A DNA stretch of 64,000 nt, taken from NCBI GenBank assembly GCA_963789955.1, contig CAWBMV010000022.1, positions 288,001 through 352,000 on the forward strand. The letters are read 5' to 3'. The stretch comes from an uncultured Candidatus Rokubacteria bacterium. GTDB taxonomy: Bacteria; Methylomirabilota; Methylomirabilia; Rokubacteriales; CSP1-6. Shown piece after piece: positions 1 to 64,000 of the stretch. The notes beneath the pieces are model-generated. The model was not told the origin of the DNA and did not search any database. It saw only the letters and a program-made list of their open reading frames with translations. The number at the start of each line of letters is the position of its first letter. Position 1 is the stretch's first letter. The position numbers and the translations under genes are program-made.

Positions 1-1
1 C

Positions 2-567
2 GCAAGAGGCTTCCGTGTCACAGGCTCGGACCTCTCCGCCGGTGCGGTGAGCCGGGCGCGACGCGAAGCGACGGTCCGGCGCCTGCCGCTCGCCTCTCTG
101 GTCGCCGACTTCCGGGCGCTGCCAGTGCGGTCGGCAACGTTCGACGTCGTGTTGATCTGTGACAATGCCCTACCCCATCTCGACAGCGAGGCGGACATCA
201 AGGGTGCGCTTGCTGAGTGCCTTCGCTGCGTACGGCGGGGTGGTGGATGCCTGATCTCGATGCGTGACTACGGACCACCGCCGCCGTCCGGCACGGTCGA
301 GGTGCGCCCGTATGGCGAGCGTCATTGGGCAGGTCGCCGGTATCATCTGCGTCAGGTGTGGACATGGCACGGCCCGCGATATGACCTGTCGTTCGAGTTC
401 ACGCCAGTAGACGGAGCCGACGCAGAGGCCACATCCTGAAAAGCAACTATCTCGCAATCCCCGTGGAGCAGGTCACCGGATTGATGGGGACAGTTGGTTT
501 CGAGAATGTTCGACGTGTGGACGGACGGTTCTTTCAACCAGTGCTGATCGGCACGCGGCCGGCATGA
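2..567 (+). CDS. Class I SAM-dependent methyltransferase, 5' truncated by window edge, frameshift near 432
   Basis: Frame reads ARGFRVTGSDLSAGAVSRARREA...FDVVLICDNALPHL...GGCLISMRDY; after ~432 another frame continues ILKSNYLAIPVEQVTGLMGTVGFENVRRVDGRFFQPVLIGTRPA* to 567. Confidence 0.8.
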
Positions 568-1071
568 CCCTCCAGCGTGTTGAACGCTATGTCAGCGAGC
601 AACATGCCCGCGGCATCGTCCTGAGAATGGGCCAGCGTCGACGTGCCCTGGGCGTCGCGCTCTTGGCACTCGCTGTTCTTTCGCAAGCGGGTGGTTTGGG
701 CCGGATGCAGAGACCAGGTCTCGATCACGTCGTTCCAAAGAGCACGCCTCGAGGAGATCCGAGCGTACGCCCCTGAATTGGTCACTAGCTGGTTGTTGGC
801 CTCAGGACCGGGCGCTATCGGCTCCGTTCTACTGGCTCTGGTTCGGCTGTGTTTTCACTCGTCTTCAGCATGGGACTGCTCGGCGCCCTGATACCACGAG
901 AAGCGCTGACCGGCAGTCGTGAAGCGGTTCCTCGAGGCTTTGCGGTCGGTGCTGACGCTGCGACGTCGATGAGCGTCTACGGAGGAGCTCCGCGTCGGCT
1001 GCAGCGATCCGCGTTGGCCAGAGCGACGAAATAATGGAGGTGCGGCCAGACCTGGCTATCTGGAGGAACGG

Positions 1072-2001
1072 ATGGACAAGCCTCGCATCTTCTTGGGTTC
1101 GTCAGGAAAGCAGGAGAAGCTGCTGCTGGCACTGACGCGCGGTCTCGAAGAGGTCGCGCACGTAGAACCGTGGACGACATCTTTCAATCCGGGGACCACC
1201 ACACTGGAACGCCTCTTCGAGCTTACCCATGAAGTCGACTTCGCCGCATTCGTGTTCGCTCAGGACGACTGGACGACCAACAACCCGCAGGGATCGCCGG
1301 CTCCGGGGGCCGGGCAGGCTTCTCCGCGAGACAACGTGGTCTTCGAGGCCGGCCTCTTTGGGGGAGCTCTCGGCATGCGCCGAACCTTCATCCTCCACGC
1401 GAGCGGCGCGAAGCTTCCAAGCGATCTCTTCGGCCTCACGTGCGTACGGTACGGCGAAGCGACCACCGAAGACGAGATAAAGGTCATCAACGAAAAGCTT
1501 CGGAAGGCGATCGAGAGCGAGGGCCGCGTGGCTCGCATCGAAGGCCTGTGGTGGCAGTTTTCCCTGACGGAGCGTACCGCACGGGAGCCCTCCGCCGTGA
1601 GCCTTCTGAAGATTTCGCGAGACCGCGCCGGCGCGCTGGAGCTGGCTGGCCGGTCATGGCAAGAGGATGGCAGCCTGTCGGCGAGATACTGGAGCGAAGC
1701 GGTGAAGGAGAGGAAAGAGCCTTCGGGCATCTTCTACTACTGGAAGGGAGAACGGCCGCTGAACCCGAACGCGCCGCAGCTGGATGGGACGGGGGAGATC
1801 CGGATGGAATCTGCCGAGCGCGCGTCCGGATACTTCACGACTCGTGCGGACACGCACCCAAGAGTGAACACGCGGACGTCGGGTGTCTACTGGCGCGCCG
1901 ATCCAGAAGACCTGAGCATCATGGACGGCCGCGACGAGCGGAAACGCGCGGAGCTGATCGCAGAGCGGCTGAAGCATTGGAAGTCGATCAAGAACGCCTG
2001 A
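1072..2001 (+). CDS. TIR-like (CAP12/Pycsar-type nucleotide-binding) domain protein with beta-rich C-terminal domain
   Basis: N-terminus KPRIFLGSS...VEPWTTSFNPGTTTLERL...DFAAFVFAQDD...PRDNVVFEAGLFGGALGMRRTFIL...KLPSDL matches the prokaryotic TIR-like family; GGAGG RBS upstream. Confidence 0.85.
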   Translation: MDKPRIFLGSSGKQEKLLLALTRGLEEVAHVEPWTTSFNPGTTTLERLFELTHEVDFAAFVFAQDDWTTNNPQGSPAPGAGQASPRDNVVFEAGLFGGALGMRRTFILHASGAKLPSDLFGLTCVRYGEATTEDEIKVINEKLRKAIESEGRVARIEGLWWQFSLTERTAREPSAVSLLKISRDRAGALELAGRSWQEDGSLSARYWSEAVKERKEPSGIFYYWKGERPLNPNAPQLDGTGEIRMESAERASGYFTTRADTHPRVNTRTSGVYWRADPEDLSIMDGRDERKRAELIAERLKHWKSIKNA

Positions 2002-2742
2002 GCGCGGACGGATTCCTTGTGGTGCGGGGTGCTGTGGCTCCGGACACGGTACGTGCGTGCGTGGACGTCATCGAAGACGAACTGCGGGCACGAGCGGTCG
2101 ATCCTCGCGATCCCAAGACCTGGACCCAGCCCGTCGTCCGTCTCCCGTAGCCCCGAAGGTCCCGCTTTCGCAGCAGCGGGCACCTCGCCGGCGCTCCGGG
2201 AAACGTACGACGCGCTCCTCGGACCAGGCTGTTGGATTCCGCGCGAAGGAGTCGGTGGGACCATTCCGGTTCGGTTCCCAAGCACGAAGGATCCGGGAGA
2301 CGCCGGTTGGCACATCGACGGCAGCTACGACGTGGATGGACAGTGGTGGGTCAACGTGCACAGTCGAGGCCGTGGGCTCTTGGCGCTGTTCCTGTTCACG
2401 GACGTCAGCGATGCGGATGCACCGACGGAGATCCTGGTGGGGTCTCATCTCGACGTTCCCCGCGTGCTCGCACCATATGGCGCCCAGGGTGTGTTCTTCG
2501 GCGACGTGACCGGAGAGCTACCGGCTTCGACCTTCCAACGCTCGCGTGCCCGAGCGACTGGCCGAGCCGGTGACGTGTATGTCTGCCATCCATTCCTCGT
2601 TCATCGCGCGACGTGGCCGCATCGCGGCTCCGGACCGCGCATGGTCGCCCAACCCGCAATCGCGCTTCGCGAGCCGTTCGCGCTACGTGACGGCGCCGCC
2701 GTGTGCGCGGTCGAACGGGCGATCCTTCGCGGTCTCCGGTGA
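1977..2742 (+). CDS. Phytanoyl-CoA dioxygenase (PhyH) family Fe/2OG dioxygenase, frameshift near 2148
   Basis: DGFLVVRGAV...DPKTWTQPVVRLP in one frame, then GWHIDGS...LLALFLFTDV...VGSH...GRAGDVYVCHPFLVHRA (HxD...H triad) in the next; start uncertain. Confidence 0.75.
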
Positions 2743-2788
2743 CCGTTGCGCGTTTGCCGAATGGCTCACCGGGAGGCTGATCGTGGGC

Positions 2789-3369
2789 ATGCGCGTGAAG
2801 GCGGCCGACTTCCAAAAGCTCGACCTGCGCTGCCACGCGCTTCTCAGCGACGCGCCGCTCCACGACGTCTGGGCGATCCCGCTGAACGGCGGGGGCCCAG
2901 GGCGCACCGTCCAGGACGCGCGCGCGGCCTTGTTCGGCGACCGCCGTCCACACACGAATCGTCGCGGTTCGAGGCCTATTCGCGTTGCGATTCGCGCTCG
3001 GTCGCGCGTTCGGATGGGATGCCGAGCGCCATGATCCGCCCGGCGTGTCGTACGTCCATCGTCTTTCTGAAGCCGATCGCGCGCAGTCTCAGGTTGCTCC
3101 GGGAGACTCGCGACGGCCCGTTTCGAGTGCTCTACGTCTTCGGTAACGAAGCCGTCTACGAGCTGCGCAATGCGACCGTGCATGCCTTCCTGGCGCTCGT
3201 TCTCACGCCGAGCCCCGGAGGGTACACGCTCTACCTGGCGATCTACGTGAAGCCGGTGAGTCGGTTCACTGCGCTCTACATGGCCCTGATCGATCCGTTT
3301 CGCCGTCTCATTGTCTACCCAGACCTTGGTAGGCATGCCCAGCGACGCTGGTCGCGCACGTATGCGTAG
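2789..3369 (+). CDS. DUF2867-like protein, frameshifted
   Basis: MRVKAADF...PLHDVWAIPLNGGG joins GPFRVLYVFGNEAVYELRNATVHAFL...YLAIYVKPVSRFTALYMALIDPFRRLIVYP across frame changes. Confidence 0.65.
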
Positions 3370-3634
3370 GCGCGGCCACTCATGAAGAAGGTGGGATTCG
3401 CGGCGGCTGACACGTTGATCCACGTTGATCTGCCGCTGCTCACTCACTGCCGGTGGGTCACCAAGCGCCTCGTCAAGGGCATGTTCGTGACTCCAGAGGG
3501 CTGGCCGGAAGATAGCCCCATCTGGAGTAGCACGATGAACAGCTACCGTGTGCTTTGGCTCCGACTATCCTCTTGGGAGTAGTCGCGCTGCCGTTCTACA
3601 GTTCTAGGGAGAGCACGCATTAGGAGGGGACGGC

Positions 3635-4291
3635 ATGTCGAGATGGCTCTTCTCGGTCTGTCTCGGGCTCATTCTGGTTTCGCAGGCGACGTACGCGCAG
3701 ACTCCGTCAGCGGCGAGCACGGCGGACCGCCGTCACCCCTTCGTGCAGCACGCGGAAAGCCGCTACCGGCAATACCTCGCGTCAGAAAACCTCGGAGACA
3801 CCGCCGCGTACAAGGAGGTCCGCACGCGCCAGGCGTATGAGGGCACGCTGGAGCAGCTCAAGAAACTGGGGAAAGCGGACAGCGATCTGGGGCCCATGCT
3901 GAAGGTCGCCGCCCGCTGGCAGACTGATATGTCCCAGCTCACGTTCGTGCGCTGCGATGCGACGACACGGGTTGCCCGGTTGCTCTACAAACGCGAGGGC
4001 AGTGGCCCGAAGGGGCCAACCTTGGAGTTCGCCGCGTTCATGATCCACTGGGACGACGGCGCATGGCGAATCGGGTGGGTTGCCCAGTCGAGCGGCGCTG
4101 CAACGCGGTCCAATGGCGAGAAACGCACCGCGGACGAGCTGCTGGGCGATCCGCGCTTTGCGCTCAACTCTACGCCTGCGACCACGCGATGCTCACTCGA
4201 TGGTCGCACTGGACTTCTCCACGCGGGAGTGACCACAGAGCATGATTCTGGAAGTCGCGATCTTGAACGTGCGGCCCGGCCGCGCTGCTGA
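3635..4291 (+). CDS. Hypothetical secreted protein (possible NTF2-like fold)
   Basis: AGGAGG RBS, signal peptide MSRWLFSVCLGLILVSQATYAQ, C-terminal FMIHWDDGAWRI motif; 3' end may be frameshift-extended. Confidence 0.55.
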   Translation: MSRWLFSVCLGLILVSQATYAQTPSAASTADRRHPFVQHAESRYRQYLASENLGDTAAYKEVRTRQAYEGTLEQLKKLGKADSDLGPMLKVAARWQTDMSQLTFVRCDATTRVARLLYKREGSGPKGPTLEFAAFMIHWDDGAWRIGWVAQSSGAATRSNGEKRTADELLGDPRFALNSTPATTRCSLDGRTGLLHAGVTTEHDSGSRDLERAARPRC

Positions 4292-4535
4292 GTTCGAGCA
4301 GGCGTTTCAGCAGGCTCAGCGGATTATCTCGTCCATGGTCGGCTACGTCTCTCATGAGCTTCAGCGCTGCCTCGAAGTGCAGAACAAGTACGTGCTGCTC
4401 GTTCGGTGGCGGCGGCTCGAAGATCATACGGAAGGCTTTCGCAAGTCCGCGGAGTATCAAGAATGGAGGCGCCTCCTCCATCACTTCTACGATCCGTTTC
4501 CGACCGTCGAGCACTATGAGTCGGTGGATGGATAG
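4242..4535 (+). CDS. Antibiotic biosynthesis monooxygenase (ABM) family protein
   Basis: MILEVAILNVRPGRAAEFEQAF...HELQRCLE...YVLLVRW..LEDHTEGFRKSAEYQEWRRLLHHFYDPFPTVEHY. Confidence 0.9.
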   Translation: MILEVAILNVRPGRAAEFEQAFQQAQRIISSMVGYVSHELQRCLEVQNKYVLLVRWRRLEDHTEGFRKSAEYQEWRRLLHHFYDPFPTVEHYESVDG

Positions 4536-5012
4536 TGGTTCGAAGCACGGCGGGGTCCGTGCCCTCATTGCGCTGTTTGCTGTGGTCGCGATCGGCCTCA
4601 TGCCCGCCGCCGCTGCAGATGTGGGCGCCGCTCCGCATGCCTACTATCTCTTTCTCGTGGGTGCGCCGCAGGGGTGCGAAGACTGCTACGTCCCTCTCCT
4701 CATCACACATAGGCCCCTGGGCGAAGTCGCGTCTTCGGGGCGCGATAGCGCGGTCGTCCTCATCACGACCTACGAACGCGATTCGATCTGGAAACTCGAA
4801 CGAGATGTCCCGCTCGCTCCCGCTGACATCTCGGCGCCGGATCGAGTAGTTCGTCTCCGGGGCCGACGGTATCGGTGGCAGGGGTTGCTCCAGCGGAAGT
4901 CCTCCGCCTGCTCGAGAAACCGGAGGGCTCGATTCCGATACATCGGGTCACGCCGGTACCCGACAAGAAGTCGCTCGAAGATCTCATCGCGGCCTTTCGA
5001 GGGCGGAGCTGA
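4528..5012 (+). CDS. Hypothetical exported protein with CxxC motif, frameshift near 4882
   Basis: Signal-like LIALFAVVAIGLMPAAAA, GCEDCYVP; continues VAPAEVLRLLEKPEG...IAAFRGRS* after a GGGG run. Confidence 0.5.
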
Positions 5013-5013
5013 C

Positions 5014-5416
5014 ATGCTGAGCCTCGATAGTCCCCGTTGGCGAGAGCTGCAACACGCCTACGGCTCGGCGGCTGACATCCCCCCGCTCTTGCGCGCGCTC
5101 GAGTCCCTGCCTCCCTCGGCGGGGCGGGAGGAGCCGTGGTTTACCCTGTGGAGCGCTCTCGCGCACCAGGGCGATGTCTATTCGGCCTCCTTCGCCGCCG
5201 TTCCGCACGTCATCCGCGCCCTATCGATCGCCCCGGCGAGGGCTCACTTCAGCTTCTTTCAGTTTCCGGCGTGGGTAGAGATAGGACGAAAACTTCCTGG
5301 CCTGTGCCTTGACTGCGATCGCGGCCGCGAAGGGCTTTCCCGCCGTTGCTGAGGCCGTGCAGGAGCTCACGCCGCTCGTCGCGGCGGAGTTTCTCGAGTG
5401 GTTCCGTGCGCGCTGA
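5014..5416 (+). pseudogene. HEAT-repeat-like hypothetical protein with frameshift and probable internal deletion near 5283
   Basis: RWRELQHAYGSAADIPPLL...LWSALAHQGDVYSASFAAVPH, then out-of-frame DENFLACALTAIAAAKG...EFLEWFRAR*. Confidence 0.55.
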
Positions 5417-5422
5417 CGTCAC

Positions 5423-6145
5423 ATGAACGCCTCCGCGGTCGTCACGGCGGGATTCGTTCTTCTGCCGCTCCTCGTGAGTGTCGGATTCGTTCTCGCATGC
5501 GAGTGGGCCGGCCGACGTCTCGGCGAGGACGCCGGCGCGCGCCGGCGTCGCGCAACGCGCCTCGGCGCGGCCGTCTTCGCGTGGCTGCTGATCACCGCGA
5601 TCATCGCAGCCACCGGTGTGCTGCGGCGATTCGATGCGACACCCCCTCCATTCGCCGGCCTGGTGCTCGCGGTCCTTATCCTCGGCGTCGCCGTCCCCCT
5701 CTCGCCCGTGGGGACCTTGCTCGTTCGCGGCTTGCCGCTCTGGTTGCTGGTCGGCTTTCAGGTCTTCCGATTCCCGCTCGAGCTCCTGATGCACCGGGCC
5801 TACGTCGAAGGTGTGATGCCGGTGCAGATGAGCTACTCGGGCCGGAACTACGACATCGTGACCGGGATCACCGCCGGCGTGCTCGGGCTGTGGCTGGCCC
5901 GGCGGCCGGTGCAGCGCTGGGTCGTGATGTCCTGGAATATTCTCGGCTTCGTGCTCCTCGCGAACATCGTCACCATTGCGATCGTCTCGACGCCGGTGTT
6001 CGGCTGGTTCGGCCGCGAGCGCTTGAACACCTTCGTGACCTATCCGCCGTTCGTCTGGCTGCCGGCGATTCTGGTCACGGCCGCGCTGATGGGTCACATC
6101 CTGGTGTGGCGTTGGCTGTCCGAGACCGCTAGAATCCTCCCGTGA
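5423..6145 (+). CDS. Integral membrane hypothetical protein
   Basis: About 7 hydrophobic segments; GFQVFRFPLELLMH, MSYSGRNYDIVTGI, YPPFVWLPAILV motifs. Confidence 0.75.
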   Translation: MNASAVVTAGFVLLPLLVSVGFVLACEWAGRRLGEDAGARRRRATRLGAAVFAWLLITAIIAATGVLRRFDATPPPFAGLVLAVLILGVAVPLSPVGTLLVRGLPLWLLVGFQVFRFPLELLMHRAYVEGVMPVQMSYSGRNYDIVTGITAGVLGLWLARRPVQRWVVMSWNILGFVLLANIVTIAIVSTPVFGWFGRERLNTFVTYPPFVWLPAILVTAALMGHILVWRWLSETARILP

Positions 6146-7157
6146 TCTTCGTGCCGTTGGCCGCGAACAAGGTCGACGGATCCTCGCGGAACACCAGGCC
6201 CTCCGGCTTGAACAGCATCTGGCCCTGCGCGCCGACCTTGTCGGCGAACTTGACGCGCTTCTTCGGGTTGAGGTGCTCGATGTTCGCGAGGAAATAGTCG
6301 AGGGGATAGGCTGTGTCCGGTTTCCCCGTCAACCCCTTGTCGAGCATGGCGGCGAACTCCTCCGACGTCAGCGGCCGCGGCACGGTCGACCAGAACGTGG
6401 CCTGCCGGCGGAAGATCTTCGGGAAGTTCGGCCTGCCACCATCCGGCAGCTTCGCGTTTTTGACGTTGCGCGTCGCGTCGAAGGGCTGCAACTTCTTCGA
6501 GAGCGCCTTCCCGGGCCGCGCGCCGAGCGCCTGACCGACCTTCCACGCGTCGACGATCGTCCGGACCTCGGTGTCGGTCATCGAGTCGTAGAGCAGCGGA
6601 TAGGCCCAGCCATTCTCGACCAGCCACGTATTGATGCTCTGGCCGCTCGCGGTGCCCACGATGATGTCGCCCACGAATCGTCCGTGCGAGTCGACGGCGT
6701 CGGCCGGCCGGTCGATCTGCGTGAGGAAGGTCGCGTGCATGACGGTGCCGTCGCCCGCGCCCATCAGCGACTTCAAGTGTGCGTGCAGCGCATTCGCGGC
6801 GCCCGCGCCGTAGAGCTGGCGAAACTCGTTCGTAAACTTGCCCCGCTTCGACGGATCCCACTTGGTCATGACAGGGTAGTGGAGCTCGGGCGTGTCGATG
6901 CCTTGCAGGCGGATCTTGATCTCGTTCTTCGAGGTGATCACGTTCTTCTTGCGGCCATGATCGTTCACGTAGGCGCCGGTGAACCTCGCGGTCTTCTTCG
7001 GATGGGCGCCGGCGGAGGTCTTGAACAAGAACGAGGTGGCGGGATCGACCTTTAGGTGCACCGTGTCGCCGTCGGACGAGCTGTTCCCCTTGGTGGCGGG
7101 CCAGAACTGTTTGATATCCAGACTTCCCACGACCGTGAGTAACCCTTTGGGCTTCAT
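6129..7157 (-). CDS. Thermonuclease (SNase-like) family nuclease without signal peptide
   Basis: SDGDTV, IRLQGIDTPELH, DSHGRFVG, INTWLVENGWA motifs; GGAGGAG RBS before ATG at 7157. Confidence 0.85.
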   Translation of the reverse strand: MKPKGLLTVVGSLDIKQFWPATKGNSSSDGDTVHLKVDPATSFLFKTSAGAHPKKTARFTGAYVNDHGRKKNVITSKNEIKIRLQGIDTPELHYPVMTKWDPSKRGKFTNEFRQLYGAGAANALHAHLKSLMGAGDGTVMHATFLTQIDRPADAVDSHGRFVGDIIVGTASGQSINTWLVENGWAYPLLYDSMTDTEVRTIVDAWKVGQALGARPGKALSKKLQPFDATRNVKNAKLPDGGRPNFPKIFRRQATFWSTVPRPLTSEEFAAMLDKGLTGKPDTAYPLDYFLANIEHLNPKKRVKFADKVGAQGQMLFKPEGLVFREDPSTLFAANGTKITGGF

Positions 7158-7474
7158 GATCGCTCTCCTCCCGCCCGGCGCGCGGCGGCCGGGACTTCCC
7201 CCGCTCTCCTCCCTAGCAGACAAGCGTCCCCAAGATCAATCGCGGTGCGTGTTTGCCCGGCCATGCTGCGAACGCCGTAAATAAGTGTTCCCTTCGCCGC
7301 GACGGCAGCGTACAAAGGGCAGGTTCTTTTGATTTGCGCCGTTTGAAGCACGATCCCTGATCCAAGGTCCCAGTCAGTACCGATGTCTCGATCCTCCTGA
7401 TTGTGGAGGTGAGCGATGGGGCGAACCTGGCTCAGTTTTCGGCGACCTATTGCATGGCCCATTGGAGCGGGCCG

Positions 7475-8451
7475 GTGGTGAGACCCGCGCGTATTCGAGT
7501 GACCACGGTTGCGGCCGTCTTGTTTTTCGTGGCACCGCTCGTGGCCGAGGCCCAGAGCACCAAGGTCTGGCGCGTCGGCTACCTGACTCCCGTGATCGCC
7601 AACGGAAACCCGCGGCTCGTCGCCTTCCAGCAGCGTCTGCGTGAGCTGGGCTACGTCGAGCCGCAGAACATCGTCCTCGACATACGATCCGCCGACGGCA
7701 ACCCCGGGCGATACCCCGATCTAGCGGCCGATCTCGTGCGTCTCAAGGTCGATATCATCGTCGCGGACGGCAACGCGGCCATCGAGGCGGCCCGGCAGGC
7801 GACTGCATCGATCCCGATTATCATGACGACGGCGACTGATCCCGTCGCCGCGGGCTTTGCGACGAGCGTGTCGCGACCTCGGGGCAATATCACGGGCTGA
7901 CCATCCAGAGCTCGGACCTGGTCGGCAAGGCGCTCCAGTTTCTGAAGGAGGTCGTGCCGAACCTGTTCCGGGTCGCTGTGCTGTGGGAGCCGGGACTGCC
8001 GCGCATGTCGGGCGAGCTTGATATCGCCGCCGGGCGTCTGGGGTTACAGCTCCAACCGGTCGATGTCCGCGACCTCAGCGAGCTCGAAGGCGCCATCACC
8101 GACGCCACCAAGAACGGTTCTGGCGCCGCCGTGATCATGGCCGGCGACGTCGCGTTTTCCCATCGTACGCGGATCGCGGAGCTCGCCATCAAACGTCGCC
8201 TGCCGACCGTGGGCCTGCTGCCGGATTCCGCGGAGGCCGGGTGGCTCATGAGCTACGGGCCGCGTCTCAGCGATCAGCTTCGGCGTACCGCGGACTTCGT
8301 GGACCGGATCTTCAGGGGAGCCAAGCCGGCCGACCTTCCCATCGAGCATCCGACGAAGTTCTACTTCGTGGTCAACCTCAAGACCGCGAAAGCACTCGGT
8401 CTCAATATCCCGCCGCTGCTGCTGGAGCGGGCCGACGAGGTCATCAAGTAG
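7475..8451 (+). CDS. ABC transporter substrate-binding protein (ABC_sub_bind type), frameshift near 7895
   Basis: AEAQ..KVWRVGYL...LRELGYVE...LAADLVRLKVDIIVA...GNITG / LMSYGP...VDRIFRGAKPADLPIEHPTKFYFVVNLKTAKALGL. Confidence 0.85.
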
Positions 8452-8467
8452 CGCGCGATGTAGAGTA

Positions 8468-10015
8468 ATGAAAGAGGAGGCCGTGATGATCAGAGGCGTC
8501 TTGGCGGCGGCCCTCGTTGTGCTGAGCCTGGCCGCGGGTGTCGGCCGGGTCGATGCGGCCCCGGAAGGTCAGGTGACCTGGGGGATTCACGTCTCGCTCG
8601 TCCCGACGTGGTTCGATCCCGCCGAAACGACCGGCATCGTGACGCCGTTCATGGTGATGTACGCGCTGCACGATGCGCTGGTGAAGCCCTTACCGGGCAA
8701 CCCGCTGACGCCCAGTCTGGCCGAATCGTGGACGCTCTCGGCCGATGGGCTCGTCTACGAGTTCGTCCTGCGCAACGGCGTGCGGTTTCACAACGGGGAT
8801 CCGGTGACCGCCGAGGACGTGAAGTTCTCCTTCGAGCGCTACCGGGGCGCTGCGAGCAAGACGTTCAAGGAGCGAGTGACGGCGGTCGAGACTCCGAGTC
8901 CCACACGCGTTCGTTTCCGCCTGAAAGAGCCGTGGCCCGACTTCCTCACCTTCTACTCGAGCGCGACCGGCGCGGGGTGGATCGTGCCCAAGAAGTACAT
9001 CGAGAAGGTCGGCGACGACGGCTTCAAGAAGGCTCCCATCGGCGCCGGCCCCTACCGCTTCGTGTCGTTCACCCCCGGTGTCGAGCTCGTGTTCGAGGCG
9101 GTCGACAAGTACTGGCGCAAGCCGCCGCACGTGAAGCGGCTGATCTTCAAGACGATCCCCGATCCGTCCACACGATTCGCGGCGCTCCGGCGCGGCGAGA
9201 TCGACATCAGCTACTGGATGACGGCCTCGCTCGGCGACGAGCTCCGGCGCACGCCGGGGCTCACGCTCAAGCCCTCGCTCGCGAACAACACCTACTGGGT
9301 CTACTTCGTCGAACAGTGGGATCCGAAGTCGCCGTGGCACGATCGCCGGGTGCGGCTCGCGGCGAACTACGCGATCGATCGGCAGGCGATCAACCAGGCG
9401 GAGACGCTCGGGTTCTCACGCATGAACTACAGCCTCATCCCGTCGCACTTCGAGTTCTTCTGGCAGCCGCCGGCCATTCCGTACGATCGGGCCCGCGCCA
9501 AGCAGCTGCTCGCGGAGGCCGGGTACCCCAACGGATTCGATGCGGGCGACTTCACGTGCGACGCCGTACACGCGGGTATCGCCGAGCCCGTGGCCAACGA
9601 CCTGCAGGCCGCCGGCTTTCGCCTGAAGCTCCGGCCGCTCGAGCGCGCGTCGTACAACAAGGGACAGGTCGAGAAGACGTTTCGAAACCTCGTGCTGAGT
9701 GCCAGCGCCGCGTTCGGCAACGCGCCGACCCGGCTCGAGGCGTTCGTGGTGGCCGGCGGCGCCTACGTATACGGGAGCTATCCGGACATCGACGGGCTCT
9801 TCAGGGAGCAGGCGACGGAGCTCGACCGCAAGCGCCGCGAGGCGACGCTGAATCGCATCCAGCAGCTCGTGCACGAGAAGGCCATGTTCGCGCCGATCTG
9901 GCAGTTCGCCGCGATGGGCGGCTTCGGCCCGCGCGTCGAGGAGTCGGGGCTCGGGTTGATCACCGGGTTTCCGTTCTCAGGTCCGTACGAGGACGTGAAG
10001 CTCAAGGCGAAGTGA
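8468..10015 (+). CDS. ABC transporter substrate-binding protein, family 5 (peptide/nickel type)
   Basis: Signal peptide; SLAESW...YEFVLRNGVRFHNGDPVTAEDVKFSFER, PIGAGPYRF, RVRLAANYAIDR. Confidence 0.92.
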   Translation: MKEEAVMIRGVLAAALVVLSLAAGVGRVDAAPEGQVTWGIHVSLVPTWFDPAETTGIVTPFMVMYALHDALVKPLPGNPLTPSLAESWTLSADGLVYEFVLRNGVRFHNGDPVTAEDVKFSFERYRGAASKTFKERVTAVETPSPTRVRFRLKEPWPDFLTFYSSATGAGWIVPKKYIEKVGDDGFKKAPIGAGPYRFVSFTPGVELVFEAVDKYWRKPPHVKRLIFKTIPDPSTRFAALRRGEIDISYWMTASLGDELRRTPGLTLKPSLANNTYWVYFVEQWDPKSPWHDRRVRLAANYAIDRQAINQAETLGFSRMNYSLIPSHFEFFWQPPAIPYDRARAKQLLAEAGYPNGFDAGDFTCDAVHAGIAEPVANDLQAAGFRLKLRPLERASYNKGQVEKTFRNLVLSASAAFGNAPTRLEAFVVAGGAYVYGSYPDIDGLFREQATELDRKRREATLNRIQQLVHEKAMFAPIWQFAAMGGFGPRVEESGLGLITGFPFSGPYEDVKLKAK

Positions 10016-10027
10016 CAGAGGTTATCC

Positions 10028-10828
10028 ATGATCATCGGCCTGGCGTCACCCGGCGTCGCCACGACCATCGACGACGGTCTAGACCGGATCAAGCGCCTCC
10101 TGTCCCAAGCATCCGCACAAGGCGCCGAGGTCGTGTGCTTCCCCGAGGCATATCTCCCGGGCTTGCGAGGCCAGGACTTCGAAGTTCCGCCCTTCGATCG
10201 GGCGCAGCAGGAGCGGGCGCTCGAAGCCGTGGCGCAGATGGCGCGAACGTACGCGGTGACCACGATCCTCGGAATGGAGAACGTCACCGAGGCGGGCCGC
10301 CAGATCGCCGCCTTCGTCATCGACGCCCACGGCCGGCTTCAGGGATGTCAGACCAAGAATCAGCTCGACCCGAGCGAGGATCGCTTCTACGTGCCGGGCG
10401 ACACACGGCAGATCTTCGAGGTCAACGGGACCAGGTTCGGTGTCGCGATCTGCCACGAGGGTTGGCGCTATCCCGAGACCGTGCGCTGGGCAGCGGTGCG
10501 CGGCGCCAAGATCGTCTTTCATCCCCACCAGACGGGGAGTGACAAGCAGGGTGTTCGGTTGACCGAGTGGGGCTCCGCGAGTGCGCCGTATTACGAGGGG
10601 GCCATGATGATGCGCAGCGTGGAGAACACGATCTATTTCGCCAGCGTCAACTACGCGATGCGCTTTCAAGAGTCGGCGACCGCGCTCATCGCTCCGTCCG
10701 GGCGGTGCCAGGCGTTCTTGCCCTACGGGCAGGAGGGCGTGCTGGTGCAGTCGATCAAGATCGAAGAGGCGACGGGCTTGCTCGCCAACCGCTATGCGCC
10801 CGAGCGGTATCGAGAATCCAGAACGTAG
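10028..10828 (+). CDS. Carbon-nitrogen hydrolase (nitrilase superfamily)
   Basis: VCFPEAYLPG (Glu), QTKNQL (Lys), AICHEGWRYPE (Cys) triad. Confidence 0.88.
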   Translation: MIIGLASPGVATTIDDGLDRIKRLLSQASAQGAEVVCFPEAYLPGLRGQDFEVPPFDRAQQERALEAVAQMARTYAVTTILGMENVTEAGRQIAAFVIDAHGRLQGCQTKNQLDPSEDRFYVPGDTRQIFEVNGTRFGVAICHEGWRYPETVRWAAVRGAKIVFHPHQTGSDKQGVRLTEWGSASAPYYEGAMMMRSVENTIYFASVNYAMRFQESATALIAPSGRCQAFLPYGQEGVLVQSIKIEEATGLLANRYAPERYRESRT

Positions 10829-10830
10829 TG

Positions 10831-11127
10831 ATGCCGACGTTCGCGGTGCGACGGGTTCGCGGGCCGGCCTGGAATACCGCAGTGCCGATGCGCGAGCAAG
10901 CTGGGTGGGCAGAGCATGCCGTCTTCATGAACGCGCTCGCCGCCGAGAGGTTCGTCGTTCTGGGGGGCCCGTTGGGTTCCGGCGAAGAGGTCCTGCTCGT
11001 GGTCGATTCGGCCAGCGAGCAGGTTGTCCGAACGCGTCTGGCCACCGATCCATGGAGCGGATCGGGTTTGCTAGACATCAAGAGCGTCGAGCCGTGGACC
11101 ATCCTGCTCGATAGCCGATCGCGGTGA
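10831..11127 (+). CDS. YciI-like protein
   Basis: MREQAGWAEHAVFMNAL...VLGGPL...RLATDPW...VEPWTILL. Confidence 0.7.
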   Translation: MPTFAVRRVRGPAWNTAVPMREQAGWAEHAVFMNALAAERFVVLGGPLGSGEEVLLVVDSASEQVVRTRLATDPWSGSGLLDIKSVEPWTILLDSRSR

Positions 11128-11148
11128 TCCCGCTGATCGAGTGACCCG

Positions 11149-11562
11149 ATGACCGACCGCCGTGTCGACGGCTTCTTCTACGGTCTCTACATGGACCTCG
11201 AGACTCTTCGCGCGGCCGGCGTGGCGCCGGCCAGCCCGCGGCGCGCGTACGTCGACGGTTTTGCGCTACGCATCGGCCAGCGCGCCACCTTGCTGCCGTC
11301 AGCGGGCGTTCGCGCCTACGGCATGCTCTACGCGGTCACCCATGCCGAGCTCGACCGGCTCTATACCGCGCCAGGTCTCGAGCACTATCGGCCGGAGGCG
11401 GTGATCGCGCATCCGCTGGGCGGCACGCCGACGCCGGCCCTCTGCTACAACCTGCGCGACGCGCCGCGGCCCCAGGAGCGAAATCCGGACTACGCGGAGC
11501 GTCTGCGGCGCGCGCTCACCAAGCTCGAGTTTCCGCCGGACTACATCGCGTCCGTGGAGTGA
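11149..11562 (+). CDS. Gamma-glutamylcyclotransferase-like protein
   Basis: FFYGLYMD motif, GQRATL, YGML, Y.PEAV, ALCYNL. Confidence 0.75.
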   Translation: MTDRRVDGFFYGLYMDLETLRAAGVAPASPRRAYVDGFALRIGQRATLLPSAGVRAYGMLYAVTHAELDRLYTAPGLEHYRPEAVIAHPLGGTPTPALCYNLRDAPRPQERNPDYAERLRRALTKLEFPPDYIASVE

Positions 11563-11579
11563 GCGTGCGTGGGCGGCCG

Positions 11580-12441
11580 CTAGCGGAGATGCGCGGCCTG
11601 CCGGCGCTTGTACTCTTCCTGCTTCAGCGCGACGTTCAGTAGCTCCTCCGAGGCGACGCGATCCTTGAGACCCGCGGGCGCGCCGCCCTCGCGCAGGTAC
11701 TTGAGGGTGTCGTACACCGCCTTGGCCGCGGCGTAGAAGGGATGATGCCCCTGCAGCGCGATGCGCACGCCCTGGCTCGCGAGATACGCGCGGTCGGAGA
11801 GTGCCGGCGTCGCCCCGCCCAGCATCAGCGGCAGCCGCGTGGCGCGACGGATCGCTTCGACCTCTTCGCGCTTGGCTGGCGCCCACGAGGAAGATCGCGT
11901 CGACCCCGGTGTCCTGGTACGCCCGGACGCGCTTTTCCGCTTCGGCGATGCCGCCGGCGCGCAGGGCGCTGGTGCGCCCGATGATGACGAGCGAGGGATC
12001 CTGGCGCGCCGCGACGGCGCCGCGGAGCTTGCCGAGCATTTCCTCGAGCGAGACCAGGCCCTCGGACTGCCCGCCGAACGGCGTGGGCAGCACCGTGTCC
12101 TCGATGGTCAGCGCGGCGACGCCGGCCGTCTCCAGCTCCTCGACCGTGCGCATGACGTTGAGCGCGTTGCCGTAGCCGTGATCGGCGTCGACCATCAGCG
12201 GCAGATCGCTACCGCGCGCGATGCGGCGGATCTGCTCGGCGAACTCGGTCAAGGTCAGGACGACGAGATCGGGCGCCCCGAGGACCGTCGCCGAGGCGAT
12301 CGAGCCCGCGAACATGCCCACCTCGAACCCGAGTGACTCGGCCATTCGCGCGGACATCGCATCGAACACCGACGCGGGATGCACGCAGGCCTGGCCTTCG
12401 AGGACTCGACGATACTGTTTGCGACGGTCGGTGAGCAGCAT
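11580..12441 (-). CDS. Oxaloacetate decarboxylase-like, isocitrate lyase/PEP mutase family; frameshift near 11875
   Basis: HPASVFDAMSAR...GAPDLVVLTLTEFAEQ...VDADHGYGNALNVMRTVEELETAGVAALTIEDT; C-terminus GVRIALQGH in a second frame. Confidence 0.85.
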
Positions 12442-13604
12442 CACGTTCCTTTCCTGGTCGTACCCAGAGGCAGCGGTTCGGCGTCGGGCGCCGGCGCCAC
12501 CTCGAACGCGTTGAGGATCGAGGCGACGATGCCGTAGTGGCCGATGAGACAGGTGAGCTCGACCAGCCACGGCACCCCGTGTCGGCCCTGAAGCCGATCG
12601 AACAGCGCGGCGCCGACGGCGTTGTCCTGGGCGAGCTGCCGCGTGTAGTCGACGATGTCGCGCTCGACGGACGGCAAGCCCGCGAGATCGCCACGGTCAC
12701 GCACCGCCGAGACGATCGCGGCGCTGAGGCCGGCCTGCCGCGCCGCCGGAGCGTGCGCGGCCCAGATGTAGGGGCAATCCTTCTCGCGCGCGGTGGCGAT
12801 GATGGCCAGCTCCCGCGAATCGGCCTCGAGCCCGGAGTTGAACCTGAGAAACGTCCCGACGTCGAGATGGCGCCGGCAAAGCAGGGGGCTGTGCATCAGG
12901 ATGCCGAAGGGGCCGCGCACGCTGCCGCGGCCTTCTGCGACGGTGTCGAAGATCGCGCGATGCCGCTCTTGCACCTGGTCGCGTCGAGTGAGGGGCGTGA
13001 CGCGCGGAGCGGCCAGCGGGGCGCGGACGGCCGCCGCGGTCGTGGCGGCGCGCGGCACGACCGGCAATTCTTCGGCGAGCATGGTCGGCGTGACCTCGAA
13101 CGCGTTCAAGATCCCGGCGAGCGCCTGATAGCGGCCGATCCACACCGTGAGCTCGACCAGCCACTGCGGCGTGTGGGCCTGGAGGAGCTGGGTGAACACG
13201 TCGGACTCGACGCGATTGTTCTGGATCAGCTGCCGGACGTAGGTGATGACGCTCGTCTCGGAGGCCGACAGCCCGGCGGTGGGCCGCCGATCGCGTACCG
13301 CGTCGATCGTGGCCACGGACACGCCCGCCTTCCGGGCGAGCGGCACGTGCGCGTTCCAGATGTAGCCGCAGTCGCGCTCGCGAGCCGTCGCGCAGACGGC
13401 GAGCTCGGCGTGCTCCGGCTCGACGATGCTGTGGCGGTGGAGGAACTCGCTGATCTCGTTCCAGGGCCTGGCGAGTCCGGGGCTGTGCAGCACGATGGTG
13501 GACGGGCCGCTGATGCGACCGCGGAGCGCGGCGAGCTCGTCGAAGAGCGCGTGGTCCTTGGCGGCCACGTCGTCCCGATTGACGATGAGCTTCACGCGCG
13601 CCAT
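12441..13604 (-). CDS. Carboxymuconolactone decarboxylase/AhpD-like protein with tandem duplicated domains
   Basis: Two repeats: GP..I.LHSP.L...ELA..ATARE.DC.YIW.AH...AR.AG...LVELT..IG.Y....ILNAFEV. Confidence 0.8.
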   Translation of the reverse strand: MARVKLIVNRDDVAAKDHALFDELAALRGRISGPSTIVLHSPGLARPWNEISEFLHRHSIVEPEHAELAVCATARERDCGYIWNAHVPLARKAGVSVATIDAVRDRRPTAGLSASETSVITYVRQLIQNNRVESDVFTQLLQAHTPQWLVELTVWIGRYQALAGILNAFEVTPTMLAEELPVVPRAATTAAAVRAPLAAPRVTPLTRRDQVQERHRAIFDTVAEGRGSVRGPFGILMHSPLLCRRHLDVGTFLRFNSGLEADSRELAIIATAREKDCPYIWAAHAPAARQAGLSAAIVSAVRDRGDLAGLPSVERDIVDYTRQLAQDNAVGAALFDRLQGRHGVPWLVELTCLIGHYGIVASILNAFEVAPAPDAEPLPLGTTRKGT

Positions 13605-13656
13605 GTGCCCTCCCTCTCGCCGGTCCCGCCGAGTGGCGGGCTGATCGTCCAGCAGC

Positions 13657-15201
13657 CTAGCGAGGCTTCAGCCGGACTTCTTCCAGCGGTGCCGACCACG
13701 GATACGGATCGATCAGCATCAACGCCGGCTCGGCGACCCGCGGCCCGATGCCGCTCGGCCAGATGAACTCCCAGAGCGGCCCGAAGCGCACGCGCTCGTA
13801 GAGCAGCTGCTGGATCTGATGGAGCGCCGCCTCGCGCTTGCGCCGGTCCGGCTCGCGCGATTGTTGGCGGTAGAGCGCCTCCACGTCGGGATCGGCGCCG
13901 CGCGCGTAGGCGCCCTCGCTCGGCACCGTGTCGGCCAGGCGCGTGGCGGCGTTGCCGTAGCTCGCCACCGTGCACATGCAGAGGCCGTGGAGCTTCTTGG
14001 TGGACCACGCGGTCTGCAGCGCCGCGCGCTCCATCGTGCGTACCTTGATCTTGATCCCGACCGCGCCGAGGTAGCCGGCGATCGTCTCGCCCGTCGAGAA
14101 GTAGGGCGGGTAGGGGTAGAGGTCGCCGGCGTCGAAGCCGTTGGGATACCCCGCCTCGGCGAGAAGCTGCCGCGACTTCGCCGGGTCGTAGGGGTACGGC
14201 TCGAGCGCCAGCGCGAACTCGAACTTGCGAGGCACCATGGCGCCCGTCAGGCGCGAGGCGCCGAGCGTCTCGGCCTCGTTGAGCGCGCGGCGATCGATCG
14301 CGGTGATCGCGGCCAGCCGGACGCGCCGGTCGTACCAGGGCGATTTCGGATCCCACTGGTCGAAGAAATCGATGTAGTGAATGCCGATCGCGCCCGAGAA
14401 GGCGAGCCGGATCGACGGGTCACGCTTGAGCTCGAGCGCCGTCGGCGCGTCGAGCATGTACGCCACGTCCACCTCGCCGTTCTTGAGCATGGCCGCGCGC
14501 GTGGTGGCGTCGGGCACCGTCTTGAACACCAGGCGCTTCACCGCGGGCATCTTGCGCCAGTAGCCTTCGTACGCTTCCATGACCAGCTCGATGCCCGGCG
14601 TGTGGCTCACGAACTTGTAGGGCCCGAGCCCGACCGGCCGTTTCTTGAAGCCCTCGTCCCCGACGCTCTCGACGTATTTCTTCGGCACGATCCAGCCGGC
14701 GCCGGTCGCCAGGGTGCCGTAGAACGCCATGAAGTCGGGGAACGGTTCGGTGAGGTGGAAGCGCACCCGCGAGGGGCTGACGACCTCGACGTCGCGCACC
14801 TTGTCCTTCAGAACCTTGCCGACCTTCGAGCGCTGGAAGGTGAACTTCACGTCCTCGGCGGTGAACGGGTCGCCGTTGTGAAATTTCACGCCCTCGCGCA
14901 GCTTGAACTCGTACACGCGCTGATCGGCGCTCACCGTCCACGACTCGGCCAGGCTCGGCGCCATGAGATTGCCGGGCATCGGCTTCACGAGCGCATCGTG
15001 CAGCGCGTAGAGGATCCAGAACGGGGTCAGGAAGCCGGCCGTCGTCTCGCCCGGGTCGAACCAGGCCGGCGCCAGGGTCACGTAGAGCGCCCAGCGCATC
15101 TCGCCCTCGGGCTTGGCCTGGGGCGCCACCGGTTTCGGCTGAGCGCCGACATCGGTGACGAGCCCGACGACGAGCACGGCGGCGAGCAGAAGTCGGATCA
15201 T
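13657..15201 (-). CDS. ABC transporter substrate-binding protein, family 5 (paralog of 8468..10015)
   Basis: EGEMRWALYVTLAPAWFDP...SLAESW...FHNGDPFTAEDVKF...PVGLGPYKF. Confidence 0.92.
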   Translation of the reverse strand: MIRLLLAAVLVVGLVTDVGAQPKPVAPQAKPEGEMRWALYVTLAPAWFDPGETTAGFLTPFWILYALHDALVKPMPGNLMAPSLAESWTVSADQRVYEFKLREGVKFHNGDPFTAEDVKFTFQRSKVGKVLKDKVRDVEVVSPSRVRFHLTEPFPDFMAFYGTLATGAGWIVPKKYVESVGDEGFKKRPVGLGPYKFVSHTPGIELVMEAYEGYWRKMPAVKRLVFKTVPDATTRAAMLKNGEVDVAYMLDAPTALELKRDPSIRLAFSGAIGIHYIDFFDQWDPKSPWYDRRVRLAAITAIDRRALNEAETLGASRLTGAMVPRKFEFALALEPYPYDPAKSRQLLAEAGYPNGFDAGDLYPYPPYFSTGETIAGYLGAVGIKIKVRTMERAALQTAWSTKKLHGLCMCTVASYGNAATRLADTVPSEGAYARGADPDVEALYRQQSREPDRRKREAALHQIQQLLYERVRFGPLWEFIWPSGIGPRVAEPALMLIDPYPWSAPLEEVRLKPR

Positions 15202-15935
15202 GGCCTATCGCCCCACACGACGTAGCGCCGATGCGTGCGTCGCTCCAGCCCTTCGTCGACCATTCGTTGCGCCTGCGCGGCGACCAGATCGTCGAGCGAG
15301 TCGCCGCGGACGTTCTTGACGCCGTGCGCGGTCAATAGACGCTCGATCTCCTCGCGCGAGCGGCCGCCCAGGAACGGCAGCCGATCGCCGATCGCCGCGT
15401 ACTCCTGGCTCGAGCGCGCGCTTCCCGCCGGCTGCTTCAGAGCGCCGGCGTCGAACTGGCCGTCCACGACGACCAGGCGCGCTCCCGGCCTCAGGACGCG
15501 GATCCATTCGTCGATCGCGGCCTCCGGGTGCGGGAGCGTCCACAGTAGATGGCGGCTGATGACGAGATCGAAGCTGCCGGCCGCGAACTGAAGCTGCTCG
15601 GCGTCGCCCTCTTCGAGGCGGACCGTGGCCCCGCGCTCGGCGGCCTTGCGCCGCGCCTCGGCGATCATCGCCGGCGCAAAGTCGATGCCGGTGACGCGGT
15701 GACCGCGCGCCGCGAGCTCGAAGGTGAGAAAGCCGGTGCCGCAGCCGACGTCGAGCGCGTCGAGCTGGCCGCGGGCGGGAACCACGAGGTCGAGGATGCG
15801 ATCCCACGCGGCGCGCTCGCCCGCCGTGCGGATGCTGTGACCGAAGTCCGTGTCGAAACCGGGCGCCCGCCGGTCCCAGTGCGCCGCGACCTGCTGCTTG
15901 ACGACGTCGGGCTCACCGGACGAGCGGGCGCCCAC
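15198..15935 (-). CDS. Class I SAM-dependent methyltransferase
   Basis: LDVGCGTG, GIDFAPAMI, GDAEQL, FDLVISRHLLWTLP, RVLRPG. Confidence 0.9.
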   Translation of the reverse strand: MGARSSGEPDVVKQQVAAHWDRRAPGFDTDFGHSIRTAGERAAWDRILDLVVPARGQLDALDVGCGTGFLTFELAARGHRVTGIDFAPAMIAEARRKAAERGATVRLEEGDAEQLQFAAGSFDLVISRHLLWTLPHPEAAIDEWIRVLRPGARLVVVDGQFDAGALKQPAGSARSSQEYAAIGDRLPFLGGRSREEIERLLTAHGVKNVRGDSLDDLVAAQAQRMVDEGLERRTHRRYVVWGDRP

Positions 15936-15938
15936 GAC

Positions 15939-16295
15939 TTACACCTTCTCGATCACTTCGATTTGCACGCCATCAGGCGCTTCCAGGAAGCAGACGCGCC
16001 GCCCGTTGTTCGGCGGCAGCTCCTCGAGGATGCGGACACCCTTGGCCCGGAGCTGGGCGAGCGTGCCCGTATAGTCGTCGGTATCCACCGCGATGTGCTC
16101 GATGCCGTAGTGCTGCTCGCGGCGCTGCGAGTCGATCAGACCGGTGATGTTGAGCTGCAGCCCGTGAAGATTGACGCGGTAGCCGCGCGCGCCCATGTCG
16201 GCGAGCAACGTCGCGCCCAGGTGGTCGACATAGAACTGCATCGTCTGCTTGGGATCGCGCGTCTTCACGTGCACGTGATGGGTGCCGAACGCCAT
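15939..16295 (-). CDS. VOC (glyoxalase) family protein
   Basis: HHVHVK...YGIEHIAV...FLEAPDGVQIEVIE. Confidence 0.85.
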   Translation of the reverse strand: MAFGTHHVHVKTRDPKQTMQFYVDHLGATLLADMGARGYRVNLHGLQLNITGLIDSQRREQHYGIEHIAVDTDDYTGTLAQLRAKGVRILEELPPNNGRRVCFLEAPDGVQIEVIEKV

Positions 16296-16597
16296 GACCG
16301 CTCTCCTAGTGGGCCGCCGGTGCCGGTTGCCACGCCGAAGATCTCCTTGATCGCATCGCGGATCTTGTGGATCTCCTTCAGCGCCGGCAGGAAATCGATG
16401 GCGCCCGGAGCCTTCCGGTCGTAGAGCTTCTTGCCATCGAGGTACACTTCGAACCTGCCGCTGTCGGACGGGGTGAGGGTGATCGCCGTTTCCCGGTAGT
16501 TGATCGAGGACAGCTCAGCCGCCACACTGACGGCTACGGGCAGGTACCCTCAGACGACGCAGTAGACGATCTCGACGTGACATTTGCCTTCGGCCAT
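16265..16597 (-). CDS. Rdx/SelW-family selenoprotein (CxxU), in-frame UGA at 16552-16550
   Basis: AAGGAGG RBS then ATG 16597: MAEGKCHVEIVYCVV-UGA-GYLPVAVSVAAEL...LTPSDSGRFEVYLDGKKLYDRK; in frame with ORF 16265..16525; true stop may be TAG at 16308-16306 if one C is an indel. Confidence 0.85.
16517..16535 (-). promoter_or_regulatory. Putative bacterial SECIS hairpin
   Basis: 14 nt after the UGA: AGCCGUCA-GUG-UGGCGGCU, 8-bp stem with one U-G pair and an apical loop beginning GU. Confidence 0.65.
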
Positions 16598-16641
16598 TTT
16601 GGGCCCTCCTTGGAGATGATAGTTGGCATGTTAACCGGAGC

Positions 16642-17325
16642 ATGAGCGTCCAGCAACGGCGTTGCCGAGGCGAGGAAATCGGCGTGGTCGAGAACGGCCA
16701 CGGCCGCGCCTGGCCGGCGGGCGAGGTGGTGATCGCCGCCGTGACCCGACCGGCCGGGAAATACTACGTTCTGGCCATCCCGCAGGCCGCCCTGGGGGGC
16801 GAGGCGCTCACGGCTTTTCTGGCGCAGGTCGCGCCCTTTGGGTGCCCCGTGCCCGGATCGCTGATCCGGGCCTATAGCCTGCCGGACGCGCCATTCCCGT
16901 CGATTCTCCTGAAGGAGCACGAGGTGGCCCCCGACGGTATCGCGGATGCGTATCGCCGGTTCCTCGCCGTGGCCCGCCGGCCCTGGATAGCCGCCCTCGA
17001 CCAGACAGGTCCGGGCCTCTGTCCCGTGCTGGCCTGGGAAGCAGGGACCACACGGCGCCTCGTCGGTCCTGAGGAATTGGCCGGGGTGGCGGCCGAAGCG
17101 GGTCTCACGCAGACGGGCGTTGCCGATGGCTATCTCGGCCGCGGCTTGCTGCTGCTCGCCCATCCCGAGCTCGCGGAGGCCTGGCAGACACTGATGTCGC
17201 TCGGCGGCCCCACCAAGATCCGAAAGATCACCGGCCGCGAGTTCCCGGTCTGGGTCGACCTCCCGGCCCACCAGCCATCGCTTCTGAGCAGTCCGATCCT
17301 GACAAACGTCGAGAGTCTGCTCTAG
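16642..17325 (+). CDS. Hypothetical protein divergent from the selenoprotein gene
   Basis: 227-aa ORF with GGAG RBS filling the gap between two minus-strand genes; no family recognised. Confidence 0.6.
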   Translation: MSVQQRRCRGEEIGVVENGHGRAWPAGEVVIAAVTRPAGKYYVLAIPQAALGGEALTAFLAQVAPFGCPVPGSLIRAYSLPDAPFPSILLKEHEVAPDGIADAYRRFLAVARRPWIAALDQTGPGLCPVLAWEAGTTRRLVGPEELAGVAAEAGLTQTGVADGYLGRGLLLLAHPELAEAWQTLMSLGGPTKIRKITGREFPVWVDLPAHQPSLLSSPILTNVESLL

Positions 17326-17351
17326 CCGCCGTCACAGCTAGCCCGGTCCCG

Positions 17352-18272
17352 TTAGCTCAGCCCCGTGATCGAAGCCAGTGCCTCGAGCTGCTCGACGTGG
17401 CGGGACACCGGGTTCAACAAGAGATGGTTCGCGCCATTGCTGACGAGCTCCTCGAGGCGCTCGCGGACCTGCTCGGGCGTGCCGTGGATACCGGAGGCGT
17501 CGGTCCCCGCGGGGTTGTGGTAGACGACGCTGTACCAGCGATGAAGCTCGTCCCGCGCGACGTCGGCCCGCTCGTCGACCGCGAGAAACACGCGCTTCGA
17601 GATCGGAAACGTCTTCGGATCGCGCCGTGCCTTCTCGAGGTGCTCGCGCAGCAAGGGGACCGATCGCTTGAAGTCGGCGTGGCTCGAGCCGCCCGCGCCC
17701 ATCCACCCGTCGGCCATCACGGCGGCGCGGCGGATCGCATCGGGGTGCCCGCCGCCGAACCAGATCGGTGGATGCGGCTTCTGCACGGGCTTGGGGGACA
17801 TGCCGCCGGCCTCGAGCTGATAGATGCTGCCGCGATAGTCGATCTTCGGCTCGGTCCACAGCGCCTTGATCAGCTCGACCTCCTCACGGAAGCGCCGGAT
17901 GCGATGCTCGCGCGGGACCTGGAACTGCGTGTAGTGCTGGTCACGCCCGAGCCCGACGCCGAGGATCGCGCGGCCGTTGCTCGCGTAGTCGAGCGTGGCC
18001 ACCTGGTGCGCGACGTGAATCGGGTTCTGGACCGGCAGAACGGCCACCGACACGCCGACGCGGATCGACCTCGTGACCGCGGCCGCGTACGTCAGGATGA
18101 CCATCGGGTCGAACGAGAAGACGTGATCCAGCGTGTTCTCGGTCACCCACAGGTCGCGGAAGCCGAGCGCGTCGGCGCGCTGCGCGACCCGGTGCACGAC
18201 GCTCATGTCGATCGGCTCGGGCGAGCGGTGGGGCAGCGACATCCCGAGCGTGATCGTGTCTTTCAGGGCCAT
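17352..18272 (-). CDS. LLM-class flavin-dependent oxidoreductase
   Basis: ADALGFRDLWVTE, DPMVILTYAAAVT, VATLDYASNGRAILGVGLG, PKPVQKPHPPIWFGG. Confidence 0.9.
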   Translation of the reverse strand: MALKDTITLGMSLPHRSPEPIDMSVVHRVAQRADALGFRDLWVTENTLDHVFSFDPMVILTYAAAVTRSIRVGVSVAVLPVQNPIHVAHQVATLDYASNGRAILGVGLGRDQHYTQFQVPREHRIRRFREEVELIKALWTEPKIDYRGSIYQLEAGGMSPKPVQKPHPPIWFGGGHPDAIRRAAVMADGWMGAGGSSHADFKRSVPLLREHLEKARRDPKTFPISKRVFLAVDERADVARDELHRWYSVVYHNPAGTDASGIHGTPEQVRERLEELVSNGANHLLLNPVSRHVEQLEALASITGLS

Positions 18273-18294
18273 GGTCTTCCTGCCTCCCGGCGGT

Positions 18295-18833
18295 CTAGTG
18301 GTTCTTCAGCGGTTCGGCGTCGATCAGGACGAACAGCATGCGGCAGGTCCGGTCGCTGCGATTCGACCAGGCATGATACGTCCCGCGCTGGATCAGCACG
18401 TCGCCCGGCCGCATGAGCGTCTCGCCTTCGTCCAGCACCGCCCACACCTCGCCCTCGAGGCAGATCGCGTAGTCGACGGTGTCCGGTCGCGTGAAAGCCC
18501 GGGTGCCGAGCCGAGCGATCGGGCGTGGTCTTGCAGTTCCGCCGCCGGAGCTCGTCGGGATCGTAGGCGTGGAGCTTGTCCGGCACGATGTCGGTGATGC
18601 GGACGACGGTACCGGCCGCCACGGTGATCGGGCGGGGTCCGCATGATCACACCGTCCGGCGCCGGATCGTTGGTTCCCTCGTTGGAGGCCGGCGCCGCGT
18701 TGGTGGTCCAGAGCCCGGTGCGTACGGCGGCACCCGGCGCGACCGGTGCCGTCGGAAGCATCGTGTCGGAGAGGATGAACGAGCGCCCGGCGGCGTTGAC
18801 CCCGGTCACGATCCTGCGCACTTTGCCCGGCAT
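18295..18833 (-). CDS. Cupin domain protein, frameshifted
   Basis: VRRIVTGVNAAGRS...LWTT; downstream frames give TVDYAICLEGEVWAVLD...GDVLIQRGTYHAWSNRSDR.CRMLFVLIDAEP. Confidence 0.75.
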
Positions 18834-18846
18834 GTCGCGTTCTCCT

Positions 18847-20250
18847 TCACGCCTTCTTCAAGGTGAGCTGGACGAGCCGGTCGGCGCGGTCCTGCCGGTC
18901 CAGATCACGGCAGGTGGCGATGATCTCCTCGAACTGCGCCGCCGGAATCGGCAAGCCCGGGATGACGTCCCGGATGCGGCGGGTCTCCTCGGCGAAGTTC
19001 CAGATGAACTCGCGGCCGGTGGACTGCTTCGTGTAGCTCTTGCCGTCCTTGGTGAAGATCGTGATGCGCGGGCCGAAGAGCGTCATCGCGTGCGACGGGA
19101 TCAGGGTCACGCGCTTCATGAGATCGAGCACCTCGGGCGGATCGTCGGCGCCGGCCGGGTCGACGTGCGCCGTTCAGCAGCGGGAAGCCGCGCTTCACGA
19201 CGCCGTAGGCCGTGTAGTACGGCGGTGCTGCCCGGCCTCGAGTCCAGATCCTCGCGCCGGCTCGGAAACGCCGGGCTCGGATACTGCGTCTCGAGCCAGT
19301 TCACCACGGCCTCGACGCGCTCGACGTCCTCGTAGGCGATGTCGTGCTCCTCGCACAGCTTGGCCGTGACGTCGATGTGGGCGATGTTGTAGCCGGCGGT
19401 CGAGTAGATCCGATAGAGCGTCTCGAGGAACATCCAGTCGCTTGCCGAGTCCAGCGGTGATCTTGTCGAGGCTCGTGTGCGTGTCGCCGACGAAGCTGTA
19501 GGTGAGCCGTCCCTGATTGTTGCCGGCGTAGGCGTGATAGAAGCCGGCGTCGCCCTCGAGCACCGTCTCGCCGCCCGGCGTGGCCCTGCCTGGCCAGCGC
19601 GACCGCCAGCATCGCGTTGCGCACGGCGCCGCCCTCGCGCAGCGCGCGGCCGCCGCTGCGCGCGCCTTCGAGATTGCCGGCGGCGAGGCTCGCGCAGAGC
19701 GCGATCGTGCTGTTCACCTGGTCTTCGGTGAAGCCCATGATCTTCGCGGCGGCGACCGCGGCGCCGAAGATGCCGAACACCGACGCCGGCGTGGAAGCCG
19801 CGCGCCATCACCGTGGGGATGAAGTCGGCCGCCATCCGCTCCATGACCTCGTAGCCCGCCGCGAGGCCGGTGAGAAAGTCGCGCCCGGATGCGCCGGCGG
19901 TCTCGGCGGCGACGAAGGCGCCGCGGGATGATGCTCGTGCCCGGGTGCGTCAGCATGCGGAAGGTGTCCCACTTGCCGCCGGCCATCGCCATCTCGGCGT
20001 TCGCGAACGCCGCGCCGCCCCTGGTCACCCGCGCGCCGTCCACCATGATGGTGGCGCCGTGCTTCACGCCGGCTTCTTCCTCACTGATGAGCTTGATCGC
20101 CTGCCGGCCGCCCGGCGTCAGCGAGCCGAGCAGCACGGAGGCGAGGCCCTGCAGGGTGACGCCCTTCGCGCGATCGACCACGTCGGGCGGCAGATCCTCG
20201 TAGCGAAGTCCGACGACCCACTGCGCGAGCTGCCGACTGAGCGATGCCAT
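18847..20250 (-). CDS. MmgE/PrpD family protein, several frameshifts
   Basis: LAQWVVGLRYEDLPPDVVDRAK...AAFANA...HPG; FGIFGAAVAAAKIMG; LEGDAGFYHAY segments spread over several frames. Confidence 0.8.
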
Positions 20251-20295
20251 CGCGTTCGTCTCCTTGCGGCCGGAGGGATGGAGCGTTGAGGTGCG

Positions 20296-20339
20296 GCCCG
20301 GGCGGCACGCCGGCCTCGCGCCAGCGGTGCCGCCCGGGC
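20296..20339. repeat. GC-rich intergenic inverted repeat (REP-like hairpin)
   Basis: GCCCGGGCGGCAC (20296-20308) is the exact reverse complement of GTGCCGCCCGGGC (20327-20339), with an imperfect inner stem. Confidence 0.6.
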
Positions 20340-20359
20340 GGTGGATCGACCGGTGAGAG

Positions 20360-20987
20360 CTAGCGCAGGGGCGAGAACGCCGCCGGGATCAGCATCTTGT
20401 TCTCTTGTCTGATCGGCCGGACGCCGGACTGCGGCGGCCACTGACCGCCCTTGCGCGACTCTTCGCGGATGCGCGTGCGCTCGTTCGAATCCTTGTAGGG
20501 CCACACGTGCACGAACTTGTTGAGGCCGCCGAGCTCGCTCGTCCAGCACGCCGCCAGCGGCGAGAGCTTCTCGCGGATCGGTACGGCCTTGCCCCATGCC
20601 TCGAGCACAGCCGGCAGATCGCCGGGCGAGTAGGTGTAGATGCGCATCTCGTAGAAGTTGCCGGTGCCGAAGTCGCGGCTGCCGAGCGGCTGCATGAAGG
20701 GCGCCGGGATCATGATGTCGGCCTGCTGCTCGACGATCAGATCGCGCCCGCCCGGCAGCTGCCTGCAGCGCCGCGTCCTTCGCCATCGCGTCGCGCACCG
20801 CGGTGCGGTGCTTCAGGTCTTCGTACGGCCACACGTGGACGACCTGGTTGAGCGGGCCGAAGTCGGTGTGCCAGAAGGCGCCGAGCGCCGAGTGCTTCTC
20901 GCGGAGCGGCTTGCGCTTGGCGAAGCGATCCTCGAACTCGGCCACGGCTCCGGTGCGCAGGGTGTAGGTGCGAACTTCGTAAATCAT
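20360..20987 (-). CDS. NIPSNAP family protein (two domains), frameshift near 20760
   Basis: MIYEVRTYTL...WHTDFGPLNQVVHVWPY and FYEMRIYTY...SELGGLNKFVHVWPY...LIPAAFSPLR. Confidence 0.88.
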
Positions 20988-21013
20988 GGATGCTCTCCTT
21001 TTGCCTTTAGCGG

Positions 21014-22071
21014 CTACGGCCTGAAGACGGCGAACACTTTGTTGGAGTTCGAGATCCACGACTCCAGGAACACGGACTCGTCGGGCTTGCGGCGCAGCTC
21101 GGCCATCGCGCCGGCGAGGCAGAACCAGTTCAGGAGCTCGTGATGGCCGCGATCCTCGGCCTCGGTGATCGTGGTGGTGCGCCACGGTCGCCCAGTCGCC
21201 ATCGCGCAGGGCCTCGTAGTAGCGCTGGTCCGACTCGACGTCCGGGAACATCAGCGCGTTCTTCTCGACCAGGAACGAATGGCTCCAGCTCGACGAGGCG
21301 ATCACGGCGACCCGCCAGGGGCTCGCGGTCAGCGCGCGGGCGATGGCGCCACCGACCTGGAAGCAGCGCCACGGCTGGGGGCCCGGCGGATCGAGCTCGG
21401 TCTGGCTCGCGAGCTTCGCGGCTTGCGACGGCGTCATCGGCGCGCCGTGGGCCCCGATCAGCCAGCGGCCGTACGAGTTCACGGAGAACGGCACGACCGG
21501 GTAGGGGAAGCCCTTCCGGTCCATGTCCAGGTACAGGACGGAATTCACGAACGCGTGGCCGAGCGGGTGATGCAGCGGCTTGTAGGCATAGGCGACGTCG
21601 ACCCCGTCGCCGAGTAGTGCTGCGGCCAGATACTTCGCGCCCGCGCGATGGCCGGTGATCGTGAACGTCTTGTCCTTCGGCTCGTCCCACCAGTTCTCGC
21701 CGCGGTGAGCCTTCCAGGGCTGAACGTCGACCGAGTCGTAGGCGAGGATCGAGAACGGCGGCACGCAGTCCTCGCGGAAGTTCTCGTACTGGTCGTCGCC
21801 CCAGAGCAGGACGAAATCCGGCTCGAAGGCATCGAGCTCGGCGCGGATCTTTCGGAAGTGATGGATCAGATCGTTGCGGTGCTTGTCGGAGTGGCCTCGC
21901 GCCCTCGTCGGTGCTCCATTGCTCCCGCATCGTCGGATGCCAGCCTTCCGGCGTGCGCAGACGTTCCGGCAGCATTGGATCCGCGACCAGGAGCTTGATG
22001 CGGCCTGTCATGTTGCCCTTGTAGGAGAGCGGGGGGTAGTGCGTGATGCCGAGGCCGAGTATCTGCCCCAT
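21014..22071 (-). CDS. LigB-like (class III) extradiol ring-cleavage dioxygenase, frameshifted
   Basis: MGQILGLGITHYP, WGDDQYENF, LGHAFVNSVLYLD, VIASSSWSH, GHHELLNW. Confidence 0.8.
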
Positions 22072-22083
22072 GAATTCTCCTCT

Positions 22084-22422
22084 TCAGTCCGCCAGCGGGA
22101 TGGTGACCGACAGTCGCGGCTGAGTGCCGACCACGCGCGTGGTGTGGCCGCGCCCGGTGAGATCCTCGGCGAGCGTCACGTGGCCGGGCCCATAGCGATG
22201 CACGCTGCCGTCACCGAGACCGATCTCGACTTCGCCGGCCAACGTGATGACGAACTGGCGGCGCGGCGCGTTGTGCCAGTCGGAGAAGTGGCCGGGCTTC
22301 GTCGTCCTGAAGACGATGCCCTTGGTCGCTTGCATGGTCGTCAGCTCCGGGTGCGTGGCGAGATCCAGCTCTTCGATGTGGGTCTGGCCGTCTTTCCCGG
22401 TATAGAGGCGAATCATGTTCAT
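22084..22422 (-). CDS. Small cupin-fold protein
   Basis: RLYTGKDGQTH...DWHNAPRRQFVITLAGEVEI...LAEDLTGRGH. Confidence 0.8.
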   Translation of the reverse strand: MNMIRLYTGKDGQTHIEELDLATHPELTTMQATKGIVFRTTKPGHFSDWHNAPRRQFVITLAGEVEIGLGDGSVHRYGPGHVTLAEDLTGRGHTTRVVGTQPRLSVTIPLAD

Positions 22423-22436
22423 GTCCAAGACTCTCC

Positions 22437-23468
22437 CTAAGGTACGCGCAGGACCAGCTTGCCGAAGAAGTCGCGCCCGGTCATGACCTCGTGCGCCCGG
22501 CCGGCCTCGGCCAGGTCGAACGTCTGTCCCACCACGCCGCGCAGGCCGCCGTAGTGGGCCGAGTGCATCATCGCCGCGAAGCTGCGCCGGCTCCGTGCCC
22601 CGCTGCCCATCAAGGTGAGCGGCCGGCTCTGCAGCACCGAGAGATTGAACGGGATCTGGCTCCCCGCGGTCGTGCCGGTGATGACGAGCCGGCCGCCGGG
22701 CTTGAGGCTCGCGCAGCTCTCGTCCCAGACGCTCGCGCCGACGCAGTCGAATACCACGTCGACTCCGCGGCCGCCGGTGAGCTCCTTGACGCGCTGGCTG
22801 AACTTGGGCGTGGTCGTGTAGTTGATGACCTCGTCCGCGCCGAGCTCCTTGGCCTTCGCGAGCTTCCAGTCGCTGCCGGCCGTGACGATCGCCCGGGCGC
22901 CGATGCCCTTGGCCATCAGGAGCCCGAAGCTGCCGACGCCGCTGCCGACCGCCTGGATCAGGATGTCCTCGCCCTGCTGGAGCTGCACGCGCTCGAACAA
23001 GCAGTGCCAGGCGGTGTGACCCGCGAGCGGAAACGTCGACGCTTCCTCGAACGCCATGCGGTCGGGGATTCGCTGGAGGTTCGCCGCCGGCACCTTGCAG
23101 TACTGCGCGTGGCCGCCGTCGAGCTCGCCGCCGAGGCGCTTCTGGCGCTCGCAGAACTCGTCGCGCCCGAGCACGCACGGCGAGCAGACGCCGCACTTGA
23201 CGCGGTTCTCGACGACGACCCGGTCGCCCTCTTTCCATCCCGTCACGCCGGGTCCCAGACGCGCGATCTCGCCGGCGATGTCGAGCCCGAGGATGCGCGG
23301 CAGCCCGCCCGTGGGGGATTTGCCGGCGCGAAGGGCGAGGTCGGCGTGGTTCACCGACGTGGCTCGCACGCGGACGACGACTTCGCCGGCGCCGGCCTCG
23401 GGGTCAGGACGGTCGCCGAAGATCAGCTTCTCCGGGCCTCCGGGCTCCGCGATGTAGACGGCTTTCAT
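22437..23468 (-). CDS. Zinc-binding alcohol dehydrogenase / MDR family oxidoreductase
   Basis: MKAVYIAEPGGPE, ILGLDIAG, structural Zn CGVCSPCVLGRDEFC, GSGVG, GRGVDVVFDCVG. Confidence 0.9.
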   Translation of the reverse strand: MKAVYIAEPGGPEKLIFGDRPDPEAGAGEVVVRVRATSVNHADLALRAGKSPTGGLPRILGLDIAGEIARLGPGVTGWKEGDRVVVENRVKCGVCSPCVLGRDEFCERQKRLGGELDGGHAQYCKVPAANLQRIPDRMAFEEASTFPLAGHTAWHCLFERVQLQQGEDILIQAVGSGVGSFGLLMAKGIGARAIVTAGSDWKLAKAKELGADEVINYTTTPKFSQRVKELTGGRGVDVVFDCVGASVWDESCASLKPGGRLVITGTTAGSQIPFNLSVLQSRPLTLMGSGARSRRSFAAMMHSAHYGGLRGVVGQTFDLAEAGRAHEVMTGRDFFGKLVLRVP

Positions 23469-24505
23469 CGGAAGATGGCCTGGCACTTCGGCGCGTTGAA
23501 GATCCAGGTCTCCACCCAGTCGACCAGCTCCATCTTGGCGCCGAGCTCGGCCATCGCGCCGGCCAGGCACACCCAGTTCAGGACCTCGTGCTGGCCGGAT
23601 GCTTCGAGCCGCTCGAGCGGCAGGTCGCGCCACGTGTCGTAGTCGCCCGCGCGCAGGTGCTCGAGCAGCACGCGATCGGCCTCGAGGTCGGGATAGAGGA
23701 AGTGAGTCTTGGCGGTCAGAAACGCGTGCGACCAGCTCGACGACGCCATGAGCACGACACGCCATGGGCTCTCGCGCAAGATGCGCGCGGTGAGGCGGCC
23801 GAGCTCGAAGCAGCGGCGCGGTGACGGCGCGGGGGGATCGGCTTCCTCCGCGTGCTGCGTGCCGCCGCCCTGGTAGCGGATCACGTCGCGGCCGTAGCAG
23901 TTGACGGTGACCGGCAGCACCGGATACGAGAATCCCTGACGGTCGAGATCGAGGTAGAGCAAGGTGTTCGCGAACGCGTGCGCCACGCCGTCGCCGTGCA
24001 GCGGGCGGTAGGCGTACGCCATGTCCACGCCCGACTCCAGCAGCCGGCTGACGAGCAGGCGCCCGGCGGCGGGCTGACCCGGCCAGGTGAACGCCTTGTC
24101 GCTCGGCTCACCCCAGATGTTCGGCCGGTTACCGAGCCGCTTGAACGGTTGAAACGTGAGCGTGTCGTAGGCCAGCACGCAGAACGGCGGGATCACGTCC
24201 TCGCGGAAGTTCTCGTACTGGTCGTCGCCCCACATCAGGATGAAGTCGGGGCGGAACGCGGCGATCTCGTCTCTGAGGGTCCGGAACGCGGTGAACACCC
24301 GCTCGCGGTGAGCCTTGAACGAGGTGATGCCTTCGTCGTGGCCCCACTCCGCGCGCATCGGCTCGGGCCAGCTCGCGGGATCGCGCAGATGCGCCGGAAT
24401 GCGCGGATCGGTGTGGAGCATCCGCGCCAGCGGCCAGGGCTTGTACTCCTCGGGCACCATTCCAGGAGGATAGTGGGTCGTCCCGACTCCAAGGATGTCT
24501 CCCAT
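23465..24505 (-). CDS. LigB-like (class III) extradiol ring-cleavage dioxygenase (paralog of 21014..22071)
   Basis: MGDILGVGTTHYP, WGDDQYENF, HAFANTLLYLD, MASSSWSH, GQHEVLNW. Confidence 0.85.
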   Translation of the reverse strand: MGDILGVGTTHYPPGMVPEEYKPWPLARMLHTDPRIPAHLRDPASWPEPMRAEWGHDEGITSFKAHRERVFTAFRTLRDEIAAFRPDFILMWGDDQYENFREDVIPPFCVLAYDTLTFQPFKRLGNRPNIWGEPSDKAFTWPGQPAAGRLLVSRLLESGVDMAYAYRPLHGDGVAHAFANTLLYLDLDRQGFSYPVLPVTVNCYGRDVIRYQGGGTQHAEEADPPAPSPRRCFELGRLTARILRESPWRVVLMASSSWSHAFLTAKTHFLYPDLEADRVLLEHLRAGDYDTWRDLPLERLEASGQHEVLNWVCLAGAMAELGAKMELVDWVETWIFNAPKCQAIFR

Positions 24506-24546
24506 ACCCCCTCCTTACGTGCGGGAGGATCGCACATCCGGTGCGC

Positions 24547-24800
24547 CTAGTCGATCACGTGCTCCGCACGCAACAGGAGCGACGGCGGAATCGAGAGGCC
24601 CAGCGTCCTGGCGGCCTTGCGGCTGATGGCCAGCTCGAACTTCGTGGGCTGCTCGACCGGAAGGTCGCCCGGTTTCGCACCCTTGAGGATCCGATCGACG
24701 TACGTGGCCGCTCGCTGATAGAGGTCAGGATCGCTCGCTCCGTAGCGAGCAGTCCTCCGACGTCCACGTACTCCTTGGTCGCAAAAATCGACGGCAGCCT
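24547..24800 (-). pseudogene. C-terminal remnant of an ABC_sub_bind substrate-binding protein
   Basis: RLPSIFATKEYVDVGGL / GASDPDLYQRAATYVDRILKGAKPGDLPVEQPTKFELAISRKAARTLGLSIPPSLLLRAEHVID*; no N-terminal part or start codon. Confidence 0.75.
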
Positions 24801-24810
24801 GCGGGAACGA

Positions 24811-25995
24811 TCAGATGACGGCGCGCTTCGCCAGATCGGCGATTTGTTCCTTCGTATAGCCCAGCCCTGTCAGGATCTCCTCGTTGGCCTCACCGAGCTC
24901 GGGCGCCGCGCTTCGCAGCGGCAGGCGCTTCTCGCCGTGCGAGACCGGGTGACCGAGGATCGTGAGGTCGCCGAGCACCGGCGAGTGGACGGGCTGGGCC
25001 ATCGCCAGATGCTGTACCTGCGGGTCGGCGAAGGACTCGTCGATCTTGTAGATCGGCCCGCAGGGCACGCCCGCGTCGTTCATGAGCTTGATCCACTCGG
25101 CGCTGGTCTTCAGCCGCGTCACCGGCATGATGACTTCCATGATCGTGTCGCGGTTCGTCGAACGCGCCTTCGAGGTCGAAAAGCGCGGGTCGGTCATTAA
25201 GTCTGGCCGCTCGATCGCGCGACAGAACCGCCCGTAGATGTCGTCGCCGGCGGCGGCGATGTTGATGTGTCCGTCCTTCGTCTCGAAGACACCGGTAGGA
25301 ATGCCGGTCGGATGATTGTTGCCGGCCTGCGGCGGTACCTCGTGGCTCATCAGCCATCGCGAGGCCTGGAAGTCGAGCATCGAGAGCATCGCCTCCAGCA
25401 ACGACGTGTGGACCCACTTGCCCTCGCCGGTGGTCTGCCGCTCGATCAACGCCACCAGGATGCCCTGAGCGAGGAAGATGCCCGAGCAGAGGTCGGCGAT
25501 CGGGATGCCGACGCGCACGGGCCCCTGTCCCGGAATGCCCGTGATCGACATCAGGCCGCCCATGCCCTGCGCGATCTGGTCGACCCCCGGGCGGTCGCGG
25601 TACGGCCCGCTCTGGCCGAAGCCGGAGATGCTGCCGTAGATCAGGCGGGGGTTGATCGCCCGCAAGGTCTTGTAGTCGATGCCTAGACGCTCTTTCACGC
25701 CCGGGCGATAGTTCTCGACGACGATGTCGGCATCGCGCGCGAGCTTCTTGAAGATCGCTACCCCCTCAGGATCTCTGAGGTTGAGCGTCATGCTCCGCTT
25801 GTTGCGGTGGAGATTCTGGAAATCGAAGCCGTGCCGATTGCCGCCCATGCCGTCGCCCGTGCGCCCGCCGGGCATCTCGATCTTGATGGCCTGGGCGCCC
25901 CAGTCGACGAGCTGCCGCACGCACGTGGGACCGGCCCGGGCGCGCGTGAGGTCGAGGACCTTGAACTGGGCCAGGGGGAACGAGTTGGTCGTCAT
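24811..25995 (-). CDS. CoA-transferase family III (CaiB/BaiF)
   Basis: VLDLTRARAGP, NLHRNKRSMTLNL, ADIVVENYRPG, SISGFGQSGPY, DQIAQGMGGLMSITG. Confidence 0.92.
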   Translation of the reverse strand: MTTNSFPLAQFKVLDLTRARAGPTCVRQLVDWGAQAIKIEMPGGRTGDGMGGNRHGFDFQNLHRNKRSMTLNLRDPEGVAIFKKLARDADIVVENYRPGVKERLGIDYKTLRAINPRLIYGSISGFGQSGPYRDRPGVDQIAQGMGGLMSITGIPGQGPVRVGIPIADLCSGIFLAQGILVALIERQTTGEGKWVHTSLLEAMLSMLDFQASRWLMSHEVPPQAGNNHPTGIPTGVFETKDGHINIAAAGDDIYGRFCRAIERPDLMTDPRFSTSKARSTNRDTIMEVIMPVTRLKTSAEWIKLMNDAGVPCGPIYKIDESFADPQVQHLAMAQPVHSPVLGDLTILGHPVSHGEKRLPLRSAAPELGEANEEILTGLGYTKEQIADLAKRAVI

Positions 25996-26025
25996 GGTGG
26001 CGGTATCATACCGTAGAATCGCCTC
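25996..26025. promoter_or_regulatory. Back-to-back -10 elements for divergent, probably leaderless transcripts, overlapping a palindrome
   Basis: TAGAAT (26014-26019, +) 6 nt before ATG 26026; TATGAT (26010-26005, -) 9 nt before ATG 25995; palindrome CGGTAT-C-ATACCG at 26001-26013. Confidence 0.5.
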
Positions 26026-26775
26026 ATGCCCAGAGACGCGACGCCCCCCAAGCTCGAGATCGTGACGGAAATTCCCGGCAAGGCGATGGTCATCTTCGCG
26101 CATCCCGACGATGCGGAGATCGGCTCCGGCGGCGTCGTGGCCAAATGGGCGGCCGCGGGGTGCGAGGTGACCTACGTGCTCTGCACCAACGGCGCCGCCG
26201 GCACCGCAGACCGCTGGTTGACGCCGGCCGCACTCGCGAACAAGCGAGCCGACGAGCAGCGCGCCGCCGCGGATTTCATGGGCGTGCGGCATGTCGTCAT
26301 GCTTGGCTACCCCGACGGCGAGCTCGAGGACACGCGCGAGTTTCTCGGCGACGTCGTGCGGGCGATTCGCCGCTATCAACCGCACACCGTCTTCGTTCAC
26401 GATCCATACCGCATCCGCGGATTCCAGCACCGTGACCATCGCAAGGCCGGCATCACGGCGACCGACGCCGTCTATCCGTTCGCCCGCGACCATCTGCATT
26501 TTCCCGAGCAGGTCACGCGGGACGGGCTCGAGCCTCACAAGGTGCGCGAGCTCTGGTACTGGGGCGCCGACGAGCCCGACGTGATCGTCGACGTCACCGA
26601 GTCGATCGATCTGCAGATCGCCGGATTGATTCGTCACGAGAGCCAGGTGCCCGGCTTCAACGTGCCGGAGGGCCACACGATCGGCGACCGCGTGAAGAAG
26701 AACGCTGCCGAGCACGCCGAGGGCTACGGGTTCCAGTACGGCGCAGTTTTCCGACGCCTCGTCGCACGGAGGTAA
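26026..26775 (+). CDS. PIG-L family deacetylase
   Basis: FAHPDDAE, TNGAAG, LGYPDGEL, HRDHR motifs. Confidence 0.9.
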   Translation: MPRDATPPKLEIVTEIPGKAMVIFAHPDDAEIGSGGVVAKWAAAGCEVTYVLCTNGAAGTADRWLTPAALANKRADEQRAAADFMGVRHVVMLGYPDGELEDTREFLGDVVRAIRRYQPHTVFVHDPYRIRGFQHRDHRKAGITATDAVYPFARDHLHFPEQVTRDGLEPHKVRELWYWGADEPDVIVDVTESIDLQIAGLIRHESQVPGFNVPEGHTIGDRVKKNAAEHAEGYGFQYGAVFRRLVARR

Positions 26776-26781
26776 CCACCA

Positions 26782-28371
26782 ATGCCAAGCACGATCGCCC
26801 CGGCCACACTCAAGAGCCTGCTCGAGGGCAAGGAGCCGTTCGCCCTGATCGATGTCAGGGAGGCCGGCGAGTACAACAGCAGCCACATCCCCGGCGCGAG
26901 CTTGATCGCGCGGCGGCAGCTCGAGACCCTGGTGCCGCCGGCCGTGCCGTTCAAGGGAACGCCGATCGTCGTGTGCGACGACGACGGCCGGCGCGCGCGG
27001 CTCGCGGCGGGAACCCTCGAGCGCCTGGGCTATCGCCAGGTGTCGGTGCTCGACGGCGGGATCAACCGCTGGGTCACCGACGGACTCGAGACCGAGTGGG
27101 GGATGAACGTCCCCAGCAAGGACTTCGGCGAGAAGGTCGAGGTGGTGCACCACGTGCCGGAGGTCGAGTGCAAGGACCTCGCGGCGCGCATCCAGAAGGG
27201 CGAGAAGTTCGTCATCCTCGATTCGCGCACGCCCGAAGAGTTCCGGCGCTTCTGCATCCCGGGCGGCCGCAGCGTGCCCGGGGGCGAGCTGGCCCTGCGC
27301 ATCACCGACATCGCCAAGAACATCGATCCCGACACGACGATCATCGTGAACTGCGCCGGCCGCACGCGCAGCATCATCGGCGCGCGCGTGCTGCAGCGCA
27401 TGGGGATTCCCCGGGTGTTCGGCCTGAAGAACGGGACGTCGGGATGGGTGCTCGCCGGGCACAAGCTCGAGACCGGCGCCGATCGCGTGCAGCTGCCCGA
27501 GCCGTCGCCGGCGGGTGTCGCGGCCGCTGAAGCCTACGCCGCGAAGCTGGCGGCGGAAGACGGTGTTCGGTATCTCGATATTCCGGCCTTGAAGGGCGTG
27601 ATAGCCCGTCGCGACCAGGCGACGATCTATTTCGTCGACGTGCGCACCTCCGAGGAGTACGCCGCCGGCCACATCCCGGGCTTCCGCTGGTTCCCGGGGG
27701 GCCAGGCCGTGCAGCGCTCCGACGATCTCGCGGTCGTGAAGAACTGCCAGATCGTGTTCGCGTGCGACCGGAAGGCGCGCGCCACCTTGATCGCGTCGTG
27801 GTATCGACAGATGGGATTCCGCGAGGTGTTCGCCGTCGACGGCGGCACCGGCGCGTGGGCGGCGAGCGGCGGCGCGCTCGAGACGGGGATGCCGGAGGAG
27901 ATTCCCGCCGGCTATCAGGAGGCCCGCGCAAAGGTGAAGGCGATCTCGCCGCGTGATCTGCAGGCCGCCCCACCGGCGGCCGTGATCTTCGTCGATACGA
28001 GCCAGGACTTCTCGCGTGGCCACGTACCCGGCGCCCGCTGGGTGCCTCGGGGGTGGATGGAGCTCTGGATCGGCGACGTCGTGCCGTCGAAGACCGCGTC
28101 GCTCGTGGTCACGTGCGCCGACGGCCGCGGCTCGGCGCTCGCCGCGGTCACCCTCGGAGAGCTCGGTTACCAGAACGTGTCGATGCTCGACGGCGGCATG
28201 GTCGCCTGGCAGAAGGCCGGCCTGCCGATCGAGAAGGGGCTCGCCGGCGTGATGGCGCCGCCCACCGACGTCGTGCCGGCGGGACCGGATCGGAACTACG
28301 CCGACATGCAGAACTACCTCAGGTGGGAAGAGGCGCTCGGGCACAAGTACGCGCCGGGGCAGCCGGCGTAG
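26782..28371 (+). CDS. Four-domain rhodanese-related sulfurtransferase
   Basis: Four repeats of D(V/S/T)x...E/DY/F...H/CIPG...L.GG...W; active loop VNCAGRTRS in domain 2. Confidence 0.88.
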   Translation: MPSTIAPATLKSLLEGKEPFALIDVREAGEYNSSHIPGASLIARRQLETLVPPAVPFKGTPIVVCDDDGRRARLAAGTLERLGYRQVSVLDGGINRWVTDGLETEWGMNVPSKDFGEKVEVVHHVPEVECKDLAARIQKGEKFVILDSRTPEEFRRFCIPGGRSVPGGELALRITDIAKNIDPDTTIIVNCAGRTRSIIGARVLQRMGIPRVFGLKNGTSGWVLAGHKLETGADRVQLPEPSPAGVAAAEAYAAKLAAEDGVRYLDIPALKGVIARRDQATIYFVDVRTSEEYAAGHIPGFRWFPGGQAVQRSDDLAVVKNCQIVFACDRKARATLIASWYRQMGFREVFAVDGGTGAWAASGGALETGMPEEIPAGYQEARAKVKAISPRDLQAAPPAAVIFVDTSQDFSRGHVPGARWVPRGWMELWIGDVVPSKTASLVVTCADGRGSALAAVTLGELGYQNVSMLDGGMVAWQKAGLPIEKGLAGVMAPPTDVVPAGPDRNYADMQNYLRWEEALGHKYAPGQPA

Positions 28372-28379
28372 CGAGCGGG

Positions 28380-29135
28380 ATCACGGTCGGCACCGTCCGG
28401 CTCTACCTCGAGTCCGACCACGGCTTCGAGGCCGAGGCGCGCGTGGTCGCGGTGAACGATCGCGCGCTCGCGTTCGACCGCACCTGCTTCTATCCCGGCG
28501 GCGGCGGCCAGCCGCCCGACGACGGAACGGTGCGGGTCGGTGACGGCGAGCCGCTCGAGATCGTCTCCGCATACGCCGACATCGACGAGATCGTCTGGCA
28601 CGCCACCGCGTCGTCGCTGTCGCCGGATCTCGTCGGCCGGCCCGCCAGGCTCGCGGTGAACCGGGCCCGCCGGCTCGTGCTCACGCGCTATCACACGGTG
28701 TTGCACGTCCTCAACACGATCGCGCTCCGTGACTATGGGGGCTGGATCACCGGCGTGCAGATCGGCGTCGATCAATCGCGGATCGACTTCAAGCTGGATG
28801 CGCTGTCCGCCGCGCTGTGCGCGGAGCTCGAGGGCAAGGTCAACGCGGTGCTCGCCGGCCACCATGTGGTGAGGGCGTACGACATCGCGGAAGACGAGTT
28901 CCGCGCTCGCGGTGACCTGCTCCGAACGCTCGACGCCCGGCCGCCGATCTCCAGCGGTCGGGTCCGCGTCGTCGAGATCGCGGGATTCGACGCGCAGGCG
29001 TGCGGCGGCACGCACGTGGCCACGACGGCGGACGTCGGACGCTTCGCGATCGTCCGGACCGAGAACAAGGGCAAGATCAACAAACGACTCTATGTGCGGC
29101 TCGACGACCCCGCGTCGCGGGCCGAGGGGAGGTAG
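28380..29135 (+). CDS. alaX: AlaX-type alanyl-tRNA editing protein (start codon not evident)
   Basis: DRTCFYPGGGGQPPD, YHTVLH (HxxxH), RIDF, RVVEIAGFDAQACGGTHV (CxxxH), ENKGKINKR. Confidence 0.82.
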   Translation: MTVGTVRLYLESDHGFEAEARVVAVNDRALAFDRTCFYPGGGGQPPDDGTVRVGDGEPLEIVSAYADIDEIVWHATASSLSPDLVGRPARLAVNRARRLVLTRYHTVLHVLNTIALRDYGGWITGVQIGVDQSRIDFKLDALSAALCAELEGKVNAVLAGHHVVRAYDIAEDEFRARGDLLRTLDARPPISSGRVRVVEIAGFDAQACGGTHVATTADVGRFAIVRTENKGKINKRLYVRLDDPASRAEGR

Positions 29136-29137
29136 CG

Positions 29138-30085
29138 ATGGCTGTCGAGTTCGGTGTTCTGATCCCGACGCGCGAGGCCGTCATGTCCGGCCATCCGGAG
29201 ACGGCGCCGCTGCTGACGATGGCCGAGCGCGCCGAGGCCGCGGGCTTCGACTCCGTCTGGATCGGCGACTCGCTGATCGCGCGGCCGCGTCACGAGCCGC
29301 TGACCTTGATGGCCGCGATCGCCGGCCGCACGCGGCGCGTGCGCCTGGGCACCGGCGTGCTCCTGCCGGCGCTGCGCAATCCGGTCGTGCTGGCGCACAT
29401 CGTCGGCACGCTCGATCGAGCCGCGGAGGGCCGTGTCATCCTGGGCGTCGGCTTCGCCGCGGACAATCCGTCGATCCGAAAAGAGTTCGCCGCCGCCGGC
29501 GTGCCGTTCGAGCGCCGGATCGGCCGATTCCTCGAGACGATCGAGATCTGTCGGGCCCTCTGGCGCCGGGACCACGTGAGCTTCTCGGGCAAGCACTTCA
29601 CGCTCGACGACGTCACGATGGAGCCGAAGCCGCACCGCCCGGGCGGTCCGCCGATCTGGATCGGCGGCAGCGGCCCGACGGCCCTGCGCGAGGCCGCGCG
29701 CTTCGACGCGTGGTTCCCGACGGGGCCGAGCGTGGAATTCTTCGCCGAGCACTTTCCGGGCGTGCAGAAGGCGGCGCGCGCCGCGGGACGCCCGGCCGAC
29801 GCGGTCGCCGGCGCGGCGTACGTCACCCTTGCGCTCGACGCGAATCGCGCCGCCGCCGAGCAGCGGCTCAACACGTTTCTCGAGACGTACTACGCGGCGC
29901 CGGCGCGAACGATCCTGGCCCGCCAGGCGGCGTACGCGGGGCCGATCGAGGGCTGCGCGGAGTGGCTCCAGCGCTGGATCGACGCCGGCGCGCGTCACTT
30001 CACCTTGCGTTTCGCCGGCGGTGATCAGCTCGCGCAGGTGGACGAGGCGGCGTCGAAGCTTCTGCCGCGGCTCGAGCGCCGCTAG
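29138..30085 (+). CDS. LLM-class flavin-dependent oxidoreductase
   Basis: AEAAGFDSVWIGDS, EPLTLMAAIAGRT, LGTGVLLPALRNP, PKPHRPGGPPIWIGG. Confidence 0.9.
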   Translation: MAVEFGVLIPTREAVMSGHPETAPLLTMAERAEAAGFDSVWIGDSLIARPRHEPLTLMAAIAGRTRRVRLGTGVLLPALRNPVVLAHIVGTLDRAAEGRVILGVGFAADNPSIRKEFAAAGVPFERRIGRFLETIEICRALWRRDHVSFSGKHFTLDDVTMEPKPHRPGGPPIWIGGSGPTALREAARFDAWFPTGPSVEFFAEHFPGVQKAARAAGRPADAVAGAAYVTLALDANRAAAEQRLNTFLETYYAAPARTILARQAAYAGPIEGCAEWLQRWIDAGARHFTLRFAGGDQLAQVDEAASKLLPRLERR

Positions 30086-30120
30086 CCCGAGATGGCCGGC
30101 GCGTCGCCGGCACGGGCGAC

Positions 30121-30984
30121 CTACGCGAGCTCGACCTCGGCACTCATCGCGATGGTGCCTTCGGGTGTGACGGCCCAGAGCTCGCAGCCGCGGCCGCTCG
30201 TCGGTCGCCCGCGGAGCTCGAAGGGCGCGGTGTCGAACAGTGGCGCTCTCGCCTGGGTCGCGTAGGACGCGATTCGCTTGCCGGGATTCTGATCGCGCGC
30301 GAAGTCGATGAGCAGGGTCGTCGTCAGCGGGCCGTGGACTACGAGACCGGGATAGCCTTCGACGTCCATGGCCCAGGTCCGGTCGTAGTGGATCCGGTGG
30401 CTGTTGAAGGTCAGCGCCGAAAAGCGAAAGAGCAGAACTGGATCGGGCGTGATGCTGCGCCGCCAGGGCGCGTCGCCGGGCGGCGAGTCGCGCCGCGGGG
30501 CTTGATTGCGCTCGCCCGCCTTGACCTCTTCGCGAAACACCGTCCGGCGCTCGTCCTCGAGCGCCAGACCGTTGGAGCCGTACACGCGGCTGGTGATGGT
30601 GGCGAAGACCAGCGTTCCGGTCCCGCCCTGCTTCACCGAGATGTCGGCGAGCCGGGTCTCGCGCCGCAAGGTCTCGCCGACGCGCACCGGGGCGTGGAAC
30701 CGTACGCGCTCGCCGGCGAACATCCGGCGGGGCAGCGCCAGCGGTGGAACGACGCCGGTGTCCCGCGGGCTCCCGTCGGGCCGCAGCGCGTCCGACGCGA
30801 CCCTCGGCAGGAAGTACAGTCCGAGCCAGGCCGGCGGCAGCGCGTCGCCGTCGCGGAATTCCGGCTCGGGGCGTCCGAGCGCCAGCCGCAGGAAGTTCGC
30901 GGGACCGGCGTGGATCACGTCGGTCGCGGTCTGGCTGCGCCCGATGTGCGTTCGAAGATCGTCGAGGTCGAGTGTCGTCGTCAT
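30121..30984 (-). CDS. Double hotdog (MaoC-like) acyl-CoA hydratase, mesaconyl-C4/itaconyl-CoA hydratase-like
   Basis: LPRRMFAG, GTLVFAT, LLFRFSALTFNSHRIHYD, EGYPGLVVHGPL. Confidence 0.85.
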   Translation of the reverse strand: MTTTLDLDDLRTHIGRSQTATDVIHAGPANFLRLALGRPEPEFRDGDALPPAWLGLYFLPRVASDALRPDGSPRDTGVVPPLALPRRMFAGERVRFHAPVRVGETLRRETRLADISVKQGGTGTLVFATITSRVYGSNGLALEDERRTVFREEVKAGERNQAPRRDSPPGDAPWRRSITPDPVLLFRFSALTFNSHRIHYDRTWAMDVEGYPGLVVHGPLTTTLLIDFARDQNPGKRIASYATQARAPLFDTAPFELRGRPTSGRGCELWAVTPEGTIAMSAEVELA

Positions 30985-31000
30985 GGCTCGCTCGTGTTCC

Positions 31001-31873
31001 TCAGTCGCGGAAGCGCTCGATCATCGTCTTGCCGTAGCGCAGCACGTCGTCGGGCGTCCTCACCTGTGCCGGAAGCCCGGCGGCCCCACTGACCGGCACG
31101 GCCACGCGCTTCACGCCGCGCCGGGTCAGGGCTTCGATCTCGGCGGGCTCGGTCGGCGCCGAGACCGTGATCTCGATGTCGTCGGGATTGCGCCCAGCTT
31201 CGGTGGCGGCCCGCCGCATCTCGTCCAGAAGCTCGGGCGCCGCGCCGCGCGCCGGGAAATACCCATCGCCCAGCCGTCCGGCCCTGCGCGCGGCCGCGCG
31301 CGTGTCGCCGCCGATGATGATCGGAACCCGGCCGTCGGCGGGCCGGGGCCGGCAGAAGACGTCGCGGAACGAGACGAAGCGGCCCGAGAAGCTCGCGCGC
31401 TCCTGGCTCCAGAGGGCGCGCATGGCCGCGACGTACTCGTCGGTGCGCGGCCCGCGATCCTCGAACGGCACGCCCAGGGTCGCGAACTCCTCGGCCAGCC
31501 AGCCCACACCGATGCCCAGGAGCACGCGGCGCCCGCCGCCGAGGTGATCGAGCGTGGCGACGGCCTTGGCGGTGACGACCGGATTGCGCTGCGGCAGGAT
31601 CAGGATCGCCGTGCCGAGCTTGAGCGTGCGCGTGGCGGACGCGATGTACGCGAGCCAGATCAGCGGATCCGGGATCGGGAAGTCCTCGAGCCCTGCGCCC
31701 ATGCGGCCCGTGTCCGAGTAGGGGTAGCGCGACTGATAGCCGTGGGGCACGACGACGTGCTCGACGGTCCAGATCGAATCGAACCCAGCCACCTCGGCAG
31801 CCTGCGCGAGCTCGACCGCCGCGGGCCCGCTCGAGTAGCGGCCAAGACTCGCGTAGCGCAGCCCGAATTTCAT
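31001..31873 (-). CDS. LLM-class oxidoreductase (putatively F420-dependent)
   Basis: GFDSIWTVEHVVVP...SRYPY...DPLIWLAY...LILPQRNPVVTAKAVATLD...GVGWLAEEF. Confidence 0.88.
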   Translation of the reverse strand: MKFGLRYASLGRYSSGPAAVELAQAAEVAGFDSIWTVEHVVVPHGYQSRYPYSDTGRMGAGLEDFPIPDPLIWLAYIASATRTLKLGTAILILPQRNPVVTAKAVATLDHLGGGRRVLLGIGVGWLAEEFATLGVPFEDRGPRTDEYVAAMRALWSQERASFSGRFVSFRDVFCRPRPADGRVPIIIGGDTRAAARRAGRLGDGYFPARGAAPELLDEMRRAATEAGRNPDDIEITVSAPTEPAEIEALTRRGVKRVAVPVSGAAGLPAQVRTPDDVLRYGKTMIERFRD

Positions 31874-31981
31874 TTACCGAGTACGTGAGACCGGGACCAC
31901 CGAGGGTGGCGAGTGATAGACACGTGTGGCTCCGCTCGCCCGATCATCCTCTCGTGGTCCTGGCATTTGCCGCTCGCGCGA

Positions 31982-32323
31982 TCATCCCTTGTGGTCTTGC
32001 TTGTGCTCTTGCAGAGACTGGAGGGCTAATCCGCCGTGGCTCCATGCCGCGCCGGCGGCCATGGCCATGGCCACGAATGTCGTCTCCGCGATCTCCGCGT
32101 CGGAGGCGCCTGCCGTCGCCGCCTTCTTGGTGTGGGCGTCGATGCACCACGCACACTGCGTGATCTGTGCGATGCCGAGCGCGATCAGCTCCTTCGTTTT
32201 GCCCGGGATCGCGCCGTCCTTGAACGCCTTCTGATCGAACTCGAGGAACGAGCGATAGGCCTCCGGCACCAGCTCCCGCATCTTCTTGAACTGAGTCCTC
32301 ACGTCGACGCCGTGGAACTGCAT
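31982..32323 (-). CDS. AhpD/carboxymuconolactone decarboxylase family protein with CxxC
   Basis: DGAIPGKTKELIALGIAQITQCAWCIDAH. Confidence 0.88.
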   Translation of the reverse strand: MQFHGVDVRTQFKKMRELVPEAYRSFLEFDQKAFKDGAIPGKTKELIALGIAQITQCAWCIDAHTKKAATAGASDAEIAETTFVAMAMAAGAAWSHGGLALQSLQEHKQDHKG

Positions 32324-32355
32324 GCCTGCCTCCTTTTATCGGCCGCTCGCTGCCA

Positions 32356-33474
32356 CTACTTCAGGCCGTAGAATCCCTTGGCGCCGCCGCCCAGGATCTG
32401 GCGCTTCGTCTCCGCCGACAGCTCGGGCCGGTCGGCGATCAGCTTCGGCGCGCCGGGGAAGAAGCCGTCGGGATGCGGATAGTCGGTCGCCCAGAGGATC
32501 TTGTGCGGGCCGATGTAGTCGGCGAGCACCGAGAGGCTGCCCTCGACGGGCTCAAACGAGATCCAGCAGTTGCGCTGGAAGAGCTCGCTCGGGCGCATCG
32601 TCAGGCCAGAATCGTTGAAGCCCTGGTCGTCGAAGTGGCGGTTCATCCGGTCGAGCCACGGCGCGATCCAGCCACCGCCCGACTCCATGAAGCCGATGCG
32701 CACCTTCGGGTAGCGGTCGCACACGCCTTCCCAGATCACGCTCATCGCCGCCAGCATCATCTCCATCGTGTGCGAGATGATGTGCCGCGCGCCGCGATTG
32801 GCGAACCGGTCGACGCCGACCTGCGGCATGCCGCCGCTGGCGCCCTCGTGCAGGCCGATCGCGAAGTCGAGCTCCTCGACCTCCTTCCAGAACGGCGCGT
32901 AGTCCGGGTGGTGGAGCATCCGGCCGTTGTACGGGTTCGGGCGCAGGAAGCCGCCGCGCATGCCGAGCTCCTTGCGGGCGAAGCGCATCTCCTCGATGGC
33001 GAATGGGATCGACTGCATCGGCAGCATGGCGACGCCGAAGAGCCGATCGGGGTAGGGCTTGCAGTAGTCGGCGAGCCAGCGGTTGTAGGCACGACACATC
33101 GCGGCGGCGAGCCCGGGGTCCTGAACCGCGCCGCTGAAGAGGCCGATGCTCGGATAGAGGAACGCGGCATCGATGCCGTCGAGGTCCATGTCCGGAATGC
33201 GCGCGTGCGGATCGAAGCCGCCCGGGCGGCCCTCGACGTACTTCATCGTCGCCTCGTTGATCTTGCCGTCGCGGGCGCCGATCCCGCCGATGGCGCCCAT
33301 GCCCTTAGGGCTCCCGAGGACCTTGCCCTCGACGAGCAGACGCTCCTTGCCGTCGGTGTCGATGATCATCTTCGGCGCGCGGTCGCGATACGCGGGATCG
33401 ATGTACTTGTCCCAGATGTCGACCGGTTCGAGGATGTGTCCGTCGGCGTCGATGACGTTGTACGTGCGCGCCAT
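32356..33474 (-). CDS. Amidohydrolase_2 family metal-dependent hydrolase/decarboxylase
   Basis: IDADGHILEP, DMDLDGIDAAFLYPS, RAYNRWLADYC, IGLHEG, FMESGGGW, LWATDYPHPD. Confidence 0.9.
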   Translation of the reverse strand: MARTYNVIDADGHILEPVDIWDKYIDPAYRDRAPKMIIDTDGKERLLVEGKVLGSPKGMGAIGGIGARDGKINEATMKYVEGRPGGFDPHARIPDMDLDGIDAAFLYPSIGLFSGAVQDPGLAAAMCRAYNRWLADYCKPYPDRLFGVAMLPMQSIPFAIEEMRFARKELGMRGGFLRPNPYNGRMLHHPDYAPFWKEVEELDFAIGLHEGASGGMPQVGVDRFANRGARHIISHTMEMMLAAMSVIWEGVCDRYPKVRIGFMESGGGWIAPWLDRMNRHFDDQGFNDSGLTMRPSELFQRNCWISFEPVEGSLSVLADYIGPHKILWATDYPHPDGFFPGAPKLIADRPELSAETKRQILGGGAKGFYGLK

Positions 33475-33599
33475 GGTGGTCCTCCCTTGTCGGTCCCCAG
33501 AGGATTGCCCGCCGCCGCGGCGGAGTCAAGGGAGGTCCGGAAGGCTGCTACACTACCCCGCGTCAACGAGACCGCCGTCCCCTCAAACCGGAGGAGACC

Positions 33600-34008
33600 A
33601 TGCTGAGCGTGAAGCCCCTCGTCGTCACCACCGTGCTCCTCGGCCTCCTCGCCGCCGCGCGACCGGCCGCGGCGCAGACGACGCTCACGATGTCCTCGTG
33701 GGTCTCGCACCCGTCGGCGCCGCCGGGCACCTTCGACGCCGTCCGGGACGGTCTGGTCGACGGCCCGGGTCAGATGTTCACCAAGAAGCCGGTGGCGGGT
33801 ATCGGCGACGTGCAGGGACTGAAGATCCGCACCGGTGGCGGGGTCGCCGACGGCGTGTTCTGTCCGCTGGAGTCGATCATCTCCTTCAAGCTCGACACGA
33901 TCGCCTCCTGATCCTACTTGGGCGGCTTGTTCCAGTCTCGTGGTCCGGCTCGTGATCCTGGTCGCGTTCCCGTGGCTCTCGCTCTGGCTGCCGAGCATGA
34001 TGCGGTGA
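33600..34008 (+). pseudogene. Collapsed TRAP transporter operon remnant (DctP fragments plus DctM C-terminus)
   Basis: Signal peptide + QTTLTMSSWVS | HPSAPPGTFDAVRDGLVD | GPGQMFTKKPV..DVQGLKIRTGGG | VADGVF.PLESIISFKL, then LVILVAFPWLSLWLPSMMR*. Confidence 0.7.
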
Positions 34009-34039
34009 AGCGTCCCGGCCGGCCGAGGCGACCCTCTAG

Positions 34040-35563
34040 ATGAAGGAGACGATGATGCGAGTGCGTTCCGCCGTCGCGATGCTGATCGCCGTGCTCCCCA
34101 CCGCGGGTTGCGTCACCATCCCGCCGCGCCCCGCCGATCTCACGCAGCTCAGCCTCACCGACGCCGCGACCCTGATCCGCGAGGGCCTGGTGACGAGCGT
34201 CGAGCTGACCCAAGCGTACATCGCGCGCGCCGACGCGAATCCCGGACTCAACGCGTACATCGTCCTGGATCGCGCCGGCGCGATGGCCGCGGCGCGCCGT
34301 GCCGACGCCGATGTCGCGGCCCGCAAATCGCTCGGGACGCTCCACGGGGTGCCGCTGGTCGTGAAGGACAACACGCACGTGGCCGGTCTGCCGAACACGG
34401 CGGGCACGCCGGCCCTCCGCGGCTTCGTCCCGAAGGAGAACGCGCCGACCGTGCAGAAGCTCGTGGACGCCGGCGCGGTCATTCTCGGCAAGACGAACAT
34501 GCACGAGCTCGCCTTCGGGATCTCGGGCTACAACGAGGGATTCTTCACCGCCGAGCCGATCGGAACTCGCAATCCGTACGATCGGACACGCATCGCGGGC
34601 GGCAGCTCCAGCGGGACGGGCGCCGCGATCGGCGGACGACTGGCGCCGGGTGGTCTCGGCAGCGACACCGGCGGCTCGGTCCGGATCCCGGCGGCGCTGT
34701 CCGGCGGCGCCGGGCTGCGGCCGACCATCGGCCGCTACAGCCAGGACGGCGTCACGCCGATCTCGCACTCGCGTGACACGGTCGGCCCCATGGGGCAGAC
34801 GGTCGCGGATGTGGCGCTGCTCGATTCGGTCATCACCGGCGGCCGTCTGCCGGCGCCGGCGCCGGTGAGCGGCGTGAGGCTCGGCGTCTACCGAGGCTAT
34901 TTCTTCAAGGATCTCGACGTCGACACGCGCGCCGTGATGGAAGCGTCGTTCGAGAAGCTCCGGCGGGTCGGCATCACGATCGTCGACGTGGAGATGCCGG
35001 ATCTGCAGAAGGCGAACGACGCGGCCAGCTTCCCGGTCGCGCTCTACGAAGCGTACGACGACCTCAAGGCCTACCTCGCGAAGTACCGGACCGGCCTCAG
35101 CGTCGAGCAGGTCGCCGCCGCGATCGCGAGCAAGGATGTGAAGGCGACGTACGACGGCCTGGTCATACCGCGAAAGCTTCCCGCGCCGAACGGCGTCGTC
35201 GACGCGGCGCCGGCGTACGCGGCGGCGATGCGCGACGCGCGCCCGGCGCTCCTCAAGATCTACACGGACACGTTCCAGCGCTACGGCATCGACGCGCTGG
35301 TCGGCCCGACTACGCCGGCCGTCGCGGCGACGCAGGGCCCCGAGGCGAGCAGCCTGCCGACCTTCCTGCTGTTCATTCGAAACACGGATCCCGGCAGCAA
35401 CGCCGGGATTCCCGGGCTGACGATTCCCGCGGGGCTCGGGTCGTCGTCGGGCCTGCCGGTCGGTATCTCGCTCGACGGACCGCGCGGGAGCGATCAGCGT
35501 TTGCTCGCGATCGGCCTCGCGATCGAGCGCGTGCTCGGCCGGACGCCGCCGCCCGGCCGTTAG
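34040..35563 (+). CDS. Amidase signature enzyme, indoleacetamide/mandelamide hydrolase-like, possible lipoprotein
   Basis: LHGVPLVVKDN, GKTNMHELAFG, GGSSSG, GSDTGGSVRIPA, RNTDPGSNAGIPG; N-terminal TAGC lipobox-like motif. Confidence 0.9.
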   Translation: MKETMMRVRSAVAMLIAVLPTAGCVTIPPRPADLTQLSLTDAATLIREGLVTSVELTQAYIARADANPGLNAYIVLDRAGAMAAARRADADVAARKSLGTLHGVPLVVKDNTHVAGLPNTAGTPALRGFVPKENAPTVQKLVDAGAVILGKTNMHELAFGISGYNEGFFTAEPIGTRNPYDRTRIAGGSSSGTGAAIGGRLAPGGLGSDTGGSVRIPAALSGGAGLRPTIGRYSQDGVTPISHSRDTVGPMGQTVADVALLDSVITGGRLPAPAPVSGVRLGVYRGYFFKDLDVDTRAVMEASFEKLRRVGITIVDVEMPDLQKANDAASFPVALYEAYDDLKAYLAKYRTGLSVEQVAAAIASKDVKATYDGLVIPRKLPAPNGVVDAAPAYAAAMRDARPALLKIYTDTFQRYGIDALVGPTTPAVAATQGPEASSLPTFLLFIRNTDPGSNAGIPGLTIPAGLGSSSGLPVGISLDGPRGSDQRLLAIGLAIERVLGRTPPPGR

Positions 35564-35580
35564 CGGGGAGGTGGACGACG

Positions 35581-36771
35581 ATGGCATCGCGCACGTCGGT
35601 CCCGGATCCGCAGGACTTCTCGCTCGTCCTCGGCGGCCCGCTCTTTCAGCTCTGGCGTCGGCTGTTCCTGTCCGGCCCGGCGCTGGAGCTTCTGGTGCGG
35701 CGGATGATCGGCGGTCCCACGGTCGCCTGGGTGCCGTTGCTCCTGCTGACCGCGTACCAGGGCCACGCCGTCGGGCATGCCGTCGCCGTTCCGTTCCTGT
35801 GGGACATCGAGGTTCATGCTCGATATCTCGTGGCCCTTCCCATCCTGTTGCTGGCCGAGCTCGCGGTGCATCAACGGATCCGGGTCATGGTCGGACAATT
35901 CGTGGAGACCGGCATCGTCACGCCCGACGTGCTTCCCCAGTTCCGGGCGGCGATCGTCAGGGCCATGCGCCTGCGAAATTCCATGATCGTCGAGATCGCG
36001 ATGGTGGTGTTCGTCTTCGGCTTCGGATGGACGTTCTGGCAAGGTGCGAGCTGGCTCACGCACTCGACCTGGTACGCGATCGTCGACGGTGACCACTATC
36101 GTCTGACGACCGCGGGCCGGTGGTACGTGTACGTGAGCGTCCCGATCTTTCAGTTTCTGCTCCTCCGGTGGTACTTCCGGATCGTCGTCTGGTTTGTCTT
36201 TCTCCGGAGCGTGGCGCGCCTGCCGCTGCGCCTCATCCCGACCCATCCCGACCGAGCGGGGGGGCTGGGGTTTCTGGGGTTGGCTGCTGCCACGTTCGTC
36301 CCGGTCATCGTGGCGCAGAGCGTGACGATCTCCGCCGTCCTCGGAACCCGCATCCTCTTTCACGGCAAGACCCTGGTCGATTTCCAGTACGAGCTGGCGG
36401 CGTTCTTCATCCTGCAGCTCCTCCTGGTTTTGGGGCCGCCGTGCGTGTTCATGGGGCCGCTGCTCGATCTCAAGCGCCGCGGGCGGCGCGAGTATGGGGT
36501 GCTGGCCGCTCGCTACACGTCCGAGTTCCACGCGAAGTGGATCGAGGGGGGCGCGCCGCCCGGCGAGCCGTTGCTGGGCAGCTCCGACATCCAGTCGCTC
36601 GCGGACCTCGCCAACAGCTACACCGTGCTGAGTGAGATGAAACCCGTGCCCTTCGGCCGGGACACGATTGTCATGGTGGTCGGCGGGGCGGCCATTCCGC
36701 TCCTGCCGCTGGTGCTCTCGATCGTGCCGGCGGACGCGATCCTCAAGAGCCTGCTCGGTCTGCTGCTGTAG
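35581..36771 (+). CDS. Conserved integral membrane hypothetical protein
   Basis: DFSLVLGGPLFQL, FQFLLLRW, L.LIPTHPDRAGGLGFL, DIQSLADLANSY; multiple TM segments. Confidence 0.8.
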   Translation: MASRTSVPDPQDFSLVLGGPLFQLWRRLFLSGPALELLVRRMIGGPTVAWVPLLLLTAYQGHAVGHAVAVPFLWDIEVHARYLVALPILLLAELAVHQRIRVMVGQFVETGIVTPDVLPQFRAAIVRAMRLRNSMIVEIAMVVFVFGFGWTFWQGASWLTHSTWYAIVDGDHYRLTTAGRWYVYVSVPIFQFLLLRWYFRIVVWFVFLRSVARLPLRLIPTHPDRAGGLGFLGLAAATFVPVIVAQSVTISAVLGTRILFHGKTLVDFQYELAAFFILQLLLVLGPPCVFMGPLLDLKRRGRREYGVLAARYTSEFHAKWIEGGAPPGEPLLGSSDIQSLADLANSYTVLSEMKPVPFGRDTIVMVVGGAAIPLLPLVLSIVPADAILKSLLGLLL

Positions 36772-36804
36772 CCGAGCGCCGCGCTTGCCGCAGCTCGGTG
36801 TGCC

Positions 36805-38184
36805 TCATCGAGCCTTGTGAAGCCGCGACGCGATGACGAACGCAGCCAGCGGCGCCGCGACGAAGCTTCCGAAGAGCCAGGACCCGGCGAGCGCCGCCGC
36901 CGGCGGTGACGCGCCCGCGGCCAGGCCGGCGGCGTTGGCGATGACGCCGGAGAGCGCCGCGCCGAGGGCGACGGCGAAGAGCTGGGTGCTCGGAATCATC
37001 GATGCGGTCAGCGCGCCTTCGTCGGGGCGCGCGGACGACAGGATGGCCGTGCCGATGTGGGCCCAGCACGTCCCGATGCCGACGCCGACCAGCATGAGCG
37101 ACCCCGCGATCGCGACGACCGGCCCCGAGGCGATCGTGAAGAAGAGGCCGGCGAATCCGGTCGCGGTCAGGACCGGGCCGAGCATGATCACCGTGTGCGC
37201 CCGCGCCGGCGAGACGCGCGCGCTCAGGAGTGTGCCCGCCGTCCACGACAGCGACTGGACCGCGTAGAGATAGCCCGCGCCCGCGGGTGTCACGTCGTGC
37301 AGCACCTGCACGAGGAGCGGCACGTACACGCCGCCGGGGGTCGTCGACATGCCGAGCAGGAAGACCAGGTAGAACGCCTTGCCGATCCTGGTCCGGAGCG
37401 ACAGCATGCCGGTGGGGAACAGACGGGTCGGCGTCCGGCCGTCGAGACGAAGCATCAGCGCCACGGACCCGACCGCGCCGGCGAACAGTGCGGCGCGCGC
37501 GGTGGTCGCGCGAGTGTTCGCGATCGAGCCGATGCAGAGCACGCTCAGGCAGATGAGCGCGAGCCGCCCGAAGGGCACTCGTGTGGCTCTGGTGTCGTGC
37601 TTCTCGGATCGCGGCAGGATGCGCCACGTGAACGCGCCGGCCACGAGCGCGATCGGCGCCATCACCCAGAACGCCGCGCGCCAGAGCCCGAGCCCGGCGA
37701 GGACACCGCCGACGACGGGTCCGCCGAGCGCGGGGATCGCCCACGCGCACGAGATCGCGGTGAGCATGCGCTGCCACAAGGTCTGGGGAAAGAGCTCGCG
37801 GACCAGGCTGTGCGCCGACGCGATCAGCACACCGCCGCCGAGCCCTTGCACGCCGCGACCCACGACGATCAACGGCATGCTCGGCGCCGTGGCGCAGACC
37901 GCCGCGCCGGCGACGAACACACCGACTGCCAGGAAGACGCCGCGCCGGGTGCCCACCTTGAGCGCGACGACCGAGCTGCCGGCGCTCCCGAGGATCGAGC
38001 CGACCGCGTAGGCGGTCGAGGCCCACGCGTAGATTGCGAGTCCGCCGATCTCGGCGATGGCCGAGGGCAGAATCGTCGCCGTGATGAACGCGCCGAACGC
38101 GGGCGCGAGGATGCTGGAGACGACGACCAGAGCCGAGAGGATGGGCGGCGGCCGATGCGGCGCCGCCTGGGAGCGGGCTTGCAC
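36805..38184 (-). CDS. MFS transporter (DHA2-like)
   Basis: About 14 TM segments; ITATILPSAIAEIGG, GRGVQGLGGG, LGGPVVGG. Confidence 0.88.
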   Translation of the reverse strand: MQARSQAAPHRPPPILSALVVVSSILAPAFGAFITATILPSAIAEIGGLAIYAWASTAYAVGSILGSAGSSVVALKVGTRRGVFLAVGVFVAGAAVCATAPSMPLIVVGRGVQGLGGGVLIASAHSLVRELFPQTLWQRMLTAISCAWAIPALGGPVVGGVLAGLGLWRAAFWVMAPIALVAGAFTWRILPRSEKHDTRATRVPFGRLALICLSVLCIGSIANTRATTARAALFAGAVGSVALMLRLDGRTPTRLFPTGMLSLRTRIGKAFYLVFLLGMSTTPGGVYVPLLVQVLHDVTPAGAGYLYAVQSLSWTAGTLLSARVSPARAHTVIMLGPVLTATGFAGLFFTIASGPVVAIAGSLMLVGVGIGTCWAHIGTAILSSARPDEGALTASMIPSTQLFAVALGAALSGVIANAAGLAAGASPPAAALAGSWLFGSFVAAPLAAFVIASRLHKAR

Positions 38185-38190
38185 GGCGGA

Positions 38191-38219
38191 GACATACCGC
38201 CGGTGTCGGCGGCTGTCAA
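38191..38219 (-). promoter_or_regulatory. sigma70-type promoter of the MFS gene (likely leaderless)
   Basis: TTGACA (38219-38214), 17 nt, TATGTC (38196-38191), 6 nt before GTG 38184. Confidence 0.5.
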
Positions 38220-38237
38220 CGATCGCCAGTTAGCGTC

Positions 38238-40211
38238 TCAGCGCAAGAGCCCGCGAAACCAGCCCGCGACGTCGCGGATGACCGGAGCGTCGACCAGCGA
38301 TTCGCACTCCGCCGGCTCGCTGCCCTGACGGAACGCTTCGCTGATCGACTCTTCGCCGTTGCAGGCCCGAAGGCCCGTCGCCGAGTCCACCGGTGTCATG
38401 ACGATGCCGGGCGGCGGCGTGAACGGCGAGGGTGGCGTTGGCGGACCGCCTTCACCATGACGTCGGCCCAGATCGGCAGCGCGATGTCCGCGCCGGCGAG
38501 GCCGATCGCGGCGCGTCGTCGGCACCGACCCAGACGCCCACGACGAGGTCCGGCGTGTAACCGACGAACCACGCGTCGCGCAGGCCGTCCGTCGTGCCGG
38601 TTTTCCCGGCGGTGACTTCCTGCAGGCCCCAGCGCGCGCTCGAGCCGCCGGTACCGCGGCGCATGACGCCGCGCATGAGGTGCGTGACGATGAACGCTGA
38701 TTCGGGCGAGACGACCCGCACGGGTTCCGGCAGCGGCTTGAGCGCGACGGCACCGGCCGAGCCGAGCGTGGTCGGGCGACACTCTGAGCCCGCCGTTCGC
38801 GATCGTCGCGAACGCGGTGGTCATCTCGAGCAAGGTGACTTCCGACGTGCCGAGCGCCAGCGACGGCACCGGAGCCAGCGCGCTGGCGATGCCGGCCGCG
38901 TGGGCGACTTTGGTCACGTAGCCGAGGCCGACGCCCTGCGCGACGGAGCGCCGCCGGCACGTTCAGGGACTGTTCCAGCGCGCGGCGAATGGTGACCGGC
39001 CCGTGAAACTGTCCGTCGATGTTGTGCGGCGACCAGTCGCCCCCGCGCACCGGAATCACGACGGGCTCGTCGTCCACGACGGGTCGACGCGGTGATCTCT
39101 CGCGCGCGCGCCTCGAACGCCGCCAGGTACACGAACGGCTTGAAGAGCGAGCCGGGTTGGCGGCGCGCCCGCGTCGCGCGGTTGAACTCGCTCTGCGCGA
39201 AGCGCCGGCCGCCGACGAGCACGCGGATCTGCCCCGACGCGGGCTCGATCGCGACGACCGCGGCCTGCAGCGAGTTCGCCGGCTGACGCCGCGAGCGCTC
39301 GGCGTGGGCTAGGCGTTCGCGCACCGCCGTCTCGGCCGCGTCTTGCAACCGCCGGTCGAGGCTGGTGACCAGGGTCACGCCGCCCAGCGCCTCGCCGCCA
39401 CGACGCGCGACCTCGCCGCGCACGAGCTCCATGAACCACGGCGCGGCCGCCGCCGCCTTCTGCGCCGGTCGCGTCGGCCGCGTCATGGCGGCTTGCGCCT
39501 CGGTCTCGGTCGCCGCGCCGTCCTTGACCATCGCCTCGAGGACCCGATCGCGCCGGCTCCGGAGCAGCGCCGGCGATTCGACGAAGATGCGGTTCGGCGC
39601 CCGGATCGACGCGGCGAGCAGCGCGATCTCGTCGAGTCGGAGCGACTCGAGGCTCTTGCCGAACAGGTGGCGCGCGCCGGCGCCGACGCCCAGCACCGCG
39701 GCGCCGCGCTCCTGGCCGAGGTACACGGTGTTGAGGTACGTCTCGAGGATCTGGTGCTTCGAGTAGCGAAGCTCGAGCGACGAGCGCGATGGCGATCTCG
39801 CGTGCCTTGCGCCACCACGTCCGCTCTCGGCTCAGAAACAGCCCGCGTGCCAGCTGCTGTGTGATCGTGCTGGCCCCACGGACGACGGAGGCCTCACGGG
39901 CGTTGGTGAGGGCGGCCCGGGCGACCGCCAGCAGATCCACGCCGTGATGACGCATGAACCGGCGGTCCTCGGCGGCGATGACCGCGGCGGGAACGGCCGG
40001 CGGCATGTGCTCGAGCGGAATCCACACCTGGACGCGTCCGCGACTCGCTCTCGAACGCTGTGAGCTCGCGAGCGTCGATGTCCAGATACGTGATCGGCGG
40101 GGGCGCGCCCCTCGGCAGTGACAGCGCCCACCAGCCCCAGGCCAGCACGATCATGCAGACGATCGGCGTGGCCAACACCAGGAGCCCGAGTAGGGTCCGC
40201 GGTCGCCTCAC
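38238..40211 (-). CDS. Class A penicillin-binding protein (transglycosylase + transpeptidase), several frameshifts
   Basis: AAEDRRFMRHHGVD, GASTITQQLAR, YLNTVYLG, RQPGSLFKP (SxxK), SLN, KTGTT motifs across frames. Confidence 0.85.
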
Positions 40212-40218
40212 GAGGATC

Positions 40219-40680
40219 TCAGCGCTCGCGCTGCTTGACGACCGAACGTAGAATCGTCGTCGCCAGAGCCTGCGCCACCATCGCCGCCACCGCGACCGCG
40301 GTTCTCGACCCCAGGCCGCCCGTCGTCGGCGCCAGCCGGTCGGGATCTTGGGCGACGCGCTCGAACGCCTGCCCGAATCGGCGAGCCTTCTCCCGGAGCT
40401 CGGCGCCACGTCCGAGCAACGAGCTTCGGCGCCGCGCGCGGACCCGAGCCAATGCGACCGGCGCGGTGACGGCGACCGCGACGACCAGCACGCCGAGCGC
40501 GATCTCGCGCGCGTGCAGCCGGAGCTGGCGCCGCCAGTCGGTCATGTTGTGCCGCCGGCGGTCGAGCTCCATGACGAGCGCGTCGAGCCGCCGCCGGACG
40601 TCGGTAATCTCGTCGCCGAGCTGGCGCACGCGGCCGTTGACCGCGGCGTCGTCGACTACGCGAGTCGTTCCTTGGCCCAT
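40219..40680 (-). CDS. DUF3618/YqjK-like small membrane-anchored protein
   Basis: Coiled N-terminus (RQLGDEITDVRRRLDALVMELDRRRH) then TM segment; directly follows the holin-family gene. Confidence 0.6.
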   Translation of the reverse strand: MGQGTTRVVDDAAVNGRVRQLGDEITDVRRRLDALVMELDRRRHNMTDWRRQLRLHAREIALGVLVVAVAVTAPVALARVRARRRSSLLGRGAELREKARRFGQAFERVAQDPDRLAPTTGGLGSRTAVAVAAMVAQALATTILRSVVKQRER

Positions 40681-42101
40681 TGCACTTCCTCCTTCACGAT
40701 CCTTCTGGTAACGGCCAGCGGCGCGCTCACGCGGCGCTGCCATCCAACGAGCGCCAGGACGGCGCCGACCGCGAGCAACAGCCCGGCGACGGCGAGAGCG
40801 GCCAGCCAGCCCGGCATCCAGACGGTCAGCGCGAACACCGCCGAGACCAGGAGCATGTTGACGGCGAATACCGCCACGACGCCGGCGGTGATGAGCAGCG
40901 CCACCATGCTGAGCTCGGCTTTGATGTCGGCCCTGATCTCGGCCCGGGCGAGCTCGACCTCCTTGGTGACCAGCAGCGAGACCGTCTCGATCAGGCGCGT
41001 CAGGAGCTGGCGCGTCGAGAGCGACTGGGTCTCGGGATCGATGGGAGTGTGGAACGTCGTTGATGCCATCACATTCTCCTTCGGCAAGATCACCTCGAGA
41101 ATCTGTCGGTGGCCGCCCAGCGCACGGCCGAGCTGCAGCACCTGCCGATAGATCACCTGCCAGTCGTCGAACGACAGTGGTCGCCGCGCCATCTCGATCG
41201 CGATCTCGTCGAGGCGGACCAGGAGCGGCGACGCGTTCTCGTGCGCGGACGGATTGAGTCGATAGCCCGACCACACTCGCTGGACCTGCCGCTCGATCTC
41301 CTGCGCGTCGGACGACACGGTCTGGAACATGTCGGGGTGCCCGGTGAGGGCCTCGACCGCGAGCGCGTGAGCCTGCGCCGCGACGCCGCTCGGTCCTCGG
41401 AGCAGCAGTGCGTTCGGGTATAGCACAGCTTCGAGCGCGCCGCTTCGGAAGTAGGCCGACTGGTCGGCGACGTAGCCGGTGAACGCGCCCTGTCCGAGAC
41501 GCTGCAGGATCATCGACGGCATCGCGGCCCACCATGGAGGCTCAACCGCCACCATCTTGATGCCGTGGCGATCGAGGGTGTCGAGTACGACCTTGGCCGC
41601 AACCGGGTACGACTCAACGGTCGTCACCAGCGGGACGTACGTGTCGTGGCGTCCGCGCAGCATCGACACGACGCGGAGGGTCGGCACCGTGACCAGCATG
41701 ATCAGGAACGCGACAGAGAGCCCCGCGGTGATCGGCAATCCACGGAGAATGCTCTTGGCGATGCCCTCGCGACGTCCCGACGGAGCATGTACGCCGACCG
41801 TCAGGCCGACCGCGATCGGGACGAGCGCGGCGACGGCGAGCCAGATCTTGCGGACCAGGCCGGGCGGGACCGAGCTCGACAGCGGTACGAAGGCGAAGAC
41901 CCAGAGGGCGGCCTTCGGCGCCACGACGCCGAGCAGCAGGACCGGCCAGGCCGCGGCGGCGGCCATCATGCCCCACAGGAAGAGCTTGCGGTTGCCGGTC
42001 ACGCGGCCGAACAGGCTCACCACCGCCCAGTCGAGCAGCGCCGAGAGGATCCGCCCGACGGTTTGCGTGATGAGACTGACGATCGCCTGGATCAGCGCCA
42101 T
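40656..42101 (-). CDS. Membrane protein fused to C-terminal YqjE/phage-holin-3_6-family domain
   Basis: N-terminal TM region of unknown family; C-terminal STRQLLTRLIETVSLLVTKEVELARAE + 2 TM + PL..TR...KEEVQWAKE; internal AAGGAG RBS before ATG 41069. Confidence 0.75.
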   Translation of the reverse strand: MALIQAIVSLITQTVGRILSALLDWAVVSLFGRVTGNRKLFLWGMMAAAAAWPVLLLGVVAPKAALWVFAFVPLSSSVPPGLVRKIWLAVAALVPIAVGLTVGVHAPSGRREGIAKSILRGLPITAGLSVAFLIMLVTVPTLRVVSMLRGRHDTYVPLVTTVESYPVAAKVVLDTLDRHGIKMVAVEPPWWAAMPSMILQRLGQGAFTGYVADQSAYFRSGALEAVLYPNALLLRGPSGVAAQAHALAVEALTGHPDMFQTVSSDAQEIERQVQRVWSGYRLNPSAHENASPLLVRLDEIAIEMARRPLSFDDWQVIYRQVLQLGRALGGHRQILEVILPKENVMASTTFHTPIDPETQSLSTRQLLTRLIETVSLLVTKEVELARAEIRADIKAELSMVALLITAGVVAVFAVNMLLVSAVFALTVWMPGWLAALAVAGLLLAVGAVLALVGWQRRVSAPLAVTRRIVKEEVQWAKERLA

Positions 42102-42110
42102 CCACGTTGC

Positions 42111-42713
42111 TCATCGGACTCGACGCCGGCGCGAGCCGCCGGCCGTGCGCCGGCGGGTCTGCAGGGTCTTCAGCTCCGGGAGAATCTCGTGCTCGTAGAA
42201 CTCGAAGAAGCCCTTCTGGTCCCGGCCGACCTGATGGATGCAGATGTGGTCGTAGCCCGCGGCGGCGTACTTGCGGATGGCGGCCAGATGCTTGGCGGGA
42301 TCCGGACCGCACGTGACCGACTCCGCGACCTCGTCCTCGCTGACGAGCTTGGCGACCGCCTCGAAGTGCGTCGGGAGCGGCAGCTCCCAGGACAGACTGC
42401 TTTCCATACCCGACGTCGGCCACTGCTCGCGGGCGGTGCGGCGCGCCGTCGCTTCGTCCTTGGCCCAGCACACGGTGAGCTCGGCGTACCGAGGCTTGCC
42501 GGAACCGCCCGCCTTGTCGAAGGCGGCGAGGAGCGCGCGCTCGGGCTCCGTGCCGATCATGCCGTCGCCGAGGCGTGCGGCCTGCTCCGCGCCGCGCTTG
42601 CCGCCGACCGCCACCAAGAGCGGCGGCAGGGAATCGGGCAAGGTGTCGTGACGAACCAGATCGGCGGGGGACTGCTCCTCACTCGAGAGCTTGTAGCCGA
42701 GTGACACTGTCAT
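42111..42713 (-). pseudogene. LLM/F420-dependent G6PDH-like oxidoreductase with large in-frame internal deletion
   Basis: MTVSLGYKLSSEEQSPADLVRH jumps directly to DTLPDSLPPLLVAVGG..AARLGDG; the usual GF...SDH...W segment is missing. Confidence 0.7.
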
Positions 42714-42723
42714 GAAGCCTCCC

Positions 42724-44541
42724 TCACTGGTCGCCGCGAGATACCCGCGCCGCGGCGTACCACTGGAAACCGATTTGTCGTCCGCCGCGAGCGCCCGCTC
42801 CGGCCTCGGCGTCAAGCGGAGTAGATCGCTCCGCGCCTGGCCCAGGCTGGTCACCACGTCGTCGGCGCCGGCCGCGCAGAGATCGGCGCGAAGCTGGGCC
42901 GAGCTGCTGCGGCCCCCAGCACCCGACGATGATCGTGGTCTCGGGACAGACGGCGCGCAGGCGCTTCACGAGATGGCGGGCGCGGCCGCTCTCTTCCAGC
43001 GAGCTCACGAAGATCGACGCGGGATTCATCGCCACGACCGCCGCGATCGTTTCCGAGATGAGCGCGCCGGCCGGCGCGATCTGCACCGCGTAGCCGTCCG
43101 CTTCGAGGAGCCGGTTCAGGGTCGTGAGCACCACGCAGTCGGCTTCGTCGCGAACCGGGCAGCCGGCGACGATCACCCGCTCGGGGGCCTCCTGGGTCGA
43201 GGTGTCTCGCACAGGCGGCGGCCCGTCGGTGATGGCGCGGTCGAGCACTGCGCGCGTCGTCTCGATCACGTGCGTGTACTCGGCGTCCGGTAGTTGCCCC
43301 ACCTCGTGGTCGTGACGGGCGCGGGCGAGCGCGGGGACCAGGATCCGGTCATAGGCGGCGAGGTCCGAGCCGGTCTTCGCCGCCTCGTGCACGAGCTCGG
43401 CCGCTTCCTGGTCGTCACCGGCCAGGACGCGCTGATAGAAGATGACGTGCTGGTCGAGACCGGGATCGTCTTCGACGAGGATTCCGATGAACTCGAGACC
43501 TTTGACCGTGTGCGAGAACACGACCAGCCACACGGTGAGCGGGATCGCGAGAGCCAGTCCGATCGGTCCCCAGAGCCACGACCAGAACGCGACCGAGATC
43601 AGGAGGGCGATCGACGCGACGCCCGCGCTCTTCGCGAAGAACAAGGGCTCGAGGACGAACGCGATGATGCTCTCCGAGACGGCGAAGAGCCCGACGATCA
43701 GCAGCGGCTTCACCCAGCCGTCGAAGACCGCCAGGCTCACCAGAATCGGTAGCCCGGCGGCCACCCACGCGCCCACGTATGGAATGAAGCGCAGCAATGC
43801 GGCCAGGGCGCCCCACGTCAGCGCGAACGGAAGCTCCAGCGTGAAGAGGCCGATCGCGATCGTGACGCCGAAGCTCGCGTTGAGCGCCGTCTGGGTGAGC
43901 AGATAGCGGCTGATGCGCTCTCCCGCCTCGTCGAGGGCGCGGGTGGTCTCGGCCAGCCGGTCGGAGCCGAAGAGCCGGACGATCCGCGCGCGCAGCTCGC
44001 GCTGTTGGATGAGCATGAAGGCCATCAGCACGAAGACGAAGACGGCGCCGCCGACCGGCTCGAGGATCTTCGCAATCTGCCAGAGCGAATTGGGCGAGGA
44101 CACGATCACCGGCAGCGGCTTCGTGGCCTGTGGATTCGTTCGCTCGATCTGCGCCATCACGTCGTGCGCCGTTTCCTCCACTTTCCGGAGCGCGCTGCCC
44201 CGGCCCATCCGCTGGACGTCGTTGATCTTGCGCGCGATGGTGGCCCGGTATTGCGGCAGGTCATCGGCCAGCACGGTGACCTGGCTGAAGAGCGCCCAGC
44301 CGAGCCCGACGGCCAGGAGGACCGTCAAGGCGAGGACGACGACGACGGCCGGAACCCGATGCAGTCCGGTTCGACGCAGGAGCGCGACCAACGGGCTCAA
44401 GAGGAATGTCAACAGAATGGCCAGCGCGATCGGAATGAACACGACGCGCGCCCAGTACAGACAGGCGATGGCGACGATCACGGCGCCGAGAACGACGAGG
44501 CGCGATGTCCGGGATGCGTCGACCGGCTTGAAGGGGCTCAC
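42724..44541 (-). CDS. AI-2E family transporter with C-terminal soluble domain, frameshift near 3' end
   Basis: IPIALAILLTFLLSP, ISRYLLTQ, LRFIPYVG, FWSWLWGPIGLALAIPLTV, FYQRVLAGD. Confidence 0.88.
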   Translation of the reverse strand: MSPFKPVDASRTSRLVVLGAVIVAIACLYWARVVFIPIALAILLTFLLSPLVALLRRTGLHRVPAVVVVLALTVLLAVGLGWALFSQVTVLADDLPQYRATIARKINDVQRMGRGSALRKVEETAHDVMAQIERTNPQATKPLPVIVSSPNSLWQIAKILEPVGGAVFVFVLMAFMLIQQRELRARIVRLFGSDRLAETTRALDEAGERISRYLLTQTALNASFGVTIAIGLFTLELPFALTWGALAALLRFIPYVGAWVAAGLPILVSLAVFDGWVKPLLIVGLFAVSESIIAFVLEPLFFAKSAGVASIALLISVAFWSWLWGPIGLALAIPLTVWLVVFSHTVKGLEFIGILVEDDPGLDQHVIFYQRVLAGDDQEAAELVHEAAKTGSDLAAYDRILVPALARARHDHEVGQLPDAEYTHVIETTRAVLDRAITDGPPPVRDTSTQEAPERVIVAGCPVRDEADCVVLTTLNRLLEADGYAVQIAPAGALISETIAAVVAMNPASIFVSSLEESGRARHLVKRLRAVCPETTIIVGCWGPQQLGPASRRSLRGRRRRRGDQPGPGAERSTPLDAEAGAGARGGRQIGFQWYAAARVSRGDQ

Positions 44542-44563
44542 TCGCGACCGGGCCGCGGGTCCG

Positions 44564-44908
44564 TCACTGCACGCGAACCGCGAGGTTGTTCACGACGCCG
44601 GCGACATGCTTCACGCTGCGGGCGATCTGCTCCGCGCGGGTGCGCATCTCGGCGTCCTCGACCGTGCCCGTGAGATAGACGGTGCGCCGGTCGGTATCGA
44701 CGCCGATCTTCGTCAGAGTGGACATCTTCTCCGCCGCGAGCTTGGCCTTGACCTCACTGGTGATCGTGGCGTCGTCGACGTTTTCACCCGCGGTCTTGCC
44801 GGTCGTCGACGTACAGGCCGTGAGGACGACCGCGAGGAGGGCCACGAGCGTCATCGTGATCGTTGGCGTGAAGACATTCGTTGGCGTGAAGACATTGAGT
44901 CGGCGCAT
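44564..44908 (-). CDS. BON (OsmY-like) domain lipoprotein
   Basis: LTAC lipobox, VDDATITSEVKAKL, IGVDTDRRTVYLTGTV, V..VAGVVNNL. Confidence 0.9.
   Translation of the reverse strand: MRRLNVFTPTNVFTPTITMTLVALLAVVLTACTSTTGKTAGENVDDATITSEVKAKLAAEKMSTLTKIGVDTDRRTVYLTGTVEDAEMRTRAEQIARSVKHVAGVVNNLAVRVQ
44861..44896. repeat. 18-bp perfect tandem duplication in BON signal peptide (NVFTPT x2)
   Basis: CGTTGGCGTGAAGACATT repeated twice. Confidence 0.85.
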
Positions 44909-44971
44909 CTCTTCCGTTCTCCTTGGTCCGTGAATGCACGGGCCAGCGACAGCCCGATGACAGGTGAAGGG

Positions 44972-44986
44972 GCAATCCGTGTGCCA
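44972..44986 (-). promoter_or_regulatory. sigma54 promoter of the BON/AI-2E/holin/PBP operon
   Basis: TGGCAC-ACGGA-TTGC, exact GG-N10-GC spacing, 63 bp upstream of ATG 44908. Confidence 0.8.
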
Positions 44987-45080
44987 GCACTGACACACGC
45001 TCGAAGTGGCGTCACCACGCGGAAACAATGCGAAAACGATGAAGGCTCGGTTGGGGAGTCTCGAACGGACCGCCGAGGCG

Positions 45081-45105
45081 CGCAAACCTACCAGGTAATT
45101 CTTAC
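45081..45105. promoter_or_regulatory. Tandem GTAA-N3-TTAC enhancer-like site
   Basis: CGCAAACCTAC-CAG-GTAATTCTTAC. Confidence 0.6.
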
Positions 45106-45170
45106 GAGGCGGGGGCCGGGCGACCGCGGCGGCTTCCGGGAGCTGCCGCCGCGTGGTCGCCGGCACGAGA

Positions 45171-45341
45171 TCAGCGACCCTTCGCGTGGCCCTTGGCTTT
45201 GTGCTGCTTCATCACGGTGCGCGCCGCGACTTCCTTGGCGCGCCGGCCGTAGCGGCCGGACTTCTGGGCGGACTCCTTGATGTGCTCGTACTGGCGCCGC
45301 TCCTTCGAGCCGACGCCCTGCAAACGTCTCCCTCGCGGCAT
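45171..45341 (-). CDS. Small basic ChaB-like stress protein (56 aa, not in ORF track)
   Basis: GAGGAGG RBS; MPRGRRLQGVGSKERRQYEHIKESAQKSGRYGRRAKEVAARTVMKQHKAKGHAKGR*. Confidence 0.75.
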   Translation of the reverse strand: MPRGRRLQGVGSKERRQYEHIKESAQKSGRYGRRAKEVAARTVMKQHKAKGHAKGR

Positions 45342-45380
45342 GTGCCCTCCTCTCGATGAAGCTGGATTGAAGCCGGTTGA

Positions 45381-45611
45381 TCAGTGCGTCGACGACTGGC
45401 GGATCGCGTCCTGCCCCGACTTGGACGCGGCGTTGACCTGGTCCTTCGTCGCGTCCAGCGCGTCCTCCGCCTTCTTGCCGACCGTGCGAATCATGTTGAC
45501 CGCGCTTCGGCGAACGCCCTTGGTCCGGCTTTCAGCGTATTCGCGGATCTCCTCGCCCCAGTACCAGACGGCGAAACCGCCGACGAGCGCTCCGAAAATG
45601 AATCGAAACAT
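45381..45611 (-). CDS. YtxH-like general stress protein
   Basis: AAAGGAGG RBS; N-terminal FIFGALVGGFAVWYW anchor followed by hydrophilic helical tail. Confidence 0.7.
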   Translation of the reverse strand: MFRFIFGALVGGFAVWYWGEEIREYAESRTKGVRRSAVNMIRTVGKKAEDALDATKDQVNAASKSGQDAIRQSSTH

Positions 45612-45671
45612 CGCCGTCCTCCTTTCGTGGTGTGAGGCCTCGTCGACCGAGGCGCCACGTCTGTGCGACCA

Positions 45672-45686
45672 GCAAGAGAAGTGCCA
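45672..45686 (-). promoter_or_regulatory. sigma54 promoter of the YtxH-like gene
   Basis: TGGCAC-TTCTC-TTGC, 60 bp upstream of ATG 45611. Confidence 0.8.
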
Positions 45687-45759
45687 CGGGTGACGCGTAT
45701 CGACGAGACGGAAATCCTGGGCGTGAACGGGCCTGCCTGAGCGCGCCCGGCCGCGAGCG

Positions 45760-45784
45760 TCGATTCTTACTCGGTAACTCTTAC
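45760..45784. promoter_or_regulatory. Tandem GTAA-N3-TTAC enhancer-like site
   Basis: TCGATTCTTAC-TCG-GTAACTCTTAC. Confidence 0.65.
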
Positions 45785-45792
45785 CGTCCCGG

Positions 45793-47433
45793 TCATTTCT
45801 CCGCGTGCGGTTCCCCGCGGGCGGCGCGCGCCGCTTCGAGGTCGAACCCGGGCAGGATCGCCTTGAAGAAGGCGTTCTGAACCAGCCGAACGATCGCGGC
45901 CACGGTACCGACCTTGGGGTTGTCGATCCGGCCGAGCACCTCGGCCTTGGTGGCGACCTCCTCGCGCGGGCGATTCTTGAGGAGCTTCGCGACGCCGCCC
46001 ACGAGGCGCTCGTACATCTTGCGCGCCATCGTCTTGGACTGGTCCTGCCTCTTGTCGTAGACCTTCAGATCCTTGAACAAGCGGCTTGAGGTAGCCGGTG
46101 ATGACCCCGTCCTTCGCGTCGAGCTCGGAATAGAGAAAGAAGCGCCCCGCGGAGGTGTCGAAGCGGCCGTAGGCGCGGAAGAGGTCGTTCAAGGTGGTGA
46201 CGTCGACCTCCTCGACGCGCACCCCGATGCCGAAGCTCGGGCCGGCCCTGTCGGTTCTGAAGGTCGCGTCCGCCGTCGCGGCTCCGGAGCCCATGAAGGC
46301 GCCCTTGAGCTTGGCGACGGCGGTACCCTCGCTCTGCTGATTGCTGAGATTCGTCAACGTGCCGTCGGTGTCGGCGAGGAAGACGCGGTAGGACGGCGAC
46401 ACCGCTTTGTTGACGAAGCCGACCGTGCTGCGCGTGAGCCTGAGCTCGCCGATCTGCACGAGGAGGTCCGGCGCGTTGCTCGCCTGCTTGGCGGCGTCGG
46501 CGGCCTTGCCGCGCACCGCCTTCTCCGCGCCCGCGGTCGGCGCTGTGTGCACGTAGTCCACGTGGATCCCGTCGATCGCGGCGCGCGTCAGCCGTACCGT
46601 CTTGGTCTCCTGGGCGTATTCGACGTGTCCGTTCGCGGAGAGCACGCCTTTGTCCACCCAAAGGTTGTAGCGGTTCGTGATCGGCTTGAAGTAGTCGAGC
46701 TGAATGTCCGCGATGTCGATGTCGCCGCGAAACGTCGGATTCGGCTCCGCCAAGAAGTTGACCTGGCCGTCGGCTGACACGCGACCGGATTCGAACACAA
46801 CCGCCGAGAACCGCACGTCAGACGGGTAGGGACGCTTCACCGGGCGGTTGCGGATGTTGGTGGCGATCAGCTCGAGATCGCGAATGCGCAGCGGCTTGAA
46901 GGGGCCCTCGTCGACGTACGTCACGTCGCCCGCCGCGAATCTCGAAGTGGTTGATCCTGAGCGGGTAGATCGCCTGCAGCGCGTCTTGCCAGCCGCGCTC
47001 CTTCACCGGGGTCGGATCGGCGATCTCCTTGCGCGCCTGCGGCAGGTTCAGATAGACGGTCGGCTTGATCAGCTCCACGTCCCCGACGAGCTTTCCCGAG
47101 AGCAGCGCCCGCCAGTGGACGCTCGCGCTCAGACGCTCGATCCGCATGATCGCCGGGTCTGGGTGGGCGTCCTGGGTGACCACGACCTCGTAGAGATCGA
47201 GCGCGAACCCGAGCGGATGGAAATCGAGCTGGCCGATCCGTGCGGTGTACCCCTTGAGCGAGTGGTTCATCTTCGCTTCGGTGTACCGGCGCAGCGGCTC
47301 GTCGATCAGAGACGCGATCGTGTAGGCGAGGACCAGCAGGATCGCGATCGGGCACCCCGATTGCGATCCAGTGCCGGCGCGCGCCTCGAAGTCCGGCGCT
47401 CGTGATCGTCGAGAGCCTCGATTCCCTGTACAT
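45793..47433 (-). CDS. DUF748 (AsmA-like) envelope protein, three frameshifts
   Basis: N-terminal TM, LIDEPLRRYTEAKMN.SLKGY, WQDALQAIYPLRIN, LNDLFRAYGRFD, GYLKPL/FKDLKVYD, LVQNAFFKAILPGF. Confidence 0.8.
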
Positions 47434-47459
47434 GGCTTCCTGCCTCGCCGAGCAATTGA

Positions 47460-47474
47460 GCAAGAGATGTGCCC
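47460..47474 (-). promoter_or_regulatory. sigma54 promoter of the DUF748 gene
   Basis: GGGCAC-ATCTC-TTGC, 26 bp upstream of ATG 47433. Confidence 0.72.
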
Positions 47475-47518
47475 GGCGCGAGCCATGGAAAAAGCGCGAG
47501 GCGAGAAGAACCGGTCCG

Positions 47519-47529
47519 GTAGAAATTAC
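47519..47529. promoter_or_regulatory. Single GTAA-N3-TTAC-like site between divergent sigma54 promoters
   Basis: GTAGAAATTAC (reverse strand CAG-GTAATTTCTAC, compare CAG-GTAATTCTTAC at 45092). Confidence 0.5.
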
Positions 47530-47631
47530 CTGCCCCGCCGTCGAGCCTGACCTCGAGCACACGGCGCCAAGATTTCGCAACTCCGTGTCGCGTCGCAAGT
47601 TTGTCACCGCGCCGGCGGTCTCGACGCGCCT

Positions 47632-47646
47632 CGGCACGCGCTTTGC
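47632..47646 (+). promoter_or_regulatory. sigma54 promoter upstream of small ORF and DUF3185 gene
   Basis: CGGCAC-GCGCT-TTGC. Confidence 0.72.
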
Positions 47647-47727
47647 CTGAGCACAAGACCGTGTGTATGGTCCGGCCCTCGCGAAGCACCGCACGCGAGA
47701 TGATTCGGCCGGAGGAGAGGCCCCACG

Positions 47728-47808
47728 GTGAAGGGCGGCGAGCAGAAGGACCGGATAGAGGACCGCGAGGACGCGAATCGTCACTGGCGTCAGCAGTCGC
47801 GTCACTGA
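47728..47808 (+). CDS. Putative 26-aa hydrophilic small protein
   Basis: GGAGGAGAGG RBS then GTG: MKGGEQKDRIEDREDANRHWRQQSRH*; lies just downstream of a sigma54 promoter. Confidence 0.4.
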   Translation: MKGGEQKDRIEDREDANRHWRQQSRH

Positions 47809-47969
47809 GTTTCTCCCAACCAGCCGGAAAAACACAGCGTCCGGACGTCGCGACTCCGGGCGCATTGCATAGCGAGCTGGAGACCCCGACCCATGGCCGG
47901 GGTCTCCAGCTCGACGTTCGAAACCACCGTTCCAGCGAGACCAGCAAGGGGGGTGGAGACGTGCAAGCG

Positions 47970-48179
47970 ATGAAGATTCTCGCGATCGTCCTGATCATCG
48001 TCGGTGTGGTCGCGCTCGCCTACGAGGGGATTACCTACACGAAACGCGAAAAGGTGCTCGAGGTCGGACCCATCACGGCCACCAAGGAAACCAAGCAGAC
48101 CATTCCGCTGCCGCCGGTTCTCGGTGGGGCGGCGCTCGTCTGTGGCGTTGTCTTACTGATCGCCGCGGCGCGCCCGTAG
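47970..48179 (+). CDS. DUF3185-like small two-TM membrane protein
   Basis: MKILAIVLIIVGVVALAYEGITYTKREKVLEVGPI...TIPLPPVLGGAALVCGVVLL. Confidence 0.78.
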   Translation: MKILAIVLIIVGVVALAYEGITYTKREKVLEVGPITATKETKQTIPLPPVLGGAALVCGVVLLIAAARP

Positions 48180-48190
48180 GGCGCGAAGCG

Positions 48191-48234
48191 ACCCGTCGAG
48201 AGCCGGCGGGACACCCGTCGAGAGCCGGCGGGAC
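48191..48234. repeat. 22-bp perfect tandem duplication
   Basis: ACCCGTCGAGAGCCGGCGGGAC twice with no spacer. Confidence 0.85.
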
Positions 48235-48265
48235 AAACGGCGGCGCGCGGCGCGCGCCGCCGTTT
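48235..48265. terminator. Bidirectional intrinsic terminator between convergent genes
   Basis: AAACGGCGGCGCGC-GGC-GCGCGCCGCCGTTT, 14-bp perfect stem. Confidence 0.7.
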
Positions 48266-48287
48266 CTCATCCGCGTCCAGTCGAGGC

Positions 48288-48767
48288 TCAGGCGATCCGA
48301 CGTTGCGAGCTGGACCTGGTCTGGCGGGACGATTCCTTCGGCGGGTTCACGCCCATGCCGTGCACGAACACCAGCTCACCGCCGAACCAACCCGCCACAC
48401 CGAGCGCCGCCAGGCCGACAATCGACAAGCCGACCGGCAGAACGCCGATCGTGTCGATCCATCTCAGCCAGAAGCTCAGGCCGAAGATCGTGAGGGCGAT
48501 GAGATTGGCGACCATGTGGGTGACTCCGACCTGCCGCGCGCGCGCGTCCGTGATCGACAGGAAGTCGATGAACCCGGGAATCGCCGCGAGTAGCGCGCCG
48601 ACGATTCCGCCCCCGAGGGTGTAGAAGGCGACGTCCTTCCAGATCGCCCTGCCCCATCCGAGCTGAAAGATGAGGTCCGCGACGACGGAGAACACCCACA
48701 GACCGATGGGAAGGGCGACGAGCATGGGATGTACCGGATGCCGGCCAACACTGGCTGGGGTCGACAT
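48288..48767 (-). CDS. DUF2231 membrane protein
   Basis: HPVHPMLVALPIGL, LAAIPGFIDF, GVTHMVAN, GWFGGELVFVHGMGV; AAAGGAG RBS. Confidence 0.88.
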   Translation of the reverse strand: MSTPASVGRHPVHPMLVALPIGLWVFSVVADLIFQLGWGRAIWKDVAFYTLGGGIVGALLAAIPGFIDFLSITDARARQVGVTHMVANLIALTIFGLSFWLRWIDTIGVLPVGLSIVGLAALGVAGWFGGELVFVHGMGVNPPKESSRQTRSSSQRRIA

Positions 48768-48807
48768 GGAGGACTCCTTTCTCGAACGAGCTTGACCACC
48801 GCGAGTT

Positions 48808-48822
48808 GCAAAGCCGTTGCCG
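48808..48822 (-). promoter_or_regulatory. sigma54 promoter of the DUF2231 gene
   Basis: CGGCAA-CGGCT-TTGCA, 40 bp upstream of ATG 48767. Confidence 0.65.
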
Positions 48823-48864
48823 AGTGGGATTGCCGGGAATAACCGACTGAAAACCTCGCGCCGA

Positions 48865-48889
48865 GTCGTTTTTACCGGGTAAGAACGGG
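48865..48889. promoter_or_regulatory. Tandem GTAA-N3-TTAC enhancer-like site
   Basis: GTCGTTTTTAC-CGG-GTAAGAACGGG. Confidence 0.55.
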
Positions 48890-48903
48890 GGGACTCGCAC
48901 CGG

Positions 48904-51900
48904 TCAGCCGAGCCAGACCCGTACCTGATGCGTGGCGCCGTCGTCGACCAGGGGCAGGGCGGCTTGCCCCGCGGCGGCCGGGACGCCGTCGATCTCCACG
49001 CGTGACACCCCACGGGTGACGCCGTGCGGGTTCTCGACCTGAACCTGGTAGCGCGAGGCGTGGTAGCGGAACGTGATCGAAAAGCCGCTCCACGTCCGCG
49101 GGATGCACGGGTCGATGAAGAGCGACGCGCCGCGGATCCGAAAGCCCAGGAGCCACTCGATTCCCGCGCGATACATCCAGCCGGCCGAGCCGGTGTACCA
49201 GGTCCAGCCGCCGCGTCCCGAATGCGGCGCCTCGGCGTAGACGTCACCCGCGACGACGTACGGCTCGACGCGATAGCGGTAGAGCCCGGCGCGCGTGCTC
49301 GTGTGGTTGATCGGGTTCAACAGCGCGAAGAGCTCGCCGGCGCGATCGCCGTCGCCGAGCGCGGCGAAGGCCATGATCGCCCAGATCGCCCCGTGCGTGT
49401 ACTGACCGCCGTTCTCCCTGATGCCCGGCGGATAGCCCTTGATGTAGCCGGGATCCCGGGAGCCGCGCACGAACGGTGGCGTGAAGAGCAGGACGATCGC
49501 CTGCTCGCGGTGGACCAGGTACTCCTCGACCGCGTTCATCGCGCGGGCGGCGCGGTGAGGGTCGGCGGCCTTCGAGAGCACGGCCCATGATTGGGCGATC
49601 GAGTCGATGCGGCACTCCGCGTTCTCGGCCGAGCCCAGCGGCGCGCCGTCGTCGAAGTATGCGCGGCGGTACCAGTCGCCGTCCCAGCCGGCGGCCTCGA
49701 GCGCGCGGCCGAGCGCCTGCAGGTGCTCGCGCCACACGCGTGCCCGTTGCGCCTCGCCCCGCGCTTCGGCGATCGGCGCCCACTCGGCGAGCGTGGCGTG
49801 AAGGAACCAGCCGAGCCAGACGCTCTCGCCGCGGCCCTTCGCGCCCACTCGATTCATGCCGTCGTTCCAGTCGCCCGTGCCCATGAGCGGCAGGCCGTGG
49901 CTCCCGACCGCCAGGCTCCGGTCGATCGCGCGCGCGCAGTGCTCGAAGAGCGACGCGTGCTGCGTCGACACGGTGGGCTCGAAGTAGGCCTCGAGGCTGT
50001 CGTCGGCCAGCACCGGACCTTCGATGAACGGGATCTGCTCGTCGAGGACCGTCGTGTCCCCGGTGACCGTCAGGTAGTGCGCCGTCGCAAAGGCGAGCCA
50101 GACCCGATCGTCGGAGATGCGTGTGCGCACGCCGCGCCCCGAGGGCGGATGCCACCAGTGCTGCACGTCGCCCTCGGGAAACTGGCGCGCCGCCGCGCGG
50201 CACAGGTGCGCGCGAGTGACGTCACGGGCCGCGGCGGTCAGGGCCATGACGTCCTGGAGCTGATCGCGAAAGCCGTACGCGCCGCTCGCCTGATAGAAGC
50301 CCGCGCGCGCCCACACCCGGCAGGCGAGGGCCTGATAGAGCAGCCAGCGATTGAGCATCAGATCGAACGATCGGTCGGGGGTCTTCACCAGGACCGCCGC
50401 CAGCAGGTCGTCCCATCGGGTCATGACGGTCCGGAGCACCGCATCGAGGTCGGCGGATCGATATCGCTGGACCATCGCGCGCGCCTCGTCGGCCGACGCC
50501 GTCTGCCCGAGGAAGACATCGACCTCCGCGCTGGCGCCCGCGGTGAGCATGACCGTGACCTGCATGGTGCCGCACGGATCCAGGCCCCCGCCGAGCCGGC
50601 CCGAGAGCCGCTCGCCGCGCTCGAGCGCATCCGGATGGTCGAGCGAGCCATTGCGGCCGAGGACCTCGGCGCGATCGCCGGTCCACGCGGTCTGGCTCCC
50701 CGAAAGATCGAGGAACGCGATGCGACCGGCGAAGTCGACGGTCCACGCGTTTCGCGCGAAGAGCGCGCCGGTCGCCTCGTCCAGCTCGGTCACGATATGG
50801 GGCGCGGTGGTCGCGCGCGCGGCGCCCAGCACCCATTCGACGTACGCGGTGACGGTGAGCCGCCGCGAGCGTCGCGAATGGTTGGTGATCTTCAGGCGCG
50901 AGATCTTCACCGGATCGTCGAGCGGCACGTACTGGGTGAGCTCCAGGGCGATGCCGTGTGAATCGTGGGCGAAGCGGCTGTAGCCGTGCCCGTGATGACA
51001 CTGGTACGACCACGCATCCTCGCGGATCGGCAGCAGGGTGGGCGTCCAGAGGCGGCCGCTTTCCTCGTCGCGCACGTACAGCACTTCGCCCGGCGGGTCG
51101 CTGACCGGGTCGTTCGACCACGGCGTGAGCTGATTCTCGCGGCTGTTGAGCGCCCACGTGTACCCGGCGCCCGACTCCGACACCTGGAAGCCGAGCTGCT
51201 CGTTCGCGATCACGTTGATCCACGGCGACGGCGTCCAGTGCCCTTCGTCGAGCACGATCGAGTACTCGCGGCCGTCCTCGACGAAGCCGCCGAGCTCGTT
51301 GTCGAACTCGCGGCGCGGCCGCGGCATCGGCGGCTCGGAGGCCGCCTCCCGGTCGGGGGACGGGCGCCGCTCGCGGCGCCTCGGCGCCGCCGCCGCGCGC
51401 TCGGCCCGGCCGACCTGCTCGGCCAGGGTGCCCAGGCGACTCAACAAGATTACGCGGGCCGCCGCCGCCAGACAGTCGCGCTCGCCGGCCGACAGGAGAT
51501 CGCCGCGCAGAACCACGATCGAGCCCTCCGGCGTCGCGCCGAGGGTCGGTCGCCCGGCGCGCACGAGCCCCTCGAGTGCGGCCTGCAGGTCTTGCAGATA
51601 GGACGGCGGCTTCTCGTTCAGGATCACGAGATCGACCGCGAGCCCCTTCATGCGCCAGTACTCGTGCGCGCGCAGGAGCTGCCGGACGATCTCGCGGTCC
51701 TCGATCTCGTCGATCCGGACCAGCACGATCGGCAGATCTCCCGAGATTCGATGCGCCCACAGGGCCGCGGGCCCGAGGGTGTTGCGCGCGAGGACCGCCG
51801 CCGGTGCGCGCAGCCGCGAATCGGTGTAGAGGATCCGGTTGGCGATCTGCTGGAAGAGGTGGGCTTCTTCCGGCGTGATGCTCAGGTGATGGAGCTGGAC

Positions 51901-54900
51901 CTGTGCCTGGGTCCACGACAGGGTCGTGATGCGCTCGAACCTCGCCGGATCGCGATACTTGTCGGCCATGCCGAGCACGGCGGCTCGTGTGTCGGCGAGC
52001 ATCGTGGAGAATACGACGCGGCCGCTCTGCCCGGGCGCGAGCCGCAGCCGGCGCCTCAGGCTGAAGATCGGGTCGAGCACAAAGCCCGTCGTGTTGGAGA
52101 GTGGCCGGCCTTCGATCATCGACATCGGCGTGCGGATGCCGCGGCCGCGTCCCAGGAAGCGCCCGCGCTCCGTCTCGTACTGCGAGCCGCCGGTGCTGGT
52201 GCCCTCGACGGAGACGACGTGGGCGGCCCAGACGCGCGGCTCGTCCGGTGAGCGGGGCCGACGGGTGGCCAGGAGCGTATCGAGCTCGGCGACGGCCTCG
52301 GTCTGAACGAAGAGATTGGAGAACGCGGGATGGGCCGCGTCGTCGCGCGGCGGCGCCAGCACGATCTCGGCGTACGAAGTCACCTCGATCTCGCGCGCCT
52401 CGCTGCCGAGATTCGTCAGGGTCACGCGCCGGATCTCGGCGTCGTCCTCCGGCGAGACCAGCACCTCGAGCCGCGTCAGCAGATGGTCGTCGCGCCGCTG
52501 GATCTCGGCGCGGTCCTCCAGGAAGGTCACCTCGTAGCTGTCGGGCTCGACCCCCGAGGGCTGGAGGCCGGCCGACCAGACGGCGCCGCTTCGCGTGTCG
52601 CGCAGGAAGATGAACGTCCCCCAGGCGTCGCGCGTCGTGTCCTCGCGCCAGCGAGTCACCGCGAGGCCGCCGCAGTGACTGTAGCCGCCGCCCGCCGTGG
52701 TCATCATCACGAAGTAGCGGCCGTTGGAGAGCAAGTGCGTGTGCGGCACCGGATCGGACACGGACGTGAACCGCCGCGAGGTCGGCGCCTCGAGCGCGCG
52801 CGTGACCTCGTGCGCGGGCGCTTCCTTCGCGCGCGGGCGCATCACCGGCACGTCGCGCGGCGCGCGCTCCTGCAAGATCAGCTCGGTGGCCTGCACCATC
52901 GGCTGAGCGTGGAATCGCTCGCGCATGCGGCCGTCGAGCAGGACGTTGGCGAGGGCCACGACCGTCATGCCCTGGTGGTGAGCCATGTAGGTGTGGATCA
53001 CGGCGACGTCCGCGCCCTCGGGCAGGCGCTCGCGCGTGTAGTCGAGCGCCTCGTAGAAGCCGTACGGCCCGAGACCGCCGGCGCGCGCGATCTCGCCGAA
53101 GTTGCGGGCCGCCGCCGAGGGATAGACCATCGCGGCCAGCGCCGTCGCGTAGGGCGCGATGACCAGATCGTCCCCGAGCCCGCGCTCGAGCCCGAGCCCG
53201 GGCACGCCGAAGCTCGAGTACTGGTAGGTGAGGTCGAGGTCGCGCACGTTGTACGCGGATTCCGAGATGCCCCAGGGCACGCCGCGAGCCTTCGCGTAGG
53301 AGATCTGGCGCTGAACGGCCAGGCGGGACGTCTGCTCGAGCAGGCTGCCGTCGGGCTCCCGCATGACGAGCCCGGGCATCAAATACTCGAACATCGAGCC
53401 CGACCACGAGACCAGCGCGATGCCCGACTCGACCGGGGTCATCGGCCGCGCGAGCCGGAACCAGTGGACGGCCGACACGTCACCCCGGGCGATCGCGACG
53501 AAGCTCGTCAGCCGGGCCTCAGATGCCAGAAGATCGTAGCGACTCTCGTCGAGTGATCCGTCGGTGACGCGATAGCCGATCGCGAAGAGCTGGCGGGGTT
53601 CGTCGAACAGGAACGTGAAGTCCATCGCATCGAAGAGCTCGCCGGCCGTGTGCGCCGCGTTCTCCAGGCTCTTCATGAGCGCTTCGGCCGCACGCGCCGA
53701 GTCCTCGAGCGAGGCGATCACGGCCGTCGCGCGAGTCCGATCGAGCGAGCCGCCCGCCTTGTCGTCCGAGCTCTCCACCCATTCGGCGAGCTCGCGCGCC
53801 GCCGCTCGGGCCAGCTCCGGCAGATGGCCGAGCAGCGGCGGCCCGTCGAGCAGACGCGCGACGACGGTCCCGTTCTGGCGCTCGGGCGGGAGAGAGCGGC
53901 GGAGATCGTCGAGCCCTTCGATCCACGGCACGATCGCGTCGAGATCGCGCCGGTGGGAGGCGATCGTCGCCTGAGCGACGTCCGCCCACACGACGGCCTC
54001 GGCGCCCGTGTCCTCGGGAAGCGCCTTCGCGCGCTCGCCGAGCCCCCGGACGGCAGTCGCCATCTCGACGAGGCGGTTCGGCCACGCGTGCGAGCGTCGG
54101 AGGCTCCTGTCCCAGCGCGGCGCGGATCTCATCGACGGAGGTGCGAGCGTCGGCCGGAAGCGCGTCACGCAGCAGGACAAGCGCCGCGTCGATGCCACGC
54201 TGGACCTCGGCTCCGACGATCGGACGCTGGACGCGCTCGCGCGCGGCGACCGCGAGGACGCTGAGATGCCCGGCGAGATTGCCGCTGTCGACCGAGGACA
54301 CGTACCGCGGCTCGAGGGGCTTGAGGTTCTTCGTGTCGTACCAGTTGTACAGGTGGCCGCGATAGCGCTCGAGATCGCCGATCGTCGCCAGGGTGGCCCC
54401 GATCCGATCGATCGCGTCGAGCGTGCCGATGAAACCGAGGTCCCGCGCCGCCACCGCCGAGAGGAGATAGACGCCCATGTTGGTCGGCGAGGTGCGGTGG
54501 GCGACGACCGGCCGCGGATCGTCCTGAAAATTATCCGGCGGCAGCCAGTTGTCTTCGGCGGTCACGAACGTCTCGAAGAAGCGCCAGCTCCGTCGCGCCG
54601 CCGTCAGGATGATCTGCCGCTCGTCGGCGGTCAGCTGCTCGGGGGGCCGCGTGACCATCGGACGGCTGATCAAGCGGGCCACCGCGGGCGAGAGGGCCCA
54701 GAGGACGGCGAACGCCGCGGCGACCGCGCGCGCGTCTCCCGAGCTCGACGCGGCGATCACCACCGCGACGAGCGCCAGCACGAGGGCGCCCCACATCTTC
54801 GCGTACGTCCGGGCGAGATCGAGCCGGGCGCTCGACTTCACCTGCGCGGCGGTGACCCATTCGAGCATCCGCCGGCGCGTGACGACGAGCCGGAGCAAGG

Positions 54901-57557
54901 TGCGCCCGACCGCATCGGCCATGAGCCAGGCCTGGTGCGCGAGCAAGGTGAGCGCGAGCGCGATCTGCGCCGCGGCGAGCGCCACGGTCGTGCCGATGCC
55001 GCGCAGGTAGGCGCGCTTGGATCCGCCGGGCCGTCGCGGGATGAGATCGGTCGACACCGGGACCAGTGCCGGCACCGCGAGACAGAGCAGCACCAGCTTG
55101 GTCCACACCATCGGCGCGCCGGCCGGCAGGGTCCAGCCGAGCACGAGCGTGAGATAGGCGCCGGGAGCCGACAGCGTGCGCCTCAGATTGTCGAGCATCT
55201 TCCAGCGGCCGATCGTGGGAATCCGCGCCCGCGAGGCGCCGATCCCGGCCGCGCCGCGAATCAGCCACGGCAGCAGCTGCCAGTCGCCGCGGGCCCACCG
55301 ATGCTGGCGCGCCGCCGCGACCTCGTAGCGCGCCGGGAAATCCTCGAAGAGCTCGATGTCGGTGACCAGCGCCGCCCGCGCGAAGAGGCTCTCGAAGAGA
55401 TCGTGGCTGAGGAGCGTGTTCTCCGGCACCCGCCCCTCGAGCGCGCGCTCGAACGCGTCGACGTCGTAGATGCCTTTGCCGGTGTACGAGCCCTCGGCGA
55501 AGAGATCCTGGTACACGTCCGACACCGCGGCGGCGTACGGATCGACGCCGGCCGGACCCGAGAACACTTGCCGAAAGAACGAGGCTTCTCGCTCGGTGGG
55601 CAAGGTGGGCGCGATGCGCGGCTGCAGGATCCCGTACCCCTCGACGACACGCCCTTCGCGCGGCTCGAGCCGAGGCCGGTTCAGCGGATGCGCGAGCGTG
55701 CCGATCAGGCGCGAGGCCGCGCCGCGGGGCAGCTGCGTGTCGGCGTCGAGCGTGATCACGAAGCGAATCGCCGCCGGCACCTCGAGCGCGTCGCCGACGA
55801 ACGAGGTGTCGGTCGCGCCGCGCAGCAGGCGGTTGAGCTCGTGGAGCTTGCCGCGCTTGCGCTCCCAGCCCATCCAGCGGCCCTCGCTCTCGCTCCAGAG
55901 GCGCCGGCGGTGGAACAGATAGAAGCGTGCTTCACCGCCGGTGGCAGGACCGTGACGCCGGTTGAGCTCGGCGATGCCGGCCCGTGCGGCGGCCAGCAGC
56001 GGCGCGTCGTCGGGCGCGTGCTCCTGGGCCGAATCCGTCCAGTCCGACAGGAGCGCAAAGCGCAGCTCGCCGTCGTCGTTGGCGAGATAGTGGACGCCCA
56101 GCCGCGCGATCTGCTCGGCGATCTGCGCCGGCCCGGTGAGGAGCGTCGGCACGACCACGAGCGTCTTCAGCTCGAGCGGCACGCCGTCGGCCAGCTCGAG
56201 CCGCGGCAGGGCGCGGGGCGGCAGCAGCTCGACGATCGCGCGATTGACGAGCGCCGTCGCCGCGTCCGAGGCGGGCAGCGCCGCGAGCGCGGCGAGGACG
56301 ATCAGGAAGAGCAGGCTCACGCCGAGGGCATGGGTGAACAAGACCGGCAAACAGAGCAGAAAGCCGGTGACGATCGCGATCGAGCCGAGATAGCTCCACG
56401 TCGCCGAGGCCATGTAGGCGCGCGTGAGCCGCTGACGCAGCGACACCCGGTAGCCGAGCGCGTGCTCGAGGTTGGGACGCCCCTTCGAGATCAAGAAGTA
56501 GCCGAGATCCTCGGTGCGCCGCTCGCGGCTGCCCGCCAGATTCAAGGTCTGACGGGCCACGTCGAGCTCCGCGCGGTCCGACCCGCGGGCCAGATCCTCG
56601 ACGGCGTGGCGATAGCGGTCGCGGGTGGCGAAGTCCATCGCGCCGAACTCGCTCTCGGCGCGGAAGAGCCGATCGACCAGGCTGACCTTCTCGACGAAGT
56701 CGCGCCAGTCGAAGGTGGTCATGATGCGGAGGCTCGTGATCACGTTGCGCACGGTCACGTTCGCGGCCGCCTGCCGCTGGTGCTCCGCGCGGACGAGGTC
56801 GTGCGCGGACGTGCCGCGGGCGGCGAGGCGCTCGTCGAGCCAGCGCGTCGCCGGCGTGGTGACCGGGTCCTGATCGCGCAGGCGCTGGGAGAGCCGCACG
56901 GCGAACGTCGTGTTCAACGCCGCGTCGTCGATCGCGCGAAACGCCTGCGGATCGGCCGGGACATCCGTCTGACCCAGCAGGAGATTCGCGAGCTGGTCGG
57001 CCTCGAGCCGCGCCTCGCGGCGTTCCACGATCTCCACGGCCAGCCGTCGCAGGTTCTCGATCAGCGCGAGCCGGAGCGCGATCGGCACCGCCCAGAGCTC
57101 GCTGATGCGCAGCGCGTCCGTGCGCTGGAAGGCGAGCACGAAGCGCTGGAGCGTGACAGCGTCGAAGCGACTGTCCGTGTGGGCGACGTACGTCCACGCG
57201 AGCTCGAGCACGCGCGGCGCGCCCGGCGAGCGGCCCTTCGTCGAGGGTCGGCAGCTGGCGATAGAAGCCCCGCGGCAAGTCGGTGCGGATCTCGTTGAGC
57301 ACTTCCTCGACGATGTGGAAGTTGTCGACCAGCCACTCGGCGGCCGGGGTCGTCGCTCGCTCGTCGTCGATGACGGCGGCCAGGGTTTGGTAGCAGCGGA
57401 GCAGGACGCGTCCGCTTTCTCGCGTGCGCGACAGCAAGCCCAGCTCCGGGCGGCGGCCGGGTGAGACCCGGTGCCGTGCGATCGTCTCGGCTAGCTCCTC
57501 GAGCCGCTCGACGCTGAGGATCTCATCGCGAATAGGCTCTGCCCCCGAGAGCGTCAT
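48904..57557 (-). CDS. ndvB: Cyclic beta-1,2-glucan synthase (Cgs/NdvB/ChvB; GT84 + cyclisation domain + GH94 phosphorylase), frameshifts near 57225 and 54090
   Basis: AAEWLVDNF, WMGWERKRGKL, ITLDADT, YTGKGIYD, LLSHDLFE, RQHRWARGDWQ, RTSPTNMG, YDLLASEARL, SWSGSMFEYLMP, YQASGAYGFRDQLQD, GDWNDGMN, RENGGQYTH, GGWTWYTGSA. Confidence 0.93.
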
Positions 57558-57558
57558 A

Positions 57559-57582
57559 TAGATGTGCGCCTATATGTGCGCC
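57559..57582. repeat. Imperfect 12-bp tandem repeat next to the cgs start codon
   Basis: TAGATGTGCGCC TATATGTGCGCC. Confidence 0.6.
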
Positions 57583-57614
57583 GGGGTCCGCCTGTTGCGA
57601 GCTCGACACATGCT

Positions 57615-57639
57615 GTAAGATTTGCTTGGTAGAGATTGC
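57615..57639. promoter_or_regulatory. Tandem GTAA-N3-TTAC enhancer-like site
   Basis: GTAAGATTTGC-TTG-GTAGAGATTGC. Confidence 0.6.
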
Positions 57640-57727
57640 TCGATCGTCCCGGCCGGCTACCCGCGCGAAGGGTCACGGACGTCGACATTTCGCGTACATC
57701 GACATGAACAGCTTGCGCACGACACCT

Positions 57728-57742
57728 TGGCATTTCAATTGC
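57728..57742 (+). promoter_or_regulatory. sigma54 promoter of small membrane protein gene
   Basis: TGGCAT-TTCAA-TTGC, 27 bp upstream of ATG 57770 (GGAGG RBS). Confidence 0.75.
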
Positions 57743-57769
57743 GATGTCGTGGTCGTGGAGGATTGGCGG

Positions 57770-58016
57770 ATGAGAGTCGCAATCGGTCTGATCGGGCTCA
57801 GCCTCATCGGCGGGGTGGTACCGACCGGGTTTGCTGGGTATCACGCACGCAGCGCAGGTCCTGGCGGGTACCGCCGGGGCGCTGCTCGCGCTGTTGCTCT
57901 TCTGCCTGGGCGGTGCCGCCGCCGCTCGGCGAGCCGCTCCCACCGTCGTGCGGGTCACGCCGCGACGGCCGCACGGCTCCATCGCGTCGTCCCAATCCGT
58001 TCCTCGCAGTATTTGA
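57770..58016 (+). CDS. Small two-TM membrane protein, frameshift near 57825
   Basis: MRVAIGLIGLSLIGGVVP... continues in another frame as LLGITHAAQVLAGTAGALLALLLFCLGG...VPRSI*. Confidence 0.5.
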
Positions 58017-58052
58017 AGGTCCACGTCTCGACCCGCGCCGCGGCCAAAAATT

Positions 58053-58067
58053 GCAACGCCCATGCCG
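58053..58067 (-). promoter_or_regulatory. sigma54 promoter pointing toward cgs
   Basis: CGGCAT-GGGCG-TTGCA. Confidence 0.65.
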
Positions 58068-58149
58068 TGCCCGCGCGGGAAGCTCCCCGCTGAATTCGGA
58101 ACTTTGACGCCCCGCCTGCATCAAGAACTGTCATCCGACGAGCGACTCT

Positions 58150-58174
58150 GTAACAACTACCGTGTAAGACCGTC
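58150..58174. promoter_or_regulatory. Tandem GTAA-N3-TTAC enhancer-like site
   Basis: GTAACAACTAC-CGT-GTAAGACCGTC. Confidence 0.55.
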
Positions 58175-58203
58175 TTGACACCTTGCAAGCCGGCTGCTAG
58201 ACG
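58175..58203 (+). promoter_or_regulatory. sigma70-type promoter (likely leaderless) for 58211 onward
   Basis: TTGACA, 17 nt, TAGACG with upstream TG, 7 nt before ATG 58211. Confidence 0.5.
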
Positions 58204-58210
58204 TGGCGTC

Positions 58211-58523
58211 ATGACGACCACGGCGAGACCGCTCGACGGCGTGCGAGTGCTCGAGCTGGCCCGGTTCCAGGCCGGACCACGCGGCGGGATGATCCTATCC
58301 GACCTCGGCGCCGAGGTCATCAAGATCGAGCCGCCGGGCGGTGAGGAGACCCGCACGCATCCACCGACGGCACACGGCGAGATCATCGCCGTCCTCGGTG
58401 TACGACCGCGGCACGACGATCGTGTGCCTCAACCTTCGCGACGGGCGCGGCCAGGAGGTATTCGCCGCGCGGTCAAGAAGTCGGACATCGTCTCGAGAAC
58501 TTCCGCCGGGGGTGATCGCGACG
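58211..58523 (+). pseudogene. N-terminal remnant of a CoA-transferase family III gene
   Basis: PLDGVRVLELARFQAGPRGGMILSDLGAEVIKIEPPGG, then degenerate VYDRG..VCLNLRD..G.EVF / VKKSDIV.ENFRRG; remainder absent. Confidence 0.75.
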
Positions 58524-58838
58524 ATGCTGTCCCGACCCTTGCGCCTCATCGCACTGCTCGCCAGATCTGATCGACGTCGTCTCGGGGCCGGCTTTCTCGT
58601 GTCGCTCCTCGTCGGGCTCTCGTTCGGCTGCGGCTACGTCGAGGCGCTCACCGTCGGCGTCACGGACGTGCTCACACCGCTCGAGCAGCCGCCGGTCGCC
58701 ACGATCGATCACGGCGCGGTCTCCCTGACGGCGCCGCAACCGACGGGCACCGGGATCGTCGTCACGCGAATCTTCGATGTCGAAGTCGAGCCGCTCCGTC
58801 CTGTTCAAGACCGCGCTCCTCCCTCTCTCGCCTCCTAG
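58524..58838 (+). CDS. Putative leader/arrest peptide: N-terminal hydrophobic segment, C-terminal RAPP motif
   Basis: MLSRPL...GAGFLVSLLVGLSFGCG...EPLRPVQDRAPPSLAS*; RAPP codons at 58812-58823. Confidence 0.6.
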   Translation: MLSRPLRLIALLARSDRRRLGAGFLVSLLVGLSFGCGYVEALTVGVTDVLTPLEQPPVATIDHGAVSLTAPQPTGTGIVVTRIFDVEVEPLRPVQDRAPPSLAS

Positions 58839-58980
58839 CTAGCTCGGCGCGCCCCCGGCTCCTCCCACCGCGAGTGGACTCGTGCGTGGCTGCCCAGGGG
58901 TGCGTCTGCGTTGTTCACGGTCGGCCGAGGAGTGGTCTACGTCTCCGCCGATCGATCTCACACAGAGGGGAGGTGAAGAC

Positions 58981-59247
58981 ATGCTCCGGATCATGTTCGT
59001 GCTGTTCACGCTCGTTTCGCTGCTGTGGATGTCGGCCGCGGCGATGGCACAGCAGGCGTCGATGATGAGCGATTGCGACAAGTGGATCGCCACGATCAAC
59101 GCCGAGGCCGGCGCTCGAGTCGACGAGGCCAGCTACACGGCCAAGCAGAAGATCGACGACATCGCCAAGATGTGCAAGGAAGGGAAGATGGCCGAGGCGC
59201 AGAAGACGTCCATGGATGCGATGACCCTGCTCGGGATCAAGCAGTAA
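58981..59247 (+). CDS. Small secreted Met-rich helical protein with two Cys
   Basis: GGGAGG RBS; signal peptide ending AMA-Q; mature QQASMMSDCDKW...AKMCKEGKMAEAQKTSMDAMTLLGIKQ. Confidence 0.75.
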   Translation: MLRIMFVLFTLVSLLWMSAAAMAQQASMMSDCDKWIATINAEAGARVDEASYTAKQKIDDIAKMCKEGKMAEAQKTSMDAMTLLGIKQ

Positions 59248-59249
59248 CG

Positions 59250-59303
59250 GGTGCACGCACCGTGGTGGTGGCTCGGCGCGGCTGGGCCACCACCGCGCGC
59301 ACC
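59250..59303. terminator. Long hairpin directly after the Met-rich protein gene (terminator or RNA-stabilising stem)
   Basis: GGTGCACGC...GCGCGCACC outer stem and GGTGGTGGCTCGGC-GCG-GCTGGGCCACCACC inner stem; no clear U-tract. Confidence 0.45.
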
Positions 59304-59506
59304 GCCGCAATCTATCGGCACGCCTCGGCCAGCGTGGCCCGTTCGTATCGCTCGCCTCGGGTCTGGGGGCCCCAGCCCCCGGCCGGCCCTGCGGCTCGCA
59401 CAGCGGCCCCGCGACGGCCGGCGGCGCGCACTACCTCCTGATAGACTACGACCCGCCCGCGACGGGCCCGGTGCCGCCCGACGAGGCGTGATCGAAAGGA
59501 CAGGCG

Positions 59507-60365
59507 ATGAAATTCGGACTGCACTCCGTCAACTTGCACACCTGCGGCTATCCCGACGCGGCCGCGCGCCTCGGCCGAGCGGCCGAGGCCGCCGGCTTCG
59601 AATCGCTCTGGGTCGCCGATCACGTGGTGCTGCCCGACCCGCCGGTGGCGGGGCGGCCGATGGCGCCGGACCAGCGGCTGCTCGATCCGATCGTGGCGCT
59701 GACGTTTCTGGCGGCGCACACCCAGCGCATTCGCCTCGGCGACCGGCGTGATCATCCTGCCGCAGCGCCAGGCGCTGGTGCTCGCCAAGCAGCTCGCCTC
59801 GCTCGACGTGCTCTCGAACGGCCGGCTCATCTTCGGGCTCGGCGTCGGCTGGTGCGAGCCCGAGATGCGCTCGGTCGGCGCGCCCTTCGCCGAGCGCGGC
59901 CGCGTGGCCGACGACTATCTGGCGGCGATGCGCGCGGTGTGGACGCAGCCCAAGCCGTCGTATCGCGGCCCGTACGTGGCGTTCGACGGCGTGCAGGCGA
60001 TGCCGCGCCCGGTGCAGACGCCCGTGCCCATCGTGGTCGGCGGGCGCACGGCGCCGGCCTACCGGCGCGCGGTGACCCAGGGCCACGGCTGGTACGGCTT
60101 CGGGATCAACGTCGAGGACACGCAGAAGATCGTCGCCACCTTGCGCGACACCGCCAAGAAGCACTCGCGGCCGGCCGAGCTCGGACGGCTCGAGATCAGC
60201 GTGACGCCGCCGGGCTTCGACGTTCCGGACAAGGCGACGCTCGACGCCTACGCGGCGGCCGGCGTCGATCGGCTGATCCTGCGACCGCGCCCGGAGATGG
60301 ACGCCGCGGCGCTCGAGCGCTTCGCCGCCGAGACCGGACGCGCGCTCGGCCTGCGGGCGGCGTGA
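59507..60365 (+). CDS. LLM-class oxidoreductase (putatively F420-dependent), frameshift near 59740
   Basis: GFESLWVADHVVLP, LDPIVALTFLAAHT / IILPQRQALVLAKQLASLDVLSNGRLIFGLGVGW. Confidence 0.88.
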
Positions 60366-60372
60366 GGCGGCC

Positions 60373-61611
60373 ATGAAGATCGCGAGAGTCGAAGCGCTCC
60401 ATTGCGACGGCGGCTGGCGGCCGTGGACGTTCGTGCGCATCGAGACCGATACCGGCTTGATCGGCTGGGGTGAGTGCAGCGACAACCGGAGCCCGCACGG
60501 CATCGCCGGCTCGGTGCGCGACATGGCGGATCTGTTGATCGGCCAGGATCCGCGGCCGGTCGAGCGGCTCTACTGGGACATGCTGCGACGGATGCGCCAG
60601 AACAGCGGCGGCGTGTCGCACAAGGCGATGGCCGGCATCGAGCTGGCCCTGTGGGACATCAAGGCCAAGGCGCTCGGCGTGCCGGTCTACGAGCTCTTCG
60701 GCGGCCCGATGCGCGATCGCATGCGCCTCTACTGGTCGCACTGCGGGACGACGCGGGCGCGCATGGGGCAGTTCCTGGGCACACCGCCGCTGAAGACCTA
60801 CGACGACATCGCGGCACTCGGGCGCGAGGTGGTGAAGCGGGGATTCACCGCGCTCAAGACCAACATGGTGATCCCGGGCGATCCGGCCACCGTGTACTTC
60901 CCCGGGTTCGCCAGCGGCATCAACACCACCGACGGGGCGCCGACGGTCGAGATCCTGGACGCGATCGATCGCCTGATCGGCACCTTCCGCGAAGCCGTCG
61001 GCCCGAAGGTGGGCCTCTGCCTCGACCTGAACTACAACTTCCGCACGGAGGGCGTGCTGCGGATCGCCAAGCTGCTCGAGAAGTACGACATGCAGTGGGT
61101 CGAGTACGACAACTGGGATCCGGACGCGCTCCTGCAGATCAAGCAGTCGACGTCCACGCGGCTGGCCTCGTGCGAGAGCCTGGTGAGCTTGCGGCAGTAC
61201 CGGCCGTTTCTCGAGAAGCACGCGGTCGACGTGGCGATCATCGACGTGCCGTGGAACGGCTTCTCGCAATCCGTGCAGATCGGGCGACTGGCCGAAGCGT
61301 GCGAGATCAACATCGCCCCGCACAACTACTACAGCCACCTGGCCGACCTGCACTCGTTGCACCTCTGCGCGGTGCTCCCGAACGTGCGCATCATGGAGAT
61401 CGACATCGACGACGTGCCGTGGAAGGGCCCGCTCGTCACGCGCCCGCCGGTGATCCGCGACGGCCACATCTGGCTGACGGACGCGCCGGGCTGGGGCGCC
61501 GACGTCGACGAGCGCGTGCTGCGCGAGCATCCCTGGCCGCGGCCGGGGGACGGCGGGCCGCAGCTCTTCTACGGGATGGATCCGGGGCAGATGGCGGCGC
61601 GGCCGCGGTAA
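60373..61611 (+). CDS. Mandelate racemase/muconate lactonising enzyme family (galactonate dehydratase-like)
   Basis: FVRIETDTGLIGWGE, IELALWDIKAKALGVPVYELFGG, GFTALKTN, LDLNYNF, WVE, SCE, IAPHN. Confidence 0.9.
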   Translation: MKIARVEALHCDGGWRPWTFVRIETDTGLIGWGECSDNRSPHGIAGSVRDMADLLIGQDPRPVERLYWDMLRRMRQNSGGVSHKAMAGIELALWDIKAKALGVPVYELFGGPMRDRMRLYWSHCGTTRARMGQFLGTPPLKTYDDIAALGREVVKRGFTALKTNMVIPGDPATVYFPGFASGINTTDGAPTVEILDAIDRLIGTFREAVGPKVGLCLDLNYNFRTEGVLRIAKLLEKYDMQWVEYDNWDPDALLQIKQSTSTRLASCESLVSLRQYRPFLEKHAVDVAIIDVPWNGFSQSVQIGRLAEACEINIAPHNYYSHLADLHSLHLCAVLPNVRIMEIDIDDVPWKGPLVTRPPVIRDGHIWLTDAPGWGADVDERVLREHPWPRPGDGGPQLFYGMDPGQMAARPR

Positions 61612-61739
61612 GAACGAAGCGCGCTTCGCGTCTCGCCTCCAGGGCACTCTGCCCAGGACGTTGGGCAATACGCGGCGGGACGCCTGAGATGACCCGGGCG
61701 AATCGCGCTCGCAGTCAGCATCATCGACGAATCATCGGG

Positions 61740-61754
61740 TGGCATCGTCGCTGC
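61740..61754 (+). promoter_or_regulatory. Possible sigma54 promoter of the surface protein gene
   Basis: TGGCAT-CGTCG-CTGCA with correct spacing; no clear tandem GTAA-N3-TTAC site nearby. Confidence 0.45.
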
Positions 61755-61767
61755 ACCTTGCTCGCGC

Positions 61768-64000
61768 ATGCCCAACATCGCGAGCTCACCCGTCAGAACG
61801 GCAGCACGACTGTCCCGGCCCGCGCGTCTCGTGGGCCTGAGTCTCCTGGTGTTCTTGCCGGCCGCGACAGCAGGTGCCAAGTGTCGCCGGCATCTCGCCG
61901 GCGGCTCTGGCACCGGTGAGCGTCTGGGCGAGCGGTTTTCTCCAGCCGCGTGGTGTCGTGGCGGACTCTGCAGGCGCGGTCTACGTGAGCGACCGCGCGG
62001 CCGGCACCATCACACGCATCGCTACGGATCAGTCCACGACCGTGCTGATGCGTGGACTGGAGCGACCGGTCGGCCTCGCCTTCGATCTCGAAGGCCGTCT
62101 GCTCGTCGCTGAGGAGCGAGCCGGCCGGATCACGCGACGCGAGGCCGACGGCTCGCGCACCACCTTGGTGTCCGGAGTCAAGCAGCCCCGGTGGCTCGAC
62201 GTCGGCGAGGACGCGACCGTCTTCGTCGCGGCTCGTCGGCTCACGAGGGGCACCGACCCCGAGCCCGACGACGAGTCGGTCGAGCCCGAGGTGATTCTGG
62301 CGCTCACGTCGACCGGCGCACTGACGGTCTTCGCTGACGGCTTCCGAGCCGTTCGGGGCATCGTGGCCGGCGACGGGATCCTCTACGCAGCGACGGACGG
62401 CCGTCGTGGGGAAGCGAGACCGGATGGTGTCGTCTTCCGGATTCCGATCCTGCCGGGCGCTCGCGCCGGTGTTGCCACTGCACTCGGCCCCACCGGCGCC
62501 TTCGTGAAACCGACGGCGCTGGCGCAAGACCGGTTGGGCGCGCTATTCGTGACGACCCAGGAGCTCAGCGTGGATGGCCAGCGCTTCAGACGTGCGCTCG
62601 CGAAGCTGCAGCCTGATGGCCCGGTCAGCCTGTTCGCGGGAGAGCTGGATCGCCCGCAAGGCCTGGCCTTCGACCCCGCGGGCCACCTGTATGTCGCCGA
62701 CGGAGCTTCGGGTCGAATCCTTCGCTTCCTCTCGCCACCCGCGCCCGAGCTCGATCCACTGGCCACGATCACGAACGCGCCCGCCGTCTCCGTGCGCGGC
62801 GCCGCGCTTCGAGAGTCACGAGTCGATGGTCGCCTCGACGGCGGAAGCGGTCGGTTCACGATCCAGAGTGGAACGGACGGCAGGTTCGCTGCTGACGATT
62901 CCGTTGACGTTGAATGCCGAGAACACGATCGAGGTATTCGTGACTGCCCATCGTGGTCTCGGCCTGACCGGCGCGCCCGCCGAGGTGACCGTCCGCCACG
63001 ACGACGTACCGCCCGAGACGACCTTGATCAGCGGACCGGTCAGCCCCAGCGACGGGACCACGGCCGCATTCACGTTCACGGGCACCGACGACGTCACCGC
63101 GAGCGGACGAGTTGCGGTTCGCGTGGCGCCTCGACGGCCGACCTTTCGGCGAGCTCTCCGGCGCGCGGTCGGTCACACTCACGGATCTCCCGGACGGCGT
63201 CCACACGTTCGATGTCGTGGCACAAGATAGCGCGGGGAACGTCGATCCCACCCCGGCGACCAGGACCTTCACGGTCAGTCGGTCTCGGATCGCGCTGGTC
63301 GAGCCCGAGCCCGGAGCCACCTTGCCTGCCGGTTCCCGCCTCGTTCGAGGCACGGTCGTGACCGGAGGGCAGGAAGTCGCGGTGACCATCAATGGGATCG
63401 CGGCCGCGGTCTACGGAGGCACGTTCGCCGCGCTCGTTCCGCTGAGCCCGGGCACGAATCGTCTCCAGATCGTCGCCACGACGGCCGCCGGCGTCGTCGC
63501 GAGCCAGGACGTGCCCGTCACCGTGATGGCCGCGCCGGACGCGCCGTTCCTGCTCGTCAGCAGTCCCGCGGGCGGCGTGAGTCCGCTGACGGTGTCCTTC
63601 ACGTTGCTCGGCGTGCCGGATTCGGCGACGATCCAGGCCGACTTCGATGGCAACGGTACGATCGACTTCACGGGCCAGCGCCTGGCCGAGCAGGCCTTCA
63701 CGTATCGTGCAACCCGGTCTCTTCGTCCCCATCGTGACGGTCACCGATGCCCAGGGGCAGCGAACCACGGTCCCCGGCGTCGTTCAGGTCTTCGATCGGG
63801 CGAGCCTCGACGCGCTGCTGCAGGCCAAGTGGGCCTCCATGCGTGACTCGTTGCGCCGCGGCGATATCGCCCAGGCCCTGACGCAGATCTCCGAGCGCTC
63901 GCGGAATCGCTACCAGCAGGCGTTCACCGCGCTCCTTCCTGATCTGCCGGCCGTCGACACGATTCTCACCGATGTCCGATTCGTTCGGGCTCGCGGTCTG
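61768..64000 (+). CDS. Large secreted protein: NHL-type beta-propeller, Ig-like and PKD domains; frameshifted, runs off window
   Basis: Signal-like LVGLSLLVFLPAATAGA; repeats P.GL/V.FD..G.LYVAD/SD; PPETTLISGP...FTFTGTDD...DGVHTFDV.AQDSAGNVDPTPATRTF; PLTVSF...DFDGNGTID...PIVTVTD. Confidence 0.75.

Follow-up and report, generated by a model that had tools for sequence, protein, structure and literature searches.

General-stress genes are elsewhere normally under the control of RpoS, SigB or EcfG. The regulons of RpoS, SigB and PhyR-NepR-EcfG overlap with the gene set described here in their target families (CsbD, BON/OsmY, YqjE, Ku, cardiolipin synthase and DUF4142), and the factors concerned belong to the sigma70 family and are controlled via proteolysis or partner switching. 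Among sigma54 systems, the QseE/QseG/QseF system (GlrK/YfhG/GlrR) of Enterobacteriaceae is described, in the portions of the sources available, as having an activator, GlrR, whose site is TGTC-N10-GACA and for which few targets are known, and an operon that is not autoregulated (PMC6075780, PMC3045617). The enhancer and sigma54 regulon of the PEP-CTERM-box regulator PrsR were, according to the available part of that paper, found via sequence and phylogenetic profile (Haft et al. 2006, PMC1569441). In Ralstonia solanacearum, RSp1667/RSp1668 form an uncharacterised pair of bacterial enhancer-binding proteins (bEBPs) beside rpoN2, and the accessible sections of the cited work report no observed function for rpoN2 itself (PMC4676750, PMC4371752).

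In the genome of a Candidatus Rokubacteria bacterium (Methylomirabilota), a conserved palindrome, GTAA-N3-TTAC, stands before ~30 sigma54-type promoters, and we consider it fairly probable that it is the enhancer of an NtrC-type regulator, P0001, which would switch on stress-protection and envelope genes. Sequence alone is used here to name a regulator, the DNA site it likely reads and ~30 predicted targets in Rokubacteria, an uncultured group of soil bacteria. If this reading is true, stress genes are wired to sigma54 and a phosphorylated activator, a different design from RpoS, SigB and EcfG in that sigma54 promoters would be controlled by phosphorylating an activator that is driven by ATP. 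Searches of open-access texts gave no account of this motif or regulon, although a site shown only as a logo, or only in supplementary files, in RegPrecise or behind a subscription, would be missed, and no paper on Rokubacteria regulons was found in the open-access literature.

The window, meaning the whole 64-kb stretch of DNA analysed, contains 10 matches to GGCA-N6-TTGC compared with 1.64 expected, a number that none of 100 shuffles reached. The sequence GTAANNNTTAC occurs with ≤1 mismatch at five positions (45095, 45774, 47519, 57615 and 58150; 1.25 expected), with one shuffle of the window in 100 reaching five, and all five matches lie upstream of a named promoter. The sixth element (48865) departs from it at two positions, the exact part there being the inner TTAC-N3-GTAA of the pair. 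All seven of the -24/-12 motifs in the initial annotation, and all six of its GTAA-N3-TTAC elements, were located where claimed, and the 14-bp pairs it quoted agree with the window sequence; the elements do lie upstream, but at 43-109 bp from the promoter rather than the 45-120 bp given. Sites and -24/-12 motifs form conserved islands in genus relatives, whereas the DNA around them diverges. Three further GGCA-N6-TTGC matches, absent from the initial annotation, lie at 15676, 16653 and 47351.

The motif at 44972-44985 (minus strand; kept in 4/4 relatives) precedes a BON-domain (OsmY-like) lipoprotein gene (44564-44908, minus; PF04972, E 8e-17) and the genes after it, which encode an AI-2E family transporter (42724-44481, minus; PF01594), an LLM oxidoreductase and a protein with a C-terminal YqjE/holin-X domain (40656-42101, minus; PF07332), the transporter and the YqjE-domain protein being likely co-transcribed with the BON gene. 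The Pfam matches bear out the BON and YqjE labels originally assigned. A paired site at 45081-45105 (exact copy 45095-45105) lies 95/109 bp upstream of this promoter, and the pair is aligned at that position in 4/4 relatives. The next motif on this strand (45672-45685, minus) is kept in 8/8 relatives, and its paired site at 45760-45784 (exact copy 45774-45784), 74/88 bp upstream, recurs with ≤2 mismatches in 8/8 relatives and exactly in five. Also on the minus strand are genes for a 76-aa N-anchored membrane protein (45381-45611) and a basic 56-aa protein without a Pfam family (45171-45341). The YtxH label of the former survives as a lead only (Atlas 0.88), with no Pfam match, and the ChaB label of the latter was dropped, as domain and family searches of the 56-aa protein gave it no support. 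RNA contigs over the 76-aa gene (three RNA runs, two studies) end at 45613-45624, upstream of its start codon and downstream of the predicted transcription start near 45660; these ends are not counted as support, because the end of a contig does not mark a transcription start and the position was not spanned by any DNA run. Only 6-7% of the sequence words were present in the six runs found, and the four runs compared at 85% likeness represent assembled contigs of relatives, mostly <95% alike.

The DUF748 gene (45793-47436, minus; frameshifted in the assembly) has its motif at 47460-47473 (minus; kept in 5/5 relatives) and shares a single site at 47519-47529, exact in 5/5 relatives, with the divergent and conserved motif at 47633-47646 (plus), the two promoters being 45 and 103 bp away. 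The predicted plus-strand transcript includes a conserved two-hairpin non-coding element (47835-47915), in which 5/27 pairs show two-sided changes across 8 genomes of the genus; it had no Rfam match and is a candidate small RNA or leader. A 69-aa two-helix membrane protein with weak DUF matches follows (47970-48179, plus). The DUF2231 membrane protein gene (48288-48767, minus; PF09990) lies next to the motif at 48808-48821 (minus; kept in 4/4 relatives), whose degenerate pair (48865-48889), 43 bp upstream, is found in 3/4 relatives. Further along, a paired site (57615-57639; aligned in 5/5 relatives) is situated 89/103 bp upstream of the motif at 57729-57742 (plus; kept in 5/5 relatives), behind which a ~78-aa membrane protein gene, frameshifted in the assembly, starts at 57769. 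The last motif (58053-58066, minus) is present in 3 of 4 relatives covering the region and has no conserved ORF downstream; its paired site (58150-58174) is 83 bp upstream, and a copy of this site occurs in 2/4 relatives, where the motif is only ~25-30 bp away. Transcription from this motif would run antisense over the 57769 gene, towards the ndvB-like gene.

The proposal that these loci belong to a sigma54 regulon with one common upstream sequence held up at genome scale, where the pairing is genome-wide and conserved and a strong candidate activator lies on contig C6. The rpoN gene, whose absence would have spoken against the idea, is present on contig C17 (PF04552, E 3e-60), and the palindrome is well above background: with ≤1 mismatch, it lies 25-150 bp upstream of 21/160 strict promoter motifs, compared with 1/160 downstream and 17/5000 random positions. 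The wider consensus is RTGTAA-N3-TTACAY, and the ~30 sigma54-type promoter motifs that carry it do so 30-145 bp upstream. A position weight matrix scan gave 31 intergenic promoters scoring ≥12 with a site upstream vs 3 downstream (C4 duplicates included), counts that are not independent, as the matrix was trained on the same sites. The genes behind site-bearing promoters include csbD, BON, cardiolipin-synthase-like, DUF3309 and DUF4142-ku genes and many small exported proteins. A second site 14 bp away accompanies 14/32 sites in the host genome. The 14-bp period stands for Rokubacteriales but was rejected as a universal feature, since second sites in other loci of the phylum are found at 20-24 bp, and 118 metagenome matches have theirs mostly 19-23 bp away. 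These metagenome matches come from a scan of 4 of 64 parts that gave 119 loci, of which one was left out; they were used for spacing and examples only, because real Rokubacteria-like matches were mixed with probable chance matches in low-GC DNA and the scan had no control. Helical phasing of site and promoter is not significant in the host genome (n=26, p ~0.12-0.16), and the phasing signal in other genomes stems from related genomes.

P0001 (G000:C6:364661-366022) has Rec, AAA+ and HTH domains, with an AAA+ loop that reads GSFTGA rather than GAFTGA. Its operon encodes, in order, a small exported protein, P0001, an sCache-HAMP-PAS histidine kinase and a lipoprotein-like protein (lipobox read by eye), and is followed by a second site and promoter and then by a receiver-only gene. 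A site also lies upstream of the operon's own promoter, a property found for P0001 only among 34 tblastn bEBP matches in the host genome. This operon site is 103-106 bp from the promoter in 12/14 of the closest orthologous loci, and site and promoter occur ≤350 bp upstream in 18/52 loci, nearly all from Acidobacteriota. We infer from these sequence comparisons that GTAA-N3-TTAC is likely read by P0001. In some Rokubacteriales, paralogues with a changed helix (ISTKTLHNML) adjoin csbD, which makes the reader of the site ambiguous there.

Neither a protein search with the HTH region nor a PDB search returned a characterised close relative of P0001. As far as the available text describes it, QseEGF resembles the C6 operon in combining a membrane kinase, a lipoprotein and a Rec-AAA-HTH activator, with a different gene order, and resembles the wider P0001 system in having sites ~100 bp upstream of the sigma54 promoter, an envelope link and possibly a small RNA target (PMC6075780, PMC3045617). 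P0001 does not, however, group with GlrR in a quick tree, and unlike GlrR as portrayed there it has ~30 predicted targets and predicted self-activation; GlrR identity was rejected, with neither the TGTC-N10-GACA site nor GlrR orthology found. The PrsR system, in the part of its description available, likewise has kinase and lipoprotein partners, and the last letters of its 17-nt PEP-CTERM motif, TTTACA, resemble the TTACA end of the wider palindrome consensus, a comparison that covers this end of the box (PMC1569441). P0001 scores 413.3 bits against the TIGR02915 cut-off of 502.6 and was not assigned to PrsR, and no PEP-CTERM protein is among the annotated targets. The best NCBIfam matches, AtoC, ZraR, NtrC and NtrX, share domain order and presumed mechanism with P0001, but all scores are below the cut-offs (462/714, 406/760, 413/559 and 384/600, respectively), and AtoC and ZraR fall outside the P0001 clade in the quick tree.

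Across 121 genomes of the phylum, the exact site and promoter occur together 282 times vs 20 for the reversed control. The combination is present in 72/81 genomes with a P0001 orthologue (E≤1e-150) vs 7/40 without, or 14/17 vs 2/16 uniform genera, an association that is partly due to the activator's own locus and drawn from related genomes that are not independent; the control gave 11/81 and 6/40. In Acidobacteriota, a genome-wide regulon was rejected, with 68 matches vs 69 in the control (151 genomes) and no excess. A motif-blind test on csbD (30 loci; 59 matches across 48 genomes) placed a sigma54 motif within 330 bp at 22/25 loci in orthologue-bearing genomes among the matches listed, compared with 72/20000 random windows; 11 of those 22 loci also have the site, and genomes without the orthologue gave 1/5, again among the matches listed.

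An operator of a sigma70-type regulator beside incidental -24/-12 matches is a very improbable reading of the palindrome: 4/15 exact genome sites lack a GGCA-N7-TGC motif within 200 bp, but 11/15 lie upstream of one, the enrichment is one-sided, site and motif are conserved jointly, and the site co-occurs with a sigma54 activator. It is also unlikely that a different protein reads the site, whether a second member of the genome's set of ~30 enhancer-binding proteins or a co-factor that bends DNA and assists sigma54 promoters generally. The bEBP L020 (C22:174 kb) is 3 kb from a site cluster, but its orthologues occur in 20/121 genomes and in 18/79 motif-positive genomes vs 72/79 for P0001, a distribution on which it was rejected as the activator, and a general co-factor is at odds with a site at only 21/160 strict promoter motifs.

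Regulon and activator may be correct while the programme is one of envelope, surface or development, to which soil Rokubacteria have locally added the classic stress genes while an RpoS-like sigma stays the general stress switch, an alternative to which we give limited but real weight. In its favour, the sCache domain of the kinase is periplasmic and the protein encoded next to it is lipoprotein-like, a short second RpoS-like sigma is common in Rokubacteriales, and the targets seen in NC10-type families are mostly exported proteins, glycine-zipper lipoproteins and REC-PilZ units, with csbD rare (1/15 in one family, f5, and 0/11 in another, f6), so that a stress role is not a fixed output of the family. 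Against this stand the stress-type targets of the host genome, DUF3309 among them (2/2 csbD, 3/8 BON genes, DUF4142-ku and cardiolipin-synthase-like), the sigma54 motifs before csbD and the stress-type neighbourhoods of the Burkholderiaceae homologues considered below. The suggestion that the lineage runs its general stress response through sigma54 was right in that the regulon is rich in general-stress-type genes but overstated, because an RpoS-like sigma lies behind an M23/nlpD-like gene, 5/8 BON genes lack a site immediately before them, and a search around the three alpha-amylase-family loci gave no site-bearing promoter. The RpoS-like gene is frameshifted and has no site upstream; it scores 231 bits (relatives up to 324; cut-off 378.7). 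In the soil genus, the sigma54 output probably works beside the RpoS-like sigma, not in its place.

Under the preferred reading, with P0001 as activator of stress-protection and envelope genes, known bEBP biology suggests that the membrane kinase would sense envelope or physical stress, probably tuned by the lipoprotein, and would phosphorylate the receiver domain of P0001. P0001 dimers would then occupy both palindromes of a pair (spaced by 14 bp in Rokubacteriales and by 19-23 bp elsewhere), build an AAA+ ring, loop to the sigma54 polymerase and open the promoter, and the site before P0001's own operon would provide positive feedback. The output in the soil genus overlaps the gene set run elsewhere by RpoS or SigB.

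Burkholderiaceae homologues have a recognition helix nearly identical to that of the P0001 family (ISLKTLYNRL vs ISLKTLHNKL) and cluster with it in the quick tree (SH-aLRT 97), in a clade that also holds two Gemmatimonadales proteins without that helix. They adjoin rpoN2 or sit in stress islands, with BON, SDR, GlgE-domain, DUF1328, YihY and Mn-catalase genes as neighbours. The Ralstonia homologue fits the RSp1667/RSp1668 gene order (locus tag inferred) as given in the available text, which shows no GTAA-N3-TTAC site, has nearly P0001's recognition helix and lies 7 kb from an exact site and promoter (PMC4676750, PMC4371752); the pair differs from P0001 in sharing only 47% identity and in being divergent, without a kinase-lipoprotein unit behind. 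Because nearly the same helix, and the site, are found in Cupriavidus, which can be cultured, and next to rpoN2 in Ralstonia, the prediction is open to direct test and bears on the question of what rpoN2 does there. Speculatively, the bacterial general stress response could have a fourth form, run by a family of kinase-controlled sigma54 activators that share the conserved enhancer GTAA-N3-TTAC from Methylomirabilota to Burkholderiaceae, and this could be the task so far missing for the activator pair associated with RpoN2. The Betaproteobacteria scan covered plasmid-collection replicons; four Burkholderiaceae replicons gave a small excess at 1 mismatch (11 matches vs 5 in the control), and two of the four had no exact site and promoter. 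On the Cupriavidus and Ralstonia megaplasmids, the only exact site and promoter matches lie within ~11 kb of the homologues, and the genes behind them encode BON, SDR, GlgE-domain and glycosyltransferase proteins.

All seven -24/-12 motifs and six upstream GTAA-N3-TTAC elements of the initial annotation were correctly placed in the window, which contains 10 matches to GGCA-N6-TTGC against 1.64 expected. The element GTAANNNTTAC is matched five times at ≤1 mismatch (1.25 expected; five reached by 1 of 100 shuffles), each time 45–109 bp upstream of a named promoter, and a sixth element at 48865, with two mismatches, lies 43 bp from its promoter. Within the window, the site by itself departs only moderately from expectation, and the strong signal is where it stands. 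The whole assembly (G000, with the window at C22:288001–352000; 6.77 Mb, 68% GC, 87% complete, 5% contamination) contains rpoN, on which the proposed sigma54 regulon depended, and about 30 enhancer-binding proteins (bEBPs). The expected co-occurrence of the site with -24/-12 boxes also rose above background: a site lies 25–150 bp upstream of 21/160 strict promoter motifs, compared with 1/160 downstream and 17/5000 random positions, and 11 of the 15 exact sites are upstream of a GGCA-N7-TGC motif. Three promoter patterns yielded 32 site–promoter pairs. A matrix scan at score ≥12 returned 31 intergenic promoters (26 without the duplicate contig C4), a circular count that serves only to size the regulon, the matrix having been trained on the same 32 pairs. 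Contig C4 largely repeats C3:48–93 kb at 83–97% identity, reflecting a co-binned relative or a duplication, and the csbD and BON sites there are therefore to be counted once.

Among relatives within the genus, site and promoter motif form kept islands amid diverged DNA. The promoter at 45672 is kept in 8/8 relatives, those at 47460 and 57729 in 5/5 each, that at 44972 in 4/4 and the site at 48865 in 3/4, with the 58053 unit being the weakest. Across 121 genomes of the phylum, the exact site–promoter pattern has 282 matches in 79 genomes versus 20 for the reversed control, and the wider site consensus is RTGTAA-N3-TTACAY. The tandem arrangement with a 14-bp period, initially taken as a shared property of the enhancer, holds in G000 but not generally; second sites are 20–24 bp away in other lineages, making the 14-bp tandem a local architecture. 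Inner half-sites of the G000 pairs match at 85% and outer ones at 72%; at the csbD loci of genera g6 and g10 (L450–L467), the inner YTAC-N3-GTAR is likewise best kept, at 79–93 bp, with weak outer halves.

The proposed reader of the site is P0001 (G000:C6:364661–366022), a Rec-AAA-HTH protein with a GSFTGA loop, whose nearest relatives are for the most part Ca. Rokubacteria or Methylomirabilota records. Its operon stands behind a site pair and a sigma54 motif and encodes a small exported protein, P0001, a kinase (sCache-HAMP-PAS-HisKA-HATPase, as read from a relative whose copy is intact) and a lipoprotein-like protein. Beyond it, a receiver-only gene stands behind a further site and promoter. 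Of the 34 bEBP matches in G000, none but P0001 has a site of its own upstream, and 12 of the 14 closest loci retain the arrangement, one of the 14 having no upstream DNA. The pattern is present in 72 of 81 genomes with a P0001 orthologue and in 7 of 40 without (near the control rate of 6/40 among the latter), counting related, non-independent genomes and using a cut-off (E ≤ 1e-150, set from a gap in scores) that takes in paralogues of the same clade; at least two matches occur in 53 of the 81. A rival activator encoded 3 kb from a site cluster was rejected, being found in just 18 of the 79 motif-positive genomes. In a motif-blind test of the best 30 of 59 csbD matches, a sigma54 motif lies close upstream in 22 of 25 loci from orthologue-bearing genomes, 11 of them with a site or inner core, against 1/5 in genomes without the orthologue. 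The inner-core rule was added after the first csbD result (the original rule was passed by 5/30).

By cut-off or tree, P0001 is no member of AtoC, ZraR, NtrC, NtrX, PrsR (PMC1569441, in extract) or GlrR, whose site is given as TGTC-N10-GACA in an extract of PMC3045617. Such a regulon goes without mention in the extract of PMC3162934, and a literature search including motif strings found no description of site or regulon. The regulon is real, assembled from known parts and apparently undescribed; what is new here is the test across the whole genome, the controlled assignment of an activator, and the limits. The system would work as any NtrC-type regulon: following established bEBP biology, the kinase would phosphorylate P0001, dimers of P0001 would occupy the paired palindromes, the AAA+ ring would remodel sigma54 polymerase and the site upstream of the operon would provide positive feedback. 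The periplasmic sensor domain and lipoprotein suggest an envelope signal as input, by analogy with QseEGF (PMC6075780, in extract).

Predicted targets in the window are genes for a BON lipoprotein followed by an AI-2E transporter, an LLM oxidoreductase and a YqjE-domain protein; for 76-aa and 56-aa proteins; for DUF748 and DUF2231 proteins; and for membrane proteins of 69 and ~78 aa. Elsewhere in G000, predicted targets in first or second place after a site-bearing promoter motif include csbD (2/2 copies, the C3/C4 duplicates), double-BON, DUF3309, a cardiolipin-synthase-like PLD, DUF4142 followed by ku, CHRD, PRC-barrel, M48 peptidase, YHS, a weak YflT match and many small exported proteins without family. 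A proteasome ATPase gene (L043, G000:C20:67829–69631; TIGR03689 above cut-off) also lies behind a site and sigma54 motif. Another strong predicted target encodes a multi-HAMP, GAF, HisKA kinase (L035, G000:C22:258116, minus strand), raising the prospect of feedback through a second sensor. In other bacteria, the target families listed here fall under RpoS or SigB control. The initial reading of a stress response run through sigma54 is partly upheld in that csbD, BON and ku are among the predicted targets. Three findings speak against its having taken over the response completely: 5/8 BON genes in G000 have no site directly upstream, ligD has no site-bearing promoter of its own and none was found near any of the three alpha-amylase-family loci. 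As G000 also carries an RpoS-like group-2 sigma gene (L355, G000:C30:100193–101209) directly behind an M23/nlpD-like gene recognised by eye, the P0001 regulon probably forms one of two stress layers. Short sigmas of this type occur commonly in Rokubacteriales, and a second, shorter RpoD-like sigma gene (L354) lies at G000:C6:201 kb.

A site with its promoter stands next to the P0001 orthologue at 18 of 52 loci, almost all of them from Acidobacteriota. The pattern shows no genome-wide excess in 151 Acidobacteriota genomes (68 versus 69 control), indicating that the regulon is local there or the site has drifted. Burkholderiaceae encode a divergent bEBP pair, 45–49% identical to P0001 and with nearly the same recognition helix, which groups with P0001 (SH-aLRT 97) in a quickly built 78-protein tree that places AtoC, ZraR, GlrR and the other G000 bEBPs outside. 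In six Burkholderiaceae regions, the site is upstream of 9/145 promoter-like motifs and downstream of 2. Four replicons have 2, 2, 0 and 0 exact matches (control 0), all within about 11 kb of the bEBP pair, and 11 matches versus 5 control at one mismatch. Genes downstream of these sites include BON, SDR, a GlgE-domain protein and a glycosyltransferase. In Ralstonia, the pair is beside rpoN2; an extract of PMC4676750 names Rsp1667/1668 as EBPs without function and sees no role for rpoN2, and the title of PMC4371752 is to the same effect.

Further elements were observed in the window. An additional sigma54 motif (16653–16666, minus strand), with a weak site ~90 bp upstream at 16757, precedes SelT/W/H-like small and glyoxalase-like genes. 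The motif at 58053–58066 (minus strand) is convergent with the 57729 promoter, lacks a conserved ORF and could give an antisense RNA or long leader towards the ndvB-like gene. A two-hairpin non-coding element (47835–47915, plus strand) that follows the 47633 promoter is kept in 8 genomes of the genus, with two-sided changes in 5/27 pairs; it has no Rfam match, its two-mismatch matches outside the genus look unrelated, and it is a candidate small RNA or leader. The ndvB-like GH94 glucan gene (48904–57557, minus strand) and DUF748 gene (45793–47436, minus strand) are each split by several frameshifts, and the C6 kinase and both sigma genes (L354 and L355) are likewise frameshifted; these are probably assembly errors, given that a relative carries an unbroken copy of the kinase gene.
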